Shown in pieces: positions 1 to 64,000 of a DNA stretch of 64,000 bases. The notes below the pieces were generated by a model. The model was not told the origin of the DNA. It saw only the letters and a program-made list of their open reading frames with translations, and searched no databases. The stretch lies in the IMG/VR virus record IMGVR_UViG_3300045988_099661, positions 1,698-65,697 of that record; one strand, 5' to 3'. The translations under genes were made by a program, and so were the position numbers. Every line of letters begins with the position of its first letter. The stretch's first letter is position 1. The DNA is from a virus.

Positions 1-3000
1 AAGCAAATCGCGCATCTCTGGGTGCTTTGTGAGATACTTGCCCAGCGCCTCTGCTGCTTTCGGATTGCTTTCCGCAAACTTTTCAGCAATGGCATTGTAA
101 GCGTTCTCGCGCTCGCCCAGTTCCTTGGATTCATTGACAAGAATGTTATCGGTAATTACACGCTCAACATCTTCGTCGTCCTTAGATTTAACAGGTTTAG
201 AAGTTTCTTCTTCGCCGCTGTGGTCGCCAAATAAACTTTCGAGAATATCTATGTCGCCTATGCCTTGGTCAATACCGCTTTTTTCCCACACGCTAAGCTT
301 ATATTCTTTCTTCTTCGGCTTTTCTACTTGCTCAGCCTCGCCGTTTTCCCCTTCACCTTTGTCGTCGCCGGTTTTTGCTTTGACAGGTTCTTCAGATTGT
401 TTGTTTTGTACTGGATTTTCGGAGCCTTTGTCGTCACCTTTGCTCCCCGTCCCGTTCTTATCAGTTTCATTGGTTTTGCCTCCGTTGTTGTCATCGCCAC
501 CTTTGTCAGCAGCAGCGGTATTCTCCGCTTCCCCTGCGCCGTCTTTGGCAATAGACTCTTTAGCCGCTTCTGCGCTATCAAAATCATGCCATTCGTCTAT
601 ACCTTTGCCCATTTTACGTACCTTCTTTGCTTTTTCGTTCAGAAGGTATTTTACACCGCCGTCGGCAGATTTGTAAATAGGCAAGCCATACATCGTACCA
701 TCATGCTTCTTGTCGCCGAGCGCTTCGTCAGCGGGAGCCGTTTCTCTTTTTTTGTTTACGAGCGCATCAACTTCTGAATCATCAAGCGGTTGTTGCGGTC
801 TTGACTCTTGTGCAGTCTGAGCCTTCTTGCCCTTTACCGCCTTTGCGGGAGCTTTATCTTCTCCCTCGCCTAGAGCTGCGCGTCTTGCCCTGTCTATAAG
901 TGCAAACTGTTCAATCTTTTTCAGCTCTCTAAGCTGTGCCCTCGCTTCCTCATCGCCGTTCATAGCGCGAGTACCCAAGCCATCGTACTCGCTGTTGTTC
1001 AACGCTGCTTTTGCAGTCCTGTTCTTGTCGAAAGCGCCATCGCGGATAATGCCAGTTGCCGGGTCTACATGCTTATCTTTTATGCTTTTCGGGACAGTAT
1101 TGTTGATAGCAATAGCTTCCGCTCTAGCCCAATTGTCGCCGCGCAGTTTGCCACGCTCTTCGTCGGCTCTACGAGCGACTTCCTTTTTTACGCCTCTTGG
1201 AATCTTGATTTTCAAGCTCTCGGCAGCGCTTATAAGGTCTTGTATGTTATCACCGCCAGCGATACCGGCGTAGCGAGCCGCGTCTTCATCTGTAAGCTTG
1301 ATTGCACCTTCACCTTTATTCTTGGCAATACGGTCTACGGTCTTACGCAGATTCATAATATGGTCATCGAATGAAGGAGCGGCGGTAGTTTGCTGAGGCT
1401 GCACCGGCTGCTGAACTTGCACTGGCGGTTGCTGGGGCTGCACTTGCGGCTGTTGAACAGTAGGAATTTCACCGCCGTTAACAACGTCATCAACAGCAGA
1501 ATTGACATTATCTGTCGCTGTCTGAATCTGTTCCTCGGGTGTGGTGGCAGGAGTGACAGGCTGTTGAGTTTGCGGCGGTTCTGCCTCGTTTTGCTTGCCA
1601 TAGCCAAGCTCAATAGCCTTAGCGATAATATCTTTGTCAGAACCTTCACCGAGAATTGTATCAACCGCGTTGTACTCATCTCCAGCAGCAGCATCATTCT
1701 CAAGGTACTGTTGCAGGAAGGATTTAGCCTGCCGCGCAGTAGGAATGCCCATATCGCCTGCGTTTGAACCAGTTTTCCCCATTCTGGAAAGCACTTGGTC
1801 TGCATACTCGTTGATAGACGGTTCATCGCCTTTGCCCTGTTTGCGATTAAGTGCTTCTTCGCTGTAATTCAGTGAGCCTTCGCCTGCGTACCACGCCATA
1901 GCAGCGCCGCGTGCGCCGTACTTGTCGTAGTATTCACCGAGTTTATGACGTGCAACAATTTCTTGATTTTCTGGTGTCATGGGAGCGTCGGCAGATAAGC
2001 CAGCTTCTTGCGCCCACGCAGACCAGTTCTCTGGCATGATTTGATATTTACCGCTTGCCCCTGTACGTCCATTCACTGCGTTGTAATTGCCGCCACTTTC
2101 CTGCCCGCCGATAGCATTGATAAAGGCTTCGCGTTCGTTGTCCACGCTCGTCACATCTACGCCCGGAGCAGGAGTTGTGCCAGCGTCGCTAGGAGTAACA
2201 TTAGTGTTTGCGCTTCCCGGGCCATAACTATCGTACATATTAGCAACGCCCGCAGGTACGCCGCCTGTCAAGCCGCCGACCAAACCAGACAGCAGTATAT
2301 CGGGGTCAGTCAAGCTCCAATCTTGCCCGGATTCCATCTTCGGAATAATCTGCTGCCCCATTTCCTGCACAGAGTTGATGCCGCCGCCGACACCCATAGC
2401 CGTCGCTGCCTTTTTGAGCTTGCCTGCTTTTTTGCCACCAAGAATCTGAATCAGAGCATCCTGCATAGTGTCGGTGCCAGTAATAAACATCAAGTTGTCG
2501 GTGAGCACGCCTTTAGCTACCTGCTCTGCTTCCTGTTCGGTAACGCCCGGCACATAAGTGCCATTACGCTTAGCATTGTCAATATAATCAAGTTTGCCAC
2601 TGGTTACGCTTTCCAGCACTGCTTCTGGCAAAGCTTGTTTCTGGCCAAGTTCGAGGTTCGCAATAATCGGAGCCATATATTTGGGAGCATTGGCAGCTAC
2701 GGTCTCACCATACTTTCCAGAAATCTTACTAAGGAATGGAGCCAGCCTAGTAGCCATGGCAGAAGCGCTAACGTTCGCCGCAGCTTGTTCTCCGACAGTA
2801 GGAGCGCCGACCCTTGCGCTTAGTCCTAAACCAATAGCATAAGGAATAACGCTTGCTGCGGCGTTAGCAATAGACGCTGCGCTAAACGGGTCAGAATAAG
2901 AACGGGCCTGAGCATCCTCTACCTCTTTGCCAAATTCTTCGATTTTTTTGTTAGTTCGATTAGTAAAGGCACGTAAGCCACCATCGGCCTGCATCTGCTT

Positions 3001-3231
3001 ATCCCATTCTTCCTCTGTTAGATAGGCAGGTTTGCCCGCATAATTTAACAGGTTGCCGCCTGCTCTGATTACGCTGCCTGTCGCTCCTGCTACGCCGTGA
3101 TAAGCTGCGCTTAGGATTCCGTCGTCGTCGTTGTTTTTTTCCGGTTCTGGCGCGTAATCATCAAGCCACGAAAAATCATATACAGGCCGCTCGTTATTCA
3201 AATCCGGGAAGTTATATTTATTGTTAGCCAT
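1..3231 (-). CDS. Large virion-associated (internal/ejection-type) protein with a central lytic transglycosylase-like domain. The 3' end runs off the window (>=1077 aa).
   Basis: Not in the supplied ORF track because there is no stop codon in the window. I read every plus-strand triplet from 1 to 3231 in this frame and found no tta/cta/tca. The ATG at 3231-3229 is preceded by GGAGG. The motif AIGGQESGGNYNAVNGRTGASGKYQIMPENW (about nt 1790-2050) is an SLT/lysozyme-like signature. A Q/P-rich linker and an acidic C-terminal part follow. Confidence 0.8.
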   Translation of the reverse strand, partial: MANNKYNFPDLNNERPVYDFSWLDDYAPEPEKNNDDDGILSAAYHGVAGATGSVIRAGGNLLNYAGKPAYLTEEEWDKQMQADGGLRAFTNRTNKKIEEFGKEVEDAQARSYSDPFSAASIANAAASVIPYAIGLGLSARVGAPTVGEQAAANVSASAMATRLAPFLSKISGKYGETVAANAPKYMAPIIANLELGQKQALPEAVLESVTSGKLDYIDNAKRNGTYVPGVTEQEAEQVAKGVLTDNLMFITGTDTMQDALIQILGGKKAGKLKKAATAMGVGGGINSVQEMGQQIIPKMESGQDWSLTDPDILLSGLVGGLTGGVPAGVANMYDSYGPGSANTNVTPSDAGTTPAPGVDVTSVDNEREAFINAIGGQESGGNYNAVNGRTGASGKYQIMPENWSAWAQEAGLSADAPMTPENQEIVARHKLGEYYDKYGARGAAMAWYAGEGSLNYSEEALNRKQGKGDEPSINEYADQVLSRMGKTGSNAGDMGIPTARQAKSFLQQYLENDAAAGDEYNAVDTILGEGSDKDIIAKAIELGYGKQNEAEPPQTQQPVTPATTPEEQIQTATDNVNSAVDDVVNGGEIPTVQQPQVQPQQPPVQVQQPVQPQQTTAAPSFDDHIMNLRKTVDRIAKNKGEGAIKLTDEDAARYAGIAGGDNIQDLISAAESLKIKIPRGVKKEVARRADEERGKLRGDNWARAEAIAINNTVPKSIKDKHVDPATGIIRDGAFDKNRTAKAALNNSEYDGLGTRAMNGDEEARAQLRELKKIEQFALIDRARRAALGEGEDKAPAKAVKGKKAQTAQESRPQQPLDDSEVDALVNKKRETAPADEALGDKKHDGTMYGLPIYKSADGGVKYLLNEKAKKVRKMGKGIDEWHDFDSAEAAKESIAKDGAGEAENTAAADKGGDDNNGGKTNETDKNGTGSKGDDKGSENPVQNKQSEEPVKAKTGDDKGEGENGEAEQVEKPKKKEYKLSVWEKSGIDQGIGDIDILESLFGDHSGEEETSKPVKSKDDEDVERVITDNILVNESKELGERENAYNAIAEKFAESNPKAAEALGKYLTKHPEMRDLL

Positions 3232-3249
3232 CGTCCAGCCTCCGTTAGT

Positions 3250-4584
3250 TTATTTTATCCAGCCGCGGTCTTTTAAAGCTCTGTTTAAATAACCGCCATT
3301 TTCTCCAAGCACTCTTTGAGCAATCGCTGCAAGTTGTGCATCGCTATGTCTGCCGCCGTCAGCCTCTTTCATCTGATTCAACCAATCTTGCATCTGGTTG
3401 TAGTCGTTTACATTCGCAGGGACTTGACTAAGCTGCTGCCCACCGTTAAGCACGCTAGTCAAATAATTACGTGCCAAACGCAGCTGCCCTTGATTTGGAT
3501 AGGGAGTGTCAGGGTTTACTTTTACCCAAGCCTGCGCATCGGCAATAATTTCTTTCGCCGCCGCCATGCGCTGGTCGTTAGCTTTGTTTTGCTGAACACC
3601 AAATAAAGATTTCGCCGCTTGGTCGTAACTAATACCATTAGCTTTTGCGACCATACCAATCTTATAATTGTTCTGCCTTACAAAATCATTAAAGCTCAAA
3701 TCATGGTTAAACCTAGCTTGGTCTTTGCTCAACGCCGAAGCGTACGCCATGTCAGCAACTTTATACTGATGTTGCTTATCCATACGCTTATTAGTTTCAG
3801 CGACATTGTATTGGTCGTGCATCGTCGGCAGTCCGGCCATTGCAATTTTTGCTGCTTCCGGATTATACTTAGCCATTTGCGAACCAATCATCTGAGCACC
3901 AGTGTAATCTTTCGTCCCGATAGCATACTTATACTGCTCGAATAAATCGTTATACATGCCGTCATTATGCTCTTTGACCTTCGCATCAACCATTGGCGAA
4001 ATGTTATCCATAATCTGCCCAATCTGGTATTCCGTCCTGCCATTCTTTCGCAACTGCGCTTTTAGGAGGTTGTTAAGCATCTTCGGGTCGCTTACAGGCA
4101 CTTTGCTCAAGTCAAGATTCGCAAGATTGGTACTAATGGTGTTTGCTGTCTTCGATGCTATAATCTCATCGCCTGTTGGGTTTGGAGTTTTGCCGCCGTA
4201 TTTGTTTTTAACAAACTCCCATTTTTCCTTTTGAATGGCATCTTGCGGAGAAATTACGTTGTTAGCCGCATCTGCTGCTTGATTGCCGCCTGGAATACCA
4301 AACTGTGAATTTGCATTTGCGTAAGTTTGTTGCTCGCCAACAGTATTGCCCTGCAAGCCCTGCCCATAGACTCCCTGCAACGTATCATCGTTAGACGTAG
4401 GCGAAGTTGCGCCCACGCCATACAGGGCACTCAGCGCTTCCTGTTCGCCCTTTTCAATGCCACGACGGTTATAGTTCTCGCCCCAAATCGTGCCCAGAAC
4501 AGTACCGAGTGATTCACCAAGCTGTTCCTGCGGCGACGCGTAAGGGTTATAGCGCATCTTCATTCCATATCTGCCGTAACTCAT
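3250..4584 (-). CDS. Hypothetical late-operon (virion/internal) protein, 444 aa
   Basis: Long ORF tightly packed in the late operon. Its stop lies 19 nt upstream of the next start. No motif recognised. Confidence 0.7.
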   Translation of the reverse strand: MSYGRYGMKMRYNPYASPQEQLGESLGTVLGTIWGENYNRRGIEKGEQEALSALYGVGATSPTSNDDTLQGVYGQGLQGNTVGEQQTYANANSQFGIPGGNQAADAANNVISPQDAIQKEKWEFVKNKYGGKTPNPTGDEIIASKTANTISTNLANLDLSKVPVSDPKMLNNLLKAQLRKNGRTEYQIGQIMDNISPMVDAKVKEHNDGMYNDLFEQYKYAIGTKDYTGAQMIGSQMAKYNPEAAKIAMAGLPTMHDQYNVAETNKRMDKQHQYKVADMAYASALSKDQARFNHDLSFNDFVRQNNYKIGMVAKANGISYDQAAKSLFGVQQNKANDQRMAAAKEIIADAQAWVKVNPDTPYPNQGQLRLARNYLTSVLNGGQQLSQVPANVNDYNQMQDWLNQMKEADGGRHSDAQLAAIAQRVLGENGGYLNRALKDRGWIK

Positions 4585-5720
4585 GCTACTTCACCGCCCC
4601 ATTCATCAGTACCCGCCTTCGCTACAAAACCATTAGCATAATAAGTCGACGTCCCGTGTCTCGTCGTCTTGAAGTCGTAAACCTTTCGCTCGCCGTCAAA
4701 AGCGATTGCTTTGACCGTACCGACGTTTTTAAGATTATCTCCGACGCGCAACATACACACATCTCTAAAAGTGCCGTCAGCAAGCATTAGCGGCTGTGTG
4801 AGTGTGGTTCCTACGTTACGCAGGTTGCCGTCGTCGTCTTGACAAATAACCATGTAAATCTCGCTGTAATGCGGCTTCATGACTTCCGTGACTTCTTCGA
4901 CGTGCTTTCTATCACGTACATGGTCGTAGGCCATAACCTTGTCGCCAGCTTCGATGTCGCGAATAGCTTTCTGTTCGCCGTCAGCCATCTCGACAGGCGT
5001 TTCTTCCACGAAGCACCAAGCGTTAATCGCCGCTGACGCCGCGCCGTTGAACAGACCACCGAGGAAGCTGCCGCCGCCAGAGGTCGTGCTGGTTGTTGTG
5101 CCTTGACCGGACACCGCATTCAGAGCGCCAAGCGTACCGCCGCTATTTAAACCAAGGGACGCGTTCCAGAGGTTCAGAGCGGGCTGTTGAGCTGCTTCTT
5201 GTGCCGCAGCACTTGTAGAAATTTGGCTTCCGGCAAGCGATGCCTGTTGGCCATACAAGCCGTTCAGAACACCGATATTATTCTGGTACTGCTGCGCCAT
5301 AGTATCGGCAGCATTTTTAGAAATATCGTTCATAGCAGTATTAGTAACGCTGCTGTTCAAGATACCACGAGAGCCAAGGCTATTAAGCGTCTGCCCCATT
5401 GTGTTGTTAACGCCACTGGCGATGCTCGCTTCCATGTTCTTCTGATACTCCGCAGGAAGGATGCCTTGAGCAAGGTTAGCTACGCCCTGCTGCGCACTGC
5501 CGATTTGCTTATTAGCGTTGGACAACAACTGGTTATAATCAACTTGAATAGTGCCCAAGCTGTCTTTCAGCAAGCCTTGTGCTACGTTATTCAGCCACAA
5601 GGCGTTAGGTGCCACCGCTTCTGCATAATCGGCAGCCTGCTTCTGCAAGCGGATTTCCTGCTCTGTTGGTTTGTAAGACTGAACTGTTGTGCTGCCGCCT
5701 TTTTTACCCATTAAGCGCAC
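4581..5720 (-). CDS. Virion-module protein with a Gln/Asn/Gly-rich N-terminal part and a C-terminal Hint (intein-like autoprocessing) domain
   Basis: The last 144 aa begin CFVEETPVEMADGEQKAIRDIEAGDKVMAY, an intein block-A-like motif. They end YYANGFVAKAG, which is block-G-like but lacks the His-Asn. Confidence 0.7.
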   Translation of the reverse strand: MRLMGKKGGSTTVQSYKPTEQEIRLQKQAADYAEAVAPNALWLNNVAQGLLKDSLGTIQVDYNQLLSNANKQIGSAQQGVANLAQGILPAEYQKNMEASIASGVNNTMGQTLNSLGSRGILNSSVTNTAMNDISKNAADTMAQQYQNNIGVLNGLYGQQASLAGSQISTSAAAQEAAQQPALNLWNASLGLNSGGTLGALNAVSGQGTTTSTTSGGGSFLGGLFNGAASAAINAWCFVEETPVEMADGEQKAIRDIEAGDKVMAYDHVRDRKHVEEVTEVMKPHYSEIYMVICQDDDGNLRNVGTTLTQPLMLADGTFRDVCMLRVGDNLKNVGTVKAIAFDGERKVYDFKTTRHGTSTYYANGFVAKAGTDEWGGEVA

Positions 5721-6198
5721 CTTCTTCCTTTAGCTTTGCTTTCATTTCCTCAATCATCGGACTGGTGGCTTTAGCGTTCAAGTAATGCGTCACCCAGTAC
5801 GCAGGCTCACCTGTTTCTTTGTCAGTATGCTTATAGGTGATAATAATCAGCCTGCCGATGCTATCTTGACACCAGTAACGATACTGTCCGTTTACTTCTT
5901 CGCGTTCCAGTATTTCCCAGCCGAAGCCGCGAATATATGGCTCGATATGGCGAGTGCAGATTGTTGCGACGCAGTTGCAGCCAAAGGTTGCACCCACAAG
6001 CTCGGCGAAATCACGCCAGAACTTAGCATCGCCGCATACTTGATACACGATTACCATTTTGCCCTCTTCGTCCAGCTTCATAGTAGCAAAGCCACGCTCT
6101 GCTAAATAAAAAAGGCGGTAGCCCGGTAGGATTGCCGCCTTGTCATTTGTTTTCTTTTCGTAAATCTCTATCCATTCTTTAAGGCTCTTGCCCTTCAT
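5704..6198 (-). CDS. Hypothetical protein, 164 aa
   Basis: ORF in the late operon. It overlaps the downstream start by 17 nt. Confidence 0.65.
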   Translation of the reverse strand: MKGKSLKEWIEIYEKKTNDKAAILPGYRLFYLAERGFATMKLDEEGKMVIVYQVCGDAKFWRDFAELVGATFGCNCVATICTRHIEPYIRGFGWEILEREEVNGQYRYWCQDSIGRLIIITYKHTDKETGEPAYWVTHYLNAKATSPMIEEMKAKLKEEGALNG

Positions 6199-6228
6199 AT
6201 TGCATACCGCCTTTCGTTATTTTACGTA

Positions 6229-7614
6229 TTATTCGTCAACGCCGTACAGATTAAAATTCTTGATTCTGTGTGGAGATGAGCTGGTCACGACAATTTCAAA
6301 CGCTCGCAAAGAATTGTAAAAATGTTTGATTCTACGCTTAGATGCCAAACTATAATCGAAGCCACGGTTGGCAATCTGCACATGAATCTTGCCATCGTTG
6401 TCGCCCTCTCTGCCCTCAACAAACATATCGAGGTAGCGGGTGATAATTCTGTTCGGCGTGATAAACATCTTCGATACAATCTTTGACTTGATAAGAGCAT
6501 TGCCGTCATTGGTATATTCAGAGTTCATGCGACGCAGACCAGCATCCGTAGCAAGCATAATGCCGTTGCTCGTCTCCACAGCGTCGTTAATGTCGTCGTG
6601 GAATACATACTTATAAGCCGCACCGGTATCGTACTGATAAATATAAAAGGTCTTTTTATCTGCTTCGTTAGGACGAATCCATAGCTGTCTACGCGTCAGC
6701 ATATTCCATACCTTCGGCTTATGGCAATTCTCTTGCAGCAGACGGTTGATTTTATAAGCAACCTCCGTAGTATCGAAGTTGCCGTAGGTCGTCGTAGTTT
6801 GCAAGCTGCGCAGCCCTAAGTCCGTAGCGAATACAATCGTACCGCCCATCAGCGCAAACGCTTCTCTGTCGTCCTCTGCGTGCGTATCGCTCAAAACAGC
6901 ATCGCTGCTGAGGTCTGGAACTGTACCAGATACGCGATAGCCCCTGTCGTTGGTTTTGAACACGATTAGGTCGCCTGCGAGCGTCAGCACTGTTATAATA
7001 TCACCACCGTCACAAGCGCCGATTTGATACCATTGCGCTTGGCTAATCATATTAGTATCTTCCTTCCACGCTTCGCTTGATGTACAATCACCGGTCGAGC
7101 TATAACGGAAGTTATCGTCGCCGCGCTTAGATGTGCCAAGTCTCATGTCCTGCACCCAAAGATTGTCGCTCAAGAAGCTGCTCTCTACCGTTACGAGCGG
7201 ATTCTTGTAATCGTAATATTGCAGTTTGCCACCGCTAGCTACAATTATCTTATCGGAAAAACGACAGCACATAGGGCGTTCTCCGCCCGTCAGCTTGCCA
7301 AGAGATGTTGACTGCTCACCAACATACGCATAGTAGACATTTGCACTACCAGAGCCGTCCGCAGGAGGCTTGCCTGCGAGCAAAAAGCCGTCGGTCGATA
7401 AATCATACCAAATCTTGTCAATCGGCTCTCCTATGTCAATCAGAGGCTCTGAGTAGCCGTCTCTGGTACGCAAAACGCCCTGCTCAAACATATAATTTTC
7501 GAGCAGAGCGGCTTCGTTTTCCGCTATCATATTTTCCGGTACAGAAGCGTTCATGCCGCCTGTCAAATTGCTTAGGCTACACGATACGGCTTGTTGTTGT
7601 CTTTCTATGGGCAT
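6229..7614 (-). CDS. Hypothetical tail structural protein, 461 aa (possible nozzle/tubular-type)
   Basis: Assigned from size and position in the tail module. The sequence looks beta-rich. No specific motif recognised. Confidence 0.45.
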   Translation of the reverse strand: MPIERQQQAVSCSLSNLTGGMNASVPENMIAENEAALLENYMFEQGVLRTRDGYSEPLIDIGEPIDKIWYDLSTDGFLLAGKPPADGSGSANVYYAYVGEQSTSLGKLTGGERPMCCRFSDKIIVASGGKLQYYDYKNPLVTVESSFLSDNLWVQDMRLGTSKRGDDNFRYSSTGDCTSSEAWKEDTNMISQAQWYQIGACDGGDIITVLTLAGDLIVFKTNDRGYRVSGTVPDLSSDAVLSDTHAEDDREAFALMGGTIVFATDLGLRSLQTTTTYGNFDTTEVAYKINRLLQENCHKPKVWNMLTRRQLWIRPNEADKKTFYIYQYDTGAAYKYVFHDDINDAVETSNGIMLATDAGLRRMNSEYTNDGNALIKSKIVSKMFITPNRIITRYLDMFVEGREGDNDGKIHVQIANRGFDYSLASKRRIKHFYNSLRAFEIVVTSSSPHRIKNFNLYGVDE

Positions 7615-7811
7615 AGCGGTTCACTCCAGTCAAATTCTTCCCAGTGACACGGCCATCTTAAATCCTTGCGTATCGAACCAGTATATAAGCGATGATGCTT
7701 CCAAAACATCATACGTCTAAATTTCATGAATGTATGCCACCTTTTCATCAGCATATCGTCTGGACGGCGCTTCCGCTTCACCGAATACATTCTTGCCTTT
7801 TTGTATTTCAT
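7605..7811 (-). CDS. Small basic hypothetical protein, 68 aa
   Basis: ORF with a 10-nt overlap to the downstream gene. Confidence 0.45.
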   Translation of the reverse strand: MKYKKARMYSVKRKRRPDDMLMKRWHTFMKFRRMMFWKHHRLYTGSIRKDLRWPCHWEEFDWSEPLCP

Positions 7812-7857
7812 AGCGGTTCACCTCACTTTCGTGTGATTCCTAGCAATAGCTATCGCC

Positions 7858-8124
7858 TCACTCGCTTTTTAAGCAACGGTTAGAATTTTTTCTGTATACG
7901 TCCTCATACATCTCTTGCTTATCGCCGTTGTAGGTGTATTCGGCATAAATGCCATCACCGCTGACAGTAGTTGACAGCAATGCCTTATAGTTCTGCAAAG
8001 TCTTGCACGCCCATACAACAAAGACGTTTTCTAAGGTGATTTTTTGCTCACCAGATTCATTGTACCATTCTACTAATTTGTTTTTGCACACAGATTCAAA
8101 GTGCGCCATACCTGTAATAATCAT
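7858..8124 (-). CDS. Hypothetical protein, 88 aa
   Basis: ORF in the late operon. Confidence 0.55.
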   Translation of the reverse strand: MIITGMAHFESVCKNKLVEWYNESGEQKITLENVFVVWACKTLQNYKALLSTTVSGDGIYAEYTYNGDKQEMYEDVYRKNSNRCLKSE

Positions 8125-8173
8125 TTTCCATTCCTCCTTTTTACCACTCCAATTTCGGCAGTTCCGCCTTTTA

Positions 8174-8704
8174 TCATACTTCCATTGTCACAGTTTCTAC
8201 TTCTGCTGCCGCAGTTGCTGCCTCAACTTTTTCTTTCGCTTTACGATATGCAACATGCAGGAGATTGGAGCGTACTGCTACGGCAGCAATAATCATCTTT
8301 AAATCGTTGGCAGTAACCGCAGTATCCGCATTATCTGCCGTGGTCCACTCTATTGTAGCTCCTTCGCCTTGCAGTTCAAGCGCAATAATTGCCGCATTGA
8401 TTCTATCTCTTGCCTTCTCATCATAATCAAAAGAGTAGCCTTTGTACTCAATCGGTTCAACCTCTGCTTTATCACGTTGCATCTTTAAAGTTTCGATTCT
8501 GCGATTTTTAAAATACTCAATCGGTTCTTCCTCGTGTGTCACTTCGACCCCTAAGTCTTTAAGGGCATCTTCAGAGATAGACAGAGGGATAAAGATACCC
8601 TCTTTGCCTAATGCTTCTGAAAGTTCGTAAACATTAGAGTAAGTTTTGTCTTTGTATTTATATTTTGTCTGCATTTTGTTCCTCCTTTGCTTAATAATCT
8701 TCAA
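8174..8704 (-). CDS. Tail-fibre assembly/chaperone-like protein (DUF4376-like C-terminal pattern)
   Basis: The segment YKGYSFDYDEKARDRINAAIIAL...WTTADNADTAVTANDLKMIIAAVA resembles the DUF4376 pattern seen next to fibre genes. The gene sits two genes downstream of the fibre. Confidence 0.45.
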   Translation of the reverse strand: MKIIKQRRNKMQTKYKYKDKTYSNVYELSEALGKEGIFIPLSISEDALKDLGVEVTHEEEPIEYFKNRRIETLKMQRDKAEVEPIEYKGYSFDYDEKARDRINAAIIALELQGEGATIEWTTADNADTAVTANDLKMIIAAVAVRSNLLHVAYRKAKEKVEAATAAAEVETVTMEV

Positions 8705-9095
8705 CTGTAGGTTTCATGTCATTTATTGCTTTGCCCCATGAAAAAGTCACACCACTTGTATAATAGCAATTAAACAGCAATCTATAAGTTTTATTGGGTG
8801 TTACACCTACAATGGAATCAATATCTGCGGCATCGTCGACTTCACCCTCAGAGGTAGTATAAAACCAACCCTCACCCCAAACTTTATTGGTTGATGTATT
8901 CTTTATGTTAGCATAGTTGGATAAATCGGGGGCACCCTCACCCCCATCAATAGACGATGTTACTTTGATTCTCTTAATCCCCGGTGGAACAGTAAAAGAA
9001 ATTGTTTTATTATTTGCGTCATTCCAAGTCCAATACTTGCTACCATCTTCAACCTTTACCTCACCATTTTTCATCATCATTCTGTTTAAGCCCAT
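8691..9095 (-). CDS. Hypothetical fibre-associated protein, 134 aa
   Basis: ORF immediately downstream of the collagen-like fibre. Confidence 0.55.
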   Translation of the reverse strand: MGLNRMMMKNGEVKVEDGSKYWTWNDANNKTISFTVPPGIKRIKVTSSIDGGEGAPDLSNYANIKNTSTNKVWGEGWFYTTSEGEVDDAADIDSIVGVTPNKTYRLLFNCYYTSGVTFSWGKAINDMKPTVEDY

Positions 9096-9105
9096 ATTAC
9101 CACCT

Positions 9106-11730
9106 CTACGATAACTTATTAGCTTGCACGATGCTGGTCAGATTATTGCTGGCATCTTTTACCATCATAATGTTTAAAAGCAAACCGGAGCTTGTAATAG
9201 CTACATCAGATGCAGACCCTATATACTTAACAGTTCCACAGTTAGTGATAGTCAATGCATAGTCTGCATCCGCTGTAAAGTACGCACTAAATACAGAGAT
9301 TTGTGACTTATCAACTTTCATTGCCAAAGCACCTAAATCAAGTGTGAAATTATTAGTTGCCTTATACATCATTGCAGATATAATCGGCGTATCATTCGTA
9401 CCTGTTACGATGTATATAGGATACTTTTCGTAATATACCGACAAAAAGTTTAACGTCTGCGCTGCTGTCCAAGTGTTAGCCACCGACGTTTTAGCGTAAT
9501 CAGCAAGCGATTGATGCTGTGTCAAATAACCTGCATCGTTTGGCAGGTCAGATACTTTAGTAGGCACACTAGCAGCAACGGAATCAATAGCAGCTTTTAC
9601 AGCTTTATTCTGCACAGGGTTAGTACTTGTAGATGACAGCTCGCTATCCACCGCGACTATGCTGCCTGCGCCTTGCTCGCCTTTATCACCCTTTGGGCCT
9701 TGTGGAATAACAAAGTCAAGCACAGCCGCAGATGTAGTACCGCTGTTCGTTACCTTTGCTGCCGTACCTGCTGCACCTGTGGTAACAACACCGACTTTAA
9801 TAGTAGCTGCTGCACCTGCTGCGCCTGCTGCACCGTCGTTACCTTTTGGGCCTTGCAGACCTTGCAAGCCACGCTCCCCTTGCAAGCCTTGCGGCCCTCT
9901 CTCGCCTTGTGGGCCTGTTGCTCCTGTTGCGCCTTGGATGCCCTGTAAGCCCTGTGGGCCTGTATCTCCCTTATCGCCACGCGGAATAACAAAATCAAAT
10001 ACGGCTGCTGATGCTGTTCCACTATTAGATATAGTAACAGAAGTGCCAGCTGCACCTGTTTTTACAGTGCCTACTTTTATAGTTGCCGGTGTTCCAGTAT
10101 CACCTTTTGCACCTTGCTCACCTGTTTCGCCTTTCGGGCCGGTGTCACCTTTCAGACCTTGTTCGCCTTTGACACCCTGTTCGCCTTTTTCGCCACGCAA
10201 TCCTTGAGGACCTTGAGGACCAACATCGCCTTTGTCACCTTTTGCACCTTTTAGTCTGGCAAGCTGTTCTTCGGTAAAATCGTTATAGGTGAAGGCATCA
10301 CCTTTTTCACCTGTTTCGCCTTTGTCGCCTTTAGCTCCTTGCAAGCCTTGCGGCCCTCTATCGCCACGTTCACCTTTAGCACCTTGAATGTTACCGCAGT
10401 CAATCCATTCTGTGCCAGACCACGCATAGAGATTAACGCCGACCATGTAAGCGTCGCCGTCTTTGCCTGTAGGATGTGCAGCCATTAAAGCAGATAAACT
10501 ATCATATTTGCCTTTAATGGTAACGCCTGTACCTTGGTCTCCCTTTTCACCCTTTTCGCCCCTCAGACCTTGTGCGCCTTGCAAGCCTTGCGGCCCTCTA
10601 TCACCTGTTGCGCCTTTGTCACCTTTAGGGATGATAAAATCAAAAACGGCTGCTGATGCTGTGCCGCTGTTTGTAACGCTTGCGCTTGTACCTGCTGCGC
10701 CTGTCTCTACAGTGCCTATTCTTACAGTGGCAGGTGTGCCAGTATCGCCTTTAACACCTTGAATACCTTGCAACCCCTGTAGACCTCTCTCGCCACGCTC
10801 GCCTTGCAAACCTTGCAGACCTTTGTCGCCTTGTGGGCCTTTAAGACCTGCCAACTGCTCCTGCGTGAAATCCGCATAAGTGAAAGCGTCACCCTTGTCA
10901 CCTTTAGCTCCCTGTGGGCCTGTTGCTCCTCGTGGGCCTGTTTCACCACGCTCACCTTGCAAACCTCTGTCGCCCTGTGGGCCTTTTAAAGCAGCTAGCT
11001 GTGCCGCAGTGAAATCAGTGTATTTGAAAGCATCGCCTTTTTCGCCTTTAGCGCCTTGCAAGCCTTGCGGCCCTTGCTCGCCACGTTCACCTTTAGCACC
11101 TGTTGCACCAGTGTCGCCCTTAGCACCTTGCTCGCCCTTTTCGCCGCGTTCGCCTTTGACATTTACTGGGGTAGGATTTGCAAGACCTGCTTTATTCGTC
11201 CATGTCATTACGCCGTCTTGGCTCACGGACGGAATATAGACGTTTACAGACTCGCTATACTCTTTAGCCTTATCAGCATACCCCTTGGCGTTCTGTGCGC
11301 TCTCAGCGGCGTTGGCTTCGCTTGTGGCGGCCTTTTCGCGCAAGTCCTTTACCTCGCCTAGTACCTCGACTAAATAAGTCTCTGTGAGCCTTCCTTCTTC
11401 GCCCATACCACCGACAAACTCACTGCCACGCACTGTAAGCAGTTTATCGCTTGCCGTGCCTGTCACGTTCTCTGCGTTCTTCCTGCCTACGACAGAAATG
11501 GTGAACTCGCCCTCGGCAGAAGTACACTGGATAGGCACTAGGCACTTGTTATCCTCAATATAAATTTCGTAGGTGTTATTGTCGCGCTTGAACAAAGCCC
11601 ATTTATCCAGCTCTGCCCAATCGGAAGAAAAACTGAATATGCACTCTACGAAGTTCTTTGAGCCTTCGATTAAATAAGCGTCCGACGTTCGTGTCAGACG
11701 CTGTTGGTCAATTTCAAATTCTATTTGCAT
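9106..11730 (-). CDS. Collagen-like tail fibre, 874 aa
   Basis: Many G-X-Y runs ([31 protein letters not shown]...). Three repeated about 40-aa non-collagen modules ([37 protein letters not shown] and two variants). The motif DAFTYxDFTxEQLAxLKG occurs three times. The C-terminal part contains [18 protein letters not shown]. Confidence 0.85.
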
Positions 11731-11739
11731 GGTTTCACC

Positions 11740-12021
11740 TCACACATTCCAGTTGATGTCTGGCAATTCCAATACCAGTTGCGCATTAGTTGGCATATCT
11801 CGTTTGCCTTCATGAACGTCTTTGATTATTTGGTATACCGTACGATATACTCTGCTGCGCCATTTCTTTGCTGCTTTGCCTTCTGCGTCATAAATAACAT
11901 CTTCATCTCCGGCATAACTAACAGCGGTGAATATGCTGTAATACCCGCGTTCGCGTACAATCATGTTCATAAATTCTTCTGCTGCTTCGATTAGCCGCTT
12001 ATCAGCAACTGTCATTTCCAT
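11740..12021 (-). CDS. Hypothetical protein, 93 aa
   Basis: ORF between the PLP enzyme gene and the fibre gene. Confidence 0.55.
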   Translation of the reverse strand: MEMTVADKRLIEAAEEFMNMIVRERGYYSIFTAVSYAGDEDVIYDAEGKAAKKWRSRVYRTVYQIIKDVHEGKRDMPTNAQLVLELPDINWNV

Positions 12022-12022
12022 A

Positions 12023-12973
12023 TTAGCCCCCTATTCCAAACGGCGTTAACGCCCGCTTAATATCATCAATAATATCCGATGCTTCTTCAAGGCCTATACA
12101 CAACCGAATAGAGTCGTTGCTGTTGACGACCGCGGCTAAGGTGTTGTCTTGCCCGAAACTAAATGCGTTATCGATTAATTGCAGTGACTCAACGAATTGT
12201 TTGTGTTGCAAGCGCGTTCCGAATGTAAAATCAATCATTCCGCTTCTCGCGTCACTTCCTTTTATGTTGACACGCTTTTTTAAATATGCCAACACAGACA
12301 CGGTGTTACTTTTGATTTTTTCTAGCCGCAATGGAAGTGTCGCTATTCCTCTACGAATCAAATATGCGTTAATCGGCTGGATGCCGTACCCATATAACGC
12401 CACTTCATCATCCATTTCAGTATTACAGAGAAGCGCGCCGCCCAAAGAGTCACCATGTCCTCCAGCATATTTGCTCAAACTTTCGACAACAAAATCAGCG
12501 CCGTAATCAAACGGATTAGAATAGTAGGATGTTAGCATTGTGTTGTCGACCAGCACCTTACATCCTGCTTCTTTTGCTTTAGAGCAGATGCCAGCTATGT
12601 CATAAGCCTTACACTCGGGGTTGCTTAAAACATCAACAACCACCAGTGAGTTCGCGGAAAAATCACAGTCTTTGCCTAAGTCAACATACTCTGCGTTGTA
12701 TTTATTTAGCAAGCACCTAGATTCTTCGTGGATGTATTTATCTGCGATTATTTGCTTTTGATTGGTGCTCAAGACAAGATTTAGACACGCCATTGCGCTG
12801 CTCAAGCAGTAACAATAAGCGGCTTTGCGGCTGTATAAATCCAGTATTGTTGTTTCTAGCTCATCCCTATTAGGATTGTTGTAGCGCGTATAAACAAACC
12901 CCTCTCCCACTTCAAAGGCATTGTCTAACCATATCGCTCTTGAGTGCCTAACGCACTTTGTTGCATATTTCAT
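12023..12973 (-). CDS. PLP-dependent Cys/Met-metabolism family enzyme (cystathionine gamma-synthase/beta-lyase/gamma-lyase-like), short form of about 316 aa
   Basis: Motif blocks: YTRYNNPNRDELE (YxRxxNPT-like); VVDVLSNPECKAYDI; LVDNTM (PLP-N1 Asp); SLSKYAGGHGDSLGG (Schiff-base Lys motif S-x-x-K-Y-x-x-G-H-x-D); RLCIGLEEASDIIDDIKRAL (RLSVGIE..DLI.DL..AL). The ATG at 12973 is the likely start; the track starts 6 nt earlier at a TTG. Confidence 0.8.
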   Translation of the reverse strand: MKYATKCVRHSRAIWLDNAFEVGEGFVYTRYNNPNRDELETTILDLYSRKAAYCYCLSSAMACLNLVLSTNQKQIIADKYIHEESRCLLNKYNAEYVDLGKDCDFSANSLVVVDVLSNPECKAYDIAGICSKAKEAGCKVLVDNTMLTSYYSNPFDYGADFVVESLSKYAGGHGDSLGGALLCNTEMDDEVALYGYGIQPINAYLIRRGIATLPLRLEKIKSNTVSVLAYLKKRVNIKGSDARSGMIDFTFGTRLQHKQFVESLQLIDNAFSFGQDNTLAAVVNSNDSIRLCIGLEEASDIIDDIKRALTPFGIGG

Positions 12974-12983
12974 AAGCAAAATA

Positions 12984-15155
12984 TTACGATAGGCTATAAT
13001 CGGTGCTGCCGTTTTCTATAGCAACGAAAGCAGCAACGCCTGTCGATATTGCAAACGAACCGGAATTGTATGACGCAGAAATCAATATTACCTCATCTGA
13101 TTCTAATGTTACACTGGTCGGGTTGTTAGAACTATAGCTGCGCCTTTTATATGATGCCAAGACGATTCGTAATGTAACCTTAGTTTCGTAATCTACTGCG
13201 CTTGGCAACACAAAACGAAGATTTTGCCTCGTTTTCAGTTTTTCACTATAATTATCTCCTGATGTTTGCGGCAACGGTGTATATTCACTTTCTGCAATAA
13301 CATTCTCTTGATATATAATTTGCATTTTGTAAGCCCTTGCGGTTTTAGAGTAAGTTGTTTGGTGGGAACCAACGTGTCTGCTACCAGCAGCGAGTGAGGT
13401 TAATTCTGCGGCAATCACTCCTTCTGTAGCCGATTTCGGCACAGGCAATTCTTTGTCAAAATACGCTTCGATATTGTATTTGTCTATCGTTTTAATATTT
13501 TCGGTAGTAGTACCCACGTAATCTTCGTTGTACGGAATGGTCGTGCTCGAACCTTCGCCAAGTCGAGTGTAACACTCTACGCTAAAGCCGTTAACCGTAA
13601 CATTTGTCGCTCTGCAAATTATAAATACGTTGCTTTGCGCATAATTTGCTTCGTTGCACTGCAATTCTGTTGGAACACATACAACGCTTGGCGTATTCTT
13701 CCAAGGCGCGGCAAATGTCACTTTTTGGCCGTGGGCTGCAGTGCCGACACAAATTCTATGTAGCTGAGCGTATTGGTTATCATTTGCGTCATAAAACGTA
13801 ATGCCCCGTTCGTCAAACAAAGTGTAACCTCCGCTCGATTCACTACATCTCAATCCTTCTTGGCTGAGCCTTACTGCACCACCAACGACCGCTAAAGCTC
13901 CTGCAAGTTCCATATCTCCGGCATACAATTTGTCTACCGTTACAGCTCCGGCACTAATCTTATCACCGATAACACTTCCTGCCTGTATAGCATCAGAAGT
14001 TACACTGTCAGCGGCAAGTTTCTCGGCAGTTATAGCTCCTGCTTCAATTTTGTCAGCAGTCACTGCTCCTGCTCCGATTTTGGTAGACGTGATAGCGTTA
14101 GCCTGTATCTTTGCAGCAGTAACCGCATTATCCGCGATATTGTCAGCGTCAACCATTAAGGTTTTAACATCAGCCTGTGCTGTATCGCTCCATTCGCCGT
14201 CGCTTATATCGTCAACAAAGCAATAGCTTACAGTAATAGTTCCGCTAAAGAAGAAATATATGAACTCGCCGTTTTCAGTAGTATAGTAATCATCTTCGCC
14301 GTCAGAAGTAACGATATGAAGTTTATAATGAGTGTATCCTAGCGGCAATCCAGCCATTTTAATATTCACGCCATCAAGCGTAGCAGTCAGTATTGGTGCG
14401 GCAGGTTTCCCACCTATGGCCTTATTAAACTGATGTACCGCAGGCTCGCTATACTCGCCAAAGATGTTACGGACATAAAGATAAGCTGTGCCTGCGCGAA
14501 TGCCGGGGTTAGCTCTGCTCCACGTTTCACGTGTGCTGTCTAACCTTTTATCATTCCAAACGCCGGGGTTCTGGTCTAACCTAAGCTCAAAAAAATCCAC
14601 ATAGTTGTTATCCTCGAACAGCCATTTCCAAAGTGGGCCTTGCTCATCCCACGTCAGCACGAACTGTGTTGGTGGAGCAGGGATATATTGACTGCCTTTG
14701 ATTGTTATGTTGGCCATAGGAGCAGTGTCGAAGTCTGCTGCAACGCCTTTTGAATTCACTGCTATAACGCGAATATAGTACATTGCGCCAGCCGTCGCAC
14801 CTTGCATTACGTACTGCGTGCCATTCGCCTCGCCAGCCTTTTCCCATGAGCTGCCAGCGGCACGCGTATACCACACCTCGGCTTTAGCGTAATCGTTGAC
14901 GGGCGTCATGTCCCAGTTAATTTGAATGTTATTACTGCGCACTCCGTCAGTGATAGCGTGCAGCTCCAGCAATGTGATATTGGTTACGTGGTTTGGCTTC
15001 TTCGTCAGCTCTTCAAGTGCGCTGTCTATCTTCTCATCAGTAACTAATCCGTACTTCGCGAGATAATTTTTCAGCGCTGCAACGAAAGTTTTGCCGTCGC
15101 CGGAGACGGAATTGGGGATGTTGCGCAGTATGTTTTTAATATCTTCCGCATTCAC
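12984..15155 (-). CDS. Tail protein/host-specificity-type protein with an FN3-like domain and AVTxxKI repeats, 723 aa
   Basis: The segment IQINWDMTPVNDYAKAEVWYTRAAGSSWEKAGEANGTQYVMQGATAGAMYYIRVIAVN is FN3-like. The repeat run is AVTAAKIQANAITSTKIGAGAVTADKIEAGAITAEKLAADSVTSDAIQAGSV. Confidence 0.65.
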   Translation of the reverse strand: MNAEDIKNILRNIPNSVSGDGKTFVAALKNYLAKYGLVTDEKIDSALEELTKKPNHVTNITLLELHAITDGVRSNNIQINWDMTPVNDYAKAEVWYTRAAGSSWEKAGEANGTQYVMQGATAGAMYYIRVIAVNSKGVAADFDTAPMANITIKGSQYIPAPPTQFVLTWDEQGPLWKWLFEDNNYVDFFELRLDQNPGVWNDKRLDSTRETWSRANPGIRAGTAYLYVRNIFGEYSEPAVHQFNKAIGGKPAAPILTATLDGVNIKMAGLPLGYTHYKLHIVTSDGEDDYYTTENGEFIYFFFSGTITVSYCFVDDISDGEWSDTAQADVKTLMVDADNIADNAVTAAKIQANAITSTKIGAGAVTADKIEAGAITAEKLAADSVTSDAIQAGSVIGDKISAGAVTVDKLYAGDMELAGALAVVGGAVRLSQEGLRCSESSGGYTLFDERGITFYDANDNQYAQLHRICVGTAAHGQKVTFAAPWKNTPSVVCVPTELQCNEANYAQSNVFIICRATNVTVNGFSVECYTRLGEGSSTTIPYNEDYVGTTTENIKTIDKYNIEAYFDKELPVPKSATEGVIAAELTSLAAGSRHVGSHQTTYSKTARAYKMQIIYQENVIAESEYTPLPQTSGDNYSEKLKTRQNLRFVLPSAVDYETKVTLRIVLASYKRRSYSSNNPTSVTLESDEVILISASYNSGSFAISTGVAAFVAIENGSTDYSLS

Positions 15156-15165
15156 ATCTCATCAC

Positions 15166-15651
15166 CTACGCTTGTACTCCGAATGCACTGTTAACCATAT
15201 CCATGAGCGATGTGCTGAGGGATTGGTCTTGCGCCACGTTGAGCCTCTGCTGATTCAACAAGAGCAGCACCGTAGCGTTAACAATTACGTTATTGGTCAG
15301 TGCGTCGTTATATGGCATTTCTTCTCCGTCTACACCTGTAATATTTGGCGGCTTGAAGAAATACCGCAACGCCATTTTTCCTTTGTTGCTTTCGAGAAAT
15401 TTAATGGTTTTGCCAGTAACTCTAATGGGCGAAATGCCGCAGAATTTGATATAGTCGTCTGGCACCAAATCGCCGTCTGCTACCTCAATATCTTTAATCG
15501 CCAACGGGTTCTGGGCGGTCACAAAATATAAACCGATATAGTTAATAGCTTGGTTGATATAGCTTACAATATCGTCGTTGTCAAAATCACCAATCGCCTC
15601 TTTGTCATTGATACGGTTGCGAATATCTTGAATCACTGTACTTACTAGCAT
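15166..15651 (-). CDS. Putative neck/head-tail adaptor protein, 161 aa
   Basis: Sits between the capsid and tail genes. The N-terminal pattern (IQDIRNRINDK...DDIVSYINQAINYI) is shared with the upstream 189-aa ORF. Confidence 0.4.
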   Translation of the reverse strand: MLVSTVIQDIRNRINDKEAIGDFDNDDIVSYINQAINYIGLYFVTAQNPLAIKDIEVADGDLVPDDYIKFCGISPIRVTGKTIKFLESNKGKMALRYFFKPPNITGVDGEEMPYNDALTNNVIVNATVLLLLNQQRLNVAQDQSLSTSLMDMVNSAFGVQA

Positions 15652-15665
15652 TTGCGCCCTCCCTT

Positions 15666-16235
15666 CTATACCATAAACGGCATCTTGATACGAGCATGAG
15701 TATAACGCCTTGCAGGAACGATAGCCTCTACCGCCTGCTCAATAGCTTGCAGCATACCATCCTCGCCGTCTGTCAGCACAGAAAAAGCAAAGTTTCTGAT
15801 AAGCTGTTCAAAGACTGCGGGCAGGTCAATCTCGTCCTTCTCTGTTTCAATTTCCTCGATTTTCTTGCGGTATGTAATTGTAAAATCTGGTAAACCGGAA
15901 AAGATTTTGTTGCCCACAATTTTGTACTCGTCAAACACCGGCGGCTTCGTTGAAGCAACTACTCTAAGTGGGAAGCCATGCTCGCAATCGTTTACCCCTA
16001 CCAATGTCACGAAATCGAAGGGCAAGCTAACGCCGCTGTTAAGTTCTTCGGTACTAAGGTGGTATTCCTTAATCTTCTCCAAAAAGTCACTGTTACGAAG
16101 CGCGTAGGATGCGTTCAGATAGTCGATAACATCGTTGATAGCATTGATAATCTGGTAATCGGTATATTTGATTTCGTCAAAATCCACGGCCTTTAAGCGG
16201 ATTTTGCGGATAAGTTTAGAAACTTCAATCGGCAT
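15666..16235 (-). CDS. Putative neck/head-tail adaptor protein, 189 aa (paralogue-like of 15166-15651)
   Basis: The N-terminus LIRKIRLKAVDFDEIKYTDYQIINAINDVIDYL parallels that of the neighbouring ORF. Confidence 0.4.
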   Translation of the reverse strand: MPIEVSKLIRKIRLKAVDFDEIKYTDYQIINAINDVIDYLNASYALRNSDFLEKIKEYHLSTEELNSGVSLPFDFVTLVGVNDCEHGFPLRVVASTKPPVFDEYKIVGNKIFSGLPDFTITYRKKIEEIETEKDEIDLPAVFEQLIRNFAFSVLTDGEDGMLQAIEQAVEAIVPARRYTHARIKMPFMV

Positions 16236-16246
16236 GACTTCTCACC

Positions 16247-16573
16247 TCAATAATACTTCTTCGGGATAAGCGGAGCGAACTCTCTGTGAACCTCGAAGAA
16301 CTTCTGCATCAGCTTTGTATATTCGCCCATGTCGCCTGCTCGCTGCGCTTTCTGCGCCTCGATGAGCCAAGGGTCGTACATGAACATCTCGCAGGGAATA
16401 ACGCCCATAGAGCGGAACTCTGCACCGTTTCTGCCGAGGGTGCCTCTGCCGCCGCCCTCTTTTTCAATCATGCGTGCAACTTCTGCACCGACACTGTGGT
16501 CGTATTTGTTTACGACGTGAAAACGATTCTTCTCGTCGATAAAAGTATCTTGCTTTACAAGCACTGATAGCAC
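16247..16573 (-). CDS. Hypothetical head-module protein, 108 aa
   Basis: ORF just downstream of the tRNA pair. Confidence 0.55.
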   Translation of the reverse strand: MLSVLVKQDTFIDEKNRFHVVNKYDHSVGAEVARMIEKEGGGRGTLGRNGAEFRSMGVIPCEMFMYDPWLIEAQKAQRAGDMGEYTKLMQKFFEVHREFAPLIPKKYY

Positions 16574-16596
16574 CTCCGTTATTGTTTATTTTTAAC

Positions 16597-16670
16597 TGGA
16601 GCTGGGTACGAGACTCGAACTCGTATGAGACGCTTACAAAGCGACCATGTTGCCATTACATCAGCCCAGC
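16597..16670 (-). tRNA. tRNA-Thr (anticodon UGU), 74 nt with encoded CCA
   Basis: The reverse complement is GCTGGGCTGATGTAATGGCAACATGGTCGCTTTGTAAGCGTCTCATACGAGTTCGAGTCTCGTACCCAGCTCCA. It folds as a cloverleaf: T arm ACGAG/TTCGAGT/CTCGT and anticodon loop TTTGTAA. There is one U-U mismatch in the anticodon stem and a C7-A66 mismatch. Confidence 0.75.
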
Positions 16671-16676
16671 ATATTA

Positions 16677-16752
16677 TGGAGCTGACAGCAGGAATCGAAC
16701 CTGCAACCTTAGCTTTACGAAAGCTCTGCACTGCCTGTTGTGCTATGCCAGC
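16677..16752 (-). tRNA. tRNA-Thr (anticodon CGU), 76 nt with encoded CCA
   Basis: The reverse complement is GCTGGCATAGCACAACAGGCAGTGCAGAGCTTTCGTAAAGCTAAGGTTGCAGGTTCGATTCCTGCTGTCAGCTCCA. The acceptor stem is 7 bp, the T arm is GCAGG/TTCGATT/CCTGC and the anticodon loop is TTCGTAA. Confidence 0.85.
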
Positions 16753-16756
16753 ATAT

Positions 16757-16785
16757 AAGAAAACCCCTCGAAACCGAGGGGTTTA
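16757..16785 (-). terminator. Intrinsic terminator after the major capsid gene
   Basis: On the minus strand the stem CCCCTCG-GTTT-CGAGGGG is followed by TTTTCTT. Confidence 0.75.
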
Positions 16786-16811
16786 AAGTGGTCGAAATCG
16801 ACTAGGTTAGA

Positions 16812-18008
16812 CTAGCGCTTGATACCTAAGATAGCGCCGGAAGCACGAGGAGCGGTGATTTTCAGACCGAGCCAGGACTCAATACGCTTTGCGTCGGACG
16901 TACCAGTCTTAGGCAGGTCGAAGGTGCGAGTCTTTTGGAACCATTTCAACAGCATGTAGTCAGTATCCATGATGAAGATGCTGCTGTCCGGGAGCATACG
17001 GTGAGACTCTGCGGTCAGAGTACCGTAGTCGGTCTGGATAACGTCGGCTACCAGCTCCAGTTTGCGACCTTTGGTCATGTCGCGATTGATGGTCGTGGAA
17101 GCAGTCACCAACTGGCTGAATTTACGCTTCTTCGCAGGGGACATATAAGCCTTGGTCGGATTACCGCCACGGTTGTAAACCATTTCCATGACAGTATTTA
17201 AATCGTCCAGAGTATAGTCAGCAGCGCCGCCGAGGGAGATTACGTTATTCTTGATAATCTTTACAGCAGTGCCGGCAGCAGAAGGCTTAACCTGTTCGGC
17301 ATCAATTTTCTCGATAGCGCCCTTGAGGGTGTTATACAGAGTAAATTTTGTTGCCGGAGTAGTGTCGTCGAGACGGATGTAGTAAATCGTCTTGGTTTTT
17401 AAACCAGTCGGCATATTGGTTGCATCGAAGTACACGAAGTCACCGGTCTTCATGTCATGAGCTGCGCTGGCAGTAATTACGCCGTCGGTGGTGGAGACGG
17501 TAACATCCAGAGTCTCTTCCTTCATGAAGTACGGAATACCGCCCGTCATGGCCGGGTTTGTGCCGCTTTCCGCACGACTGATAGTGTTGGACACGATAGC
17601 ATACTCAATATCATGAGCATGTTCCTTCATGCGGTTAGTCATCAAGCGAGCCAGCTCGTCCTTTTCGCGATACACCTTGGATACCTTGCGCTGCGCTTCG
17701 GTAACTTTCAGAGTGTTTACGAAATACTGGTTGTGGTTCTGCAAACCCTGCAGAGAGCCGCCCTTTTCCGCAGTGTATTCCTCGTCTTCCAGATGGGCGT
17801 TTACTTTCGGGGGATTCAGATGCTCGCTCATCCACTCAAAGAACAGAGTCTCGGAGTTTTCAGAAGGCAGCATGGATAAGAATTTGGTTTCTTCGGGAGA
17901 GATGTTGGTGATAACTTCACTCATATCCTCCGCATGGCCAATAGCTTCCGTGGTATGAGATTGGGAAGCGGAAGGGCCAAGATTACGATTAATGTCTTTG
18001 ATTGCCAT
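16812..18008 (-). CDS. Major capsid protein, 398 aa
   Basis: Follows the scaffold gene and is itself followed by a terminator. The size is typical of HK97-fold capsid proteins. The gene order portal-scaffold-capsid supports the call. Confidence 0.8.
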   Translation of the reverse strand: MAIKDINRNLGPSASQSHTTEAIGHAEDMSEVITNISPEETKFLSMLPSENSETLFFEWMSEHLNPPKVNAHLEDEEYTAEKGGSLQGLQNHNQYFVNTLKVTEAQRKVSKVYREKDELARLMTNRMKEHAHDIEYAIVSNTISRAESGTNPAMTGGIPYFMKEETLDVTVSTTDGVITASAAHDMKTGDFVYFDATNMPTGLKTKTIYYIRLDDTTPATKFTLYNTLKGAIEKIDAEQVKPSAAGTAVKIIKNNVISLGGAADYTLDDLNTVMEMVYNRGGNPTKAYMSPAKKRKFSQLVTASTTINRDMTKGRKLELVADVIQTDYGTLTAESHRMLPDSSIFIMDTDYMLLKWFQKTRTFDLPKTGTSDAKRIESWLGLKITAPRASGAILGIKR

Positions 18009-18080
18009 TAAATTTTCACCTCATTGTTCAAAAAATTTATTAACAAAAATCTTTCGGCCTCGGGGAAAGCCTTGGGATTT

Positions 18081-19298
18081 TTATTTCTGGTTTTGCTTTA
18101 GGAAATCAGCCATCCATTGTACGCGTTCGCGTTGGCTGGCGTTACGCAAAGCTTGATAATCCGGGACGTATTTCTTCGTCATGGTTGCGCCGTCACCGGC
18201 TCGCTCGGTTACTGGAGGCCTAACTGCTCGCTTCGGAGTAGTAGACAGCTTATTTTTACGAGCGTAGTATTCCTTGCGGCTGCGCTCGTAATACATACGC
18301 AGTTTCACAGCCTGCGGCTCGGTAATAGTGCCTTTGTTAAGAGCATCAAAAATAGGAATAAGCTCAGACGCTTCTTTGTAAGGCAGCTCGTTGACGCGTT
18401 GCACCATAAACTTGTCAATAGCGTCGAAATTCGGCTCGGTTCGCTTTGCTTCATTTACGAACTCATTGATACCGCCGTATACCTCAGCTCGTTTCTGGCG
18501 AGCCGCGCTTTCTTCGGCATATTTATTTTGCAAAGTACGGACAATATCATCACGATGCCACTGCTTTGCCAGCTTATAGTTAATTACGCGCGGGTCGTCA
18601 TCATCCATAAGGCTGATATTCTCAAGCTCATCATTGCTCAAACCTGCATCTTGTGCGGCTCTCGCGCTGGCTTCCTGCTCCAGATTCATAAGGAACTGCT
18701 GCTGTTGCGCACGTTGCTGCTCCGGCGAAAGCTGCTGCTGCGCTAGAAGCTCTTGCTCTTGCTTCTTTTTGGCCTCAACCTGCGCATTGTACTGGGCTTG
18801 CGCCTGCTGGATTTTAATGCTTGCGACCTGCGCCTTATACTCGTCGGGCACACGACGCTCGTCGATGTTGCCTGCGCCGATAGCCGCGGTCAATTCTTCG
18901 AGCGAATACTTCTCGACAGGCTGCTGCATCTGCTCATAAGCTTGCTCTGCAATATTGGAAACAGTCTCTTCGCCTACATCTGGTTCACCAGTTTCACCTT
19001 CACTCGGCTCGTTGTCCGTTTCGTCAGTAGCAGAGTTGTCGTCTGGAACGAACTTCAAGGAGCGCTTGCCGTTAGAATCCTCTACAAGCTGATAGCGTCC
19101 AGTGTCGCCCTCAAAACGCATACCGCCCAAGTCGTTGCCGGATTCGCTGTCGCTGCTAGGCTCTCTGCTGGCTTCTACAGAGCTTTCTTCGCCTGCGCCA
19201 GTGTTTGTGCTAGCATCGTAAGTTTCGACGCTCTGAGAGTCCACAGGAGCCGCAGACGGGGCTTCGTTAGCAGTATTTGTTACGATACCTTCATCCAT
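18081..19298 (-). CDS. Scaffolding protein, 405 aa
   Basis: Acidic, disordered N-terminus and a Q/A/E-rich coiled coil (QQAQAQYNAQVEAKKKQEQELLAQQQLSPEQQRAQQQQ). Located between the portal and capsid genes. Confidence 0.7.
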   Translation of the reverse strand: MDEGIVTNTANEAPSAAPVDSQSVETYDASTNTGAGEESSVEASREPSSDSESGNDLGGMRFEGDTGRYQLVEDSNGKRSLKFVPDDNSATDETDNEPSEGETGEPDVGEETVSNIAEQAYEQMQQPVEKYSLEELTAAIGAGNIDERRVPDEYKAQVASIKIQQAQAQYNAQVEAKKKQEQELLAQQQLSPEQQRAQQQQFLMNLEQEASARAAQDAGLSNDELENISLMDDDDPRVINYKLAKQWHRDDIVRTLQNKYAEESAARQKRAEVYGGINEFVNEAKRTEPNFDAIDKFMVQRVNELPYKEASELIPIFDALNKGTITEPQAVKLRMYYERSRKEYYARKNKLSTTPKRAVRPPVTERAGDGATMTKKYVPDYQALRNASQRERVQWMADFLKQNQK

Positions 19299-19318
19299 GG
19301 TTTTTACCTCCTAAAAAA

Positions 19319-19606
19319 TTAGCTCTGGCCTGTAATTTCGGTCAGAGCTTTGTCTTTTTGCTTACCCATGTAGGCAGCATGTTCGAGCATTTCTACCAAC
19401 CGGCAGACCGCTCTATAATCACTGCGCTGCTGCTCAATATCGCCGCCAGAACGTGCTGCTTCCAGCATCTTTGCATCGGCCTCTTTCTTCATCGCAAACG
19501 CATATTTATAAACCGCCTCAGCGTCCTGCCCGTCAACAACAATCTGTTGCAGGACAGTAATGCGAGAAGCGATATTACGGATTTGTCTTTCGTTTCGTTT
19601 AATCAT
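19319..19606 (-). CDS. Hypothetical protein, 95 aa
   Basis: ORF between the portal and scaffold genes. Confidence 0.55.
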   Translation of the reverse strand: MIKRNERQIRNIASRITVLQQIVVDGQDAEAVYKYAFAMKKEADAKMLEAARSGGDIEQQRSDYRAVCRLVEMLEHAAYMGKQKDKALTEITGQS

Positions 19607-21839
19607 TTTTTATAAGCACCTCGTGTTCAGCAATCGCTCTCTCGGTAGTGTCAATACCCAGCTTCTCTTTGAGATATTCACGCTGCGCATCTGGCGGCAG
19701 GTTTTCAAGGCTGAGGTTAACGCGCGGAACAGAAGATTTAGCAATAGCAAGCTGCAAGCTGTTTTGCAGAGCTTCGGCCTGTGCCTGTGCTGCTGCCTGC
19801 TGTGCGGCCATAGCCTGTTGTTGCGCTTCCGGAGATTCTGGGTCAAGCAGATATTGAGAAACATCACGCAAGCCGAGCGCTTCGAGCAGTTTCACGACGA
19901 GGTTGTACCAGCTCTTTGCGTTGACGATGCCTTGGGAGGCAAGCTGCGGATAAATCTGGTTCAAGACAAGCATCAAATACTGAATCTGCGCTTCCCTTGT
20001 GCCTGCACCCTGCCCGACATTAACAATTAAATCATAGTCAATGTCCAAATCTTCCTTGCGAATAGAGAGAGTTTTGTTAGTCAATCGAATCATCTGCTCA
20101 TCTTCCAGATATTTCTGGTTCAGCAGAATGACAAACTTATAAATCGGGATGAAGAAACGTTCTGCGATAGAACGTGCAACCATCTTGTTGCGCTTCTCTG
20201 CCATCCCGAGGATTGAAGTAATGCCCGTCGCCGTTTGGTTTAGCGAGTTAGAATCAAGTCCTTGATTGTATCTTGTACTACCAGACTGACTTTCAATTTC
20301 ATTCTGCGCATAGTTGATAACGTCCATCGTCAGACCTGCAAGCGGCAAGCTCGGCGGCGTAAGCACAGCAGTTCCGGGGTCGCCCTGCGTCGGAATAATC
20401 TCATCACCTTCCAGCAGCGCATCCATATCCACCATACGCTCGTTGACGAAGACGCGAGGAGCATTGTTCTTTGCTACATTCGTGATAATCTGGCGCATCA
20501 CAGCAGTCTTCAAATCCTGTTGTTGCTCCAGCATGTCAGTAGAGCTGTCGCGATTGAATACGGCATTCGGGTCGTATTCCGCAGAGCAAATAAAGAACGG
20601 TGGGAAGCCATAATCGTTCTCGGAAATGCGGATTGGCTCATCTCCCACAGCGTGAACAATGACGTTTTCGTAGATGCCATCGTTGTTCCAGTCAACCTGC
20701 AAATATGCCTCGTAAAGCTCTACTTCTTTCGACGCGTTATCTTCGTCGCTCGGTCGCTTGAAGCTGTCCGCCCTGTCAACGTCATTAGAGCGGTCAAGCA
20801 TCGTGGAGCTGGTATCACCGGGGTCGTATTCTTCCAGTGCTTTGTCGATATTTTTATAAACGCCGTCCATTTCGCGCTGTTTCAGATAGCTGCCGCGCAC
20901 AATCTTACGGTGCGCAACAAACTTGCAGTCCTGCAAATTCGGAGCATCTGGCGTATAGCGCAGTTCGCTCGACGGCACATACTCAATAACAGGATGATTT
21001 GCAGTAACCTTGACTTCTTCGTAGGTACACTTCACAAAGTCATCCACGTCGTCCAGCTCGGTAAATTCTAAATTTTGGATTTTGCCTGTACCTGTGCCTT
21101 CCATCAGAGCTATAATCTGTTCCCAGTCTTGCAAACCTAGCAGAAACTCCATCTTTACGCGCTTTTCTTCGTGCTTCCACCAGACCTTCGCTACCGCGAA
21201 GTTCTCGCTTAACGCGCAGCGCAATGCAGCTTGGCAGAAGTGATACCAGTCATTCTTTTTTTCAAGCTGGTAGCGTACAAGCTCCTGCACCTTAGAAGCA
21301 ACTTCATCATCATCGACGTTTACGCCTTTGACAGAAAGCGGAGCATCTGCGCCGCAGAAAGCCTCCATCATGCCGGTCAGAATCCAGTTGCAGGAAGTCT
21401 TTACGTCCTTGGAAACCCAGCGAGAGGTCTGGGATAAGATAGGGAATTTCTTGTCATAATACTCTGCCGTGCCTTGATAAACATCACGGCGATGCAGGAT
21501 TCGCGGTTCCACGACCTCGGTATATTGCGTGTTAGCGATATTACGGCACTCTCGGAAAGACTTCATAATCTTTTCTTTCTGCGCCTCGGTAATACTATCC
21601 AGCGAAAGCGGCTCTTGGCTCGGCGTGCTGGACATTTTGAGCATCTCCAGAGGGTCTTGCGCACCCATAGCTGCCTGCGGATTCGGCATACCGGTTTGTG
21701 GCTGCTGCGGAAGCGCTCCGCCTGTCATGGTGCCAACCGCAGCCTTATTCATGCCAAAGTCCGGGTTAGTCGCCTGCCACGAGGAACGGTGAACCTCGCT
21801 GTCCGCAGCCTGCGCCAGCTTATCATTTAAATCAGCCAT
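19599..21839 (-). CDS. Portal protein, 746 aa
   Basis: Large ORF downstream of terL and upstream of scaffold/capsid. The C-terminal part is a Q/A-rich helix. Confidence 0.8.
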   Translation of the reverse strand: MADLNDKLAQAADSEVHRSSWQATNPDFGMNKAAVGTMTGGALPQQPQTGMPNPQAAMGAQDPLEMLKMSSTPSQEPLSLDSITEAQKEKIMKSFRECRNIANTQYTEVVEPRILHRRDVYQGTAEYYDKKFPILSQTSRWVSKDVKTSCNWILTGMMEAFCGADAPLSVKGVNVDDDEVASKVQELVRYQLEKKNDWYHFCQAALRCALSENFAVAKVWWKHEEKRVKMEFLLGLQDWEQIIALMEGTGTGKIQNLEFTELDDVDDFVKCTYEEVKVTANHPVIEYVPSSELRYTPDAPNLQDCKFVAHRKIVRGSYLKQREMDGVYKNIDKALEEYDPGDTSSTMLDRSNDVDRADSFKRPSDEDNASKEVELYEAYLQVDWNNDGIYENVIVHAVGDEPIRISENDYGFPPFFICSAEYDPNAVFNRDSSTDMLEQQQDLKTAVMRQIITNVAKNNAPRVFVNERMVDMDALLEGDEIIPTQGDPGTAVLTPPSLPLAGLTMDVINYAQNEIESQSGSTRYNQGLDSNSLNQTATGITSILGMAEKRNKMVARSIAERFFIPIYKFVILLNQKYLEDEQMIRLTNKTLSIRKEDLDIDYDLIVNVGQGAGTREAQIQYLMLVLNQIYPQLASQGIVNAKSWYNLVVKLLEALGLRDVSQYLLDPESPEAQQQAMAAQQAAAQAQAEALQNSLQLAIAKSSVPRVNLSLENLPPDAQREYLKEKLGIDTTERAIAEHEVLIKND

Positions 21840-21853
21840 GCAACATCACCGCC

Positions 21854-22135
21854 TTAGAAAAATTCCGTCAGCACGCAGTCGCCGCCAATAACGTATAAGT
21901 TATCAACGTTTGTCGTTGTCACCGGCAAAATAGTAGTCTTGCCAGCAGGAACAGCCATGCCCGTGGCCGCAGTAACGTCCTTGCCGCCGATATACACGGT
22001 GCTCTCGCCAGCCGTAATAGCGATTCCGTGGCGGCCTGTACGCTGCAATGCAGCGACCTCCGGACTTGCTGCCACAACAGCCTTTGTTGCCGACAGCTTC
22101 GTTGTCTTAATATCATCTACTGGATATAAAAGCAT
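21854..22135 (-). CDS. Hypothetical protein, 93 aa
   Basis: ORF between the DUF4406-like gene and the portal gene. Confidence 0.5.
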   Translation of the reverse strand: MLLYPVDDIKTTKLSATKAVVAASPEVAALQRTGRHGIAITAGESTVYIGGKDVTAATGMAVPAGKTTILPVTTTNVDNLYVIGGDCVLTEFF

Positions 22136-22138
22136 TGT

Positions 22139-22450
22139 TTATACCTCCGGATATTCGTCAATAATTTGAATGCCATACGCCACTGCACATTCACGTTCGA
22201 TTTTGCAACCACGAGCCTCGTCCCAGTCTGCTGTAAAGTAAGCAACATCAGCATCAGCCAACATTCGGATAGATTCAGCCATATACTTTAAAGGATGCGT
22301 ACCTTCTTCAAAATCAAAGAAAGTTTTCAGCATCTCAAATTCTTCGTTTGGGAATTTCTCTTTCATTAACTTGATTGCTTCTTTTCTTACTTCTACAATT
22401 TCTTCAAAAGTTTTCCCATTCATAGGGCAAGAAACGAATAGCTTTTTCAT
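22139..22450 (-). CDS. DUF4406 / nucleoside 2-deoxyribosyltransferase-like protein, about 103 aa
   Basis: MKKLFVSCPMNGK...ADVAYFTADWDEARGCKIERECAVAYGIQII matches the DUF4406 pattern. The start is moved to the ATG at 22450, which has GGAGGT 6 nt upstream. Confidence 0.5.
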   Translation of the reverse strand: MKKLFVSCPMNGKTFEEIVEVRKEAIKLMKEKFPNEEFEMLKTFFDFEEGTHPLKYMAESIRMLADADVAYFTADWDEARGCKIERECAVAYGIQIIDEYPEV

Positions 22451-22463
22451 GTTTGTACCTCCA

Positions 22464-23810
22464 TCACATCTTGCCATATTTACGCGTCAAACCAAGCTTC
22501 TTAGCACGCATAAAGGCATTTCGTCTCGTATTATTAACAGGAAAAGCAAAGGTCAGACACAATGCGTCCGCCAAGTCGGGTGAATAGCCTGTCTTATCCT
22601 TGATGCTCTCCTTCGATTCAAGCTTGATACGGTTTAAGCCGTCAAAACTGTACTCCGGCATCGAAAGCTCCTGTCTCAGCTCCGGCATGTACGGCAAATC
22701 GCCGCCCTGTTCGAGCCATTGTCGGCAGCTATCCCACATCTCTGCACGCTTATTGACGTAGCGAGTGTCTAGGATAGCCTTGCCGCCAAACGGAACCTCA
22801 ATGACCTGCTTATAGCCTAATTGCCGCAGGCGGTCAATAACACCTTCGCCACGGCCTGCATCAATGAACACAACGTCTGGCATCCAGTCGTCAATCTCTT
22901 GCGCTAACATACCGGCAAAAGTCATGTTGTCGACCTCTTTTCTTGTCTTTGGCTCCCAGACCTTTAGTCCCTGTCTGCGTATCATTACACTGCGGTCATC
23001 ACCGAAACGCGCAACGTCCACGCCCAGAATCTTCGGCAAGTCTTTATACTCAGCCTCAGACAGCTCCCTGCTCATTGCCTCGTTGATGGAATCGAGAGAA
23101 ATAAGCTTGTTGGAAGCATTTGCAGCAAAGTCGCAGTAAAGCTCTTGTCGAATCTCGGCAGGAGTCATCTCACGCTTCATCTCTTCCAGCTCTTCCGCCG
23201 GAATGATGCCAGTCTGGTCAACATCATACAAGCATGTGAACCAAGAATTATTCTTCTTCGCCTTCAAGTAAATGTCGTAGAACTGGTTCTGGCCTTTAGG
23301 AGTACCAATAAAAACAGCCCATCCACGACGGTCTGACAAGGCAGGTCTGATAACCTCACCCCACAGCTCCTTACGTATCTGGGCATATTCATCTATTACT
23401 ACACCGTCCCAGTACGTACCACGAAGGCCGTCTGGACGGTCAGCACCGATAATGTAAATTCTTGCGCCACGCACATTCGGGTGAAAGCTCGGCAGCTCTA
23501 CATAAAGCTCACTCTCGTTAATCTTGCGTCCCGGTATCGCCGCAGTATATCGCTTGAGATAATCCCACGCAATCATCTTGGCCTGCTTCAAGAACGGAGC
23601 AAGATAAGCATAGTTAGGAGCTTCGTATTTCGTCATGGTGACAGCTTTCTTGACGATGTGATTAATGCTGCCAACCGACTTGCCAAAACGTCTGTGAGCA
23701 ACGATTACAGAGAACCTGTACTGTTCTAGAGCTGGATGCAGTATATCTCTCCAGAATGGTCTTGGCACATAGTCTATCTCGATTACATTACTCGCTATTG
23801 CCATTGTCAT
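22464..23810 (-). CDS. terL: Terminase large subunit
   Basis: Walker A-like AHRRFGKS and Walker B VVIDEYAQ. Nuclease motifs GVDVARFGDD, FIDAGRGEG and SPDLADAL. Confidence 0.95.
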   Translation of the reverse strand: MTMAIASNVIEIDYVPRPFWRDILHPALEQYRFSVIVAHRRFGKSVGSINHIVKKAVTMTKYEAPNYAYLAPFLKQAKMIAWDYLKRYTAAIPGRKINESELYVELPSFHPNVRGARIYIIGADRPDGLRGTYWDGVVIDEYAQIRKELWGEVIRPALSDRRGWAVFIGTPKGQNQFYDIYLKAKKNNSWFTCLYDVDQTGIIPAEELEEMKREMTPAEIRQELYCDFAANASNKLISLDSINEAMSRELSEAEYKDLPKILGVDVARFGDDRSVMIRRQGLKVWEPKTRKEVDNMTFAGMLAQEIDDWMPDVVFIDAGRGEGVIDRLRQLGYKQVIEVPFGGKAILDTRYVNKRAEMWDSCRQWLEQGGDLPYMPELRQELSMPEYSFDGLNRIKLESKESIKDKTGYSPDLADALCLTFAFPVNNTRRNAFMRAKKLGLTRKYGKM

Positions 23811-24369
23811 CCTCCTCTACGAAGGAGAAACCAGCAGGCATCTCAATCTTATAACCGCTAGGCTGCGCAGCAGGCTCTTCCACGACCTCAGCAGGCTTCT
23901 CAGCAAGCTCTTTTGGCAGCTCGCTCTCCGTTGCGCTCGTGTTGATGGTATCACCCTTCCACGCAAACGCAATCGGCATACCGTTGTCGGCCGTGAGCTG
24001 CTTAGTACTCTTTTCCTCCCAGCCAGCATTGTTCTTCAAAGACAAAGCAATACCGGCAGGAGCTTTGGAATAAACCAGCTTGCCCTCAAGATAATCCTCA
24101 AGTCTTAAGCATCCGTCTGCTACGACAGCGCCGAAAGCTTCATCACGCTTATCAGCATACTCCAGCATCTGTCTACGCGTCTGGAACCCCAGATACCTTG
24201 CAAGACCGCTATATGTCGGCACCTTGAACTCCTTGATTTTCTCATTCCCGTCTCGGTCATAAGTGATTCTCAAGCAGTAATCAAAATACTCATCAATCTT
24301 TCGTTTCATGCTGTCCGGAGTGGGATATAACGCCGTTACATGCCCTCCAGCACAAAAAATATCACTCAT
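23788..24369 (-). CDS. terS: Terminase small subunit
   Basis: Contains PTYSGLARYLGFQTRRQMLEY, an HTH typical of small terminases. It overlaps the terL start by 23 nt. Confidence 0.75.
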   Translation of the reverse strand: MSDIFCAGGHVTALYPTPDSMKRKIDEYFDYCLRITYDRDGNEKIKEFKVPTYSGLARYLGFQTRRQMLEYADKRDEAFGAVVADGCLRLEDYLEGKLVYSKAPAGIALSLKNNAGWEEKSTKQLTADNGMPIAFAWKGDTINTSATESELPKELAEKPAEVVEEPAAQPSGYKIEMPAGFSFVEEDDNGNSE

Positions 24370-24466
24370 AGGCTTCCTCCTCCCTCCGTGTATAAATTAA
24401 AAGCCCTACGCCTAGCATACGGAGGTTGATATGCTAACCCTGACGGCATAGAGCTTTTAAAGCAAT

Positions 24467-24494
24467 AAAAAAGCACTGCAATTTCTTACAGTGC
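24467..24494 (-). terminator. Intrinsic terminator-like hairpin about 100 nt upstream of terS (possible antitermination target)
   Basis: On the minus strand GCACTG-N10-CAGTGC is followed by TTTTTT. A second minus-strand-specific hairpin at 24405-24458 needs G-U pairs that exist only in the minus-strand RNA. Confidence 0.55.
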
Positions 24495-24525
24495 AAAATA
24501 AACTTGTGTATGACCACCTCTAAGT

Positions 24526-24824
24526 CTAGGTACTTAAAAATTAGGGGTACCCGGTATAGGGGGGTATGTTTTATAGGGTAAATAGTTAGTGTGGTGTGTA
24601 GTATTGTTAATGCACTAGCACCTTGATATATATATCTAAGCTTTATTTTTAAGCTGACTAGATATAGGGTGTTGGATAAAGGCGACTCTAGGCTAGGTAC
24701 TTACACCAGGCAGGGTGGGGTATGGGTATACCCCTAAAATATAGGGTAAAATCTACGTCCGATAATACATCTTATGTTAAATTATGCCCTATTACCCTTG
24801 TTTTAGAGGGTATAACACCCTATA
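24526..24824. repeat. Cluster of TATAGGGT(A) boxes, a GGGTATACCC palindrome and CTAGGTACTTA direct repeats
   Basis: TATAGGG(T) boxes start at 24555, 24572, 24663 and 24740, with an inverted copy at 24816-24824. The palindrome is at 24724-24733. CTAGGTACTTA occurs at 24526 and 24693. No ORF >=60 aa lies in this stretch. Confidence 0.6.
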
Positions 24825-25024
24825 AAGCTATAAGAATATACCATTATAGCTATGATTGATATACCTATTAGCCTTTACTCAATCAACATTACCATAATCT
24901 ACATTACTCATATCGTTGCTTACATAATAATGATGTAAGCAACTTCTAACCATTACCATTTATAATGATACGGTTCTTTAAAGCCCTGCTTATCACTGTT
25001 ACCATTATACCACAACTTTGCACC

Positions 25025-25054
25025 TGCTTATCGTGCGGATAAGCAAAATTTTTT
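25025..25054 (+). terminator. Plus-strand terminator-like hairpin inside the ORF-free region
   Basis: TGCTTATC-GTGCG-GATAAGCA is followed by AAATTTTTT. A second TGCTTATC copy lies at 24986. Confidence 0.4.
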
Positions 25055-25098
25055 CGTTTTTCGTAGCTATCCGAAAAAATACAAATGTTGGAATATTC

Positions 25099-25106
25099 TG
25101 TATAAT
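25099..25106 (+). promoter_or_regulatory. Candidate extended -10 (TGTATAAT) for the plus-strand island
   Basis: TG lies immediately 5' of TATAAT. No good -35 is present. Confidence 0.3.
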
Positions 25107-25121
25107 ATAGTCAAGGAACCG

Positions 25122-25190
25122 CCCCGAATCCTAGAAAGGGCGAATCCCCGAAATTCCCCGAACCCTAGGACGGGAATTTCCGAACCCCAA
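25122..25190 (+). repeat. CCCCGAA / CCGAA short direct repeats in the island leader
   Basis: CCCCGAA occurs at 25122, 25146 and 25156. A TCCGAACCCC variant is at 25179-25188, and CCTAG(A/G)A elements are interspersed. Confidence 0.5.
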
Positions 25191-25606
25191 AAGAACCTTA
25201 AAAATTACATAGCAGGGCAAATTGAGTGCCTGAAAACTCAATCAGCTTTTTAGCACGCTTACCGTGTTAAGAGCCAGAGATGTACCGCACTACCTGGTTA
25301 ACGCTTGCAATTGCGTGAGTGGCGCCGGGATAGGGACAGAAGCGAGTACCTGCCGTAATGACGGCACGACGGATAGTATTTCGGAAATAGGGTAAATCCT
25401 ATTCCGCCTAGCAGGGAAAGTCACGTAGTTGAAATCATCAAGGGAGAAGGGTACGTTGACGGAAATCAATATTGTAGTGTGCCGTGATAAAAGCTGACAT
25501 GCAAATACATTTTCCACCACCTTTTGGAATGGGTGGGGAACAAAACGCTTGCCTACTGGCTTGTTTACGCAAGTTTATAGGCTGGCAGGCAGGCACGACG
25601 TTCCCT

Positions 25607-25625
25607 CCACCTTTAAACGCCCGAC
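25607..25625. repeat. Left arm of a perfect 19-bp inverted repeat (CCACCTTTAAACGCCCGAC)
   Basis: Exact reverse complement of 25918-25936. It contains an anti-SD CCACCTTT. Confidence 0.9.
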
Positions 25626-25651
25626 TTCATTATTTGAAGTAGGTGATTTTA

Positions 25652-25911
25652 TGAAAAGATGGACACAAGCTGACGAATACAAGTGGCGCTGCGAGCAGGC
25701 AGATTTGAGAAAAGGCGAAACTAAACGCCTGGACTCTAAAAAAGGCTATTACCGTGCCGAAAAGGGAAAAGCGGTAAAGCCCAAAGAGGAAAGCAAAGGC
25801 GTTGTACTTATCCGCAAGTACTATCGTTCCTCCATAACTACAGAATTTTCGCCTAGCGAAAAGACTGGCACGCTAACAGATAGAGAGTTCTTTAAAGCTC
25901 TCTACGCATAA
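25652..25911 (+). CDS. Small basic hypothetical protein, 86 aa
   Basis: The ATG at 25652 has AGGTGA 6 nt upstream. The track's longer version starts at a TTG inside the structured leader. Confidence 0.55.
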
Positions 25912-25917
25912 CAATTT

Positions 25918-25936
25918 GTCGGGCGTTTAAAGGTGG
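25918..25936. repeat. Right arm of the 19-bp inverted repeat (GTCGGGCGTTTAAAGGTGG)
   Basis: Exact reverse complement of 25607-25625. It contains the island's SD motif AAAGGTGG. Confidence 0.9.
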
Positions 25937-25971
25937 ATATACCCCAATGTTAAGAAAAGGCAGGTAGCAAA

Positions 25972-26199
25972 ATGGTAAAGAAAAGGTTGAAATTGAAGAG
26001 CGGGCTGGTGCTGGAAACACACTTGCACGGCTCCGCCGTGACACACGCTTACTTCATCGGTAGCAAACAACTTACACGCTTTGAACAAATAAGCGTGGTA
26101 AAGTTAGCAGAAAAGCACCGCTTACCAATCGCGCAATTCGCGCACTATGTCGGCTTTGACTTATCAAGTCGAAGCGTCTGCGCCAAATTGCTAATTTGA
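25972..26199 (+). CDS. Hypothetical protein, 75 aa
   Basis: ORF followed by a cassette-type stem-loop. Confidence 0.5.
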   Translation: MVKKRLKLKSGLVLETHLHGSAVTHAYFIGSKQLTRFEQISVVKLAEKHRLPIAQFAHYVGFDLSSRSVCAKLLI

Positions 26200-26288
26200 G
26201 CGCCTACGCAAGACGCCACCCGTTGACGTCTTGCCATGGTAGCTTAACAAAGTTGCCTAAAATTTTCAAAAAAAGGTGGTAAATGATT

Positions 26289-26426
26289 ATGGGAATTAAA
26301 AGCAAGCGTTACCGTGACGCAAAAATACAGGCGTTATGGGAACGCAACGTGAAGCAAGATGAAGATTGCATGGAAATCTTAACCATGCTTGCGCTTCTTG
26401 CCGTTCTCTTCATGGCGACGTTTTGA
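26289..26426 (+). CDS. Small hydrophobic-tailed peptide, 45 aa (not in the track)
   Basis: A conserved leader AAAGGTGGTAAATGATTATG precedes it. The C-terminus is LTMLALLAVLFMATF, and a stem-loop follows the stop. Confidence 0.4.
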   Translation: MGIKSKRYRDAKIQALWERNVKQDEDCMEILTMLALLAVLFMATF

Positions 26427-26558
26427 CGCTATGGCAAGCGTCCGACACAGTTCGGGCGTTTGTAGAGTGTGTCAAAAGACTACTCTACCGCTGTAAATGG
26501 TAGTATACGGCGGTATTACCCAACTATCAACCGACTAATCAAAAGGTGGAATTGTACT

Positions 26559-27998
26559 ATGGATATGGAAAATGCTAAAGATGTTGAACGCGAATGCGCT
26601 GAAAAGATGGTAAACACAGTATTTTGTGAAGTTTGCGGTAGTCTTATCCCCGTGAGCGAAGCTGTTGAAACATGCGACCATTACCACGTATGTCAAGATT
26701 GCGTTGAACGTGAATACGTTGAATGCAATTGCTGCGGTGAGCTGATTCCCCGTGACGACGCAAAAGAAGGCGCTGATGGTGAAATCTATTGCGAGAGCTG
26801 CTTCGACAACGACTTCTTCGTTTGCCCTCATTGTGGCAAAGTTGAATATATCGACGACGCCATCGCAGTATATGACGACGCTGACATGGATAGAGCTGAC
26901 TTTGCACTGTGGTGCAAGGAGTGCGCCACAGAAGACGCACACCGTTGCGACGACTGCGAGCGCTATTTCTGCTACAGACAAGACGTAAACGAGGATGACG
27001 CAGGGCATTGCCTCTGCGATACATGCTTCGATGAAGGGAATTACCGCCGCTGTGAAGACTGTAATGAAATCCTCTCAGAGGATGACCAATACTACAGCGA
27101 TATTGACGACTGCTGCTATTGCGAGCACTGCCTCCCAAAAGACGGCGGGGACGTCATCCACAACTACCACAGCGGTATTCGCCCGTTGAACTGGCATGGT
27201 GGTATCGGCAATATTCGCGACCGCCGTGACCATCTCTTCATGGGCTGGGAACTGGAAATTGACCGTGACGACTGGAGCAAGCAGACGGCATACGATGCAG
27301 AGTGCATTGTCAACGCCGCAGGTTACGACGTGGACGAATCCATCGTCTGCGAACAGGACGGTAGTTTGAACCACGGTTTCGAGCTTATCAGCTCTACCGC
27401 AACACTTGACTATCATCTGAACCATTACGGTATCGACGATTTGATGAAAGAGGCCGTTGAGCTGGGTTACACCAGCCACGACGCAGGAACTTGCGGCTTG
27501 CATGTACATGTTGACCGCACGTATTTCCTTGACGCTTTCGAGAACCCCGAAAACAATGCCTGCATTATCCTTGTGAACAATGCAGGCTGGCTTAAAAAAT
27601 TCAGCCGCCGTACCAATTACGAGTATTGCAAATTCCCGCAGGGCATTGAACCATTCCATCCGGAAGAGTTCAAACCTAATGTCCCGGACGTACTGGACAA
27701 AATCCCTGAGCGCGACGCTATGGAAGTGTTAGAGGATATGCGGCATACATACCGCAATCACTACCACGCGCTGAACTTCAGAGGTGGCTCTACTATCGAA
27801 TTCCGCTTCAATCGTGGTACGTTAAGCCCCGAAACTTTCAAGGCAACATTGCAACTTATCCAAATGTATGCTGATGCTATCAAGCACAGCCGTTTGGACA
27901 CAGCTTGCAAGATTAGCTTGAAATGGTTCTGTCGCGTAGCGAAACAACGCGGTTATACCGAGTTTCTCAGTTATCTGAAGCGTCACAACATCCAGTAA
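26559..27998 (+). CDS. Amidoligase-family (carboxylate-amine ligase-like) protein with an N-terminal array of five zinc-ribbon units, 479 aa
   Basis: C-terminal motif blocks: FMGWELEIDRDD, CEQDGSLNHGFELISS, GTCGLHVHVDR, GGSTIEFRFNRGTL. The N-terminal part has five CxxC-N(8-25)-CxxC units. The start is moved to the ATG at 26559, which sits behind the conserved leader AAAAGGTGGAATTGTACTATG. Confidence 0.65.
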   Translation: MDMENAKDVERECAEKMVNTVFCEVCGSLIPVSEAVETCDHYHVCQDCVEREYVECNCCGELIPRDDAKEGADGEIYCESCFDNDFFVCPHCGKVEYIDDAIAVYDDADMDRADFALWCKECATEDAHRCDDCERYFCYRQDVNEDDAGHCLCDTCFDEGNYRRCEDCNEILSEDDQYYSDIDDCCYCEHCLPKDGGDVIHNYHSGIRPLNWHGGIGNIRDRRDHLFMGWELEIDRDDWSKQTAYDAECIVNAAGYDVDESIVCEQDGSLNHGFELISSTATLDYHLNHYGIDDLMKEAVELGYTSHDAGTCGLHVHVDRTYFLDAFENPENNACIILVNNAGWLKKFSRRTNYEYCKFPQGIEPFHPEEFKPNVPDVLDKIPERDAMEVLEDMRHTYRNHYHALNFRGGSTIEFRFNRGTLSPETFKATLQLIQMYADAIKHSRLDTACKISLKWFCRVAKQRGYTEFLSYLKRHNIQ

Positions 27999-28090
27999 TT
28001 TAAGCGCAAACGCAGGGCATCACTTCGGTGGTGTCTTGCAGGGGTAGCTTAAAACTCCCAAATATTTCAAAAAAGGTGGAATGTATATGT
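27999..28090 (+). repeat. 92-bp cassette junction element, copy A (perfect repeat of 28985-29076)
   Basis: The sequence is TTTAAGCGCAAACGCAGGGCATCACTTCGGTGGTGTCTTGCAGGGGTAGCTTAAAACTCCCAAATATTTCAAAAAAGGTGGAATGTATATGT. It comprises a TTCG-tetraloop hairpin, a GGTAGCTTAA element, the SD and a double ATG. Confidence 0.95.
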
Positions 28091-28989
28091 GTATTATTGC
28101 GTACGCTAAACAAGGAATCGAAATCGAGGAGCATGTTATTCGCACAATGTTCGAGGGCAACCCCGACGGTGCGGGCATCATGTGGAAGCCGTTTGGCAGC
28201 ACAAACGTCGAAATTCGTAAGGGTTTCATGGATGTGGAAAGCTTACTGAAAGCCTGGAGAAAAATTCCCGTTGAATGTGAGAAGGCAATACACTGCCGTA
28301 TCGCGACTTCTGGCAAAATCTCAAAAGGCTGCTGCCATCCATTCCCCGTCCGTCCTAAAACAGACATGATGAAGAAGGCCGTTGATAAGTGCTACATGGC
28401 ATTGATGCATAACGGTGTTATTCGTCAGTGCACGCCTAAAAATGGCCTGAAGGCTATTTGCAGCGACACTATGGTGTTTGCGGCAAAATACCTCTATCCG
28501 TTGCAAAAGCAGATTGACAAAGAGTGCGTACAAGACTTGTTAGAGACTTTCGCCGCGTCTCGTCTGCTGATTATGCGCGCAAACGCTCCGACAATTATGT
28601 TAGGCGATTGGGTAGAAGACAAAGGAGTCTACTACTCCAACACGTCCTACAAAGATTGGGGTTACGGCTATTACCGCTGGCCTAAAAGCTGTCGCACGAG
28701 TCCTTCTGTAAGCTGGATTGCACTTGATATAGGCGATGACGAACCCCAAAAAGCCGCTGCCAGCGTTAAAGAGGCATTAGAGTGCAACAATATCCTTTTC
28801 GATATGGTAGACGACGGCGTAAGTGGTGAAGTGAGCTTTGAAGCCTACGATTTTCCTTATAGCACAACGAAGGTAGCAGGCTATAACATCATCGACCGCA
28901 TCGACGACGAGCAAGACGGTTACGACGACTTCGGGTATGAAGGATACGATGAAGGCGGCTATCTGCCTGTACGCTACCAAAAAGTTTAA
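28087..28989 (+). CDS. Class-II glutamine amidotransferase-like / Ntn Cys-nucleophile hydrolase, about 300 aa
   Basis: From the second ATG the protein starts MCIIAY, a Met-Cys nucleophile arrangement. Further blocks are NPDGAGIMW, HCRIATSGKISKGCCHPF and LMHNGVI. The C-terminal part is acidic and Tyr-rich. Confidence 0.75.
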   Translation: MCIIAYAKQGIEIEEHVIRTMFEGNPDGAGIMWKPFGSTNVEIRKGFMDVESLLKAWRKIPVECEKAIHCRIATSGKISKGCCHPFPVRPKTDMMKKAVDKCYMALMHNGVIRQCTPKNGLKAICSDTMVFAAKYLYPLQKQIDKECVQDLLETFAASRLLIMRANAPTIMLGDWVEDKGVYYSNTSYKDWGYGYYRWPKSCRTSPSVSWIALDIGDDEPQKAAASVKEALECNNILFDMVDDGVSGEVSFEAYDFPYSTTKVAGYNIIDRIDDEQDGYDDFGYEGYDEGGYLPVRYQKV

Positions 28990-29076
28990 GCGCAAACGCA
29001 GGGCATCACTTCGGTGGTGTCTTGCAGGGGTAGCTTAAAACTCCCAAATATTTCAAAAAAGGTGGAATGTATATGT
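28985..29076 (+). repeat. 92-bp cassette junction element, copy B
   Basis: Identical to 27999-28090 by direct comparison of the printed sequence. Confidence 0.95.
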
Positions 29077-29612
29077 CAAAAGAATGGTTAAAAGAATTCA
29101 GTGTATTGGTGAAAGCGCCGGGGCGCTATCATTGCACCAGGTGCGTTGTTAAAAGGCAAAAAGCTCCGACGCTTGAAAAAGCACAAGAGCTTGTAGCGAA
29201 CTACGGTGCATATCACCGTAAAAAGCGCGGCCTTGTCAGTGAGGAAGCCTTTTCGGTAATCAAGAACCCTGTAAAGTTTCGTGTAACCTATACATTCAGT
29301 TGGCCAGATGTCAACGCCACCCGAGAGAAAAGGCATGCTCTCACTGCTGTTCTTGAAGCAGCGAAATCACTTGTCGTTGTTGACCAGTGCTACGCTGGCA
29401 CTGACGTTTGCGACACCGATATATGTATATATCGCATCAATATCACCGGCGACGCTTGCATGAGGAGTTTTATCGAAAATCAACTACGCTTTTCCCAAAA
29501 AGAGAACGCTATCATCGACTACTGTATACAAGTAGAGCCGTATCTGGGTGACGATATTTGTAACCATTACATGATATTCAAAACTTTCAACGACAAGTTC
29601 TTCGTTGGTTAA
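29067..29612 (+). CDS. Hypothetical protein, 181 aa
   Basis: ORF behind a conserved leader. No motif recognised. Confidence 0.6.
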   Translation: MYMSKEWLKEFSVLVKAPGRYHCTRCVVKRQKAPTLEKAQELVANYGAYHRKKRGLVSEEAFSVIKNPVKFRVTYTFSWPDVNATREKRHALTAVLEAAKSLVVVDQCYAGTDVCDTDICIYRINITGDACMRSFIENQLRFSQKENAIIDYCIQVEPYLGDDICNHYMIFKTFNDKFFVG

Positions 29613-29702
29613 GTGCAAACCCAGCGTCCTACGCAGAGCTTAGGGCGTTGGAGGGGTAGCTTAACAACTCCCGAAAATATTTTTAAAAGGTGGTAATGTA
29701 TT

Positions 29703-30029
29703 ATGGATTTTAAACTAGTTAATTTGTGTGACCACGACGTAGTGATTAGAGACTGCAACAACAAATTTCACACGCTGCCAGCCTGCGAAGGTGAGCCAGC
29801 GCGAGTAAAAACCGACTATGCTCCAGTGTTTTATCTTGGGACAGTCGGTGTGAACCGCAAGGTGGGCAGTATAACCACATCCTTACCGCCAACCACGGAA
29901 GGCGTAATGTACGTAGTGAGCCGCATGGTAGCAGAAGCCAATAGGCATCGCAGAGACCTGCTGTTTCCAGGCGCCCAGTTCTACTCAGATGAAGGCGTTC
30001 GTTTCTGTGCAGGTTTAGAGATTCTGTAA
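29703..30029 (+). CDS. Hypothetical protein, 108 aa
   Basis: ORF behind a conserved leader. The N-terminus is MDFKLVNLCDHDVVI. Confidence 0.6.
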   Translation: MDFKLVNLCDHDVVIRDCNNKFHTLPACEGEPARVKTDYAPVFYLGTVGVNRKVGSITTSLPPTTEGVMYVVSRMVAEANRHRRDLLFPGAQFYSDEGVRFCAGLEIL

Positions 30030-30046
30030 GTACGGAGGAGTAAATT

Positions 30047-30301
30047 ATGCGTTCTCAAATAATCGAGCATCACTTTAGGCAAGTCATGAGCGAGTGTTAT
30101 AACCCTTGCAAGCCATCAGAGCCGATTTTAGAGCGAGAAGGCAGATACGTCGACCTCGCACGGCTTGATAACGGCAAAGGTTATCGGCTATATCACGGAA
30201 TTGTCGAAAAGAATATTTACGACTACGTTGACTATGCTGACGAAGCAGAAGCTCGCAACGACATGGACATGCTCATAAAAGCGTATCTGCAAAACAATTA
30301 G
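30047..30301 (+). CDS. Hypothetical protein, 84 aa
   Basis: ORF with GGAGGAG upstream. It is the only island gene coupled to its neighbour without the junction element. Confidence 0.55.
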   Translation: MRSQIIEHHFRQVMSECYNPCKPSEPILEREGRYVDLARLDNGKGYRLYHGIVEKNIYDYVDYADEAEARNDMDMLIKAYLQNN

Positions 30302-30394
30302 TTCAGTCTATTTGCAGGGCATCGGCAACTTGTCGGTGTCTTGCAGGAGTGATTGAACACTCAAACTTAATTTTTTTGAAAGGTGGTAATTGTA

Positions 30395-31012
30395 TTGGGT
30401 AACAGAGCTGTGATTTTAAACAAAAAGGATATGCTCGCAGACGGGAGAATCAACCCGAATCAAATTGGAGTGTACCTCCATTGGAACGGAGGCAGAACTT
30501 GCATTGAGGCTTTCTTGAAGTATTGCGAGTTGAAGCAGTACCGTACCCCGGATACCGACTGCTATGGATGGGCAAGGCTTTGCCAAGTTATCGGCAACTT
30601 CTTCGGCGGCGGCTTGAGTCTCGGCATCGACTGCGCAATGAATCTCGATTGCGCAAACTACGACAACGGCACTTATGTTATCGAAAATTGGGAAATTGTT
30701 GGCCGTTTGCATTTGGAGCATAGTGAATGCTACGCTGATTATAGCGTCAATGATATGCTCAAGGAAATCGACAAAAGAATGCCCGAAAGCGAGCGTCTAG
30801 GCGAAGGTTTTTTTGACGCAGAAGAAGTTGCTGCCGAAGAGCTGCAAGTTGGCGACACAGTTTTCGTGTTTGACACTGACAGCCATTGTTATAGTCCTCG
30901 CGTCGTGAATATTACTCCCGACAAGGTTTACTTTGATGGCGCCATGTCTGGCAGTATAGACCTCAAGCGAGGCCTCATGCCACAAATGGTTCGTCGCCTG
31001 CCAAAGAGCTAA
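30395..31012 (+). CDS. Hypothetical protein, about 205 aa
   Basis: The track's GTG start at 30383 lies inside the SD. The TTG at 30395 sits where the ATG sits in the other leaders. No motif recognised. Confidence 0.55.
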   Translation: MGNRAVILNKKDMLADGRINPNQIGVYLHWNGGRTCIEAFLKYCELKQYRTPDTDCYGWARLCQVIGNFFGGGLSLGIDCAMNLDCANYDNGTYVIENWEIVGRLHLEHSECYADYSVNDMLKEIDKRMPESERLGEGFFDAEEVAAEELQVGDTVFVFDTDSHCYSPRVVNITPDKVYFDGAMSGSIDLKRGLMPQMVRRLPKS

Positions 31013-31104
31013 TTTAATCTATTCACAGCCTGCGAGCTTCGGCTCGTCGGTTGTGGCAGTGATAAAATAAAACAATCATTGATATTATATATGAAAGGTG
31101 GTAA

Positions 31105-31290
31105 ATGATTATGAAAAACAAGAACAACAAGCGCTTCGGTCAGCTCATGAAGCTCATGCGCATGGTTAACCACGGAATTTTCGTCTACCCTACTGAACCC
31201 CAACAAGCACTCTACAACAGGCTGCACAAGATTTTATTGTTCGGCGTATACGGTATTACTGACCGCAAAATGGCAAAGGAGCGTGGATAA
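31105..31290 (+). CDS. Small basic hypothetical protein, 59-61 aa
   Basis: The conserved leader AAAGGTGGTAAATGATTATG precedes it. Confidence 0.5.
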   Translation: MIMKNKNNKRFGQLMKLMRMVNHGIFVYPTEPQQALYNRLHKILLFGVYGITDRKMAKERG

Positions 31291-31334
31291 TGCCAATTTA
31301 GGCAAGGTTAATGTTTATGTATGTCAATAACGAA

Positions 31335-31365
31335 AGCCCCGTGATTAATTTCACGGGGCTTTTTG
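31335..31365 (+). terminator. Intrinsic terminator closing the cassette array
   Basis: AGCCCCGTGA-TTAATT-TCACGGGGCT followed by TTTT. Confidence 0.8.
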
Positions 31366-31406
31366 CGTTTCCGAGTATTATTTTTTCATTTTTTATGATT
31401 TTTTAG

Positions 31407-31435
31407 TTGACATTTTGATATTGATATGGTATTAT
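31407..31435 (+). promoter_or_regulatory. Sigma-70-type promoter for 31488-31889
   Basis: TTGACA (31407-31412), a 17-nt spacer, then TATTAT (31430-31435). Confidence 0.6.
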
Positions 31436-31487
31436 TTTATCAGTTAAATGGTACATATTAGTACTCAGTAAAAAGGAGGAATTTTAT

Positions 31488-31889
31488 ATGAACAACACAG
31501 AAAAAAACACTCGATTAGGCGGTTTCAGAGAAGGTGCTGGACGCAAGAAGGAACTACCAAACGGTGCAAAGGTTACATCTTTTAAACTCACTGACGCTGA
31601 GCGTATCGCAGTAAAGAAGTTCATTGCCGAACTCCGTGGTGGCAACAACTCCAAAATGAAAGAAGCAGAAAAAGAGAAAAGTGCTTTTGAAATTATGCAG
31701 AGAGCAACCGAACCTTTAGCCATTGAACTGCGCAGAATCATCGACCTGTACGGCGGTCGTGGCAAAGGCTTTCGTAAAGCAGAAGAGATTGCAAAAGTGA
31801 TTGCTGTCGCCGCACCGAAAGACGCTATCCAATCATGGGAGAACGACAATCCACGTCAATACGACAAAAACGGTAAAGAGATTCGCTGA
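31488..31889 (+). CDS. Hypothetical protein with an N-terminal GGFREGAGRKK motif, 133 aa
   Basis: ORF with AAAGGAGG upstream. It has its own promoter and terminator. Confidence 0.6.
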   Translation: MNNTEKNTRLGGFREGAGRKKELPNGAKVTSFKLTDAERIAVKKFIAELRGGNNSKMKEAEKEKSAFEIMQRATEPLAIELRRIIDLYGGRGKGFRKAEEIAKVIAVAAPKDAIQSWENDNPRQYDKNGKEIR

Positions 31890-31896
31890 TACAAAA

Positions 31897-31921
31897 AGCC
31901 ACCCTTTCGGGTGGCTTTTTT
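31897..31921 (+). terminator. Intrinsic terminator
   Basis: AGCCACCC-TTTC-GGGTGGCT followed by TTTTT. Confidence 0.85.
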
Positions 31922-31956
31922 CACTCTCAATCTCAACAAAACAACGAACAGAAAAC

Positions 31957-32029
31957 AAGGCAGGATGAATGTGCAAAAACATTTAAAGGTGGTAAATGTA
32001 TTATGAAGTTCAATGCCTGCCTTGCCGGT
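31957..32029 (+). promoter_or_regulatory. Orphan copy of the island leader followed by only an 11-codon ORF (cassette remnant)
   Basis: TTTAAAGGTGGTAAATGTATTATG is followed by AAGTTCAATGCCTGCCTTGCCGGTTTATTATAG. A 9-bp inverted repeat CAAGGCAGG/CCTGCCTTG flanks the SD. Confidence 0.5.
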
Positions 32030-32065
32030 TTATTATAGCACAGTTAGACCAGCTACGCAACAGCA

Positions 32066-32104
32066 AAAGCCCTTAGCAAAATATAAATGCTAGGGGCTTT
32101 TTTG
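32066..32104. terminator. Bidirectional terminator between the island and the late-activator gene
   Basis: AAAGCCCTTAGCA...TGCTAGGGGCTTT with an A-run on one side and a T-run on the other. Confidence 0.7.
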
Positions 32105-32108
32105 CTGT

Positions 32109-32702
32109 CTAAAAAACTTTTATTAAGCCAAGCTGAATCGCGCACTCTCTGGCATATCCAATGCCAATATCACGCAGTCGGTAATATTTATCCTCGCTAA
32201 TGGCAAGCTCGGTCTGCGTCCGGCGCATCGGTTCGTTCTCAAAGAACCTGCGGCGTAGTACCTCACTCACCAGCTCGTCCTCGTCATCAGAGAAGAAGAA
32301 TAGCGTCTGCTCTACAACAGCCAGCCACTTCTCGGGCTGTGCTATGACTTCTTCATCGAGCCTCTCAGCGTTAATAATTACCTTTGCTAGTGGTTGGTAG
32401 TGCTTCATTGCAATCGTCGCCGTTGGGTCGGATATGAAGGCGTGAGTGCTACTTCCGCCGCCGGTCTTGCCACCGCTCTGGTAATAACCCTGCTCCTCGC
32501 GACAGGTCTCCACCTCGCGTTTAATGCGGTCGTAGTAGTAAAACATTTTTTCCACCAAGCCAAAGCCTCTCTGCGGCTTGCGAGTCGCACGCCATTTCCT
32601 TCGTGCACTCTGATTCAGAATCTCTGATGATACAGGAAAGTCGACAACAACGCTGTCGGTCTTCGCTTTTTTCTCTTCGCTATCAAGCATTTCTAAGGTC
32701 AT
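32109..32702 (-). CDS. RinA/ArpU-like late-gene transcriptional activator (sigma-region-4-like HTH), 197 aa
   Basis: The pattern STHAFISDPTATIAM...PEKWLAVVEQTL...RRRFFENEPMRRTQTELAISEDKYYRLRDIGIGYARECAIQLGL resembles this family. It is the last gene of the early/middle leftward operon. Confidence 0.55.
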   Translation of the reverse strand: MTLEMLDSEEKKAKTDSVVVDFPVSSEILNQSARRKWRATRKPQRGFGLVEKMFYYYDRIKREVETCREEQGYYQSGGKTGGGSSTHAFISDPTATIAMKHYQPLAKVIINAERLDEEVIAQPEKWLAVVEQTLFFFSDDEDELVSEVLRRRFFENEPMRRTQTELAISEDKYYRLRDIGIGYARECAIQLGLIKVF

Positions 32703-33192
32703 GGTTAAGCTCCTTCCAGTTGCTCGGCTTCCCGATAAGAACTTCCACCCCTTCTTCTCCCTTTGTTGCTTTAGTTATATACTTTCTGAGCACTGTTGTG
32801 CCTATAACTTGTGCTTTTCTTTTCCAGAGCACGCCTGTCAGCGCGTCCATGAAAAGCTTCAAAATGCGTTCGACGCTCGGTTCGCGTAGCGGCAGGATTT
32901 CGCCGTGGCGAATCTGCTCCCAGCGATAGCTTCTCGGTTTAAGCTTGCCCAGCCCGACACGTATGACGAGAACCACATAGTACGCCGCGTCCTCGTCGTA
33001 TTCCCAGCCGTATTCCAGCATCGCCATTTTGGTGGCGAATGCAGCGCGAGCTTTCCAGCCGTCTTTGGCTACAATATCATGCTCGCCCTCTGCTAATTGG
33101 CCACGGCTTTTAGAAGCGCCTCGCGTGAGCGCTCTGCCCGGAATAGTATATTCCATGCGCGGGCTTACAATGCGCTTGCTAAAGTTTGGCAT
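32683..33192 (-). CDS. Hypothetical protein, 169 aa (weak RusA-like pattern)
   Basis: PSVERILKLFMDALTGVLWKRKAQVI loosely resembles the RusA core, but the acidic residues are not all present. Confidence 0.3.
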   Translation of the reverse strand: MPNFSKRIVSPRMEYTIPGRALTRGASKSRGQLAEGEHDIVAKDGWKARAAFATKMAMLEYGWEYDEDAAYYVVLVIRVGLGKLKPRSYRWEQIRHGEILPLREPSVERILKLFMDALTGVLWKRKAQVIGTTVLRKYITKATKGEEGVEVLIGKPSNWKELNHDLRNA

Positions 33193-33206
33193 ATCACTTC
33201 ACCGCC

Positions 33207-33647
33207 TTAAAATGGAATTTCTTCGGGGTCGATTTCGTACCCGAACGACGACATACTTTTGCCGCCGTTGCCACCGCTTGCCTGCTGAGTAAAGCCGCCT
33301 TGAGCGGCATTGTTACCACCGGCAGAGCCGCCATTTCTGCTGTCGACAAACTCGAAGCGGTCAAGTAGTACGTCTGTGGTATATTTCTTAGTGCCGTCTT
33401 TGGCAGTATAGCTGCCGGTGTTGATACGTCCTTCCAGCAGAATCTTGCTGCCTTTGGCGAGATAATTGCCAATGGTTTCAGCGGTCTTGCCCCACGCTAC
33501 GCAAGGAATAAAATCGGCCTCTTTGGGCTGGTCTTTACGGAACGGTCTGTCAATAGCAACGGTAAACTTGCAGTACACCTTGCCATTCTGAGTGTAATTT
33601 ACCTCCGGTTCTCTAGTTAAACGACCTAAACCTACAAAATGATTCAT
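33207..33647 (-). CDS. ssb: Single-stranded DNA-binding protein
   Basis: OB-fold N-terminus (MNHFVGLGRLTREPEVNYTQNGKVYCKFTVAIDR), a Gly-rich linker and an acidic tail DPEEIPF. Confidence 0.95.
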   Translation of the reverse strand: MNHFVGLGRLTREPEVNYTQNGKVYCKFTVAIDRPFRKDQPKEADFIPCVAWGKTAETIGNYLAKGSKILLEGRINTGSYTAKDGTKKYTTDVLLDRFEFVDSRNGGSAGGNNAAQGGFTQQASGGNGGKSMSSFGYEIDPEEIPF

Positions 33648-33678
33648 GTTTATATTCCCCTTTCGTTATCATGAAAAA

Positions 33679-34302
33679 TTATAAAGCAGTAGTTATGTGT
33701 ACATCCTTCTCGTTGACACCATTCTCCTTGGCAGTCTTAGCCATTTCGATACGGTATTCCTGCGGAGTTAAGAAGTACAGTTCGTTGTCCAAACGGAACT
33801 CACACTCCCCCTCTTTAGGAGCTGTGCGGATAGGCTCGACTTCAATGCGATGAAAAACCTTCCGCCACTTGCAGTCCTTGACATACTTGCCTTGCTCACA
33901 ACATGTACAAGCTTTAAGTGCAAGGTCTAAGAGGTCGTACAAGTCCTCGGTTTCAACGGTAATGTTAGGCTCTCCATCTCTAGCTCTAACTGGCACGCTA
34001 GTGCAGAGCTTCAAATCCGTTTGCTTTCTGCGGCGCTTGAGGCTCTCAAGTTGTTTGCGGTCAAGATAGGCAATACGCTCCTCGATGATGTTCTGACAGT
34101 ATGTCGCAACACACTTGAGCTTTCTGTGCCACGCCTTGTCCTTGGTGCTTTCAGCGGCTTTGTCAGCTTCTCCGGCGAGGATTCCTATTTTTAACCAGCT
34201 AAGGTATTCTTCCTTGCTCATGTATTTCTCCTTATTCAAGTCTGCCCCTTCTTTCTTTTGTTTTAACTCAGTTTTTGCTTTCTTCGGTATCTTCATCGTC
34301 AT
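33679..34302 (-). CDS. Hypothetical protein, 207 aa
   Basis: ORF with one Cys cluster (CTCCEQGKYVKDC). Confidence 0.6.
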   Translation of the reverse strand: MTMKIPKKAKTELKQKKEGADLNKEKYMSKEEYLSWLKIGILAGEADKAAESTKDKAWHRKLKCVATYCQNIIEERIAYLDRKQLESLKRRRKQTDLKLCTSVPVRARDGEPNITVETEDLYDLLDLALKACTCCEQGKYVKDCKWRKVFHRIEVEPIRTAPKEGECEFRLDNELYFLTPQEYRIEMAKTAKENGVNEKDVHITTAL

Positions 34303-34407
34303 CTTCTATGACAAAGAACGTGTCAATCACGACATAGAAAATACCAAACGTCAAGCAACTTCCAAGGCCAGCACCCATGGCAAAAACCACCAACAACTCC
34401 CAATCCA

Positions 34408-34899
34408 TTAACGCTCCACCTCCATTTGTTGTCTATGCTTATGAATCATGAACAATTCAATTATGGAATATACGGCTATGTCTTTGAGCGATTCCTCGAC
34501 CTTAGAAGCGTTAATATCATTACCCATCACATGCGCAACATGCTTCCGCTCGTAGGCTTTAGCTTCTTCATACATGAGCTTGTATCTATCTTCATTACTC
34601 AGAAATGAACATTTGTGCATAGCTGCGCCAAGTTCAAAATTTTGCAGAGGCTCGCAGCCGCTTTCACTTCCATATTGCATGTTCTTTTTCACAAACAGCT
34701 CTTTCAATTCATCGAAGGTGCTGCAAACGAATTTGATAAATTCTTCTCTCGGCAGCCCATCATGTATAGGGTTGCAAACATCGTTTATAGGTTTACAGAC
34801 TTCATCTAAACAAACACCTTGCTTATTCATCTCTTCATCAATCCTTTCTGCGCCTGTTTCTGTTTCAGCAGCGCCAACACATTTTCTTTGCCTTTGCAC
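34408..34899 (-). CDS. DUF1599/MazG-like all-alpha nucleotide-pyrophosphohydrolase-like protein
   Basis: The pattern is ELFVKKNMQYGSES...YEEAKAYERKHVAHVMG...EESLKDIAVYSIIELFMI. The start is uncertain; an internal ATG at aa 24 is possible. Confidence 0.35.
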   Translation of the reverse strand: MQRQRKCVGAAETETGAERIDEEMNKQGVCLDEVCKPINDVCNPIHDGLPREEFIKFVCSTFDELKELFVKKNMQYGSESGCEPLQNFELGAAMHKCSFLSNEDRYKLMYEEAKAYERKHVAHVMGNDINASKVEESLKDIAVYSIIELFMIHKHRQQMEVER

Positions 34900-34954
34900 G
34901 GGCGGTAGATATTGCCGCCCTGCATCTTGGTTTCATGAAAAATCTTTCTAGCCA

Positions 34955-35476
34955 TTACTTATCCTCCTTCACTTTTGGTATCTTCTCGATGACCTTATCA
35001 ATCACAGTCTCAATGGTCTCGCCCGTAATCTGCAGATTGTGCGGAGTAACATACTGGGCCGCCACCATTCGATAGACAGTGGTTTCGCTAGGAATAGCCA
35101 CCCACAAGCAAACCATAACTACCGCTAAAGCACCCCGTTGCCGCACCTTTGCGGTTACACATTCAAGGTTATCTGTGGCTTTTTTAAGCTCCTCCACACC
35201 TTTACTGTGTTTATTGGCGAGTCCCTGTACTTGCAATTCGTACCCCTCATGCTCTTCATGCGGGGCTGGATAAAATTCAAGTAAACGCTTATACTTCTGA
35301 AGCTGATAACCAAGTTCTTCTACTGAAACTCGCCGAGCCGAAACCTCGGCTTTAGCTTCGTTAATGGCTACTGAGCATGTCACTACAATTATCGCAGCAG
35401 CTATCAGAAGTACAAACGACATTTTAGCTAAATATGCTAAATAAAAAATCCATGGGCTAATAATTGGTTCGTTCAT
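34955..35476 (-). CDS. Membrane protein with a coiled-coil region, about 173 aa
   Basis: The start is moved to the ATG at 35476, which has GGAAGGAG upstream. There is an N-terminal TM segment and a second TM segment near the C-terminus. Confidence 0.55.
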   Translation of the reverse strand: MNEPIISPWIFYLAYLAKMSFVLLIAAAIIVVTCSVAINEAKAEVSARRVSVEELGYQLQKYKRLLEFYPAPHEEHEGYELQVQGLANKHSKGVEELKKATDNLECVTAKVRQRGALAVVMVCLWVAIPSETTVYRMVAAQYVTPHNLQITGETIETVIDKVIEKIPKVKEDK

Positions 35477-35580
35477 TTTTCCACTCCTTCCATTCTTTAT
35501 GTAGAGCCGTAACAACGCTCACCCATGTCCAAACCGCTAACGGCAATATGAATAAAGTCAATAGCCATTCAATTAAATTA

Positions 35581-36117
35581 TTAGGCATTCTTTTCCGCCT
35601 CCTTTCTGATTCGGATGCGAGTATTAGCCGTAGCCTTTATCTCGCCTAAGTTTAAATAATAGCCAGTGACAACAACCTCAGTTCGCGGTTGCTCACTGTA
35701 TGCCTTGCAGATGTGCAAATCGTAAACCTGCTTATCATCTGGATAAACCACGCTATTCATAGCATCCAGATACAGCTTCGATATATTATCAGTATCGGGC
35801 TTTGTCAGCGGCACAATGTCGCCGTGTAATCCGGCTTCGTTAAACCATCTTTGCGCACTTTTTGGTGCTTTCCGATAACTGATAATCTCGACCTTGATAG
35901 GCATGTCGGACGACGGGAACGTCCAGCCCTGCTTCTCCATAGCCTGTTGCGCCGCGAGTCGGACAACAGCTTTTTCGTTGCGACTCTCTTTTGTGTCGTA
36001 GGCTTTTACATGGCCGCCGATGGTCGTAAACCTCGGTCGCCCTTGACCTACGGGGTCGCCTAAAACCGTGAATTTCAATATCTTCTTCCCGCAGCTCATT
36101 GGCTCCTTAAAGTTCAC
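35581..36117 (-). CDS. rusA: RusA-family Holliday junction resolvase
   Basis: GDPVGQGRPRFT...KAY and PLTKPDTDNISKLYLDAMNSVVYPDDKQVYDLHICKAY form the canonical RusA core. Confidence 0.85.
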   Translation of the reverse strand: MNFKEPMSCGKKILKFTVLGDPVGQGRPRFTTIGGHVKAYDTKESRNEKAVVRLAAQQAMEKQGWTFPSSDMPIKVEIISYRKAPKSAQRWFNEAGLHGDIVPLTKPDTDNISKLYLDAMNSVVYPDDKQVYDLHICKAYSEQPRTEVVVTGYYLNLGEIKATANTRIRIRKEAEKNA

Positions 36118-36445
36118 TGCTTTCGCCCTCCTTCAACTTTTTACGTTGTTCTTTAACTGCATTTAGGAAGTCTCTCTGGAACTCGCAGTCGCCATCAAAT
36201 TTGACCGCGCCATGCTCTTCCTTGTGCATCTCCATTAGCTCAAAGTTCCATTCCAAATCTCGCTCCATCTGCGCCAGCATCCAATCCGGCAACCGAGGAA
36301 GATTAGTCACCAATTCGCTTTGGATAGCTGCCAATGCCTGTGTAGGGATTCTGTGTACGGCGTAGCGAAATGCGTACAGCAGGACAATTAATTTTTCTTC
36401 TGTCATTTTTTTACTCCAAATTTTCAACTTTGACAATTTCAACAC
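36107..36445 (-). CDS. Hypothetical protein, 112 aa
   Basis: ORF in the early operon. Confidence 0.55.
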   Translation of the reverse strand: MLKLSKLKIWSKKMTEEKLIVLLYAFRYAVHRIPTQALAAIQSELVTNLPRLPDWMLAQMERDLEWNFELMEMHKEEHGAVKFDGDCEFQRDFLNAVKEQRKKLKEGESSEL

Positions 36446-36767
36446 CTACAAGGTATTGCTGTAAAACTTCCGCATCATAGCAGCATAACACTACTTTGCC
36501 ATTGCTGTTAAAGACGCGAATTTCTTCAACATCGCCAAACTCATCGTCTATGTCAATTTCTAAATCTCCTTTGACACAAATGTAAGCGTCGTCTATAAAA
36601 TCCGGCACATCATTGGTAAAAGATTGCAGAATTTCATTACCAAAAATACTGCCATTTATATACATAACGTATTCTACGACTATTTGGTCTTCGCCGAACA
36701 AATACGTTCCGCGAATTACATATCTAACTCTGTTACTTAAAGCTTCTATATCGTAATATTTAATCAT
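36411..36767 (-). CDS. Hypothetical protein, 118 aa
   Basis: ORF in the early operon. Confidence 0.55.
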   Translation of the reverse strand: MIKYYDIEALSNRVRYVIRGTYLFGEDQIVVEYVMYINGSIFGNEILQSFTNDVPDFIDDAYICVKGDLEIDIDDEFGDVEEIRVFNSNGKVVLCCYDAEVLQQYLVGVEIVKVENLE

Positions 36768-36777
36768 TTTTTCCTCC

Positions 36778-36924
36778 TTAAATATTCATCGGGTCGCAAT
36801 GGTCACATTCCATTTCGTCACCACCGCCGTAATAGCGGCACAGTTCGCAGCAATATTGCCGCTCCCATTCGTCGCAGAGATTGTCACAATTATCGCAAGG
36901 ATAATATTCATCATCGTCAATCAT
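36778..36924 (-). CDS. Acidic Cys-rich mini-protein, 48 aa (not in the track)
   Basis: The protein is MIDDDEYYPCDNCDNLCDEWERQYCCELCRYYGGGDEMECDHCDPMNI. GAGGTG lies upstream, and the start overlaps the upstream stop (ATGATTGA). Confidence 0.45.
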   Translation of the reverse strand: MIDDDEYYPCDNCDNLCDEWERQYCCELCRYYGGGDEMECDHCDPMNI

Positions 36925-37087
36925 TGCTGCACCTCTCAACATTCCACCTATCAGGCCAATTTGTCAATTCGCATAAGGGAGCGGTATCATTAACACTGCG
37001 AAAGATACATCCTCTGCAGTACTTCCGCTTGCTACACATTTCTTTTATGAGTTGAACCGCTTCTTTGAGTTTTTGTTTTTCACTCAT
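36917..37087 (-). CDS. Small Cys-containing protein, 56 aa (not in the track)
   Basis: The protein is MSEKQKLKEAVQLIKEMCSKRKYCRGCIFRSVNDTAPLCELTNWPDRWNVERCSND. GAGGTGAAG lies upstream. Confidence 0.45.
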   Translation of the reverse strand: MSEKQKLKEAVQLIKEMCSKRKYCRGCIFRSVNDTAPLCELTNWPDRWNVERCSND

Positions 37088-37175
37088 ATCTTCACCTCGT
37101 TTTTATAAAAAGCGGCGGCGTGGGATTTCTTGGGAACCTACTGCCATTCGGCAACCTAGCCGCCGCACCCTAGGG

Positions 37176-37337
37176 CTAGTTAACTCTCTTTTTAATTTTT
37201 CTGCCACAGTAAGGGCAGTATTTATAGTCATCATCACGGTCAAGAAAAACCGCACCACACTCATGGCACTCATATAAAGTTATTGGGAAATTATATTCAG
37301 GATAACAATATGTTCCCGTCACCGTTGTTTTATTCAT
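37176..37337 (-). CDS. Zinc-ribbon mini-protein, 53 aa (short member of the CGRKI family; not in the track)
   Basis: The protein is [53 protein letters not shown]. It overlaps the upstream stop by 8 nt. Confidence 0.55.
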   Translation of the reverse strand: MNKTTVTGTYCYPEYNFPITLYECHECGAVFLDRDDDYKYCPYCGRKIKKRVN

Positions 37338-37524
37338 ATTCCTCGTCTCCTAAATGCAACCTACTATCTTCGACAATCCAACCAATCTTTCTGCCGCAAT
37401 GAGGGCAATATTGATAATTTTCATCGCGGTCAATAAATCTAGCGCCGCATTCGTCACACGCATATTCCATCATCGGATAGTCGTATACAGAGCAACTTAC
37501 TTCTGACACCCTTGTTTCTTCCAT
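37330..37524 (-). CDS. Zinc-ribbon mini-protein, 64 aa (short member of the CGRKI family)
   Basis: YACDECGARFIDRDENYQYCPHCGRKIGW. Confidence 0.65.
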   Translation of the reverse strand: MEETRVSEVSCSVYDYPMMEYACDECGARFIDRDENYQYCPHCGRKIGWIVEDSRLHLGDEEYE

Positions 37525-37528
37525 TTTC

Positions 37529-37747
37529 TCACCTCCTCGGCCATTTTTTGACGGCTTCCGGGTGCTTTGCTTTCATTCTTTGCACAAACAATTTTTTTAA
37601 ACTGCACCACGCATATCTATTTCTTCTAAAAACAACATTTACGGCACGTCTAATCATTACTAAGCGTGGCAAGAATTCACTTCCTGGCGGTTTCAATTGT
37701 TTGTAGTCGTTTAGCTTATTGCCAATGGTTCTTTTCATAATTTTCAC
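37529..37747 (-). CDS. Small basic hypothetical protein, 72 aa
   Basis: ORF with GAGGTGAAAATT upstream. Confidence 0.5.
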   Translation of the reverse strand: MKIMKRTIGNKLNDYKQLKPPGSEFLPRLVMIRRAVNVVFRRNRYAWCSLKKLFVQRMKAKHPEAVKKWPRR

Positions 37748-37801
37748 CTCAACTTTTTCAAGGGACTTTTTGTCCCCAACTACAGCTTTTTCAAGGGAGT
37801 T

Positions 37802-37999
37802 TCAGAAGGGAAAAGTGCAACATGTTGCAAAAATCTCTTTTATAATCCCCATCTGCCAACGCCAATCATCCGTATAGTACTGCCTGCGAGGCTTTGTTAC
37901 CTTGATTTGGTCGGTCACTAAATAGACGCGGTTGCTACGCCTACAGCTAATAACTGTTGTTTTCGTCCTTCCTTCTGTTTTCATCGCTCTCTCACCCAC
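37802..37999 (-). CDS. Hypothetical protein, 65 aa
   Basis: ORF that overlaps the upstream gene by 19 nt. Confidence 0.4.
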   Translation of the reverse strand: MGERAMKTEGRTKTTVISCRRSNRVYLVTDQIKVTKPRRQYYTDDWRWQMGIIKEIFATCCTFPF

Positions 38000-38481
38000 T
38001 TTTTGGCAAACAGTCGCAGGTAATGAATATATCCGTTATCACTCAACGGCTTAACATCTTTACGCACTTTAGGCTTTAAAACTGTCGAGATGGGGCAACC
38101 ATCCACGATTAACCCTGCACCTTTTTCCTTGCATGTAGCCTTGATTTCGTCTATATGTTTGCTGTAAAGCTCCTGCGGAATAAAATAATACAACCCTTTA
38201 ACGTCTGGGTGGTCGTGATACTTATTTTTCTTTTGGTCTGCTCTAAAATCAGAAATACTGATTTTAACTTCGACCTCATAAAGATAATAGCTTTTAGTGA
38301 TGTACAAGAAGTCTGCTTCATAGTACCATTTGTATCGGTCTTGCCGTTCTCCGCCGTCCCACACCTTCCAGTACTGGTCCATTATGATATTCGGACCGCA
38401 ATCTAAGCCGCGCTCAATGCCGTATAAGCGCCCTAAACGTGAGCTAAGACTATCTTCTGTATGTTTATCGCCATAATTCAT
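37981..38481 (-). CDS. PD-(D/E)XK nuclease-fold protein, 166 aa
   Basis: EADFLYIT...LYEVEVKISISDFRAD gives a D...E-x-K arrangement. Confidence 0.45.
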   Translation of the reverse strand: MNYGDKHTEDSLSSRLGRLYGIERGLDCGPNIIMDQYWKVWDGGERQDRYKWYYEADFLYITKSYYLYEVEVKISISDFRADQKKNKYHDHPDVKGLYYFIPQELYSKHIDEIKATCKEKGAGLIVDGCPISTVLKPKVRKDVKPLSDNGYIHYLRLFAKKWVRER

Positions 38482-38491
38482 TTAAAGCCTC

Positions 38492-38902
38492 CTACAGCTT
38501 ATACTCCACTCCTAATTCAGCAGCCACTTTAGGCAAGGCAGCTTCCGCTTCTTCGCACGTGCGGTAAGCCCAGCCTTTGTCAAGTAAAGCATACTCATTC
38601 GGAAAACCGCCCCACCAAAACGAGCGAACAACCCACTTACCGCCCAAAAGCTCAAAGGTAAAATAAACATCGCCTTTCTTCGGCTTCCACGGTAGCTTCA
38701 CAATTTCGTCAGTGCCCTTCACCAAGGCAGCAAAGGCTACCTTAGCAGATACGTCTGATATTTCAATACCGCTGTTATGCGTCAATTTCAATCCGTCATC
38801 AGTGAATTGATAAGTCAATTCGTTATCACCTTTGACTTTAAATGCCTCGCCCAGCTCCACGCCGAGCATTTGGGCGATTTGCGGGATTAAATTTTTAGCC
38901 AT
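38492..38902 (-). CDS. Hypothetical protein, about 136 aa
   Basis: The start is moved to the ATG at 38902, which has GGAGGT upstream. Confidence 0.55.
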   Translation of the reverse strand: MAKNLIPQIAQMLGVELGEAFKVKGDNELTYQFTDDGLKLTHNSGIEISDVSAKVAFAALVKGTDEIVKLPWKPKKGDVYFTFELLGGKWVVRSFWWGGFPNEYALLDKGWAYRTCEEAEAALPKVAAELGVEYKL

Positions 38903-38917
38903 TATTTTTACCTCCAC

Positions 38918-39124
38918 TCAACAATGATAAACTTTTTCTAATCCCTTATCGGTAACAACCGTAATGCTAATAGGGAAACCCGACTGATCAACCGTAATCG
39001 GCTTAAATCTCATGCCTTTAATAGCCAAATTCGTTTTATGGTTTTGTTCACACTGTTTACATGCAAATTTTTCAGCATAGTCTGTGTGACAAAATTCACA
39101 TGTATAAAGTTTTTTCTCTTTCAT
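38918..39124 (-). CDS. Zinc-ribbon protein, 68 aa
   Basis: YTCEFCHTDYAEKFACKQCEQNH. Confidence 0.55.
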   Translation of the reverse strand: MKEKKLYTCEFCHTDYAEKFACKQCEQNHKTNLAIKGMRFKPITVDQSGFPISITVVTDKGLEKVYHC

Positions 39125-39160
39125 TTTTCCTTTGCAACCTCCACGCCCAACATATCGGCT

Positions 39161-39394
39161 TTATTCAATTTCTTCTACTTCGGTGTATTCGACTTCATCA
39201 TCGCATGCAATGCTAACGATAGCATCATCTGTATCGCATACCCCAATTAATTTGTCATATCCACCATTGCCGACAAGACCTATAGGCCCAGAGCACTCTT
39301 CGTAAGCCTTTTCAATGGCTTCTTTTTTGTTTTTTGCTTCTAATTCTACCGAGATAAAAGCGGTTACTTTACCGGTAACAATATATTTTTTCAT
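39161..39394 (-). CDS. Hypothetical acidic protein, 77 aa
   Basis: ORF in the early operon. Confidence 0.5.
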
Positions 39395-39933
39395 TTTTCT
39401 TCTCCTTCATTTTGCTTTGACAAAGAAGCCATTTTCTCAAAAAACTCAATGGCAGCCATGTACTGAGCGTAATATTTTTTATTAGGCTTTTTGCCTTCTT
39501 CGCCGTAGATGCTTTCTACACGTTTTTTAAACTCTTCTAACGTGCCACCTTTATAATTGTTCCAGCAGCCACAAACAACATTATCATCTTCCACGCAATA
39601 GGTGGTAGTCGCGTTCCTCCTACCTATGCGGACAATTTGATAATATGTTTTGCCGAGGTCTGCTCCGCTGAGGTATGCTCCGCCGAGGTCTGCTCCGCTG
39701 AGGTCTGCTCCGCTGAGGTCTGCTTCGCAGAGGTTTGCTCCGTTGAGGTTTGCTCCGTTGAGGTTTGCTCCGCTGAGGTCTGCTCCGCTGAGGCCTGCGC
39801 CTCTGAGGTCTGCGCCTCTGAGGTCTGCGTTGCAGAGGTTTGCTCTTTCCCCACCATTCTCACATCTCAGCCATTTACCATGGCTTACGATAATCTCGTT
39901 CAGTTTTTCTTGTGTAATTTTCATTATTTCCAC
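39391..39933 (-). CDS. Pentapeptide-repeat protein, 180 aa
   Basis: The repeat run is [62 protein letters not shown]. Confidence 0.9.
39652..39845 (-). repeat. 15-bp tandem DNA repeats encoding the pentapeptide units
   Basis: GAGGTCTGCTCCGCT and variants are iterated on the plus strand, in frame with the CDS. Confidence 0.9.
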
Positions 39934-40298
39934 TCCTTAATCTTGCGTCCGCAATAAGGGCAATAGTTATACAAATCATACGCTTGCACATTAGTTTTAC
40001 AACGAGAGCAACGATAAATGCTAATACCTGGTTCATCACCATGACCTACATATTGCATTGCACTATTTTCATCATTAGCTTTAAAGCCTTGCGCCGCATT
40101 GATTTTGCTGGATAGTTCGTTCATGTCTTCTATCGCTCCTTCTCGAGAATCATATCTGTTGTATTCCATCTCTTTTCCGTCGACACAAATATAAGCAATA
40201 TAAACGTCCTTGTCTGAACCAAATTTACAACGTTGTAACCGCAAACTGTTAACACAGTTGAAATTTTCCCACAGTCTGTTATTAACCTTAATAAGCAT
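39924..40298 (-). CDS. Protein with a C-terminal CGRKI-type zinc ribbon, 124 aa
   Basis: [31 protein letters not shown]. Confidence 0.65.
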
Positions 40299-40646
40299 TT
40301 ACTCCCGCCTCTCAATCTTTCTGCCACACCAACAGCAGTGTGACTGTCCAGCATAATAAAATATTCCGCCGCACTTTTTGCAGCGACAAGTTGGGAACGC
40401 CTCTTGATAATATCCCGCATACACAATCGCCGTTGTACGGTCAAGCTCATGCTTTAAAGCTGTTAATACGACCTTTTTCTTTTTTATTCGGGAGATAACC
40501 CATTCTTTATCGCCATCCGTCAAACGGCCACGTTGAAGCGCAAACTTCGACTTCGAGATTGTCCCTTTGGTCTCTAAAATCTGTTCACGTAACATCTTTT
40601 CACGTTGCGGCAGGCTATCCCACCATTGGTTTCGTTCTGGAGTCAT
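40299..40646 (-). CDS. CGRKI-family zinc-ribbon protein, long form 1 (115 aa)
   Basis: The N-terminus is MTPERNQWWDSLPQREKMLREQI. The C-terminal part is ALKHELDRT...CRCKKCGGIFYYAGQSHCCWCGRKIE. Confidence 0.7.
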   Translation of the reverse strand: MTPERNQWWDSLPQREKMLREQILETKGTISKSKFALQRGRLTDGDKEWVISRIKKKKVVLTALKHELDRTTAIVYAGYYQEAFPTCRCKKCGGIFYYAGQSHCCWCGRKIERRE

Positions 40647-41296
40647 TTGCTATTCCTCCTTTCACTACCCATGTACAAACGGTATCCTTCGGTGCCGCGC
40701 AAGCGCCAAATCTGCTGTCTGCGTATTTTTTTCTTGTTGACAATCAGCTCGCGGATGGCTGGCGTGGTTATAACCTCGTCCCTAGCGCCGTACCGCAGCC
40801 CTTTGCAATACATTTTGTACTCGTGCCTGTCTTTTTGCTTACGGTTCATCTTCCCCGACCTCCCAATCATAAGGACGTCTTGTGAGCTTACAAGAGTCAT
40901 AGAGAGAACTATCAAAAAAATACATCCTTCGTTACATCTTCGCTTTAGGCATCCAAGCTTTATGGATTTAGCGGCTTCTACAAGTTCGTCACCTTGCGTC
41001 ATGCCCAACCGCTCAGCCCAGCGTTTCCATTTTGGGTTCTCGTCGTCCTCGTAGCTCAAGGACTCCACAACACCCGCAGCTTTAAGCAGCTTTATAACTG
41101 CCAGCACGTCGCTGATTTCTTCTTGCAGGTTGGCTTTCGCTTTCTGCTCGCTAACCGGCGTGAGATTGCTGCTCATCCCTGCCGCACGGATGAGCTTCAA
41201 GGCTGCCTGTGACAACTCGGCGGCTTCTTCGGCCAACTGCTCCAGTAAAGTACGCTCACTCAAAACACTTAAAATGTATTCTTGATATTTATTCAT
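40643..41296 (-). CDS. MazG-like NTP pyrophosphohydrolase domain with an odd 100-aa C-terminal extension
   Basis: EQLAEEAAELSQAALKLIRA...LQEEISDVLAVIKLLK...KWKRWAERL is MazG-like. The start is moved to the ATG at 41296, which has AAGGAG upstream. An in-frame internal ATG with GGGAGG lies at about 40849. Confidence 0.5.
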   Translation of the reverse strand: MNKYQEYILSVLSERTLLEQLAEEAAELSQAALKLIRAAGMSSNLTPVSEQKAKANLQEEISDVLAVIKLLKAAGVVESLSYEDDENPKWKRWAERLGMTQGDELVEAAKSIKLGCLKRRCNEGCIFLIVLSMTLVSSQDVLMIGRSGKMNRKQKDRHEYKMYCKGLRYGARDEVITTPAIRELIVNKKKIRRQQIWRLRGTEGYRLYMGSERRNSK

Positions 41297-41637
41297 GCTT
41301 TCCACTCCTTTATCTTGCGTCCGCACCAAGGGCAGTACCTCTGGCCAATATATTTAATTCCGCAACTGCACTTTTCACACCGATAAATCGGTGAAATTCC
41401 TTCGTAGAACCCTGTGTACATCATATTTGTACGGTCAAGCTCACTCTTGATAGCACGGATATGAGCTGTGTAATAATTAATACGTTTTAAAGCGGTTTTT
41501 TTAACCACAACGCTCCATGTGGTACTCGCATGAAGCTTTTCTTCGCTTCTTTCATTCTTCAAACGCGAAATTTCTCTACGCAAATATTTTTGTGTTTCCG
41601 GCAGGCTATCCCACCAGCTCTGACGCTTTAATGTCAT
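41293..41637 (-). CDS. CGRKI-family zinc-ribbon protein, long form 2 (114 aa)
   Basis: The N-terminus is MTLKRQSWWDSLPETQKYLRREI. The C-terminal part is AIKSELDRT...YRCEKCSCGIKYIGQRYCPWCGRKIKE. Confidence 0.7.
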   Translation of the reverse strand: MTLKRQSWWDSLPETQKYLRREISRLKNERSEEKLHASTTWSVVVKKTALKRINYYTAHIRAIKSELDRTNMMYTGFYEGISPIYRCEKCSCGIKYIGQRYCPWCGRKIKEWKA

Positions 41638-41786
41638 TTGTTTTCCCCCTTTGCTTCCTTACAGGTCAGCCACGCCGCTTCATCAGCGCGCTCTTTCGCC
41701 AAGCGCACGGCGCACTCTTTCGCTTGCAGCGCGCCGTCTGCATAAACTGTTATCTTTGCGATAACTTCTACCTCATAAGCTTTCAT
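41634..41786 (-). CDS. Small hypothetical protein, about 50 aa
   Basis: The internal ATG at 41786 avoids a 52-nt overlap with the upstream gene. The full track ORF is 41634-41852. Confidence 0.4.
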   Translation of the reverse strand: MKAYEVEVIAKITVYADGALQAKECAVRLAKERADEAAWLTCKEAKGENK

Positions 41787-41800
41787 TCTCTCCAGCCCCT

Positions 41801-42145
41801 CTACTGACCGTAATGCCCACCCCAGCGCAGTTTTCTGCCACAGACAGCACAATGGTTGTCATATTGTTGTACGAATTGGCAACAGTTGCTGCAATAAAAC
41901 TCACCTGTTGCGCTTTTCTTTACCTTTGCAACCTTTCCGCGTTCCAGCTCGTGCTTCATGGCGCGGATAGTCGCGTTTTCAGCATTGATTCTTTTCTTGA
42001 TTTCATCCTTAGCGTAACCGTCAACGTACTTCAAGAGGATTTTCCCTAACTTGATGCTGCTGCGGAACGCGCGTATATTGATACGCAGGTACCTTTCACG
42101 GTTCGGGAGTGTTTCTTCCCATTCTTGTCTCTTCTTACTCGTCAT
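41801..42145 (-). CDS. CGRKI-family zinc-ribbon protein, long form 3 (114 aa)
   Basis: The N-terminus is MTSKKRQEWEETLPNRERYLRINI. The C-terminal part is AMKHELERG...FYCSNCCQFVQQYDNHCAVCGRKLR. Confidence 0.7.
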   Translation of the reverse strand: MTSKKRQEWEETLPNRERYLRINIRAFRSSIKLGKILLKYVDGYAKDEIKKRINAENATIRAMKHELERGKVAKVKKSATGEFYCSNCCQFVQQYDNHCAVCGRKLRWGGHYGQ

Positions 42146-42324
42146 TGTTTACCACCCTCCTTAACCACTAAAGCACGTTCTTCGTTTGTTAAGTCAAACA
42201 TTTTTACTACGCCGTGCCACAATTTATATTTCAGAACTTCACGCCGCATCAGCTGGCGTGCTTGCTTAACGCAGTAGCGGTAATATTTCAACCGCTGGCG
42301 TTTACGTCTATTCATTACAGACAA
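42142..42324 (-). CDS. Small basic hypothetical protein, 60 aa
   Basis: ORF with 4-nt overlaps on both sides. Confidence 0.5.
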   Translation of the reverse strand: MSVMNRRKRQRLKYYRYCVKQARQLMRREVLKYKLWHGVVKMFDLTNEERALVVKEGGKQ

Positions 42325-42593
42325 CCTCCGCAGCAGCCCCGAGGGACATTGGCGTTAACCAGTTCTTCCAGCTCAGCAACATCCCCCTTTAACTCATCGG
42401 GGAGTTTGCTTGCATTTACAATCCACGGGCCTTCCTCAACCTCTTCTTCCCAATCGGGGCCGAATCCACAGCGCCCACCAGAAATTAATGCTCTTCGGAT
42501 AGAATATTGCTTGCCATTTTTTTCGACAATTAACTCACCACTGCAAAGGTTTGGCCATTTGCCGTCATAAGATATAAACTTCACTCTCTTCAA
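42315..42593 (-). CDS. Hypothetical protein, 92 aa
   Basis: ORF ending in the Cys-rich sequence PRGCCGGCL. Confidence 0.55.
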   Translation of the reverse strand: MKRVKFISYDGKWPNLCSGELIVEKNGKQYSIRRALISGGRCGFGPDWEEEVEEGPWIVNASKLPDELKGDVAELEELVNANVPRGCCGGCL

Positions 42594-42804
42594 CCTCCTC
42601 TAACCCGCAAACGAACTCCAAAAAAGCATCAGCAGCATAACGCCTGTCAAAAACGGAATCCCAATCACCAGAATAATTATCAAGATTCCAACCATAGTAG
42701 CCAGCATGTTGCGAACCAACTCCTTCATTCTCCGTCGCCCTCCTTCCAGAACTTCTCTCCATTTCATCTGCTTCTACGATTTTAATAAATTTTATTAAAA
42801 TCAT
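42565..42804 (-). CDS. Hypothetical protein, about 79 aa
   Basis: The start is moved to the ATG that overlaps the upstream stop (ATGA). Confidence 0.45.
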   Translation of the reverse strand: MILIKFIKIVEADEMERSSGRRATENEGVGSQHAGYYGWNLDNYSGDWDSVFDRRYAADAFLEFVCGLEEVEESEVYIL

Positions 42805-43007
42805 TTTTGCAGCTTTTTGTCGTAATAACCGTCGTCTCTGCCGAGCATCGTCGCTCCGCAGCATCCGCACCTCATAACGTGCAGGTTTCCACGCTTTTCG
42901 CGTATTGTGTAGGCGTGTACTAGCTTCTCGATTCGGCTACCGCACTTGCGGCAGTAGGGGTGGTTGTGTTGGTCAAACATCACACTCTCAATTTTCATAT
43001 CGTTCAC
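42801..43007 (-). CDS. Zinc-ribbon protein, 68 aa
   Basis: YCRKCGSRIEKL...MRCGCCG. Confidence 0.55.
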   Translation of the reverse strand: MNDMKIESVMFDQHNHPYCRKCGSRIEKLVHAYTIREKRGNLHVMRCGCCGATMLGRDDGYYDKKLQK

Positions 43008-43109
43008 TCCTTAGATTGTATATGCCGCTCAGACGAGCGGAATGTGGGCTAGATTCGTTTTTATATGTACCGCAGGTAACTTTATACTCGTAACTCTCTA
43101 AAATTGAAT

Positions 43110-43700
43110 CTAGCCGCCCTGGCGTGCGTCTGGGAGGAATTTGCCCATTACGGTTCCGATACTCGTCAGCTCGTTTGCCTTTTTCCTCGGTTTCGGCTTT
43201 GATGCTCCGAGGATTCCGACAGGGTTTTTCCCTAGGGCGTATTCGTTCTTAGCTTGCTTTTTGCTTCTTGCGCAGGCGTCTTCGTAGAACCTGCGCATCT
43301 GCGCTCTTACCGCTGGCATATCAGCCGCCAGCACTCTTTGCAACTCGTTCCAGCCGAAGCTGTTGACCGCCTGCGCTATTTCTGGTCTGCTAAACTGCGG
43401 CTGCTTCCCCCACGGTGTTGACTGCATAAAGCGCTGGATTTCTCCCCACGCCTCGTCCCAATCCTTGACTCTCAGGTCTTCGTTTACTGCATCATTGAGC
43501 AGTTCGCACTGCCCTAGCAGCTCTGCTACGCTAGGCAAGAATTTGCACTCTCTGATGCTCTTCTTGACCGCCAGCATCAACAATGTCGGCGGCACATCTG
43601 CCAACATCAAGCGATATATTGCTATCTGTTGTGCGTCATTCGCTCGCCCATACGCCCCAAACAGCAGCGTCAAAGTCTCGCTTAGCGTCACTTTCTGCAC
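43110..43700 (-). CDS. Replication accessory protein (G39P-like helicase-loader pattern), 196 aa
   Basis: Lies directly after the replisome-organiser gene. The N-terminus LFGAYGRANDAQQIAIYRLMLADVPPTLLMLAVKKSIRECKFLPSVAELL resembles SPP1 G39P-type proteins. Confidence 0.4.
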   Translation of the reverse strand: MQKVTLSETLTLLFGAYGRANDAQQIAIYRLMLADVPPTLLMLAVKKSIRECKFLPSVAELLGQCELLNDAVNEDLRVKDWDEAWGEIQRFMQSTPWGKQPQFSRPEIAQAVNSFGWNELQRVLAADMPAVRAQMRRFYEDACARSKKQAKNEYALGKNPVGILGASKPKPRKKANELTSIGTVMGKFLPDARQGG

Positions 43701-44610
43701 CCCCCTGTGCTAAAATCTCGTCAACCTCCGCAGCTACTTCTTTCAAGTCCCTGTTGCCGCGGCCGCCACCTCCGCTCTGCGCCTGCTTAGACCTCCGCGG
43801 CCTGTCGTTGCCGCTGTGGATATTCTTGCAACACCCCTCGACATACGCTAAGGTGCGCTTGCCTTGCTCTAACGAGCGCTGCATCGCCTCCAACACCACA
43901 GGCTCGCTGTAGTCAGCAATCATGGCTTGAATCTTCTCGGCGATATACCCCGTCAAGGCCCCCATGTTGGAATTCCAAAACCTAAAAGGGTTATCGGTCT
44001 TGTCAACAACGACAAGAGAATGTTCGCTGAGCGAATCACGGTAGTTACTAGATAAACCTACGGTAGCAGTATTCTGGTTCTTGTTCTTCTCTAACTCTAT
44101 CTCTTTCTCTTTCTCTTCTCTATCTCTACGTAACGCAGGTGTAACAACATCGTAACTATCGCGTAACATTGTTACGCTTTCACCTGCTTTTTTACGGTTT
44201 CGCATATCCCGCATACGGCTTGCTGCCGCGGTTTCGGAGCCAATCGCCTCTGCTGCTTTCGGCAGAGAAACGTCGCTCTCGCATTCAGACTCTACCAGCA
44301 AATTGTGTTTGCGCAAAAACGCCACCGTGACCGATACATTCTCTTCGTCCTCGTCAATGTCCAAAGCCAAGTTCTCTATGAACTCGCTCTCCGGGCAGTC
44401 ATAAGCTATATGCCCTTCGTTTTTCAACGACAACAACATCATCTTGAGGTAAATAACCGTGTAAGTGTCGCCGCCAGCAATCTTACGCAGCTTCTTGATT
44501 TCAACTTGGCGAAAAAAGTCCTCTTTCAGTTTAAGCCACCAGTATCTTTTGCCCAAAATAGCAGCCCCCTTCTTATTGCTTGCTTTCTGTATCCTTAGAA
44601 CAGATGTCAT
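43636..44610 (-). CDS. Phage replisome organiser (N-terminal organiser domain plus a DnaD-like C-terminal part)
   Basis: KRYWWLKLKEDFFRQVEIKKLRKIAGGDTYTVIYLKMMLLSLKNEGHIAYD is the replisome-organiser N-domain pattern. The true start may be the TTG at 44556, which has GAAGGGGG upstream. Confidence 0.7.
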   Translation of the reverse strand: MTSVLRIQKASNKKGAAILGKRYWWLKLKEDFFRQVEIKKLRKIAGGDTYTVIYLKMMLLSLKNEGHIAYDCPESEFIENLALDIDEDEENVSVTVAFLRKHNLLVESECESDVSLPKAAEAIGSETAAASRMRDMRNRKKAGESVTMLRDSYDVVTPALRRDREEKEKEIELEKNKNQNTATVGLSSNYRDSLSEHSLVVVDKTDNPFRFWNSNMGALTGYIAEKIQAMIADYSEPVVLEAMQRSLEQGKRTLAYVEGCCKNIHSGNDRPRRSKQAQSGGGGRGNRDLKEVAAEVDEILAQGGAESDAKRDFDAAVWGVWASE

Positions 44611-44920
44611 CTCCTATGAAGGTTGCTCCGTTAAGGTAAGCAGTCTTCCCATGAGTCTCTGCCAACTCGTTAGTCAGAAGAAACGTCAGCACCTCTGCTA
44701 CGGTGTTCATCGGCTCGTCGAGGTCTAAGGAGAGGTATTCAACAAACTCTTCCTGTTTGCAGTCGTATTTGAGATAACCATCATTCTTACCCGCCAAGAG
44801 CATCATCTTGATGTAAATAACGAGATATTTATCTCCATAAGGGAGTCTCAACATTTTTTTGACTTTAAGCTGTTTAAAGAAGTCAGGGTGCAACACGAGA
44901 TGCATTTTTTCGTCTTTCAT
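44573..44920 (-). CDS. Second, short replisome-organiser N-domain paralogue, about 115 aa
   Basis: MHLVLHPDFFKQLKVKKMLRLPYGDKYLVIYIKMMLLAGKNDGYLKYD. The start is moved to the ATG at 44920, which has GGAGGT upstream. Confidence 0.6.
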   Translation of the reverse strand: MKDEKMHLVLHPDFFKQLKVKKMLRLPYGDKYLVIYIKMMLLAGKNDGYLKYDCKQEEFVEYLSLDLDEPMNTVAEVLTFLLTNELAETHGKTAYLNGATFIGDDICSKDTESKQ

Positions 44921-44922
44921 GT

Positions 44923-45189
44923 TTATACCTCCATTCGTTTTGCTAAGATTTTGCTCATGATACTTTCGTAATCCATATCGATTTCTTTCATGAGCTTTAA
45001 ACATTCGGCAGCTCTTTTATGGTCACGCATTACATCAATCGCAGCCGATAGAACACAGAAACATTTTTCAGCTTCATCGTCCGTGATTTCGCCATCGGTT
45101 TTAGCGTTGACCACAGCAGCGCCAGTAATAGTAATAATTTCACCCCATGTAAGTTTGGGGGTTTCGTTGTAAGTTGTGTCAATAATCAT
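44923..45189 (-). CDS. Hypothetical protein, 88 aa
   Basis: ORF in the early operon. Confidence 0.55.
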   Translation of the reverse strand: MIIDTTYNETPKLTWGEIITITGAAVVNAKTDGEITDDEAEKCFCVLSAAIDVMRDHKRAAECLKLMKEIDMDYESIMSKILAKRMEV

Positions 45190-45268
45190 TCGCGTCCTCC
45201 TAAAGCTATAGTCTGAATCTGAGTGGGCTTACGCTGGCAATCCCACTCAGACCAGGGTTACAAAAGGC

Positions 45269-46210
45269 TTATTTGCCTTCTACGGCAGCCTCAATTTCAT
45301 CTGCGGTGAACATTGCATCCGCAGGCGTTTCAACCGCTCCTGCGGCTTCCTGCGTGCTCTCGGGGAGCTGTTCTAACGGCGATGCCTCAATAATCGGAGT
45401 GTCTTCGTCGTCGAGTGTACCCTGTGCAATCTGCTCTGCCATTTTTAAGGTGTCGGCAGTAGCAGTACGATAGTCGATAGACATAACGCCCCAGCGGCCA
45501 ATCAGCTCGCGCAGGATAGTTTTGCGTGCCATAGCGTCGAAGTTGCTACTCCAAACCGGGTTCATGTATTTACCTTTGCGGTGCTTCTGTTCGTGTCTTC
45601 TGATTTTAGGCACAGACCAGTAAATGTACTTCTCCATGCCGTTCACGGTGCGGAAGAAGCCGCAGTAACCGATAACCGGTGTTTCCTCGCGAGTATCTTC
45701 GTCCTCGATAAATTCAAGCTCAATATCCTCGGTCAAAGGATTCCAGCGTTTCAGCTCGCCATCGCGAATATCGACAACATTGAGCTTAGTGTAGATGCCG
45801 GTACGCATCGCCATTTGGTACATGCCCTTATAGCCGAGCATGAAGCTCGCTTCCATGCGATACTTGCCATCTTCTTGTTTGTTTTTAAAAGGCACGATGT
45901 AGGCATATCCTAAAGCCGGGTCGACAGGCAAATCGTAGGTTGCCGCTTTCAGACCTGCTTGAATAACGCTCATGGGAGCATTCGTGAAGGCTTCGCGCAT
46001 CTGCGGTGAAGCATTGATAAGACTTACAATGGAGCCTACAAACTGCGGCGCTCTTTTGCCGAGCAGCTCATGAAAACGATTCTTCATACCGCTGCTGTCC
46101 ATCATCTCATTCATGATGGTTGCTAATGATTTGTTAGCAACCTGTTGTTGTGCCTGTACCTGTCCTTCCTGCTGTTTCTTGGCCAGCAGACCGCCTTTTA
46201 CTGTTGCCAT
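45269..46210 (-). CDS. recT: RecT-family single-strand annealing recombinase
   Basis: SVIQAGLKAATYDLPVDPALGYAYIVPFKN...MLGYKGMYQMAMRTG. It is paired with the exonuclease gene upstream. Confidence 0.9.
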   Translation of the reverse strand: MATVKGGLLAKKQQEGQVQAQQQVANKSLATIMNEMMDSSGMKNRFHELLGKRAPQFVGSIVSLINASPQMREAFTNAPMSVIQAGLKAATYDLPVDPALGYAYIVPFKNKQEDGKYRMEASFMLGYKGMYQMAMRTGIYTKLNVVDIRDGELKRWNPLTEDIELEFIEDEDTREETPVIGYCGFFRTVNGMEKYIYWSVPKIRRHEQKHRKGKYMNPVWSSNFDAMARKTILRELIGRWGVMSIDYRTATADTLKMAEQIAQGTLDDEDTPIIEASPLEQLPESTQEAAGAVETPADAMFTADEIEAAVEGK

Positions 46211-46211
46211 A

Positions 46212-47213
46212 TTATTCTTCTCCTTCTGCTTCCTTAGCTCTGCGTTTCTTGGCTGCTTTCGTCAAAGCAACACGGAGCTGTCTATACTGTCCAGTTCTAG
46301 TATAGGTTTTCACGAGGTCTGGATAATCCACCGCGAAAGCCTTTGAATCAAAGGTGTTGCGTGTGCTTACACCATAGCTGACTTTATAATCGCCACATTC
46401 GCCTGTCTCGAAATTTCCAAGCTCAAGGCGAAGCTTATTCTTCTTTTCGTCAATGAAGCCTTGAAGCTGTTTAATCTGCGCTTCCATCTCTTTGATGGTG
46501 TTGCATACCGCTTCCCACTCGCCACCCATCTGCATGGGTTCCTTTTCGCCACCGGGATAGATTTTCTCAATGAGCTTCTTGCAGTTATCAGAAGCATCTA
46601 CCTCGGGGATAGCTTTTGTGACTACGAAGTCGTTCCAGAATTTGCCTTCCTCTTCGATGAGTATGGCAATGTCTTCGTCGTTACGAGCCACTTCGCGGAC
46701 TACCGCTTTCTGTCCGCCAAGCAAGCAGACCACGTAGCACTTATCATAGCCGCCTACGGCCATGTAATGTTGGATTTGGCAGTAGTATGAGTCGGGGAGC
46801 TTGTCATCTGCCCACTCATCTTTATTGAATGCCGACGTAGTTTTGATTTCCGCGATGGCGTTCTCACCAACCACGAGGCGGTCAATGTCGGCGAACATGA
46901 AGGGGTACTCGTTGTTACGGACCATGCCGCAACGGCGAAGCTTCTTGCCTGTCTTGGCCTCAAACCAATCTGCAATGACGGGTTCCATTCTCGTACCCCA
47001 GTCCATGCGCTCAGCCTGCTCTTCCGTCAGCTCCTGCTCACCTGCCTGTCCTGTCTTTTCCATCCAGAGCTGGAAGCGGTTCTTCCACGGATTGACGCCG
47101 ACTATCACGCCAGCGTCACTACCGCCGATACCATTTTTTCTTAATTCAAGCCACTTCTCGCGGCCGCCCTCCGCCTGCATCTCGGCGGACGTCATAAGCA
47201 TTGTTACACTCAT
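46212..47213 (-). CDS. YqaJ/lambda-Exo-like recombination exonuclease
   Basis: RKNGIGGSDAGVIVGVNPWKNRFQLWMEKTG, plus PD-(D/E)XK-type blocks (FADIDRLV...AIAEIKT). Confidence 0.9.
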   Translation of the reverse strand: MSVTMLMTSAEMQAEGGREKWLELRKNGIGGSDAGVIVGVNPWKNRFQLWMEKTGQAGEQELTEEQAERMDWGTRMEPVIADWFEAKTGKKLRRCGMVRNNEYPFMFADIDRLVVGENAIAEIKTTSAFNKDEWADDKLPDSYYCQIQHYMAVGGYDKCYVVCLLGGQKAVVREVARNDEDIAILIEEEGKFWNDFVVTKAIPEVDASDNCKKLIEKIYPGGEKEPMQMGGEWEAVCNTIKEMEAQIKQLQGFIDEKKNKLRLELGNFETGECGDYKVSYGVSTRNTFDSKAFAVDYPDLVKTYTRTGQYRQLRVALTKAAKKRRAKEAEGEE

Positions 47214-47614
47214 TTCTTACCTCCGATAATTTTACCGAGCAACGTAAGCAACATCGCTTCGTCTTTACTCAAGCCCTGCTCTATGGCTTTATTATAAAGT
47301 TTGCACTCGTCTTGCGAATCGCAATGCTCGCAATCATCGCAGCCATCGCAGCCATCATCTTTACAATTATCACGGTCATTGTCGTCATCGTCTGTGCGCT
47401 TGACAAAATTCTTATCCTCAAAGCTCTGAGCCAAGATACCAAGCATAGCTTGGCGTTGGTCTGCGCCTTTAAGCATAGGTCTTTCCTCCAAAGCTCTCGC
47501 GACGGCCTCACTAATAGCAAGCCACGCAGAAATCATTTCAATTACGTTGCCATGAATCATTGTGTGCAGATTTCCTGCGGTATCAACTACTGCTTTCAAA
47601 ACTTCTTTTTGCAT
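47210..47614 (-). CDS. Hypothetical protein with an Asp/Cys-rich segment, about 134 aa
   Basis: The start is moved to the ATG at 47614, which has GGAGGT upstream. The Asp/Cys-rich segment is DDDDNDRDNCKDDGCDGCDDCEHCDSQDECK. Confidence 0.55.
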   Translation of the reverse strand: MQKEVLKAVVDTAGNLHTMIHGNVIEMISAWLAISEAVARALEERPMLKGADQRQAMLGILAQSFEDKNFVKRTDDDDNDRDNCKDDGCDGCDDCEHCDSQDECKLYNKAIEQGLSKDEAMLLTLLGKIIGGKK

Positions 47615-47634
47615 TTGATTTACCTCCAAATCTC

Positions 47635-48000
47635 TTAAACCCCAAACTTTTTGAATGACTTGATTGCATAACAAGCCATTCCTGTATTCAGCCCGAAACA
47701 GTTTCCTGCTTTGGTCAATGTCAAGCCGCACACTTTTATCAAAATGTAGATTGCACGGCCTGTGTCGGTATAGGCGCTAACGCCTTTTACGACACGCTTA
47801 TGGTCCTCCCTTTTCTTATAAGGAAGAATGCCCATCTTCGTCATCGCCTTGTCCGGCGACAATTCAAGGATTATCGCCAAACAAAGCGCATACCAGTTAA
47901 ACCTGTCAGCACTTTCCTTTCTTTCAATGGCGGCGGACGGCATTTCAATTTTCTGAGCACGCCCGACTAATGTACGCGGAGTTCTCATCCTCACAGTCAT
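47635..48000 (-). CDS. Hypothetical protein, 121 aa (possible DnaA-C-like HTH)
   Basis: RAIYILIKVCGLTLTKAGNCFGLNTGMACYAIKSF resembles the DnaA domain IV HTH only loosely. Confidence 0.3.
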   Translation of the reverse strand: MTVRMRTPRTLVGRAQKIEMPSAAIERKESADRFNWYALCLAIILELSPDKAMTKMGILPYKKREDHKRVVKGVSAYTDTGRAIYILIKVCGLTLTKAGNCFGLNTGMACYAIKSFKKFGV

Positions 48001-48299
48001 TTTGCATCTCTCCTCGTCGTTTCGATAACCACGATTTCTCCAGGATACAAATACTTGCGTCCGCTGCCAACGGCGAAACCGTTGTTGGCTCTCAACTCAC
48101 CCATCCACTCATCGAATGGTCGAGAGCCGTCGTAATACCGCTCGCCGATACTCCAGAGAGTTTCGCCTTCCTTAACGACGTGTCGTACAGTGCGCGTCGC
48201 CTGCTCGTTTCGAGCTGCAAGATTGTAGTCGAAGTCGAAGCTGCTAAACAAGAAGCCCATCAGTAGGACGGCTAAAATTTTTGTGAGCATTCCCTTCAC
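47997..48299 (-). CDS. Membrane-anchored LysM-like domain protein, 100 aa
   Basis: N-terminal TM segment, then VVKEGETLWSIGERYY...LYPGEIVVI. Confidence 0.55.
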   Translation of the reverse strand: MKGMLTKILAVLLMGFLFSSFDFDYNLAARNEQATRTVRHVVKEGETLWSIGERYYDGSRPFDEWMGELRANNGFAVGSGRKYLYPGEIVVIETTRRDAK

Positions 48300-48321
48300 T
48301 CCCTTCTTTCCTTATATGTGT

Positions 48322-48573
48322 TTATGTTGTAACCAACGCTTTGAGCGCGGCATGAAACGCGTTAGGCGTGGTTCTCTTCTTTTTCCCCGCTTTTTCTTTC
48401 GCCGTGAAGAGCGCTTTAATCTGTTCGTCCACAACTTCCGGGACTAACAGATATTTCTTGCCGCTCTTGCCGAACGGGATTTTCCCCGTCAGCATCAGCT
48501 TACGCACCAGCTTTTCACTGATGCTGCGGCTCTCGGCGTACTCCTTGATGCCCATTAACAACATTGCTCTCAC
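48322..48573 (-). CDS. Excisionase-type/MerR-like HTH DNA-binding protein, 83 aa
   Basis: MGIKEYAESRSISEKLVRKLMLTGKIPFGKSGKKYLLVPEVVDEQI. Confidence 0.5.
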   Translation of the reverse strand: MRAMLLMGIKEYAESRSISEKLVRKLMLTGKIPFGKSGKKYLLVPEVVDEQIKALFTAKEKAGKKKRTTPNAFHAALKALVTT

Positions 48574-48586
48574 GCTCCTTTCTTCT

Positions 48587-48808
48587 TTATGAATTTTCTT
48601 CTGAGTTGGAAACTACTAAATAATTATCCAGTATCAGTTTTACCAACTTTAATGTTTTCTTAGCTTCAAATCTGCTCATGCCTTCGAGATTCCCTATTAT
48701 CTTCTCGGCGGCTTGAGCAATTTCTTTTTGCGTCGGTCCATCTAGATGATTGAATTTTGCACAACGGAGCAAGTCGAAAATTGCTTCATTAACATTCATC
48801 ACTCTCAC
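48587..48808 (-). CDS. Hypothetical protein, 73 aa
   Basis: ORF in the early operon. Confidence 0.5.
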   Translation of the reverse strand: MRVMNVNEAIFDLLRCAKFNHLDGPTQKEIAQAAEKIIGNLEGMSRFEAKKTLKLVKLILDNYLVVSNSEENS

Positions 48809-49578
48809 GCTCCTTTTGATAAAAGCTTGTTGACGAAATACGCCTGCCCTTTGCCAGTCACTTTAACCGTCTTGCTGACGGTTACATGGCCATCGCTATG
48901 CGTAACCGCCGTTTCCTTGATGCGGAACAGGCCTAACTCCATAGCTCTCTGCGTCGGGCTGTTATAATCAGCACCTTGGCGTTTAATCAAATAGCCGTTA
49001 TTACGCAGCCACTCAAACATGCGCTTCTGGCCCATGTCATGCCCGTTCTGTTTGATGAGCTTTGCCAAATCACCAATCAAGATGGTTTGGTCGCTCGCGG
49101 AAACCGCATCAGCGAAGATTTCTTTTGGCTTCATACGCTGCGTGTCGCTCTCCAACTCTGCAATACGTGCGTCGCGCTCTTTAATGGTAGCTTGCGCTAC
49201 GAGCACAGCTTTCGCCATCAGCTCCGCATCGCTCATCTTCTCACTACCAGCGATGTAGCCGCCAGTCTTGCGGATAGCGGGCAGAACTTCCGCTGTCACC
49301 CAGCGCTTAAACTCCTTTGCCTTCGGCATCTTGCTAGAGAGGATAAGAGAGTAAAGACCGCTTTCGTTAATGATAGCTACTTCACGGTTTTGACCTGACA
49401 GAACGATTCGTTCAGCCAGCTTGTCCTCGTCATCAACGTGGTCTCTAATCGCTTTAGGTGTGTTGCTGTACCCCAAAATCTCCGCCACATCTTTGCCCAC
49501 AAACCAAGGCTCGCCGCCTTGCTCTACCACTCGAACCTTGCCGAATGCAGGGTTCTCGAAAATCTTTAGTTCGTCCAT
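48805..49578 (-). CDS. Antirepressor (Bro-N + KilAC/ANT domains)
   Basis: The Bro-N part is IFENPAFGKVRVVEQGGEPWFVGKDVAEILGYSNTPKAIRDHVDDEDK. The KilAC-like part is IGDLAKLIKQNGHDMGQKRMFEWLRNNGYLIKR...PTQRAMELGLF. Confidence 0.9.
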   Translation of the reverse strand: MDELKIFENPAFGKVRVVEQGGEPWFVGKDVAEILGYSNTPKAIRDHVDDEDKLAERIVLSGQNREVAIINESGLYSLILSSKMPKAKEFKRWVTAEVLPAIRKTGGYIAGSEKMSDAELMAKAVLVAQATIKERDARIAELESDTQRMKPKEIFADAVSASDQTILIGDLAKLIKQNGHDMGQKRMFEWLRNNGYLIKRQGADYNSPTQRAMELGLFRIKETAVTHSDGHVTVSKTVKVTGKGQAYFVNKLLSKGA

Positions 49579-49639
49579 TGCATTACCTTCTTTCTTAATC
49601 CTCTGTGCTATAATTGCTATATAGAAAAGAGGTGATTTT

Positions 49640-49963
49640 ATGTTATCTGAATTTGATTACAAACTACTCGGCTGGCTTTCAGTTAATCGTGTCACCATCA
49701 CAACGCTTCTTCAAAATTATGGTGACGGTGATATAACACGTCGTCGTTACGACAGATTAATGAAAGCAAGCCTAATCCGTTTAAGTGATAGCTTTATTGT
49801 TCTTACGCCGCTTGGCAAAACAGAACTCGAAGATTACAATCAACGCGAGTCAGCCGAAAAAACGTCCGAAGAACGAGCTTCTGCTGCTATTCTTTGCGCT
49901 ATTGCCAGTGCTATCGCCGCAGTTGCCAGTGCTATTTGCGCTATTGCTACTTTGTTCAAGTAG
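49640..49963 (+). CDS. Winged-helix-like protein with a C-terminal hydrophobic tail, 107 aa
   Basis: An extended -10 TGCTATAAT lies at 49606-49614 and GAGGTG is upstream of the start. The gene is divergent from the antirepressor gene. Confidence 0.5.
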   Translation: MLSEFDYKLLGWLSVNRVTITTLLQNYGDGDITRRRYDRLMKASLIRLSDSFIVLTPLGKTELEDYNQRESAEKTSEERASAAILCAIASAIAAVASAICAIATLFK

Positions 49964-50263
49964 CTTCTTTTCTGCTGCCCTATCAACCATGTTGTTCACA
50001 ATAGTAGCGACTCTTTGCAATTCGCCATCTGCCACAGGGACATACCTAACAGGCATCTGCTCAATAGCTGCTGCTGCCAATGTTTCTATCGCTTTTGCAA
50101 ATTCCTTGAATTCTTTCAACGTGCAGCCTTGCATCTGCTGGAAAACAAACGCTAAAAGCTTTTGGTCTACATTGAAGTTTTTTGCTTTCATGCCAATCAT
50201 GAAGTTCTTGTCAACTTCTTTAAATTTCTCATAAGATTCAACTAGCTCTTGCATTTCATTCAT
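49850..50263 (-). CDS. Hypothetical protein, 137 aa (3' part doubtful)
   Basis: The N-terminal about 100 aa look protein-like. The last about 35 aa are low-complexity and antisense to the 3' end of 49640-49963. Confidence 0.45.
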   Translation of the reverse strand: MNEMQELVESYEKFKEVDKNFMIGMKAKNFNVDQKLLAFVFQQMQGCTLKEFKEFAKAIETLAAAAIEQMPVRYVPVADGELQRVATIVNNMVDRAAEKKLLEQSSNSANSTGNCGDSTGNSAKNSSRSSFFGRFFG

Positions 50264-50492
50264 CGCTTTCCTCTCCTTTCAGCAGTTCGTCGTTTTTCTT
50301 GTATTCAAACAAGTCTCCTATGCCGCACTGTAAGTAACTGCATAACCTATCTAGTGTATCCAGCGATATAGCTGCGTTGCGGTCATAGTATAAATTGGTG
50401 AGCGTTGTTCTGGATATTCCAGTGTTTTTTGCTACGTCGGTTATCTTTAACCGCTTCGCTCCAAGTATCATAGAAAATTTATTGTCTATCAC
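50256..50492 (-). CDS. XRE/YozG-like HTH regulator, about 78 aa
   Basis: KRLKITDVAKNTGISRTTLTNLYYDRNAAISLDTLDRLCSYLQCGIGDLFEY. The GTG at 50492 has GAAGGAG 9 nt upstream; the track ORF extends to 50570 through the operator region. Confidence 0.7.
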   Translation of the reverse strand: MIDNKFSMILGAKRLKITDVAKNTGISRTTLTNLYYDRNAAISLDTLDRLCSYLQCGIGDLFEYKKNDELLKGEESDE

Positions 50493-50520
50493 ACTGTACA
50501 ACTCCTTCTTCACTCCTCTC

Positions 50521-50610
50521 TTTTGTTCAATGTACTGTGCATTTTGTATTTTGTATTGTACAATATTCAAATTGTATTGTCAATAGCTTTTTTGTTCAAT
50601 ATGCTGTACA
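50521..50610. promoter_or_regulatory. Second divergent switch: face-to-face promoters and two operator-like repeat types
   Basis: Minus strand: TTGACA (reverse complement of 50578-50583), 17 nt, TACAAT (reverse complement of 50555-50560). Plus strand: TTGTCA (50577-50582), 17 nt, TATGCT (50600-50605). Direct repeats TTTTGTTCAAT(G/A)T(A/G)CTGT(G/A)CA lie at 50521 and 50590. TTGTATTGT(A)CAAT boxes include the palindrome ATTGTACAAT. Confidence 0.6.
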
Positions 50611-50632
50611 ATTTAAAAGGAGGTGTTTTATT

Positions 50633-51133
50633 ATGTTGTTAGTAAACCTTAATGTGCTTCTTGCTGAAAGAAATCTTCGGATTAGTAAAGTATCAAAAGA
50701 TACTGGCATATCTCGCACTACGTTAACCGCTTTGTGCAATAATCTCAGCCAAGGCATTCAGTTTGAAACTCTGAATACGCTGTGCTCCTATTTGAGCATA
50801 TCCCCAATACAGTTTTTTACGTATCTTCCGCTTGACTATACTCTTTACATCGAGCGCCAAAACGCAAATTGCAGTATTGCGAATTTCTCTATCACTGCCA
50901 ACAAGCGGACAACAGACTGCGCTGCTTTCATTGACATTGAAGCTGATGCCGCCACAAGTTCCCTGTATATCACTCTTTCGCCATCGAGCGAGCCTGATGA
51001 CAATTCGGCGTTTCTACAAAAGTTCATCGAACAGTTACCGCCAATAGTCAAAGACTCCATTGAGGACAAAATCTGCAATATTATAGGTGAAGATTATGAG
51101 AATTACTCACTTACCTTCATTTGGGACATCTAG
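50633..51133 (+). CDS. XRE/YozG-like HTH fused to an about 100-aa unknown C-terminal domain, 166 aa
   Basis: The ATG at 50633 has AAAGGAGGTG upstream. The HTH is NLRISKVSKDTGISRTTLTALCNNLSQGIQFETLNTLCSYLSISPIQFF. The gene is embedded antisense in the leftward early operon. Confidence 0.7.
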   Translation: MLLVNLNVLLAERNLRISKVSKDTGISRTTLTALCNNLSQGIQFETLNTLCSYLSISPIQFFTYLPLDYTLYIERQNANCSIANFSITANKRTTDCAAFIDIEADAATSSLYITLSPSSEPDDNSAFLQKFIEQLPPIVKDSIEDKICNIIGEDYENYSLTFIWDI

Positions 51134-51307
51134 CAGTTCCTCAATCGTGCAGCCAAGGATTTTGGCCAACGCTGGCAATTTATCTGCTCTCGGGAGGAAT
51201 AAACCGCCCTCCCATTTTGCGATTGTGCTTCTATCCACCCCGCAAGCTTTAGCTACATCTTCTTGTAGAAGCCCTTTAGCTTTGCGAAATTTCTCTAATT
51301 GGGACAT
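51107..51307 (-). CDS. Cro-like XRE HTH regulator, 66 aa
   Basis: KGLLQEDVAKACGVDRSTIAKWEGGLFLPRADKLPALAKILGCTIEELL. It is divergent from the CI-like gene. Confidence 0.8.
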   Translation of the reverse strand: MSQLEKFRKAKGLLQEDVAKACGVDRSTIAKWEGGLFLPRADKLPALAKILGCTIEELLDVPNEGK

Positions 51308-51331
51308 AAACGAACATCACCTCACATTTCT

Positions 51332-51429
51332 GTGCGTTAATCGCACTTGATATTGATATTATAGTGCGATTAAGTCACCTTGTCAAGCACTTTTTTTGAT
51401 TGACGTGTGCGCTGGTGTCACATTATAAT
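51332..51429. promoter_or_regulatory. Primary immunity switch: divergent consensus promoters with three GTGCG...CAC operators
   Basis: Minus strand: TTGACA (reverse complement of 51381-51386), 17 nt, TATAAT (reverse complement of 51358-51363). Plus strand: TTGACG (51400-51405), 17-18 nt, TTATAAT (51423-51429). Operators: GTGCGTTAATCGCAC (51332-51346, a palindrome), GTGCGATTAAGTCAC (51364-51378, in the minus-promoter spacer) and GTGTGCGCTGGTGTCAC (51405-51421, in the plus-promoter spacer). Confidence 0.75.
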
Positions 51430-51454
51430 ATAGGTAATTAGGGAGGTGCGTTAA

Positions 51455-51892
51455 ATGACAATAGGTGGAGCTTTAAAAACGCTTAGAAAAGCTCATGGCT
51501 TTACACAAGCGGAAGTCGCTTCTGCGCTGAACTTGTCTAGGACGAGCTACACAAAATATGAGAATGACGTTCATATGCCAAACGCAGAGCAAATTCAACT
51601 AATAGCGAATCTGTTTGGAGTGTCGCCAGCAGAGATATTGACACCAATCCAATCCGACGGTACCAAAACCATAAAACTTCCAAAACTAACAAAACCTACG
51701 CTAAGAAGCGACCATGAGAAGCTTCTTGGCGTTTACGATAGCCTTGATGAGCAGTCGAAAACTCAGCTTATGTCTGTTGCTTACTTGCTTATGTCCCAAA
51801 GCCTCAAGGCACAAGGCATTGATGTGCAAGAGATGGTAGAGCAGCAGCTCCATAAAATTAAAGATGAAGGAGGCGAAAACAATGACGACTGA
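51455..51892 (+). CDS. CI-like XRE HTH repressor, 145 aa
   Basis: LRKAHGFTQAEVASALNLSRTSYTKYENDVHMPNAEQIQLIANLFGVSPAEIL. It is on the same strand as, and upstream of, the integrase gene. Confidence 0.8.
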   Translation: MTIGGALKTLRKAHGFTQAEVASALNLSRTSYTKYENDVHMPNAEQIQLIANLFGVSPAEILTPIQSDGTKTIKLPKLTKPTLRSDHEKLLGVYDSLDEQSKTQLMSVAYLLMSQSLKAQGIDVQEMVEQQLHKIKDEGGENNDD

Positions 51893-52013
51893 CGAAGAAC
51901 TGCATCAAAAGGCTATTGCTCACGAATTGTTTTGTGAACTGTCCTCGAAATCAAGAATGGTAGCTATCGGTATTTTACGGCTACTGTTGGTCGAGGAAAC
52001 GCGCCCTTTTTGA
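51882..52013 (+). CDS. Small ORF coupled to the repressor, 43 aa (not in the track)
   Basis: The ATG overlaps the repressor's 3' end and GGAGG lies 9 nt upstream. The protein is MTTDEELHQKAIAHELFCELSSKSRMVAIGILRLLLVEETRPF. Confidence 0.35.
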   Translation: MTTDEELHQKAIAHELFCELSSKSRMVAIGILRLLLVEETRPF

Positions 52014-52190
52014 CTGTCTACTCACCCGACGGTAGCCGACGTGAGCAAAAGCCAAATGATGACAATCCGCAATAAAAAAAGACCGCGCTCCGTAGTGGAG
52101 AACGGTCGAAACTTTTTAGTTGTTGAAGAGAACTGCTATGAATACACGTGTCCGCCTCAAACTGACCAGAGGTCGAACCAAATGGCAGAA

Positions 52191-52225
52191 AAACAAAAAG
52201 ACCTCCGTGTACCGGAGGTCTTTTT
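52191..52225. terminator. Bidirectional intrinsic terminator between the repressor operon and int
   Basis: GACCTCCG-TGTAC-CGGAGGTC flanked by an A-run and TTTTT. Confidence 0.8.
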
Positions 52226-52365
52226 GCACTAGCAAATTCAGAAAGGAAGGGTAAATGAACCGTAAAACGGAACACTCTAGAAGTAAACCGAACTTCTAAT
52301 ATCATTATAGCAGAAATGTTTTCGACTTAACAAGTGAGTGTTTTGTAAAGAAAGGGTGAAAATCT

Positions 52366-53508
52366 ATGCCTAAATACGGAGAGGGTTCTGTTTATTTTGA
52401 AACCTCAAGGAACAAATGGCACGCTTCCGTCGTCGACCAGCAAGGGCGCAGGACGCACAAAAGGTTTAACACGAAAGAAGAAGCGAACGCTTGGCGCTTG
52501 AGCACGACGGCGAAATATATCAAAGGCGATTATGTTGCGAAGAGCAACATAACTCTCGGCACATGGGTTTTGCAGTACCTCGGCGTGTTCGCCAAGCCTA
52601 AAGTGAGAGAAAAGACATTCCTGGACTACGCCAATACCGCTGCGCATATCAACGAAGAATTGGCGGATGTAGAACTGCAAAAGCTAACGCCCCTAGCGGT
52701 TCAAGCCTATATTAACACCGCAGAAATGACAGAGGGCATGAAGGATAGAGTGGTAAAGCTGCTTTGCCGTGCGTCTAAAAAAGCTATTGCGACAGGGCTT
52801 ATAGAGAAAGACTTCATGGCAGGCGTGGAAGTGCTCAAGCCAGAACCTAAAGAGGTCGAGATATTCTCTCCCGAAGAGCTGAGTATAATCATGAAAACCA
52901 TTGACAGCGACGCAAGACTTCGTAGGCATCATCTGCTCGTTTCCGTTGCTATCGCTTCCGGCTGTCGCATGGGAGAGATATTAGCCCTAACACCGCAGGA
53001 TTTAGACGGAGATGCCATAAAAATCAACAAGAGTTTAGTAGAGGTCAAGGGCGTAGCAAAGCTTCAGCCGCCAAAGACGAGGGCAGGGTATAGGCGAATC
53101 CCTTTGCCGAAGAATATAATGGCGGAGCTTTATCAAGCAGCATATGCTCTCGAAAGCGGTGAAATCATTAAGAATGCCAACGGCAAGCCATGCCTGTCTA
53201 CAAACATTGACAAGTCGTGGAAGCGAATTTTAAATAAGGCTGGAATTCCATACAGGAAATTCCATTGCCTGCGCCATACTCATGCGTCAATGCTGCTTGC
53301 TGCCGGTGTGCCTATATTGGAAGTTTCCAAGCGTCTTGGGCACTCTCGCCCTAGCCACACATTGAATCTCTACGGGCACGCCATCCCCGGCTACGACAGC
53401 CAGATGCCTTCACTTGTAGAAAAAGTTTTCAACATAGGAAATTGCAACAAAGAAACCATTTCTGCCGTATCTTGTCCCGTTTTACCCCAGACTACCCAAA
53501 AAAGTTGA
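52366..53508 (+). CDS. int: Tyrosine recombinase/integrase
   Basis: The C-terminal catalytic region reads RMGEILAL...HCLRHTHASMLLAAGVPILEVSKRLGHSRPSHTLNLYGH (R..H-x-x-R..Y). Confidence 0.95.
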   Translation: MPKYGEGSVYFETSRNKWHASVVDQQGRRTHKRFNTKEEANAWRLSTTAKYIKGDYVAKSNITLGTWVLQYLGVFAKPKVREKTFLDYANTAAHINEELADVELQKLTPLAVQAYINTAEMTEGMKDRVVKLLCRASKKAIATGLIEKDFMAGVEVLKPEPKEVEIFSPEELSIIMKTIDSDARLRRHHLLVSVAIASGCRMGEILALTPQDLDGDAIKINKSLVEVKGVAKLQPPKTRAGYRRIPLPKNIMAELYQAAYALESGEIIKNANGKPCLSTNIDKSWKRILNKAGIPYRKFHCLRHTHASMLLAAGVPILEVSKRLGHSRPSHTLNLYGHAIPGYDSQMPSLVEKVFNIGNCNKETISAVSCPVLPQTTQKS

Positions 53509-53542
53509 ACCAAACTGCAACCAAAACGCTACCTACTGATTA
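53505..53542. promoter_or_regulatory. Arm-type repeat set, int-proximal (TTGAACCA + TGCAACCAAA), plus a 12-mer copy of the core (ACCTACTGATTA)
   Basis: TTGAACCAAACTGCAACCAAAA lies at 53505-53526. ACCTACTGATTA at 53531-53542 repeats 53624-53635. Confidence 0.55.
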
Positions 53543-53594
53543 ATTTTTGGACAAAAGAAAACGCCCAGAAATACCATTCCAGGCGGGTTTTCAA

Positions 53595-53640
53595 TGGAGC
53601 TACTGACAAGGTTTGAACTTGCGACCTACTGATTACGAAT
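53595..53640 (-). other. attP core: 3' 46 nt of a tRNA-Thr(CGU) (anticodon loop to CCA), not a complete tRNA
   Basis: The reverse complement is ATTCGTAATCAGTAGGTCGCAAGTTCAAACCTTGTCAGTAGCTCCA. It contains the loop TTCGTAA, the T arm GCAAG/TTCAAAC/CTTGT, the acceptor 3' strand and CCA. The sequence 5' of it cannot form the D arm or the anticodon 5' stem. Confidence 0.8.
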
Positions 53641-53769
53641 AAGATGTAATAAATACTTCCTATTCAGCAAAACCCCTATGCATCAAGGCTTTCAAGGTTT
53701 TTGAGAGCCTTGATTTATTTGTCTTACTTTCCCTAATTTACCCCAATTTGTCTTATTTTTTCATACTGG

Positions 53770-53825
53770 TTGCAACCAAACTTGAACCACTAAGCAGCCT
53801 AGTTTGTGTATTTACTAGGCTGCTT
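53770..53825. promoter_or_regulatory. Arm-type repeat set, distal (TGCAACCAAA + TTGAACCA), followed by an 11-bp-stem hairpin
   Basis: TTGCAACCAAACTTGAACCA lies at 53770-53789. The hairpin is AAGCAGCCTAG...CTAGGCTGCTT at 53792-53825. Confidence 0.5.
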
Positions 53826-53845
53826 TTATAGTGGTTTATTTACTT

Positions 53846-54301
53846 TTATTCTTTTGCCCTCATACCTGCTATCCACAGGTCAAGAACCTTGCTTTCCGCA
53901 GCGTCGGGGTCGCACATGTACGCCTTGGCCATCCTCACATAGTTACTTACGTCACTGCCAAGAATTTCTACAAAATCGCTATGTAACATATTCATGACAT
54001 AATAGAAGTCGCCTTTGCATTCGATGCCGTTCTGCCCAGCAAGCTGGCTGGTCTGCTCATACGTCCAATGACCACCGTGCGTGCCGTCTACGTTCTTCAT
54101 CTTAGAGACTGCCATCTTAGCCAGTTCTTCGTCAAAATGAGGACCGTAGGCGATTTTGTGCAGCTCATAAGCTGTGTTCCAGAAAATATCCGGGCAATGC
54201 CAGCGTAACTTTTCCAGTGCCTCGCAAGCCACCTCTTCCATCTTGAGTATCTTCGCTTCGTCATGCTCGACGTGCTGCCAATACTTTTTTAGCTTGTGCA
54301 T
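53846..54301 (-). CDS. Hypothetical protein adjacent to attP, 151 aa (moron position)
   Basis: ORF with GGAGGTAAG upstream. It is the last gene before att. No motif recognised. Confidence 0.6.
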   Translation of the reverse strand: MHKLKKYWQHVEHDEAKILKMEEVACEALEKLRWHCPDIFWNTAYELHKIAYGPHFDEELAKMAVSKMKNVDGTHGGHWTYEQTSQLAGQNGIECKGDFYYVMNMLHSDFVEILGSDVSNYVRMAKAYMCDPDAAESKVLDLWIAGMRAKE

Positions 54302-54666
54302 GATACTTACCTCCTACGCCAGACGAACAACGCTCAAGGAAGCGTTGCTGATAGTGCCTGCCGCCGTAGCCTGCACCTGCAGCTCCGAGTTGTTGTTAAT
54401 TACGCAACAACTCGGCAGAACGCGAATCAGCGTAGCAAAGGAAATATTATAAGTATCGCCTGTTGCATCTGCGGTGCAGCTCCCACATAAGGATTCGGTG
54501 TGTATTGTTGTCCGTACATTGTTATCACCTCACACTTATATTTTGCGATATTTTTGTGAAATCGTTCTATCAACATTCCCTCATCATTCAGACATTTATT
54601 TTGTATTTGACGCATAAAAAATAAGCCCCTTAAGCATACGATACAACGTCGTATACTCAAGGGGCT

Positions 54667-54912
54667 TCATTTTATCCTAGATTTCAAAACACGTAAAACA
54701 GACTCATATGCAGCAGCAATATCACGCTCAACAGTCTTGTCGGAAATATTCATTTCCATACCAATCTGGTAATTCATAAGCCCATCGACAAATCGCTTCT
54801 CGCAGATAACGTGTTGCCGAGGGCTGACTTTTGCTTCGTGCAGAACGGCGTAAAACTCTTCTCGCGTCGAATTATGCAGCCAGTCCCTTGCACGCTTTTT
54901 GAAATCATCCAT
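54667..54912 (-). CDS. Stand-alone sigma-70 region-4-like HTH protein, 81 aa
   Basis: VSPRQHVICEKRFVDGLMNYQIGMEMNISDKTVERDIAAAYESVLRVL parallels the ECF sigma r4 pattern (LsprqrevfxLrxxeGlsxxEIAxxLgiSxgTVksrl). Confidence 0.55.
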   Translation of the reverse strand: MDDFKKRARDWLHNSTREEFYAVLHEAKVSPRQHVICEKRFVDGLMNYQIGMEMNISDKTVERDIAAAYESVLRVLKSRIK

Positions 54913-54913
54913 A

Positions 54914-55351
54914 TTATGTTGCGATTGCCACCGCTAAAGCGCCGCCTAGCAATACCCATGCTATGTTGCGCTGTGTCTTAATTATCCGTTGCTGCCTTTT
55001 TACCTCTTTCTCGTACAGTTCTAGTGAGTCGTTGGCAGTCTGCAATAGCAGTTCGCTGCTGCTCGATTGTTGCTTCAATGCTGTCAGCTCTGCTTGCAGC
55101 TTCTCGGTTTGCAGCCTCGCTTCGTTCAATGCTGCTTGCGACTTCGCCAGCTCTGCTTTCAGCACTCTGCAATCCCTCGCTAATTTGATGTTGCTGCTCG
55201 CGAGCTGCTCCAATCTCGTGTCTAACAGTGTCAGCTCCGACTCCGTTATCGTGTACTCTGCTTCCTGCGAAGAAGTAGACGCCTGCACAGATAACGGCAG
55301 CGCCAGCAATAAGCATAATCCAATGGCTTTTAATAAATTCTTTAGTTTCAT
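54914..55351 (-). CDS. Secreted/membrane coiled-coil protein of the lysis cassette (signal peptide, coiled coil, C-terminal TM), 145 aa
   Basis: MKLKNLLKAIGLCLLLALPLSVQAS..., heptad-like LEQLASSNIKLARDCRVLKAELAKSQAALNEARLQTEKLQAELTALKQQ, and the C-terminus IAWVLLGGALAVAIAT. The stop abuts the next start. The alternative-frame ORF 54978-55355 overlaps it entirely. Confidence 0.55.
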   Translation of the reverse strand: MKLKNLLKAIGLCLLLALPLSVQASTSSQEAEYTITESELTLLDTRLEQLASSNIKLARDCRVLKAELAKSQAALNEARLQTEKLQAELTALKQQSSSSELLLQTANDSLELYEKEVKRQQRIIKTQRNIAWVLLGGALAVAIAT

Positions 55352-55408
55352 TCATTGTTTACCTCATGAGATATAGCTGGGGACAAATTGTCCCCAACTA
55401 CTAGTAAA

Positions 55409-55519
55409 TTATAAACCGAAATAGTGATGCAGTGCTCCTAACGCAAAGCCCAGCACAAGTCCAGCCAGAAATTTTTTATCAGTGACATACTCTACAAATT
55501 TGTCAAGTTTCTCCATCAT
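55409..55519 (-). CDS. Small single-TM peptide, 36 aa (not in the track)
   Basis: The protein is MMEKLDKFVEYVTDKKFLAGLVLGFALGALHHYFGL. GAGGTGAATAGACG lies upstream, directly after the endolysin gene. Confidence 0.4.
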   Translation of the reverse strand: MMEKLDKFVEYVTDKKFLAGLVLGFALGALHHYFGL

Positions 55520-55539
55520 CGTCTATTCACCTCACTTTC

Positions 55540-56064
55540 TCAATGCAGTCTATACCATTCAGCGTTGCCGCGAATGGTCTGCATCTTTTCATAAAGCTTT
55601 CTACCAGGACAAGCAGTCGCCATAAGGTCTCTGTGCCCTACCACGACGTTTTTTGCCGCCGTCAGGTTGTAGATATTGCACAGCTCGCCAATGAGCGCAG
55701 AGAGGCTGTTAAGCTGCTCTGGCGTGGGGCGTGCAATCTCGAAGTTACCACACACATGGATGCCGATTGTATCTCGGTTGCGTCCGTAAGCGTGCGCTCC
55801 CACGGCCCATCTAGGTCTGCCTCGCTCGATTGTGCCGTCCTTGCGGATGACATAATGGTAGCCGATGCCAGCCCAGCCTTGCGCCTTATGAGAGGCGTGA
55901 ATCTCCGCCGCCGACAGGTCATCGTCCGTCGGATTGCCTGTATGATGCACCACAATCATATTGGTGCTCTGACGCTCATTTAAGCCGTCAAAATCAAGGT
56001 GTGTTTCTTTAACAATTACCTTCGCCGTTTTCATCACGCTCCTTGTCGTCTTTTTTGTCCTCAA
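55540..56064 (-). CDS. Endolysin: N-acetylmuramoyl-L-alanine amidase (Amidase_2/PGRP type), 174 aa, with no recognisable wall-binding domain
   Basis: MIVVHHTGNPTDDDLSAAEIHASHKAQGWAGIGYHYVIRKDGTIERGRPRWAVGAHAYGRNRDTIGIHVCGNFE. Confidence 0.9.
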   Translation of the reverse strand: MRTKKTTRSVMKTAKVIVKETHLDFDGLNERQSTNMIVVHHTGNPTDDDLSAAEIHASHKAQGWAGIGYHYVIRKDGTIERGRPRWAVGAHAYGRNRDTIGIHVCGNFEIARPTPEQLNSLSALIGELCNIYNLTAAKNVVVGHRDLMATACPGRKLYEKMQTIRGNAEWYRLH

Positions 56065-56356
56065 ATTTGTCGGGAACGCCGTTGCCGTTTACGTCGACAA
56101 AGCAGCCTGCAATGAAGGTCACAAAACCTATCATAGCAGGACCAATCATCTCTTGGATTACCGCCAGCAAGTCGCCCATCACAATCTTGCCGTAGTAGGC
56201 CTGCCAGCACCACGCACCGTAGTATGTCAGCACCAGCAGTACAACTAAAGCAAAATAGGACACTATCATCCATTTGATAGGCGACTGCATATCATTAATC
56301 CTGTTCTTGGCTATATCTAAATATTTCCCGACATAGCCTTTAATCTTGTTCCACAT
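56009..56356 (-). CDS. Holin-like membrane protein, 115 aa
   Basis: Two hydrophobic segments (WMIVSYFALVVLLVLTYYGAWCW and MIGPAMIGFVTFIAGCFV) and a charged C-terminus. It overlaps the endolysin start. Confidence 0.6.
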   Translation of the reverse strand: MWNKIKGYVGKYLDIAKNRINDMQSPIKWMIVSYFALVVLLVLTYYGAWCWQAYYGKIVMGDLLAVIQEMIGPAMIGFVTFIAGCFVDVNGNGVPDKFEDKKDDKERDENGEGNC

Positions 56357-56359
56357 AAG

Positions 56360-56647
56360 CTATTCACCGCCTTTACTGCCGCCGCAGTGACAGCATTTAC
56401 GCAGTTCGTCCAGCTCTTCTTTAAGCTCTTTGTAGCGGTGCCAAAGGCTGTCAAGCTGCTGGTCTACCTTGCCCTGCTCGATACGCATTTCGTTGATAAG
56501 CCCTGCCAGTTCCTTTAGCGCATTTGTATTGTTATCAATGCTTTGGTGCAAGGATTGACTATCCTGCCTGTGCATATATACAACGATACATACCGCTGCC
56601 AGCGCAGGGCCGCTCACAATCATACTAAGAACCTCTTCTAATCCCAT
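56360..56647 (-). CDS. Lysis-associated membrane/coiled-coil protein, 95 aa
   Basis: N-terminal TM segment (MIVSGPALAAVCIVVYM), then a coiled coil. The architecture is XhlA-like. Confidence 0.45.
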   Translation of the reverse strand: MGLEEVLSMIVSGPALAAVCIVVYMHRQDSQSLHQSIDNNTNALKELAGLINEMRIEQGKVDQQLDSLWHRYKELKEELDELRKCCHCGGSKGGE

Positions 56648-56663
56648 AGTTACCTCTTATAGA

Positions 56664-56720
56664 AAAAATTAAAGTATAGTTACGGAATTTCGACCATTTT
56701 CCGCAACTATACTTTTTTAT
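56664..56720 (-). terminator. Strong intrinsic terminator between the giant gene and the lysis cassette
   Basis: The long stem AAAGTATAGTTACGG...CCGCAACTATACTTT is followed on the minus strand by AATTTTTTC. Confidence 0.7.
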
Positions 56721-56755
56721 ATTTACCGTGACGGTTGCCACGGCTCCCCGACTAA

Positions 56756-59700
56756 TTAGTCATCATCAAGCAGCGGATTGCCCGCAAACTCTTTCTTTTG
56801 TTTTTTGTTCAAGGTTTGCTTCATGCGCTCGCTAGTGCTCATCTGCATATCTTTGACAGCCTTTCTAAGCTGTGAGCCTGTAACGCCAGCCTTACGCAGC
56901 TTAGTGAGTTCCTCGTCCGTCAGTTTGATGCCATCGGCGCGTTTCCTTGCAGCTTCCATGAGCAGTTTCTGGCGAGCGTCTTTGCTTCTCTGCTTATCTG
57001 TGTAGAGCGCAGAGGTCATATCTGCTTCCACGCTTTGCCCAACAGGTCTAAAGCCCATAGATTTAAGGTATCGTTCTGTGCCTTTATACTTGTAAGACAC
57101 CTGCCCCTTGCTGTTAGTGCTATAACCTCTCACTGCTTCGGCAATATTGCCAAGAGCAGGGTTTAAAGCCTTTGTCGCTTTAATATAATCGCCGGACGCA
57201 GCACTGTTAATGCCGTTCCACGCCACGCTTCCAGCAGGGCCAAGAGCATAGCCCAGCAGCGAATCGCTATCCGGGAACATTCCGCCCATGCCCACGCGAC
57301 GTGAAATGTCAATTCCGAGGTTCGAGAAAATGCCATAGATAATTGTTCTAGTCACTGGGGTGTCTCCCATGTGTTTAAACAATTCCTCTTTCAAAACAGT
57401 TGACGGTTTATAGCCTAACCATTTTTCGAGAAGTTCGTCCAGCCAGTCGCCGCCCGGTAAGCCAGCGAAGCCTGCCATCAGAAAATACGTTGCCCAGAAA
57501 CGAGCCTTTTGCGCTTTCGTGCCTTTGCCGAAGTATGGGATAAGTGAACGCATCAGCTCCCATTCTTTCATGGGGTATTTTTGGAACAGCAGAGCCAAAT
57601 CGCCGAACACCGTGCCGCTAATCATCTGGTTTACGCCCGGAGCATCAGCAGCGCCGTAGTCGAAGTTGGCTTCGCGGTTTATCTTTTTCGCGTAAGCAAT
57701 AGCCTGTTTATGCGTCATGCCTTCGTCGATGGCTTGATAATAAGCGCCGAGAGTGGTTACTTTTCTCGTAATCTCGTCTGCTTTCTTGAAAAGGAACATG
57801 CCTTTTTCGCCAGCCGCATTGACGTAATCCTTAATCTGCTGGAATGAGCTTTCTTTTCGTCCCTCAATAGCATTTCTGCGTTTGGAGAAACCGCTCGGAG
57901 TATCAAGTCCAATGTTATAAGGTACGCCTGCTTCGGCAAGGATTTTTCTATCCGTCATGTTCATGCGTTTTGCCGCCTGCATACCAGTACCGGTATAACT
58001 GCCAATCAAACCATAAGTATTTACGAGCTGTGTTACACCTACGAGAGCGGATGAAATATTGAGGCAGCCAAGCAGGTTCTTACTCAAAAAGCCATTGATT
58101 CTGCTCGCCAACGCAACACCGAGTCTATCGCCGTACTCTGCGTTAACATGCTTTACAATCCAGTCATTTTTAGCAAGTGTAGTGTTTATAACTTGCTCCA
58201 GATAATTCGGCGTGCCATTGTTGTAGCGCATATAGCGTTTAATGATATTAGCCATGGCTTCTTTACCGCCATACTCTTTGTCGAATCGTCCGAAGGTTCT
58301 CTCAAACAGCTTAGTTGCCTTGCTCTTGGCTGGCTGCAACGCGCAGTAACGGGACGACGACAGCAAGTATCTGTCAATCGTCGTAATAACGTCGGAGTTA
58401 TAGCCTACCCTGCCTTTTCTATGTGCAAGGTTGCCGAAGAATCTGTTACGAGCCGTGCGGCTCACAGCTCCCTCCAGCACCTTGCGTGCTTCGGGCACGC
58501 TCATTTTTGCATTGTCTACGAGCGCTCGTTGCAAGCGGATATATTCAGCGTCGCTGACAACCAGCGAGCCTTTGCCGCCTTTTGCGTCCTCGCCGCCACC
58601 AAGTACATTGTTAGCGTCGAACAGTTTCGGCGCAATCTGGAAGTCGATTTTGTCACCGCCGTTCTTTTGTAGCATCTCCGCAACCTTATAGGCTTCTTTT
58701 AATGTTTTGCCGCTGCCGACAGGGACAAGTCCCTCTTCCGTCCTGGCCAGCACCATCCACTGCTCGTAAAGGTGCGGCAAGTAGCCGGTAATCTTACCGA
58801 TTGGCGGCACTGTGCGTTTCACCTTTGCTTCAAAATACGTTGCGCCATCTTCTCCGCCGATGTGCTTCTGCACAATGTTTGTAACCTGCGCATAAGGGCT
58901 GTTTTGCAATTCTTTGAGCTGCTCTGCGGTGAGCTGTTCTTTCGCTGCGCTAGTATAAACCTTCGGCTTGTCATAGCGCACTTCATACTCGCCGCCAGAA
59001 GCGACGTTGACTTCTTTAAGCAGCTTCCATTTTGTAAATTCTTCACCGTTAGCCTGCCATTTGACTGCAACTTGAATGTTCTCCAAGAACGGCTCTTTTG
59101 CGAGCTTCTTGAGTTCGTTGCCACTGACGGTTTCGTGAATATGTTCCAGCCCCCTGTGAGCGTCGTTGACAGCCTCCCAGACGTTGCGGATAAGCTGACG
59201 GGTACGAGAATATGCGTTGCGTACATTTTTGTTGTAGCCAGCGTCCTTGAGCTGTTGCAAAGTGTATTCTTTTTGCTCCATCTCGCCTGTCATCATAAGT
59301 TCGACAAAGTTATTCATATCCTCTGCTGATTTCAGCTCGGTGATAGAAGTTTGGAACTGCTTGCGCCATCTAGCACGAAGTTTCTCCTGTGTCTCCTGTG
59401 CCTTGCTATAAATCTTGTAGAAGCTGTTGAAAACTGGGTTCTTCTCCGCTAAACGGCTTGGACTACGCACGAGCATGTCGGCAATCCCGGCAGCCTTGTC
59501 TTTCGCGGCCTGTGCCATAGTCTTATGCTTAACAGTGATTTCGCCAGCCTCTGCTCCTGCTTTGTCGGCAAATTTATTCGCTTCTTCAAGCACCGCTTTC
59601 AAGTCGTCCGGCAAGGCTTTGCCGTTTACTTCGTCGACTGGAGTAAGCTTAAAGTGCATCTCGCCGTTGGGCTGCTCTTCGGGAGAATAAGAATCATCCG

Positions 59701-62700
59701 TTTCTATATACGGATTTTTTTCATAATCCTTGACACCTTGCAGCATATCGTTTATACTGATGCTATCGAACCCCTCACGGTCTGCCCGATAAGGAGCAAC
59801 TTTTGCTCCGTTGGCAGAGTGGGGGGTTCTTTCTATTACTACGTCGTAAAGATTGACGTTAGTAGGGTCTAGAGTAATATCTCCGTTTTGTTCCTCGGCC
59901 ACCAATCTTACAGTGTAAATTTTCCCATTAACCCTAACAGGGACATAGAACCGATGATAAGCTCTTACTTTGGGCTTGTCATCGGTTTTTCTATTCGGGA
60001 CGCTTTCGATAAGAACAGAATTTTTAATAAGGTCGCCAATATTAGCGATGCTATTATCACGCACCTTGTATTCTCTTGGGCGCATGTTTTTGTCACTAGA
60101 GTATGTAAGGTGATTTACATCTTTCGGCAATATTGACATAACAGCCTTCTTGTCAGCTGTATTGAAAGAATCATCTTGTTCAATCAATTGTTTGATGTAT
60201 GGTTTTAACTCTTTAGCATTGCGAATATCCTTAGGCAGCAAATTATCTATGCTAACCACATTGACCATTTTATTTAAATCCACATCTTTATTAAGCGCAA
60301 GGGCTTTAATTTCGCCAACACCCATTGCTTCTTCTCCTGTTCGGTTGAACATCTTGCCGCTTCTCGTCGCAAGGTAAATGCCGTGCGGAGTGTGCAAGCC
60401 GATTTTATCCAACATCTGCGCCAGCAGTTTTTGTACCTTCCAAAGAATTTTCTTGGCGATATTATTGATTGTCAGCGGAGCTTTTGCAGTTTCTTTGTCA
60501 TACTTGACGAAAGCTGCATACTGGTCAGCGATAAGCTCCTCGCAACGGTCATTGAGTGTCTGTTCAGAGAGCTTATTGAACGCCTCTTCGCCCATCTCTC
60601 GCTTCAAGCGCCACTTATAATAACGCATGAGGTCTTCACGTTCTTTGCTTGTCAACAGTACATTGAAAACAAAGTGCATGGTTTCATGGTCGAGAGTGCC
60701 ATCCTTGACCGCCTCAGTCAAACGAATCATATCCACGATGCCGCCGTTACGCAGCTCTCTGTTATAAAAGCCTTGAATCTCGAAGCCGGAGCCTTTGATG
60801 TTAGCAGCATTCAACATGCGTCGTTTTTGCTCATCGCTCATCTTCGCCAGCACCGCTGCCTGCGAAGTGTTAGTGTCAAGCCAAAGGTTTCTGCCGTTCC
60901 ACAAAGTCGCCACATACACACCGTCAGCCACTTCTATAACTTCCTTAGCATGTACTGCTTCCTCAAAAGCCTTTTTAAATCTACCCTTGTTCTGCGGAGT
61001 AAGAATCTCTTTGCGCTTCGCCGCATCTTCTGCGGCTGCGGCGTTTTCTTTCGCTGCTCTTTCATCAGCCTTTTCCTGTTCGTTTAATCTCTCGGCGGCT
61101 GCCTTAAAGCGAATGTCGCCAGAAGCGTTTGCTGCATTGCTAAACTCAATCAGTGCTTCTTTTCTCGACAGGCTATCTTTAGCTTTGCCCCCGGTGCTTT
61201 CCTCGTCGGTAGCATAGTTCACTGTTCTTACGCCTTCTGTTCCGCTGAGGACGACCTGCATGAAGCCGCTTTGAAAAGCAATGTCCAATGCGCGAGCGTC
61301 AGTACCGAGCGCGATGTTTTCTGCTGTCTTGGAGCGAGTGGCAATCTTGTCATAGAAAGCTGTTTGCTCCATAATGGAATTGGTTGCAAGGTATCTGAAC
61401 ATAGCGTTCGACTTGCTGCCATAGCGATAAATGCGTCCCTCAATCTGGATAGCGGCAGTAGGTCTTACGGGCATACCTAAATTAATCAGCACGCGAGGAT
61501 GTACGCCAGTTGTGTCGTGTAAAGAGATGCCTTCCTGCCCCGCAGAAGATGTTACCATGATTAAGTCAACGCCGCTGTTGTCATCGTTAAATTCTTTGAC
61601 AGCACGTGCTCTATCGGCTTTCTTCTCTTGTCCGTTGATATAACGAGCCTTGTCGCCAAAAGCGTTCCTGATAATTGTCACAGGGTTAGACTCTTGAGAA
61701 ATTTCAAACTCCACAAGCTCCGGATGCTCCTTTTGGAACAACTCGTAAGCCTGCTTTTGCTCAGTAGTCAGTTCTTTAAGTACGCTTTTAGACAATACAA
61801 ACGGTTTGGTATTCGCGCTGCTGATTCTGTCGTGGAACAATACAACCTTTTTGCCGCGAGAGATATAAGATTTAATCATATCCACGGCAGCTTTAGCTTT
61901 GATGGATTCCAGCACATAAGACTGCGCATTGGAGTCGAAGCTTTTTCTGAACATATCGCCTAAGTTTACGTTGACACGCATTCCATCAATCACTATGTTG
62001 CCGTACGTTCTATCAATCATATCGTAACCATCCTCAATCTTTTTGATGGTTCCGTCATCATCGACTTTAATAAACTGACGGTTATAGTCTTTGTCGATTT
62101 CCAGACGGCGGCTAATCATCGCTCCGCTATTGACCAACATGTCATGGAATTTGATTTCGTTGATAGAGTTATCCGCAATCAATCCGTTGGTATCTCGGCG
62201 AGGTTTAATTTTACCCGTAGAAGTCACGATAAAGCCAAACACTCTCGTCAAGAAACCGCCTGCGCTGCCGCCGTATTTGGAGTCGGCGTAGTCGAACAGC
62301 AAGCCTTCTCCATAGAATGCGTTCTGCGGATAAGCAAAAGGCGTTGCAGATAAAAGCAATACCTTGGAGTCACGGCTTTCCATAAGCTTATCGTACTTAG
62401 GCTTCTCTTTCTTTCTTGCCTCAAAAATCTTGGCAGTAAGTGCTTTGTTCTCAGCAGTAAGCCTAGCAAGTTTCTCTTTCTGTTTCTTGAGCTGCGGAAC
62501 AGATTCAATAACCGCCGGAGGTGTGTCGTCTAAAACGTTTTCGAGCTTCTTGATTTCTTCGTCGTTGGCTTTACGTTTCGTAAAAAGGTCTTGGTACTTT
62601 ATGCGGATATAGCCGTCAAAACCATCTGCTTTATGTCCGAACAAGCCACGCAAAGCCAACGCCGCAATGCCTTTATCCTCAAGTGTACCAATGTCGCTAC

Positions 62701-63946
62701 GTCCCGAGCCGCTAATGATATGGTGCGCTTCGTCGCAAAGAATCAAATCCCAATTTTTACCTTGGATTTCTTTGTTGCTTGTCAGAGCAGCATAGGTGAT
62801 GATATTGGGCACGGCTTTAACGGGTTTGCCGTTAGTAATACGTGCCATATTGTCGATTTGCAAAAGACTGCTGCCAGTCTTTGCCCAAGCGTTACCAATC
62901 TCTGCGCTTGGCACGACGATAAGAATATTCTTTTTCCCTTGCAGCAAAAAACGCTTGATAGCTCCTAAGCCAACAAGCGTTTTACCAGTACCTGTACCAT
63001 TTGCCACAAGGATGCCTACTTTATTTTTACCGAAAAAGCGGTCTTCTACCGCCAGCACATCCTGCTGCTGTTCGGGCAATAAAACAGGTAGCGTCTCGGC
63101 GATATTCGCCTTATCCGCTACCTTGATTGGTACTCCATCTTTAATTTCTCTTTGCTTTGCTAATCGTTCGTTAGCTTCATCAGCGGTGTTTTTGCTCTCA
63201 TTCGGCGAAGATACAGCGTTAGAAGCCCCTTCTCCACGTTTGTCAGATACGGATTGTCCGCTTCCATCAGCGCCACTGCTTCTTCCACCGTCAAGATTTC
63301 TGGCGCCGCGTTCCGCAGAATCGGAAACTTCTGAGCTGCCTTGCTGATTGCCTCGTGTTCCGCCAGCAACGGGCCTACTTCCGTGAACATCCTCGCTGCC
63401 GTCTCCGCTTGGCTCTCTACGCCCCTGCTCACGAACGCCTGCGCTTGCTTCTGAATTTTCGCCTTGGCTCTGTACCTTGCTTCCGCCGACGGCAGAGACA
63501 GGCTCTCCTTCCACGCCGTTTTCAGCCCTGCGTCCACTATTGCTTTCAGTAGCGGTTCCGGTAGTTCGTATAGGCTCATTGTTTCCACCTCCGTTAATCT
63601 CTTTTAGTAATTCTATCACGTTAGCATCGTTTTGTCTAGGGTAATACTTGAGACCTGCAAACGCAGCGTCAATGTAGTCTTTAATTCCTTCCAACAACGC
63701 AGGCTGGCGTTGTTGAAGCATCTTTTTGAAAGCAGAAGGAGTAATATTTTTGTCTACCGCCGCGCCTGCATAGAATAATGCCTGCCTACGTTTATCGGCC
63801 TCTGCTCCCTTGGACTCCAATTTTACATTATCGGGCAATTTCAATAAGAAAGTATGAGCAGCTCTGAGCATTTCTTGCGCAAAGCGCAGCATACGAGAGC
63901 CGGATTCACTGGCTCTCGCTGCTGCGCTTTCTAATAATTGTTTCAT
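56756..63946 (-). CDS. Giant polyvalent virion-type protein: disordered G/S/E-rich region, SF2 (SNF2/DEAH-type) helicase, HExxH segment and a large alpha-helical C-terminal region. >=2396 aa; 5' boundary unresolved.
   Basis: Helicase motif I is LVANGTGTGKT (about 62975-63003) and motif II is LILCDEAHH (about 62722-62736). Motifs V/VI are SSAGQEGISLHD and QIEGRIYRYGS (about 61418-61450). HETMH lies at aa 1087-1091 (60674-60688). The same frame has no stop from 63947 to 64000 and the SD before the ATG at 63946 is poor, so the ORF may start beyond the window. Confidence 0.8.
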   Translation of the reverse strand: MKQLLESAAARASESGSRMLRFAQEMLRAAHTFLLKLPDNVKLESKGAEADKRRQALFYAGAAVDKNITPSAFKKMLQQRQPALLEGIKDYIDAAFAGLKYYPRQNDANVIELLKEINGGGNNEPIRTTGTATESNSGRRAENGVEGEPVSAVGGSKVQSQGENSEASAGVREQGRREPSGDGSEDVHGSRPVAGGTRGNQQGSSEVSDSAERGARNLDGGRSSGADGSGQSVSDKRGEGASNAVSSPNESKNTADEANERLAKQREIKDGVPIKVADKANIAETLPVLLPEQQQDVLAVEDRFFGKNKVGILVANGTGTGKTLVGLGAIKRFLLQGKKNILIVVPSAEIGNAWAKTGSSLLQIDNMARITNGKPVKAVPNIITYAALTSNKEIQGKNWDLILCDEAHHIISGSGRSDIGTLEDKGIAALALRGLFGHKADGFDGYIRIKYQDLFTKRKANDEEIKKLENVLDDTPPAVIESVPQLKKQKEKLARLTAENKALTAKIFEARKKEKPKYDKLMESRDSKVLLLSATPFAYPQNAFYGEGLLFDYADSKYGGSAGGFLTRVFGFIVTSTGKIKPRRDTNGLIADNSINEIKFHDMLVNSGAMISRRLEIDKDYNRQFIKVDDDGTIKKIEDGYDMIDRTYGNIVIDGMRVNVNLGDMFRKSFDSNAQSYVLESIKAKAAVDMIKSYISRGKKVVLFHDRISSANTKPFVLSKSVLKELTTEQKQAYELFQKEHPELVEFEISQESNPVTIIRNAFGDKARYINGQEKKADRARAVKEFNDDNSGVDLIMVTSSAGQEGISLHDTTGVHPRVLINLGMPVRPTAAIQIEGRIYRYGSKSNAMFRYLATNSIMEQTAFYDKIATRSKTAENIALGTDARALDIAFQSGFMQVVLSGTEGVRTVNYATDEESTGGKAKDSLSRKEALIEFSNAANASGDIRFKAAAERLNEQEKADERAAKENAAAAEDAAKRKEILTPQNKGRFKKAFEEAVHAKEVIEVADGVYVATLWNGRNLWLDTNTSQAAVLAKMSDEQKRRMLNAANIKGSGFEIQGFYNRELRNGGIVDMIRLTEAVKDGTLDHETMHFVFNVLLTSKEREDLMRYYKWRLKREMGEEAFNKLSEQTLNDRCEELIADQYAAFVKYDKETAKAPLTINNIAKKILWKVQKLLAQMLDKIGLHTPHGIYLATRSGKMFNRTGEEAMGVGEIKALALNKDVDLNKMVNVVSIDNLLPKDIRNAKELKPYIKQLIEQDDSFNTADKKAVMSILPKDVNHLTYSSDKNMRPREYKVRDNSIANIGDLIKNSVLIESVPNRKTDDKPKVRAYHRFYVPVRVNGKIYTVRLVAEEQNGDITLDPTNVNLYDVVIERTPHSANGAKVAPYRADREGFDSISINDMLQGVKDYEKNPYIETDDSYSPEEQPNGEMHFKLTPVDEVNGKALPDDLKAVLEEANKFADKAGAEAGEITVKHKTMAQAAKDKAAGIADMLVRSPSRLAEKNPVFNSFYKIYSKAQETQEKLRARWRKQFQTSITELKSAEDMNNFVELMMTGEMEQKEYTLQQLKDAGYNKNVRNAYSRTRQLIRNVWEAVNDAHRGLEHIHETVSGNELKKLAKEPFLENIQVAVKWQANGEEFTKWKLLKEVNVASGGEYEVRYDKPKVYTSAAKEQLTAEQLKELQNSPYAQVTNIVQKHIGGEDGATYFEAKVKRTVPPIGKITGYLPHLYEQWMVLARTEEGLVPVGSGKTLKEAYKVAEMLQKNGGDKIDFQIAPKLFDANNVLGGGEDAKGGKGSLVVSDAEYIRLQRALVDNAKMSVPEARKVLEGAVSRTARNRFFGNLAHRKGRVGYNSDVITTIDRYLLSSSRYCALQPAKSKATKLFERTFGRFDKEYGGKEAMANIIKRYMRYNNGTPNYLEQVINTTLAKNDWIVKHVNAEYGDRLGVALASRINGFLSKNLLGCLNISSALVGVTQLVNTYGLIGSYTGTGMQAAKRMNMTDRKILAEAGVPYNIGLDTPSGFSKRRNAIEGRKESSFQQIKDYVNAAGEKGMFLFKKADEITRKVTTLGAYYQAIDEGMTHKQAIAYAKKINREANFDYGAADAPGVNQMISGTVFGDLALLFQKYPMKEWELMRSLIPYFGKGTKAQKARFWATYFLMAGFAGLPGGDWLDELLEKWLGYKPSTVLKEELFKHMGDTPVTRTIIYGIFSNLGIDISRRVGMGGMFPDSDSLLGYALGPAGSVAWNGINSAASGDYIKATKALNPALGNIAEAVRGYSTNSKGQVSYKYKGTERYLKSMGFRPVGQSVEADMTSALYTDKQRSKDARQKLLMEAARKRADGIKLTDEELTKLRKAGVTGSQLRKAVKDMQMSTSERMKQTLNKKQKKEFAGNPLLDDD

Positions 63947-64000
63947 TCGTCCTGCCCAGGCTCTAAACAGCTCTTTCCCTCTGCCGATTTGGTCAAGAAC

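Follow-up and report, generated by a model that had tools for sequence, protein, structure and literature searches.

In 2017, Iyer, Burroughs, Anand, de Souza and Aravind defined the phage-type polyvalent proteins, which carry several unrelated modules on one giant polypeptide encoded in phage structural-gene surroundings, as does the protein described here, and which were proposed to be packaged and processed by an MPTase (PMC5512222). Lytic transglycosylase, SWI2/SNF2 ATPase, zincin-like peptidase and LPD3 domains, all of which have a counterpart in the present protein, the peptidase a tentative one, are among the catalogued components, and domain mosaic exchange between orthologues was reported for Helicobacter prophages (PMC5512222). 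For the Bcep22-type giant protein of phage JC1, 51 unique peptides were detected by mass spectrometry of CsCl-purified virions, and the JC1 paper cites virion mass spectrometry of Bcep22 by Gill et al. (PMC9144972). Virion genes, giant gene and lysis genes follow one another in Parlo, Bcep22 and Skulduggery, with an HExxH...EE module 3' of the helicase in these three phages and in ZX1, and an integrase lies behind the lysis genes in ZX1 and Itty13.

Here, we analysed a 64,000-nt stretch of viral DNA (the window), for which a preliminary description had reported a helicase and HExxH protein of at least 2,396 aa, starting at ATG 63946, open to the window edge and perhaps larger still. The single open frame was confirmed on the minus strand, running from position 64000 to a TAA at 56758-56756 (2,414 codons), whereas ATG 63946 proved to be an internal methionine, the real start being ATG 3231 behind a GGAGG. 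The window is a circular phage genome that has been cut, and the giant gene leaves it at position 1 and re-enters at 64000. The N-terminal frame, open for 1,083 codons up to the window edge, corresponds from 3231 to 1 to residues 1-1078 of the homologue P0001 (4,009 aa, 95% identity), and its DNA is 93% identical to nt 1-3249 of the gene in the integrated copy L001; the upstream gene (444 aa) stops at 3252-3250. Compared with L001, 1,527 nt (~1.5 kb) of the giant gene lie outside the window, and 509 codons are known from homologues alone. The P0001 alignment and the nucleotides missing relative to L001 therefore predict a giant protein of ~4,010 aa and ~440 kDa, not 2,396 aa; near-identical full-length homologues have 4,007-4,017 aa. 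The span reported previously thus covers only ~60% of the gene and missed ~40%, including the SLT domain, and what was taken for a helical N-terminal part is in fact the middle of the protein. Of the sequence sought beyond 64000, the N-terminal part was found at 3231 to 1, while ~1.5 kb is seen in homologues only.

Table 1. Features of the giant gene and its surroundings in the window.
Feature	Positions	Strand	Basis or remark
Giant gene, C-terminal 2,414 codons and stop	56756..64000	(-)	97% identity to P0001 residues 1605-4009
Giant gene, N-terminal 1,077 codons; start ATG 3231-3229	1..3231	(-)	Frame runs off window position 1
Shine-Dalgarno GGAGG	3239..3243	(-)	Direct sequence reading; 7 nt 5' of ATG 3231
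Two moderately hydrophobic Gly/Ala-rich segments (residues 119-139, 312-330), N-terminal to SLT	2242..2877	(-)	Kyte-Doolittle
SLT lytic transglycosylase domain, residues 365-459	1855..2139	(-)	Pfam SLT on P0001; PHROG; motif
G/S/E/R-rich low-complexity linker, fragment residues ~121-265	63206..63640	(-)	Composition
SF2 helicase/translocase, SNF2/ResIII type; long coiled-coil insert between two RecA-like lobes	61334..63082	(-)	Pfam and motifs
Lineage-specific HExxH module	60344..61006	(-)	HETMH at 60688-60674; motif conservation; AlphaFold2 model
Exchangeable putative effector cassette, here LPD3	59762..60283	(-)	Pfam LPD3 at 59882-60214
Conserved C-terminal region, ~1,000 aa	56759..59761	(-)	Last ~650 aa a PLxRFG-type tail, HMM match 56813-58429
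Intrinsic-terminator-like 17-bp hairpin and U-run, 3' of giant gene	56661..56715	(-)	RNA fold
Lysis cassette	55540..56647	(-)	Three genes: two small membrane proteins and Amidase_2 endolysin
95-aa protein, one transmembrane segment	56360-56647	(-)	Hydropathy peaks
115-aa protein, two transmembrane segments	56009-56356	(-)	Hydropathy peaks
Amidase_2 endolysin	55540-56064	(-)	PHROG amidase E 5e-42; Pfam Amidase_2 E 1.2e-25

The giant gene closes the virion module and is followed by a terminator, membrane proteins, amidase and integrase, in agreement with its earlier placement as the last late gene before a strong terminator and the lysis cassette. RNA folding of 56655-56760, a region that also includes a shorter GC-rich hairpin, gave a dG of -34.6 kcal/mol (z -5.4); a simple consensus scan had missed the terminator hairpin because its loop measures 11 nt. 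Both small membrane proteins are putative holins. A prophage end maps near 53588, integrated copies as well as circular contigs of ~66-68 kb were found, and a flanking DhaK is 99% identical to that of Phascolarctobacterium succinatutens, a double-membraned Firmicute (Negativicute) of the human gut. We predict a temperate, podophage-like phage of ~65.5 kb with P. succinatutens as its host. The portal and capsid proteins are closest to those of podophages tf, VPp1 and LUZ24-like phages, and tape-measure, tube and sheath families had no match among the ORFs scanned; a podophage morphology is probable.

From its N-terminus, the giant protein comprises two hydrophobic segments, the SLT domain, ~1,400 aa without domain assignment (residues 460-1900), an SNF2/ResIII-type helicase, the HExxH module, the LPD3 cassette and a PLxRFG-matching tail of ~1,000 aa. 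The hydrophobic segments (Kyte-Doolittle 19-residue means of 1.44 and 1.60) could serve membrane insertion. In P0001, to which this part is 95% identical, Pfam recognised the SLT domain (E 3.3e-7; 30.3 bits, cut-off 21.3), a PHROG transglycosylase family matched the N-terminal window fragment, and the catalytic-type motif GGQES...GKYQIM...AWYAGEG is present in the window translation. At the end of the unassigned stretch, the G/S/E/R-rich region noted previously as disordered was confirmed as low-complexity, with a G+S+E+R+N+D fraction of 0.57-0.78 in 40-residue windows.

A lytic transglycosylase at the N-terminus and a gene placed behind the tail genes are also found for T7 gp16 (1,318 aa) and further podophage core or ejection proteins, large proteins inside the virions of short-tailed phages, and the SLT domain and hydrophobic segments of the giant protein are reminiscent of those in the podophage core proteins. 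The giant protein might thus be mainly a structural ejectosome component, functionally analogous to T7 gp16 or a tape measure, that spans the Negativicute double envelope from its SLT domain to a membrane-engaging tail at the opposite end, with the helicase as a DNA-drawing motor and anti-defence activity secondary or absent. The podophage-like virion without a tape-measure family among the ORFs scanned speaks for such a role, as does the maintenance of a gene that takes up 18% of the phage genome. However, T7 gp16 lacks a helicase, a peptidase and an effector cassette, comparison with it and the ejection proteins detected similarity neither in sequence nor in structure, and none was found to any solved ejection protein. 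We regard a mainly structural role as possible, though distinctly less likely than a polyvalent one, with which it is compatible rather than mutually exclusive.

The SF2 helicase reported previously is genuine and not a spurious motif match: Pfam ResIII (E 4.5e-14) and Helicase_C (E 4.2e-8) both exceed their curated cut-offs, with weak additional matches to SNF2-rel and Helicase_C_4. Helicase motifs I (GTGKT, 62992-62978), II (DEAH, 62734-62723), III (SAT, 62350-62342) and VI (QIEGRIYR, 61447-61424) are present, and the top PDB profile match was SNF2/Rad54 (1z63, E 1e-3). A methylase had not been seen before and was not found here, neither as a methyltransferase domain when the full-length homologue was scanned with Pfam, nor as a [DNS]PP[YFW] motif, nor by matching a full-length profile against the PDB. 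DarB-style methylation can therefore not be the protection route. P1 DarB resembles the giant protein in its large size, its SF2 helicase and its proposed capsid packaging and action at DNA entry, and relatives in the databases are labelled "DarB-like antirestriction". Nevertheless, a true DarB orthologue, which like the P1 protein would use helicase-driven methylation in cis to block type I restriction of incoming DNA, is highly improbable: the N6-adenine methylase is the defining feature of DarB, its absence here contradicts orthology, and P1 was absent from the tblastn matches. DarB also lacks an SLT domain, a PLxRFG tail and an HExxH module, and P1 is a myovirus that needs DarA/Hdf for packaging, in contrast to the podophage-like phage analysed here.

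Besides the SLT domain, the helicase is the only catalytic domain assigned confidently, and the authors of the Lastavirus ZX1 study suggested "DNA metabolism" for their PLxRFG protein (PMC9505181), in line with an unpackaged, late cytoplasmic helicase of DNA metabolism or recombination. Such a role is unlikely, since DNA metabolism in the cytoplasm has no use for a peptidoglycan-cleaving SLT domain, the gene is part of the virion operon, behind the tail genes, and the JC1 counterpart at the same position is virion-associated by mass spectrometry (PMC9144972). Moreover, RecT, YqaJ and a replisome organiser already form a separate replication/recombination module elsewhere in the window.

HETMH is invariant in all relatives, and glutamates at fragment residues 1120 and 1155 are nearly so. 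The module matched only 9 clusters (50% identity) among 1.84 billion proteins, 8 of which consist of proteins >2,000 aa. Its AlphaFold2 model (pLDDT 87, pTM 0.86) matched viral models in Foldseek at E 1e-4 to 1e-3, while searches of Pfam, polyvalent peptidase models included, and of the PDB by profile and Foldseek gave no match. Of the zincin-like segment proposed earlier, the motif thus holds, whereas the fold may only tentatively be read as that of a zincin. The view that helicase plus metallopeptidase is an uncharacterised combination did not hold at the level of the class, as SNF2 ATPase and zincin-like peptidase are already catalogued for polyvalent proteins and the annotations of Bcep22-like, Parlo, Skulduggery, Lastavirus and Atu_ph08 phages include giants of the order SLT...helicase...HExxH...LPD...tail at the same gene position.

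Likewise, the >1200 aa described as uncharacterised and lacking a motif contain Pfam LPD3 (E 4.4e-13) and the known PLxRFG tail (NCBIfam NF032893, E 2.9e-29; 102.1 bits, barely over the cut-off of 100), in which the naming motif is not conserved and PHLYEQ stands in its place. The tail aligned with those of Parlo, Skulduggery, ZX1, Atu_ph08, Itty13 and P0123, and no relative of solved structure was found. It is the best-conserved part across phages, as expected if its role were structural. At the neighbouring cassette, DNA from 59656 to 60340 is not alignable with the common allele. Typing of ~130 homologues revealed LPD3, PBECR3-like and LPD23 cassettes swapped or deleted at one site with the frame kept; the PBECR3-like cassette of most relatives keeps 99-100% identity even where the accompanying helicase is just ~50% identical to that of the giant protein. 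The LPD3 slot is thus exchangeable, a pattern that suits a dispensable payload evolving under arms-race selection and not a structural element. For LPD3 and the PLxRFG tail, no functions were found in the literature consulted.

The LPD3 domain, the unrelated muralytic, helicase and HExxH modules and the terminal position in the virion operon fit the phage-type polyvalent pattern (PMC5512222). Judged by this architecture, the giant protein is probably a phage-type polyvalent protein of the same architectural class as the DarB-like/PLxRFG giants of podophages. The polyvalent reading proposed earlier stands in its architectural part, whereas packaging, injection, processing and an anti-defence effect are inferred. 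Synthesised late, as its observed gene position indicates, the protein would be packaged inside the capsid and ejected with or ahead of the DNA at infection, and its hydrophobic segments and SLT domain would open the peptidoglycan. The PLxRFG-type tail, common to most such giants, would most likely serve capsid/portal docking or envelope/membrane engagement. The SNF2-type ATPase would track on incoming DNA and may displace or obstruct host nucleases, or assist in drawing the DNA in. The HExxH module could act as a zincin-like peptidase for self-processing, and the cassette next to it, LPD3 here and a PBECR3-like predicted RNase in most relatives, would be a released payload against host or competitor defences.

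Among described giants, gp81 of Serratia phage Parlo (3,764 aa, "DarB-like antirestriction") shares the helicase (36% identity over 856 aa) and tail (20%, E 1e-6) in the same order, and by Pfam, for which Parlo alone of its group was scanned, also an N-terminal SLT and an LPD domain. The central SF2 helicase is common to Parlo, Skulduggery gp28 and Klebsiella phage vB_KpnP_ZX1 (Lastavirus) at 31-36% identity, and the PLxRFG tail is alignable over ~650 aa in these three, Atu_ph08 gp21 and Itty13. As here, the giant gene ends the virion module ahead of the lysis genes in Parlo, Skulduggery, ZX1 and Itty13, and it occupies about one fifth of these ~60-65 kb genomes (19% reported for ZX1; PMC9505181). 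In contrast, Parlo has a methyltransferase and LPD39 and the present protein LPD3 and no methylase, its HExxH module belongs to a different, much rarer sequence family than in Parlo/Lastavirus-type giants, and its SLT domain is preceded by ~360 extra residues. Hosts of phages with Parlo/Lastavirus-type giants are proteobacteria and not Negativicutes, and similarity was not detectable between the virion proteins encoded upstream here and the conserved set preceding the proteobacterial giants; homology is therefore limited to modules. The virion-associated "DarB-like" giants of Burkholderia phages, Bcep22 gp75 and JC1 gp69 (4,515-4,602 aa), share the N-terminal SLT, SNF2-type helicase, LPD3 and HExxH module and also end the virion module, ahead of a terminator and lysis genes. 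However, Bcep22 gp75 has no significant pairwise sequence similarity to the giant protein; it carries a methylase of the Eco57I type and ends in LPD38 where the PLxRFG tail stands here. In the polyvalent survey, the SNF2 ATPase nearly always came with an adenine methylase and LPD36 (PMC5512222), whereas it stands alone here. The giant protein joins the known giant polyvalent/DarB-like virion proteins as a new member of their class and does not represent a new kind of system.

The minus-strand frame at the right end of the window is open from 64000 to a TAA at 56758-56756 (2,414 codons), and the ATG at 63946 is merely the first start codon past the window edge, hence the choice of the ORF lister. 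A second minus-strand frame begins at the ATG 3231-3229, which has a GGAGG seven bases ahead of it, and runs off position 1 after 1,077 codons. A database search with the fragment from 64000 to 56756 retrieved proteins of 4,007-4,017 aa with 97% identity across the whole query. On P0001, a full-length homologue of 4,009 aa that serves as the reference for residue numbers, the fragment from 3231 to 1 corresponds to residues 1-1078 (95% identity) and the fragment from 64000 to 56756 to residues 1605-4009 (97% identity). The giant gene is uninterrupted in L001, an integrated copy of the same phage, where window position 1 falls at 13249 and window position 64000 at 14777. This continuity, together with the matches to P0001, indicates that the window is a linearised circular genome cut within the giant gene. 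By alignment, approximately 1,527 nt (509 codons) of the gene should fall outside the window, and we estimate a replicon of ~65.5 kb and a protein of ~4,010 aa and ~440 kDa.

The preliminary description had assigned a giant protein with a helicase and an HExxH motif to positions 56756-64000 and suspected that it might be larger still. The full-length homologues and L001 bear out this suspicion with ~4,010 aa; the proposed span itself covers just ~60% of the gene, which starts at ATG 3231-3229. The 2,396-aa product had no exact counterpart when looked up, since it does not represent the true gene. Comparing the locus with GenBank phages by megablast also returned no match. Linearised circular contigs can thus conceal 40% of such a gene. 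In the linear record of Pseudomonas phage Itty13 (L096, NC_070969), a 630-aa "DarB-like" protein is annotated at the extreme end (42-1934); its alignment to the PLxRFG tail is confined to the C-terminal portion, and the ends of the Itty13 record, like those of the window, probably divide the giant gene.

The minus strand further encodes the small and large terminase, a 746-aa portal, the capsid, tail fibres (one of them collagen-like) and several unassigned proteins, and no tape-measure, tube or sheath families were matched among the ORFs scanned in or beside the virion module. Portal and capsid are nearest to those of podophages (Pseudomonas tf, Vibrio VPp1 and LUZ24-like phages; 25-30% identity), and a podophage morphology is suggested by gene content and nearest relatives. 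The giant gene comes last after the terminase, portal, capsid and tail-fibre genes and before the lysis cassette. Its description as the last late gene ahead of a terminator and lysis cassette was right, as a hairpin with U-run, two small proteins and an Amidase_2 endolysin were found there (see the table of features). A shorter GC-rich hairpin (8 bp; 56725-56744, minus strand) lies right after the stop codon, ahead of the main terminator hairpin.

The phage is temperate: its relatives were found as ~66-68 kb contigs and as integrated copies, the latter adjoining M23 peptidase and dhaKL/deoC genes. Similarity to L001 ends at window position 53588, near the integrase gene, which places the attachment site just beyond that gene. 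The DhaK flanking the prophage is 99% identical to a Phascolarctobacterium succinatutens protein, and the host is therefore a Negativicute, one of the Firmicutes that possess an outer membrane, and is common in the human gut. A scan of species-representative genomes for the giant protein found none.

Several other genes of the element deserve mention. Two genes upstream of the giant gene, a 379-aa protein (4581-5720, minus strand) carries a C-terminal self-splicing domain of the Hint / pretoxin-HINT kind (PF07591, E 2.6e-7, residues 245-367), which suggests a self-cleaving internal virion protein. The collagen-repeat tail-fibre gene (9106-11730, minus strand) varies in length from 814 to 982 aa among otherwise near-identical relatives and measures 278 aa in one. 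Between two tail-fibre genes lies a 318-aa protein with a Cys/Met-metabolism PLP-dependent enzyme domain (12023-12979, minus strand; PF01053, E 2.6e-50); a virion module is an odd location for such an enzyme, and the gene is kept in the relatives, integrated or circular, for which the fetched locus extends that far. A plus-strand gene block at 26469-31012, with GC and AT skew opposite to the remaining genome, may be an accessory or moron-like module; one of its products, 509 aa long, weakly matches Amidoligase_2 (E 1.7e-4). The element also has RecT and a YqaJ exonuclease as a recombination pair, along with a replisome organiser, at 45269-47213 and 43636-44610 (both minus strand). The same kinds of early genes have been described in Bcep22-like phages, whose virion proteins are unrelated to those of the window.

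Features of the giant protein (residues of P0001) and of the genes that follow it in the window
Feature	Location	Basis or remark
Hydrophobic segments, moderate, Gly/Ala-rich	residues 119-139, 312-330	hydropathy
SLT lytic transglycosylase	residues 365-459	Pfam PF01464, GGQES catalytic-type motif
Region without family match	residues ~460-1900	G/S/E/R-rich linker at its end
SF2 helicase	residues 1911-2484	ResIII/Helicase_C, motifs
HExxH module	residues ~2594-2815	
LPD3 cassette	residues 2835-3008	Pfam E 4.4e-13
Conserved tail	residues 3009-4009	
17-bp hairpin and U-run	after the stop of the giant gene	
95-aa protein	after the hairpin	one hydrophobic segment
115-aa protein	after the 95-aa protein	two hydrophobic segments
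Amidase_2 endolysin	after the 115-aa protein	integrase farther on
Tyrosine integrase	52366-53508, plus strand	

The SLT domain reached 30.3 bits against a cut-off of 21.3 when scored on P0001 (95% identity to the window fragment), and its catalytic Glu-Ser motif can be read in the window translation. The SF2 helicase noticed beforehand proved genuine, with ResIII (E 4.5e-14) and Helicase_C (E 4.2e-8) both over their cut-offs, weak SNF2 and Strawberry-notch C-terminal matches, and motifs I, II, III and VI located as GTGKT, DEAH, SAT and QIEGRIYR. A long coiled-coil insert lies between the two helicase lobes, and such an insert has been described for the SNF2 ATPases of polyvalent proteins (PMC5512222). 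In the family profile the best solved helicase relatives were SNF2/Rad54 and RapA, and profile searches with the HExxH module, the tail and the entire protein as queries brought up no solved relatives besides SNF2 helicases. The LPD3 domain scored 49.9 bits against a Pfam cut-off of 27.

The P1 DarB family likewise has an SF2 (SWI2/SNF2-like) helicase module, and a DarB-type methylation model was considered for the giant protein. In the DarB family, however, the helicase is accompanied by an N6-adenine methyltransferase of EcoKI/TaqI type that bears an NPP[YF] motif and has an LPD36 domain ahead of it, which the giant protein does not have: neither a methylase nor LPD36 was detected in the Pfam scan of P0001 at E <= 0.05, the motif [DNS]PP[YFWH] was absent in a motif scan, and the full-length profile gave no methylase match in the PDB. 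Missing by Pfam, motif and profile, the methylase contradicts this model, and the DarB mechanism was rejected. The helicase can exist without the methylase that the label "DarB-like" implies, and annotation as "DarB-like antirestriction" should not be taken to indicate methylation-based protection.

The HExxH module matched neither Pfam nor, by profile, the PDB. It is rare: an exhaustive HMMER scan of 1.84 billion representative proteins retrieved no more than nine clusters, of which eight match strongly (E <= 1e-50) and are proteins of 1,895-4,470 aa, seven of them longer than 3,500 aa. Searching by word index with just the HExxH region found only two fragments. Across 10 clusters, down to 23% identity, H1105, E1106 and H1109 (numbered on the translation of the fragment from 64000 to 56756) are invariant, and E1120 and E1155, the latter in an EExxADxYA context, are nearly so. 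AlphaFold2 modelled the module alone with a pLDDT of 87 and a pTM of 0.86; together with LPD3 the pLDDT fell to 43, too low for use. In the model (H4-18, E22-27, E30-34, E40-44, insert, H104-117, H120-138, H148-175) the HExxH sits on helix 104-117, with further helices after it, and this predicted order fits the zincin core of N-terminal helix, three-stranded sheet, HExxH helix and Glu helix (PMC5512222). Foldseek with the model found nothing in the PDB (best E 0.16); among viral models it returned, at E 1e-4 to 1e-3, fragments of giant proteins from crAss-like phages (the top five hits with a reported probability of 0.96-1.00) and a PaBG "putative peptidase" (E 8.7e-4), with SprT-like, IrrE and M34 only at E 0.03-0.04. 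In hhalign, the HEIIH module of P0123, a distant metagenomic giant of 5,930 aa, aligned at E 1.2e-3 (probability 19%). An LLHE[AL]FH...EE[LF]GAY module follows the helicase in each of the giants of Parlo, Bcep22, Skulduggery and ZX1. For the HExxH module of the window, the likeliest reading is a zincin-like peptidase, one that stops short of established family membership.

The last ~540 residues of the tail match NCBIfam NF032893 (PLxRFG, 'tail-700') over profile positions 111-664 of 681, with 102.1 bits against a cut-off of 100, a small margin (E 2.9e-29), and the match ends 18 residues short of the stop, a C-terminal position in the ~4,010-aa protein. Direct alignment showed homology over ~650 residues to the tails of Parlo, Skulduggery, ZX1, Atu_ph08, Itty13 and P0123, with conservation of the motifs HRKGRxGY, FDYG, GIDISxRVGM and GFxP. 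The naming motif PLxRFG is not kept, as YLP-HLYEQW (YLPHLYEQW) aligns opposite YFPLxRFGD. A profile search found no solved-structure relative of the tail, and in a search with the tail-alignment profile close relatives dominated the results, with P0123 the one distant giant gained.

All relatives are collinear with the giant protein except at residues 2835-3008. Typing of ~130 homologues revealed a 155-aa cassette in 107, which weakly matches PBECR3 (E 2.8e-4, under the curated cut-off), a predicted RNase of polyvalent proteins. The LPD3 cassette of the window occurs in four, a different LPD3 in one, LPD23 with a second HExxH segment in sixteen, and the slot is deleted in four. The PBECR3-like cassette is 99-100% identical among its carriers, although their helicases are 50% to 99% identical to that of the window, and proteins ~98% identical in the cassette flanks can differ in the cassette. 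At the DNA level, the window and the common allele share 91% and 96% identity on the two sides, with no alignment across 59656-60340. As read from these alignments, the polymorphism reflects exchange by recombination, a theme already known for polyvalent proteins, including those of Helicobacter prophages (PMC5512222). Near-identical phages that differ solely in one cassette, and one near-identical cassette on very different backbones, amount to a natural experiment, and this variation could be used to find payload targets.

With SLT, SF2 helicase, LPD3 and PLxRFG tail, the giant protein joins more than the two unrelated domains expected of a polyvalent protein (Iyer et al. 2017) in one ~4,010-aa frame; LPD3 supplies the class-specific domain (an LPD or MPTase hub), and the gene lies among phage virion genes. 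The finding is real, biologically sensible and within a known class. From phage JC1, the sole giant of this type detected in purified virions in the literature examined, 51 unique peptides of the 4,515-aa counterpart (gp69) were recovered in CsCl-purified virions, and the same paper refers to earlier Bcep22 virion mass spectrometry by Gill et al. (PMC9144972). It is this analogy with gp69 that suggests delivery of the giant protein into the host with the DNA. We propose that the protein is packaged and then ejected, that SLT and hydrophobic segments may help it across the wall, and that the tail could act as a conserved docking or envelope-engaging module; the SNF2 ATPase would work on the entering DNA, the HExxH module would process the polypeptide, and the cassette would be the released payload. 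In the main alternative, the protein would serve above all as an ejection machine, with a helicase that draws DNA in; this view agrees with most of the evidence and is not exclusive of the payload-carrying scheme.

A more far-reaching version of the payload-carrying scheme, which we regard as possible but rather doubtful, makes the site after HExxH a dedicated slot for swappable payloads that the peptidase cuts free after ejection. Phascolarctobacterium phages would trade ready-made cassettes (LPD3, PBECR3-like RNase, LPD23 with a second peptidase, or none) by recombination, like polymorphic-toxin tips, on a giant protein serving as delivery chassis for anti-defence or anti-competitor effectors, and the helicase would work without a methylase, a mechanism new for DarB-like proteins.

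Several podophage groups devote a fifth of the genome to a giant polyvalent virion protein. A Lastavirus paper describes a 495-kDa "PLxRFG protein" that occupies 19% of the genome and whose role is not known (PMC9505181), the LASTA/SJM3 paper makes no mention of the giant protein, and no tested mechanism for SLT-helicase-tail giants was found in the literature examined. New here are the Negativicute host, the missing methylase, the rare HExxH module and a very clean case of cassette exchange, and the class now includes a phage whose host is a double-membraned Firmicute, one common in the human gut. The succession of virion proteins, giant gene and lysis genes is also annotated in Serratia phage Parlo (3,764 aa), Burkholderia phage Bcep22 (4,602 aa) and Pseudomonas phage Skulduggery, and in Klebsiella phage ZX1 and Pseudomonas phage Itty13 an integrase follows the lysis genes as well. 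The order of SLT, SF2 helicase, HExxH, LPD and tail in the last gene of the virion module is that of Bcep22/Parlo/Lastavirus-type giants. A close relationship to Bcep22/Parlo phages was nevertheless rejected, because the upstream virion proteins are unrelated: four upstream window proteins had no phmmer match at E <= 10 to 15 virion proteins from the conserved upstream set of those proteobacterial phages (homologues of Parlo gp75, gp78, gp80 and the acyltransferase, which precede the giants in Bcep22/Parlo/Lastavirus-type podophages), whereas these 15 match one another at E 1e-10 to 1e-180. Kinship to the Bcep22 and Parlo giants, as judged from sequence comparison, is modular rather than whole-gene. 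Both share the SLT start and LPD domains with the giant protein and, unlike it, carry a methylase; Parlo also shares helicase and tail, whereas Bcep22 gp75 has no significant pairwise similarity to it.
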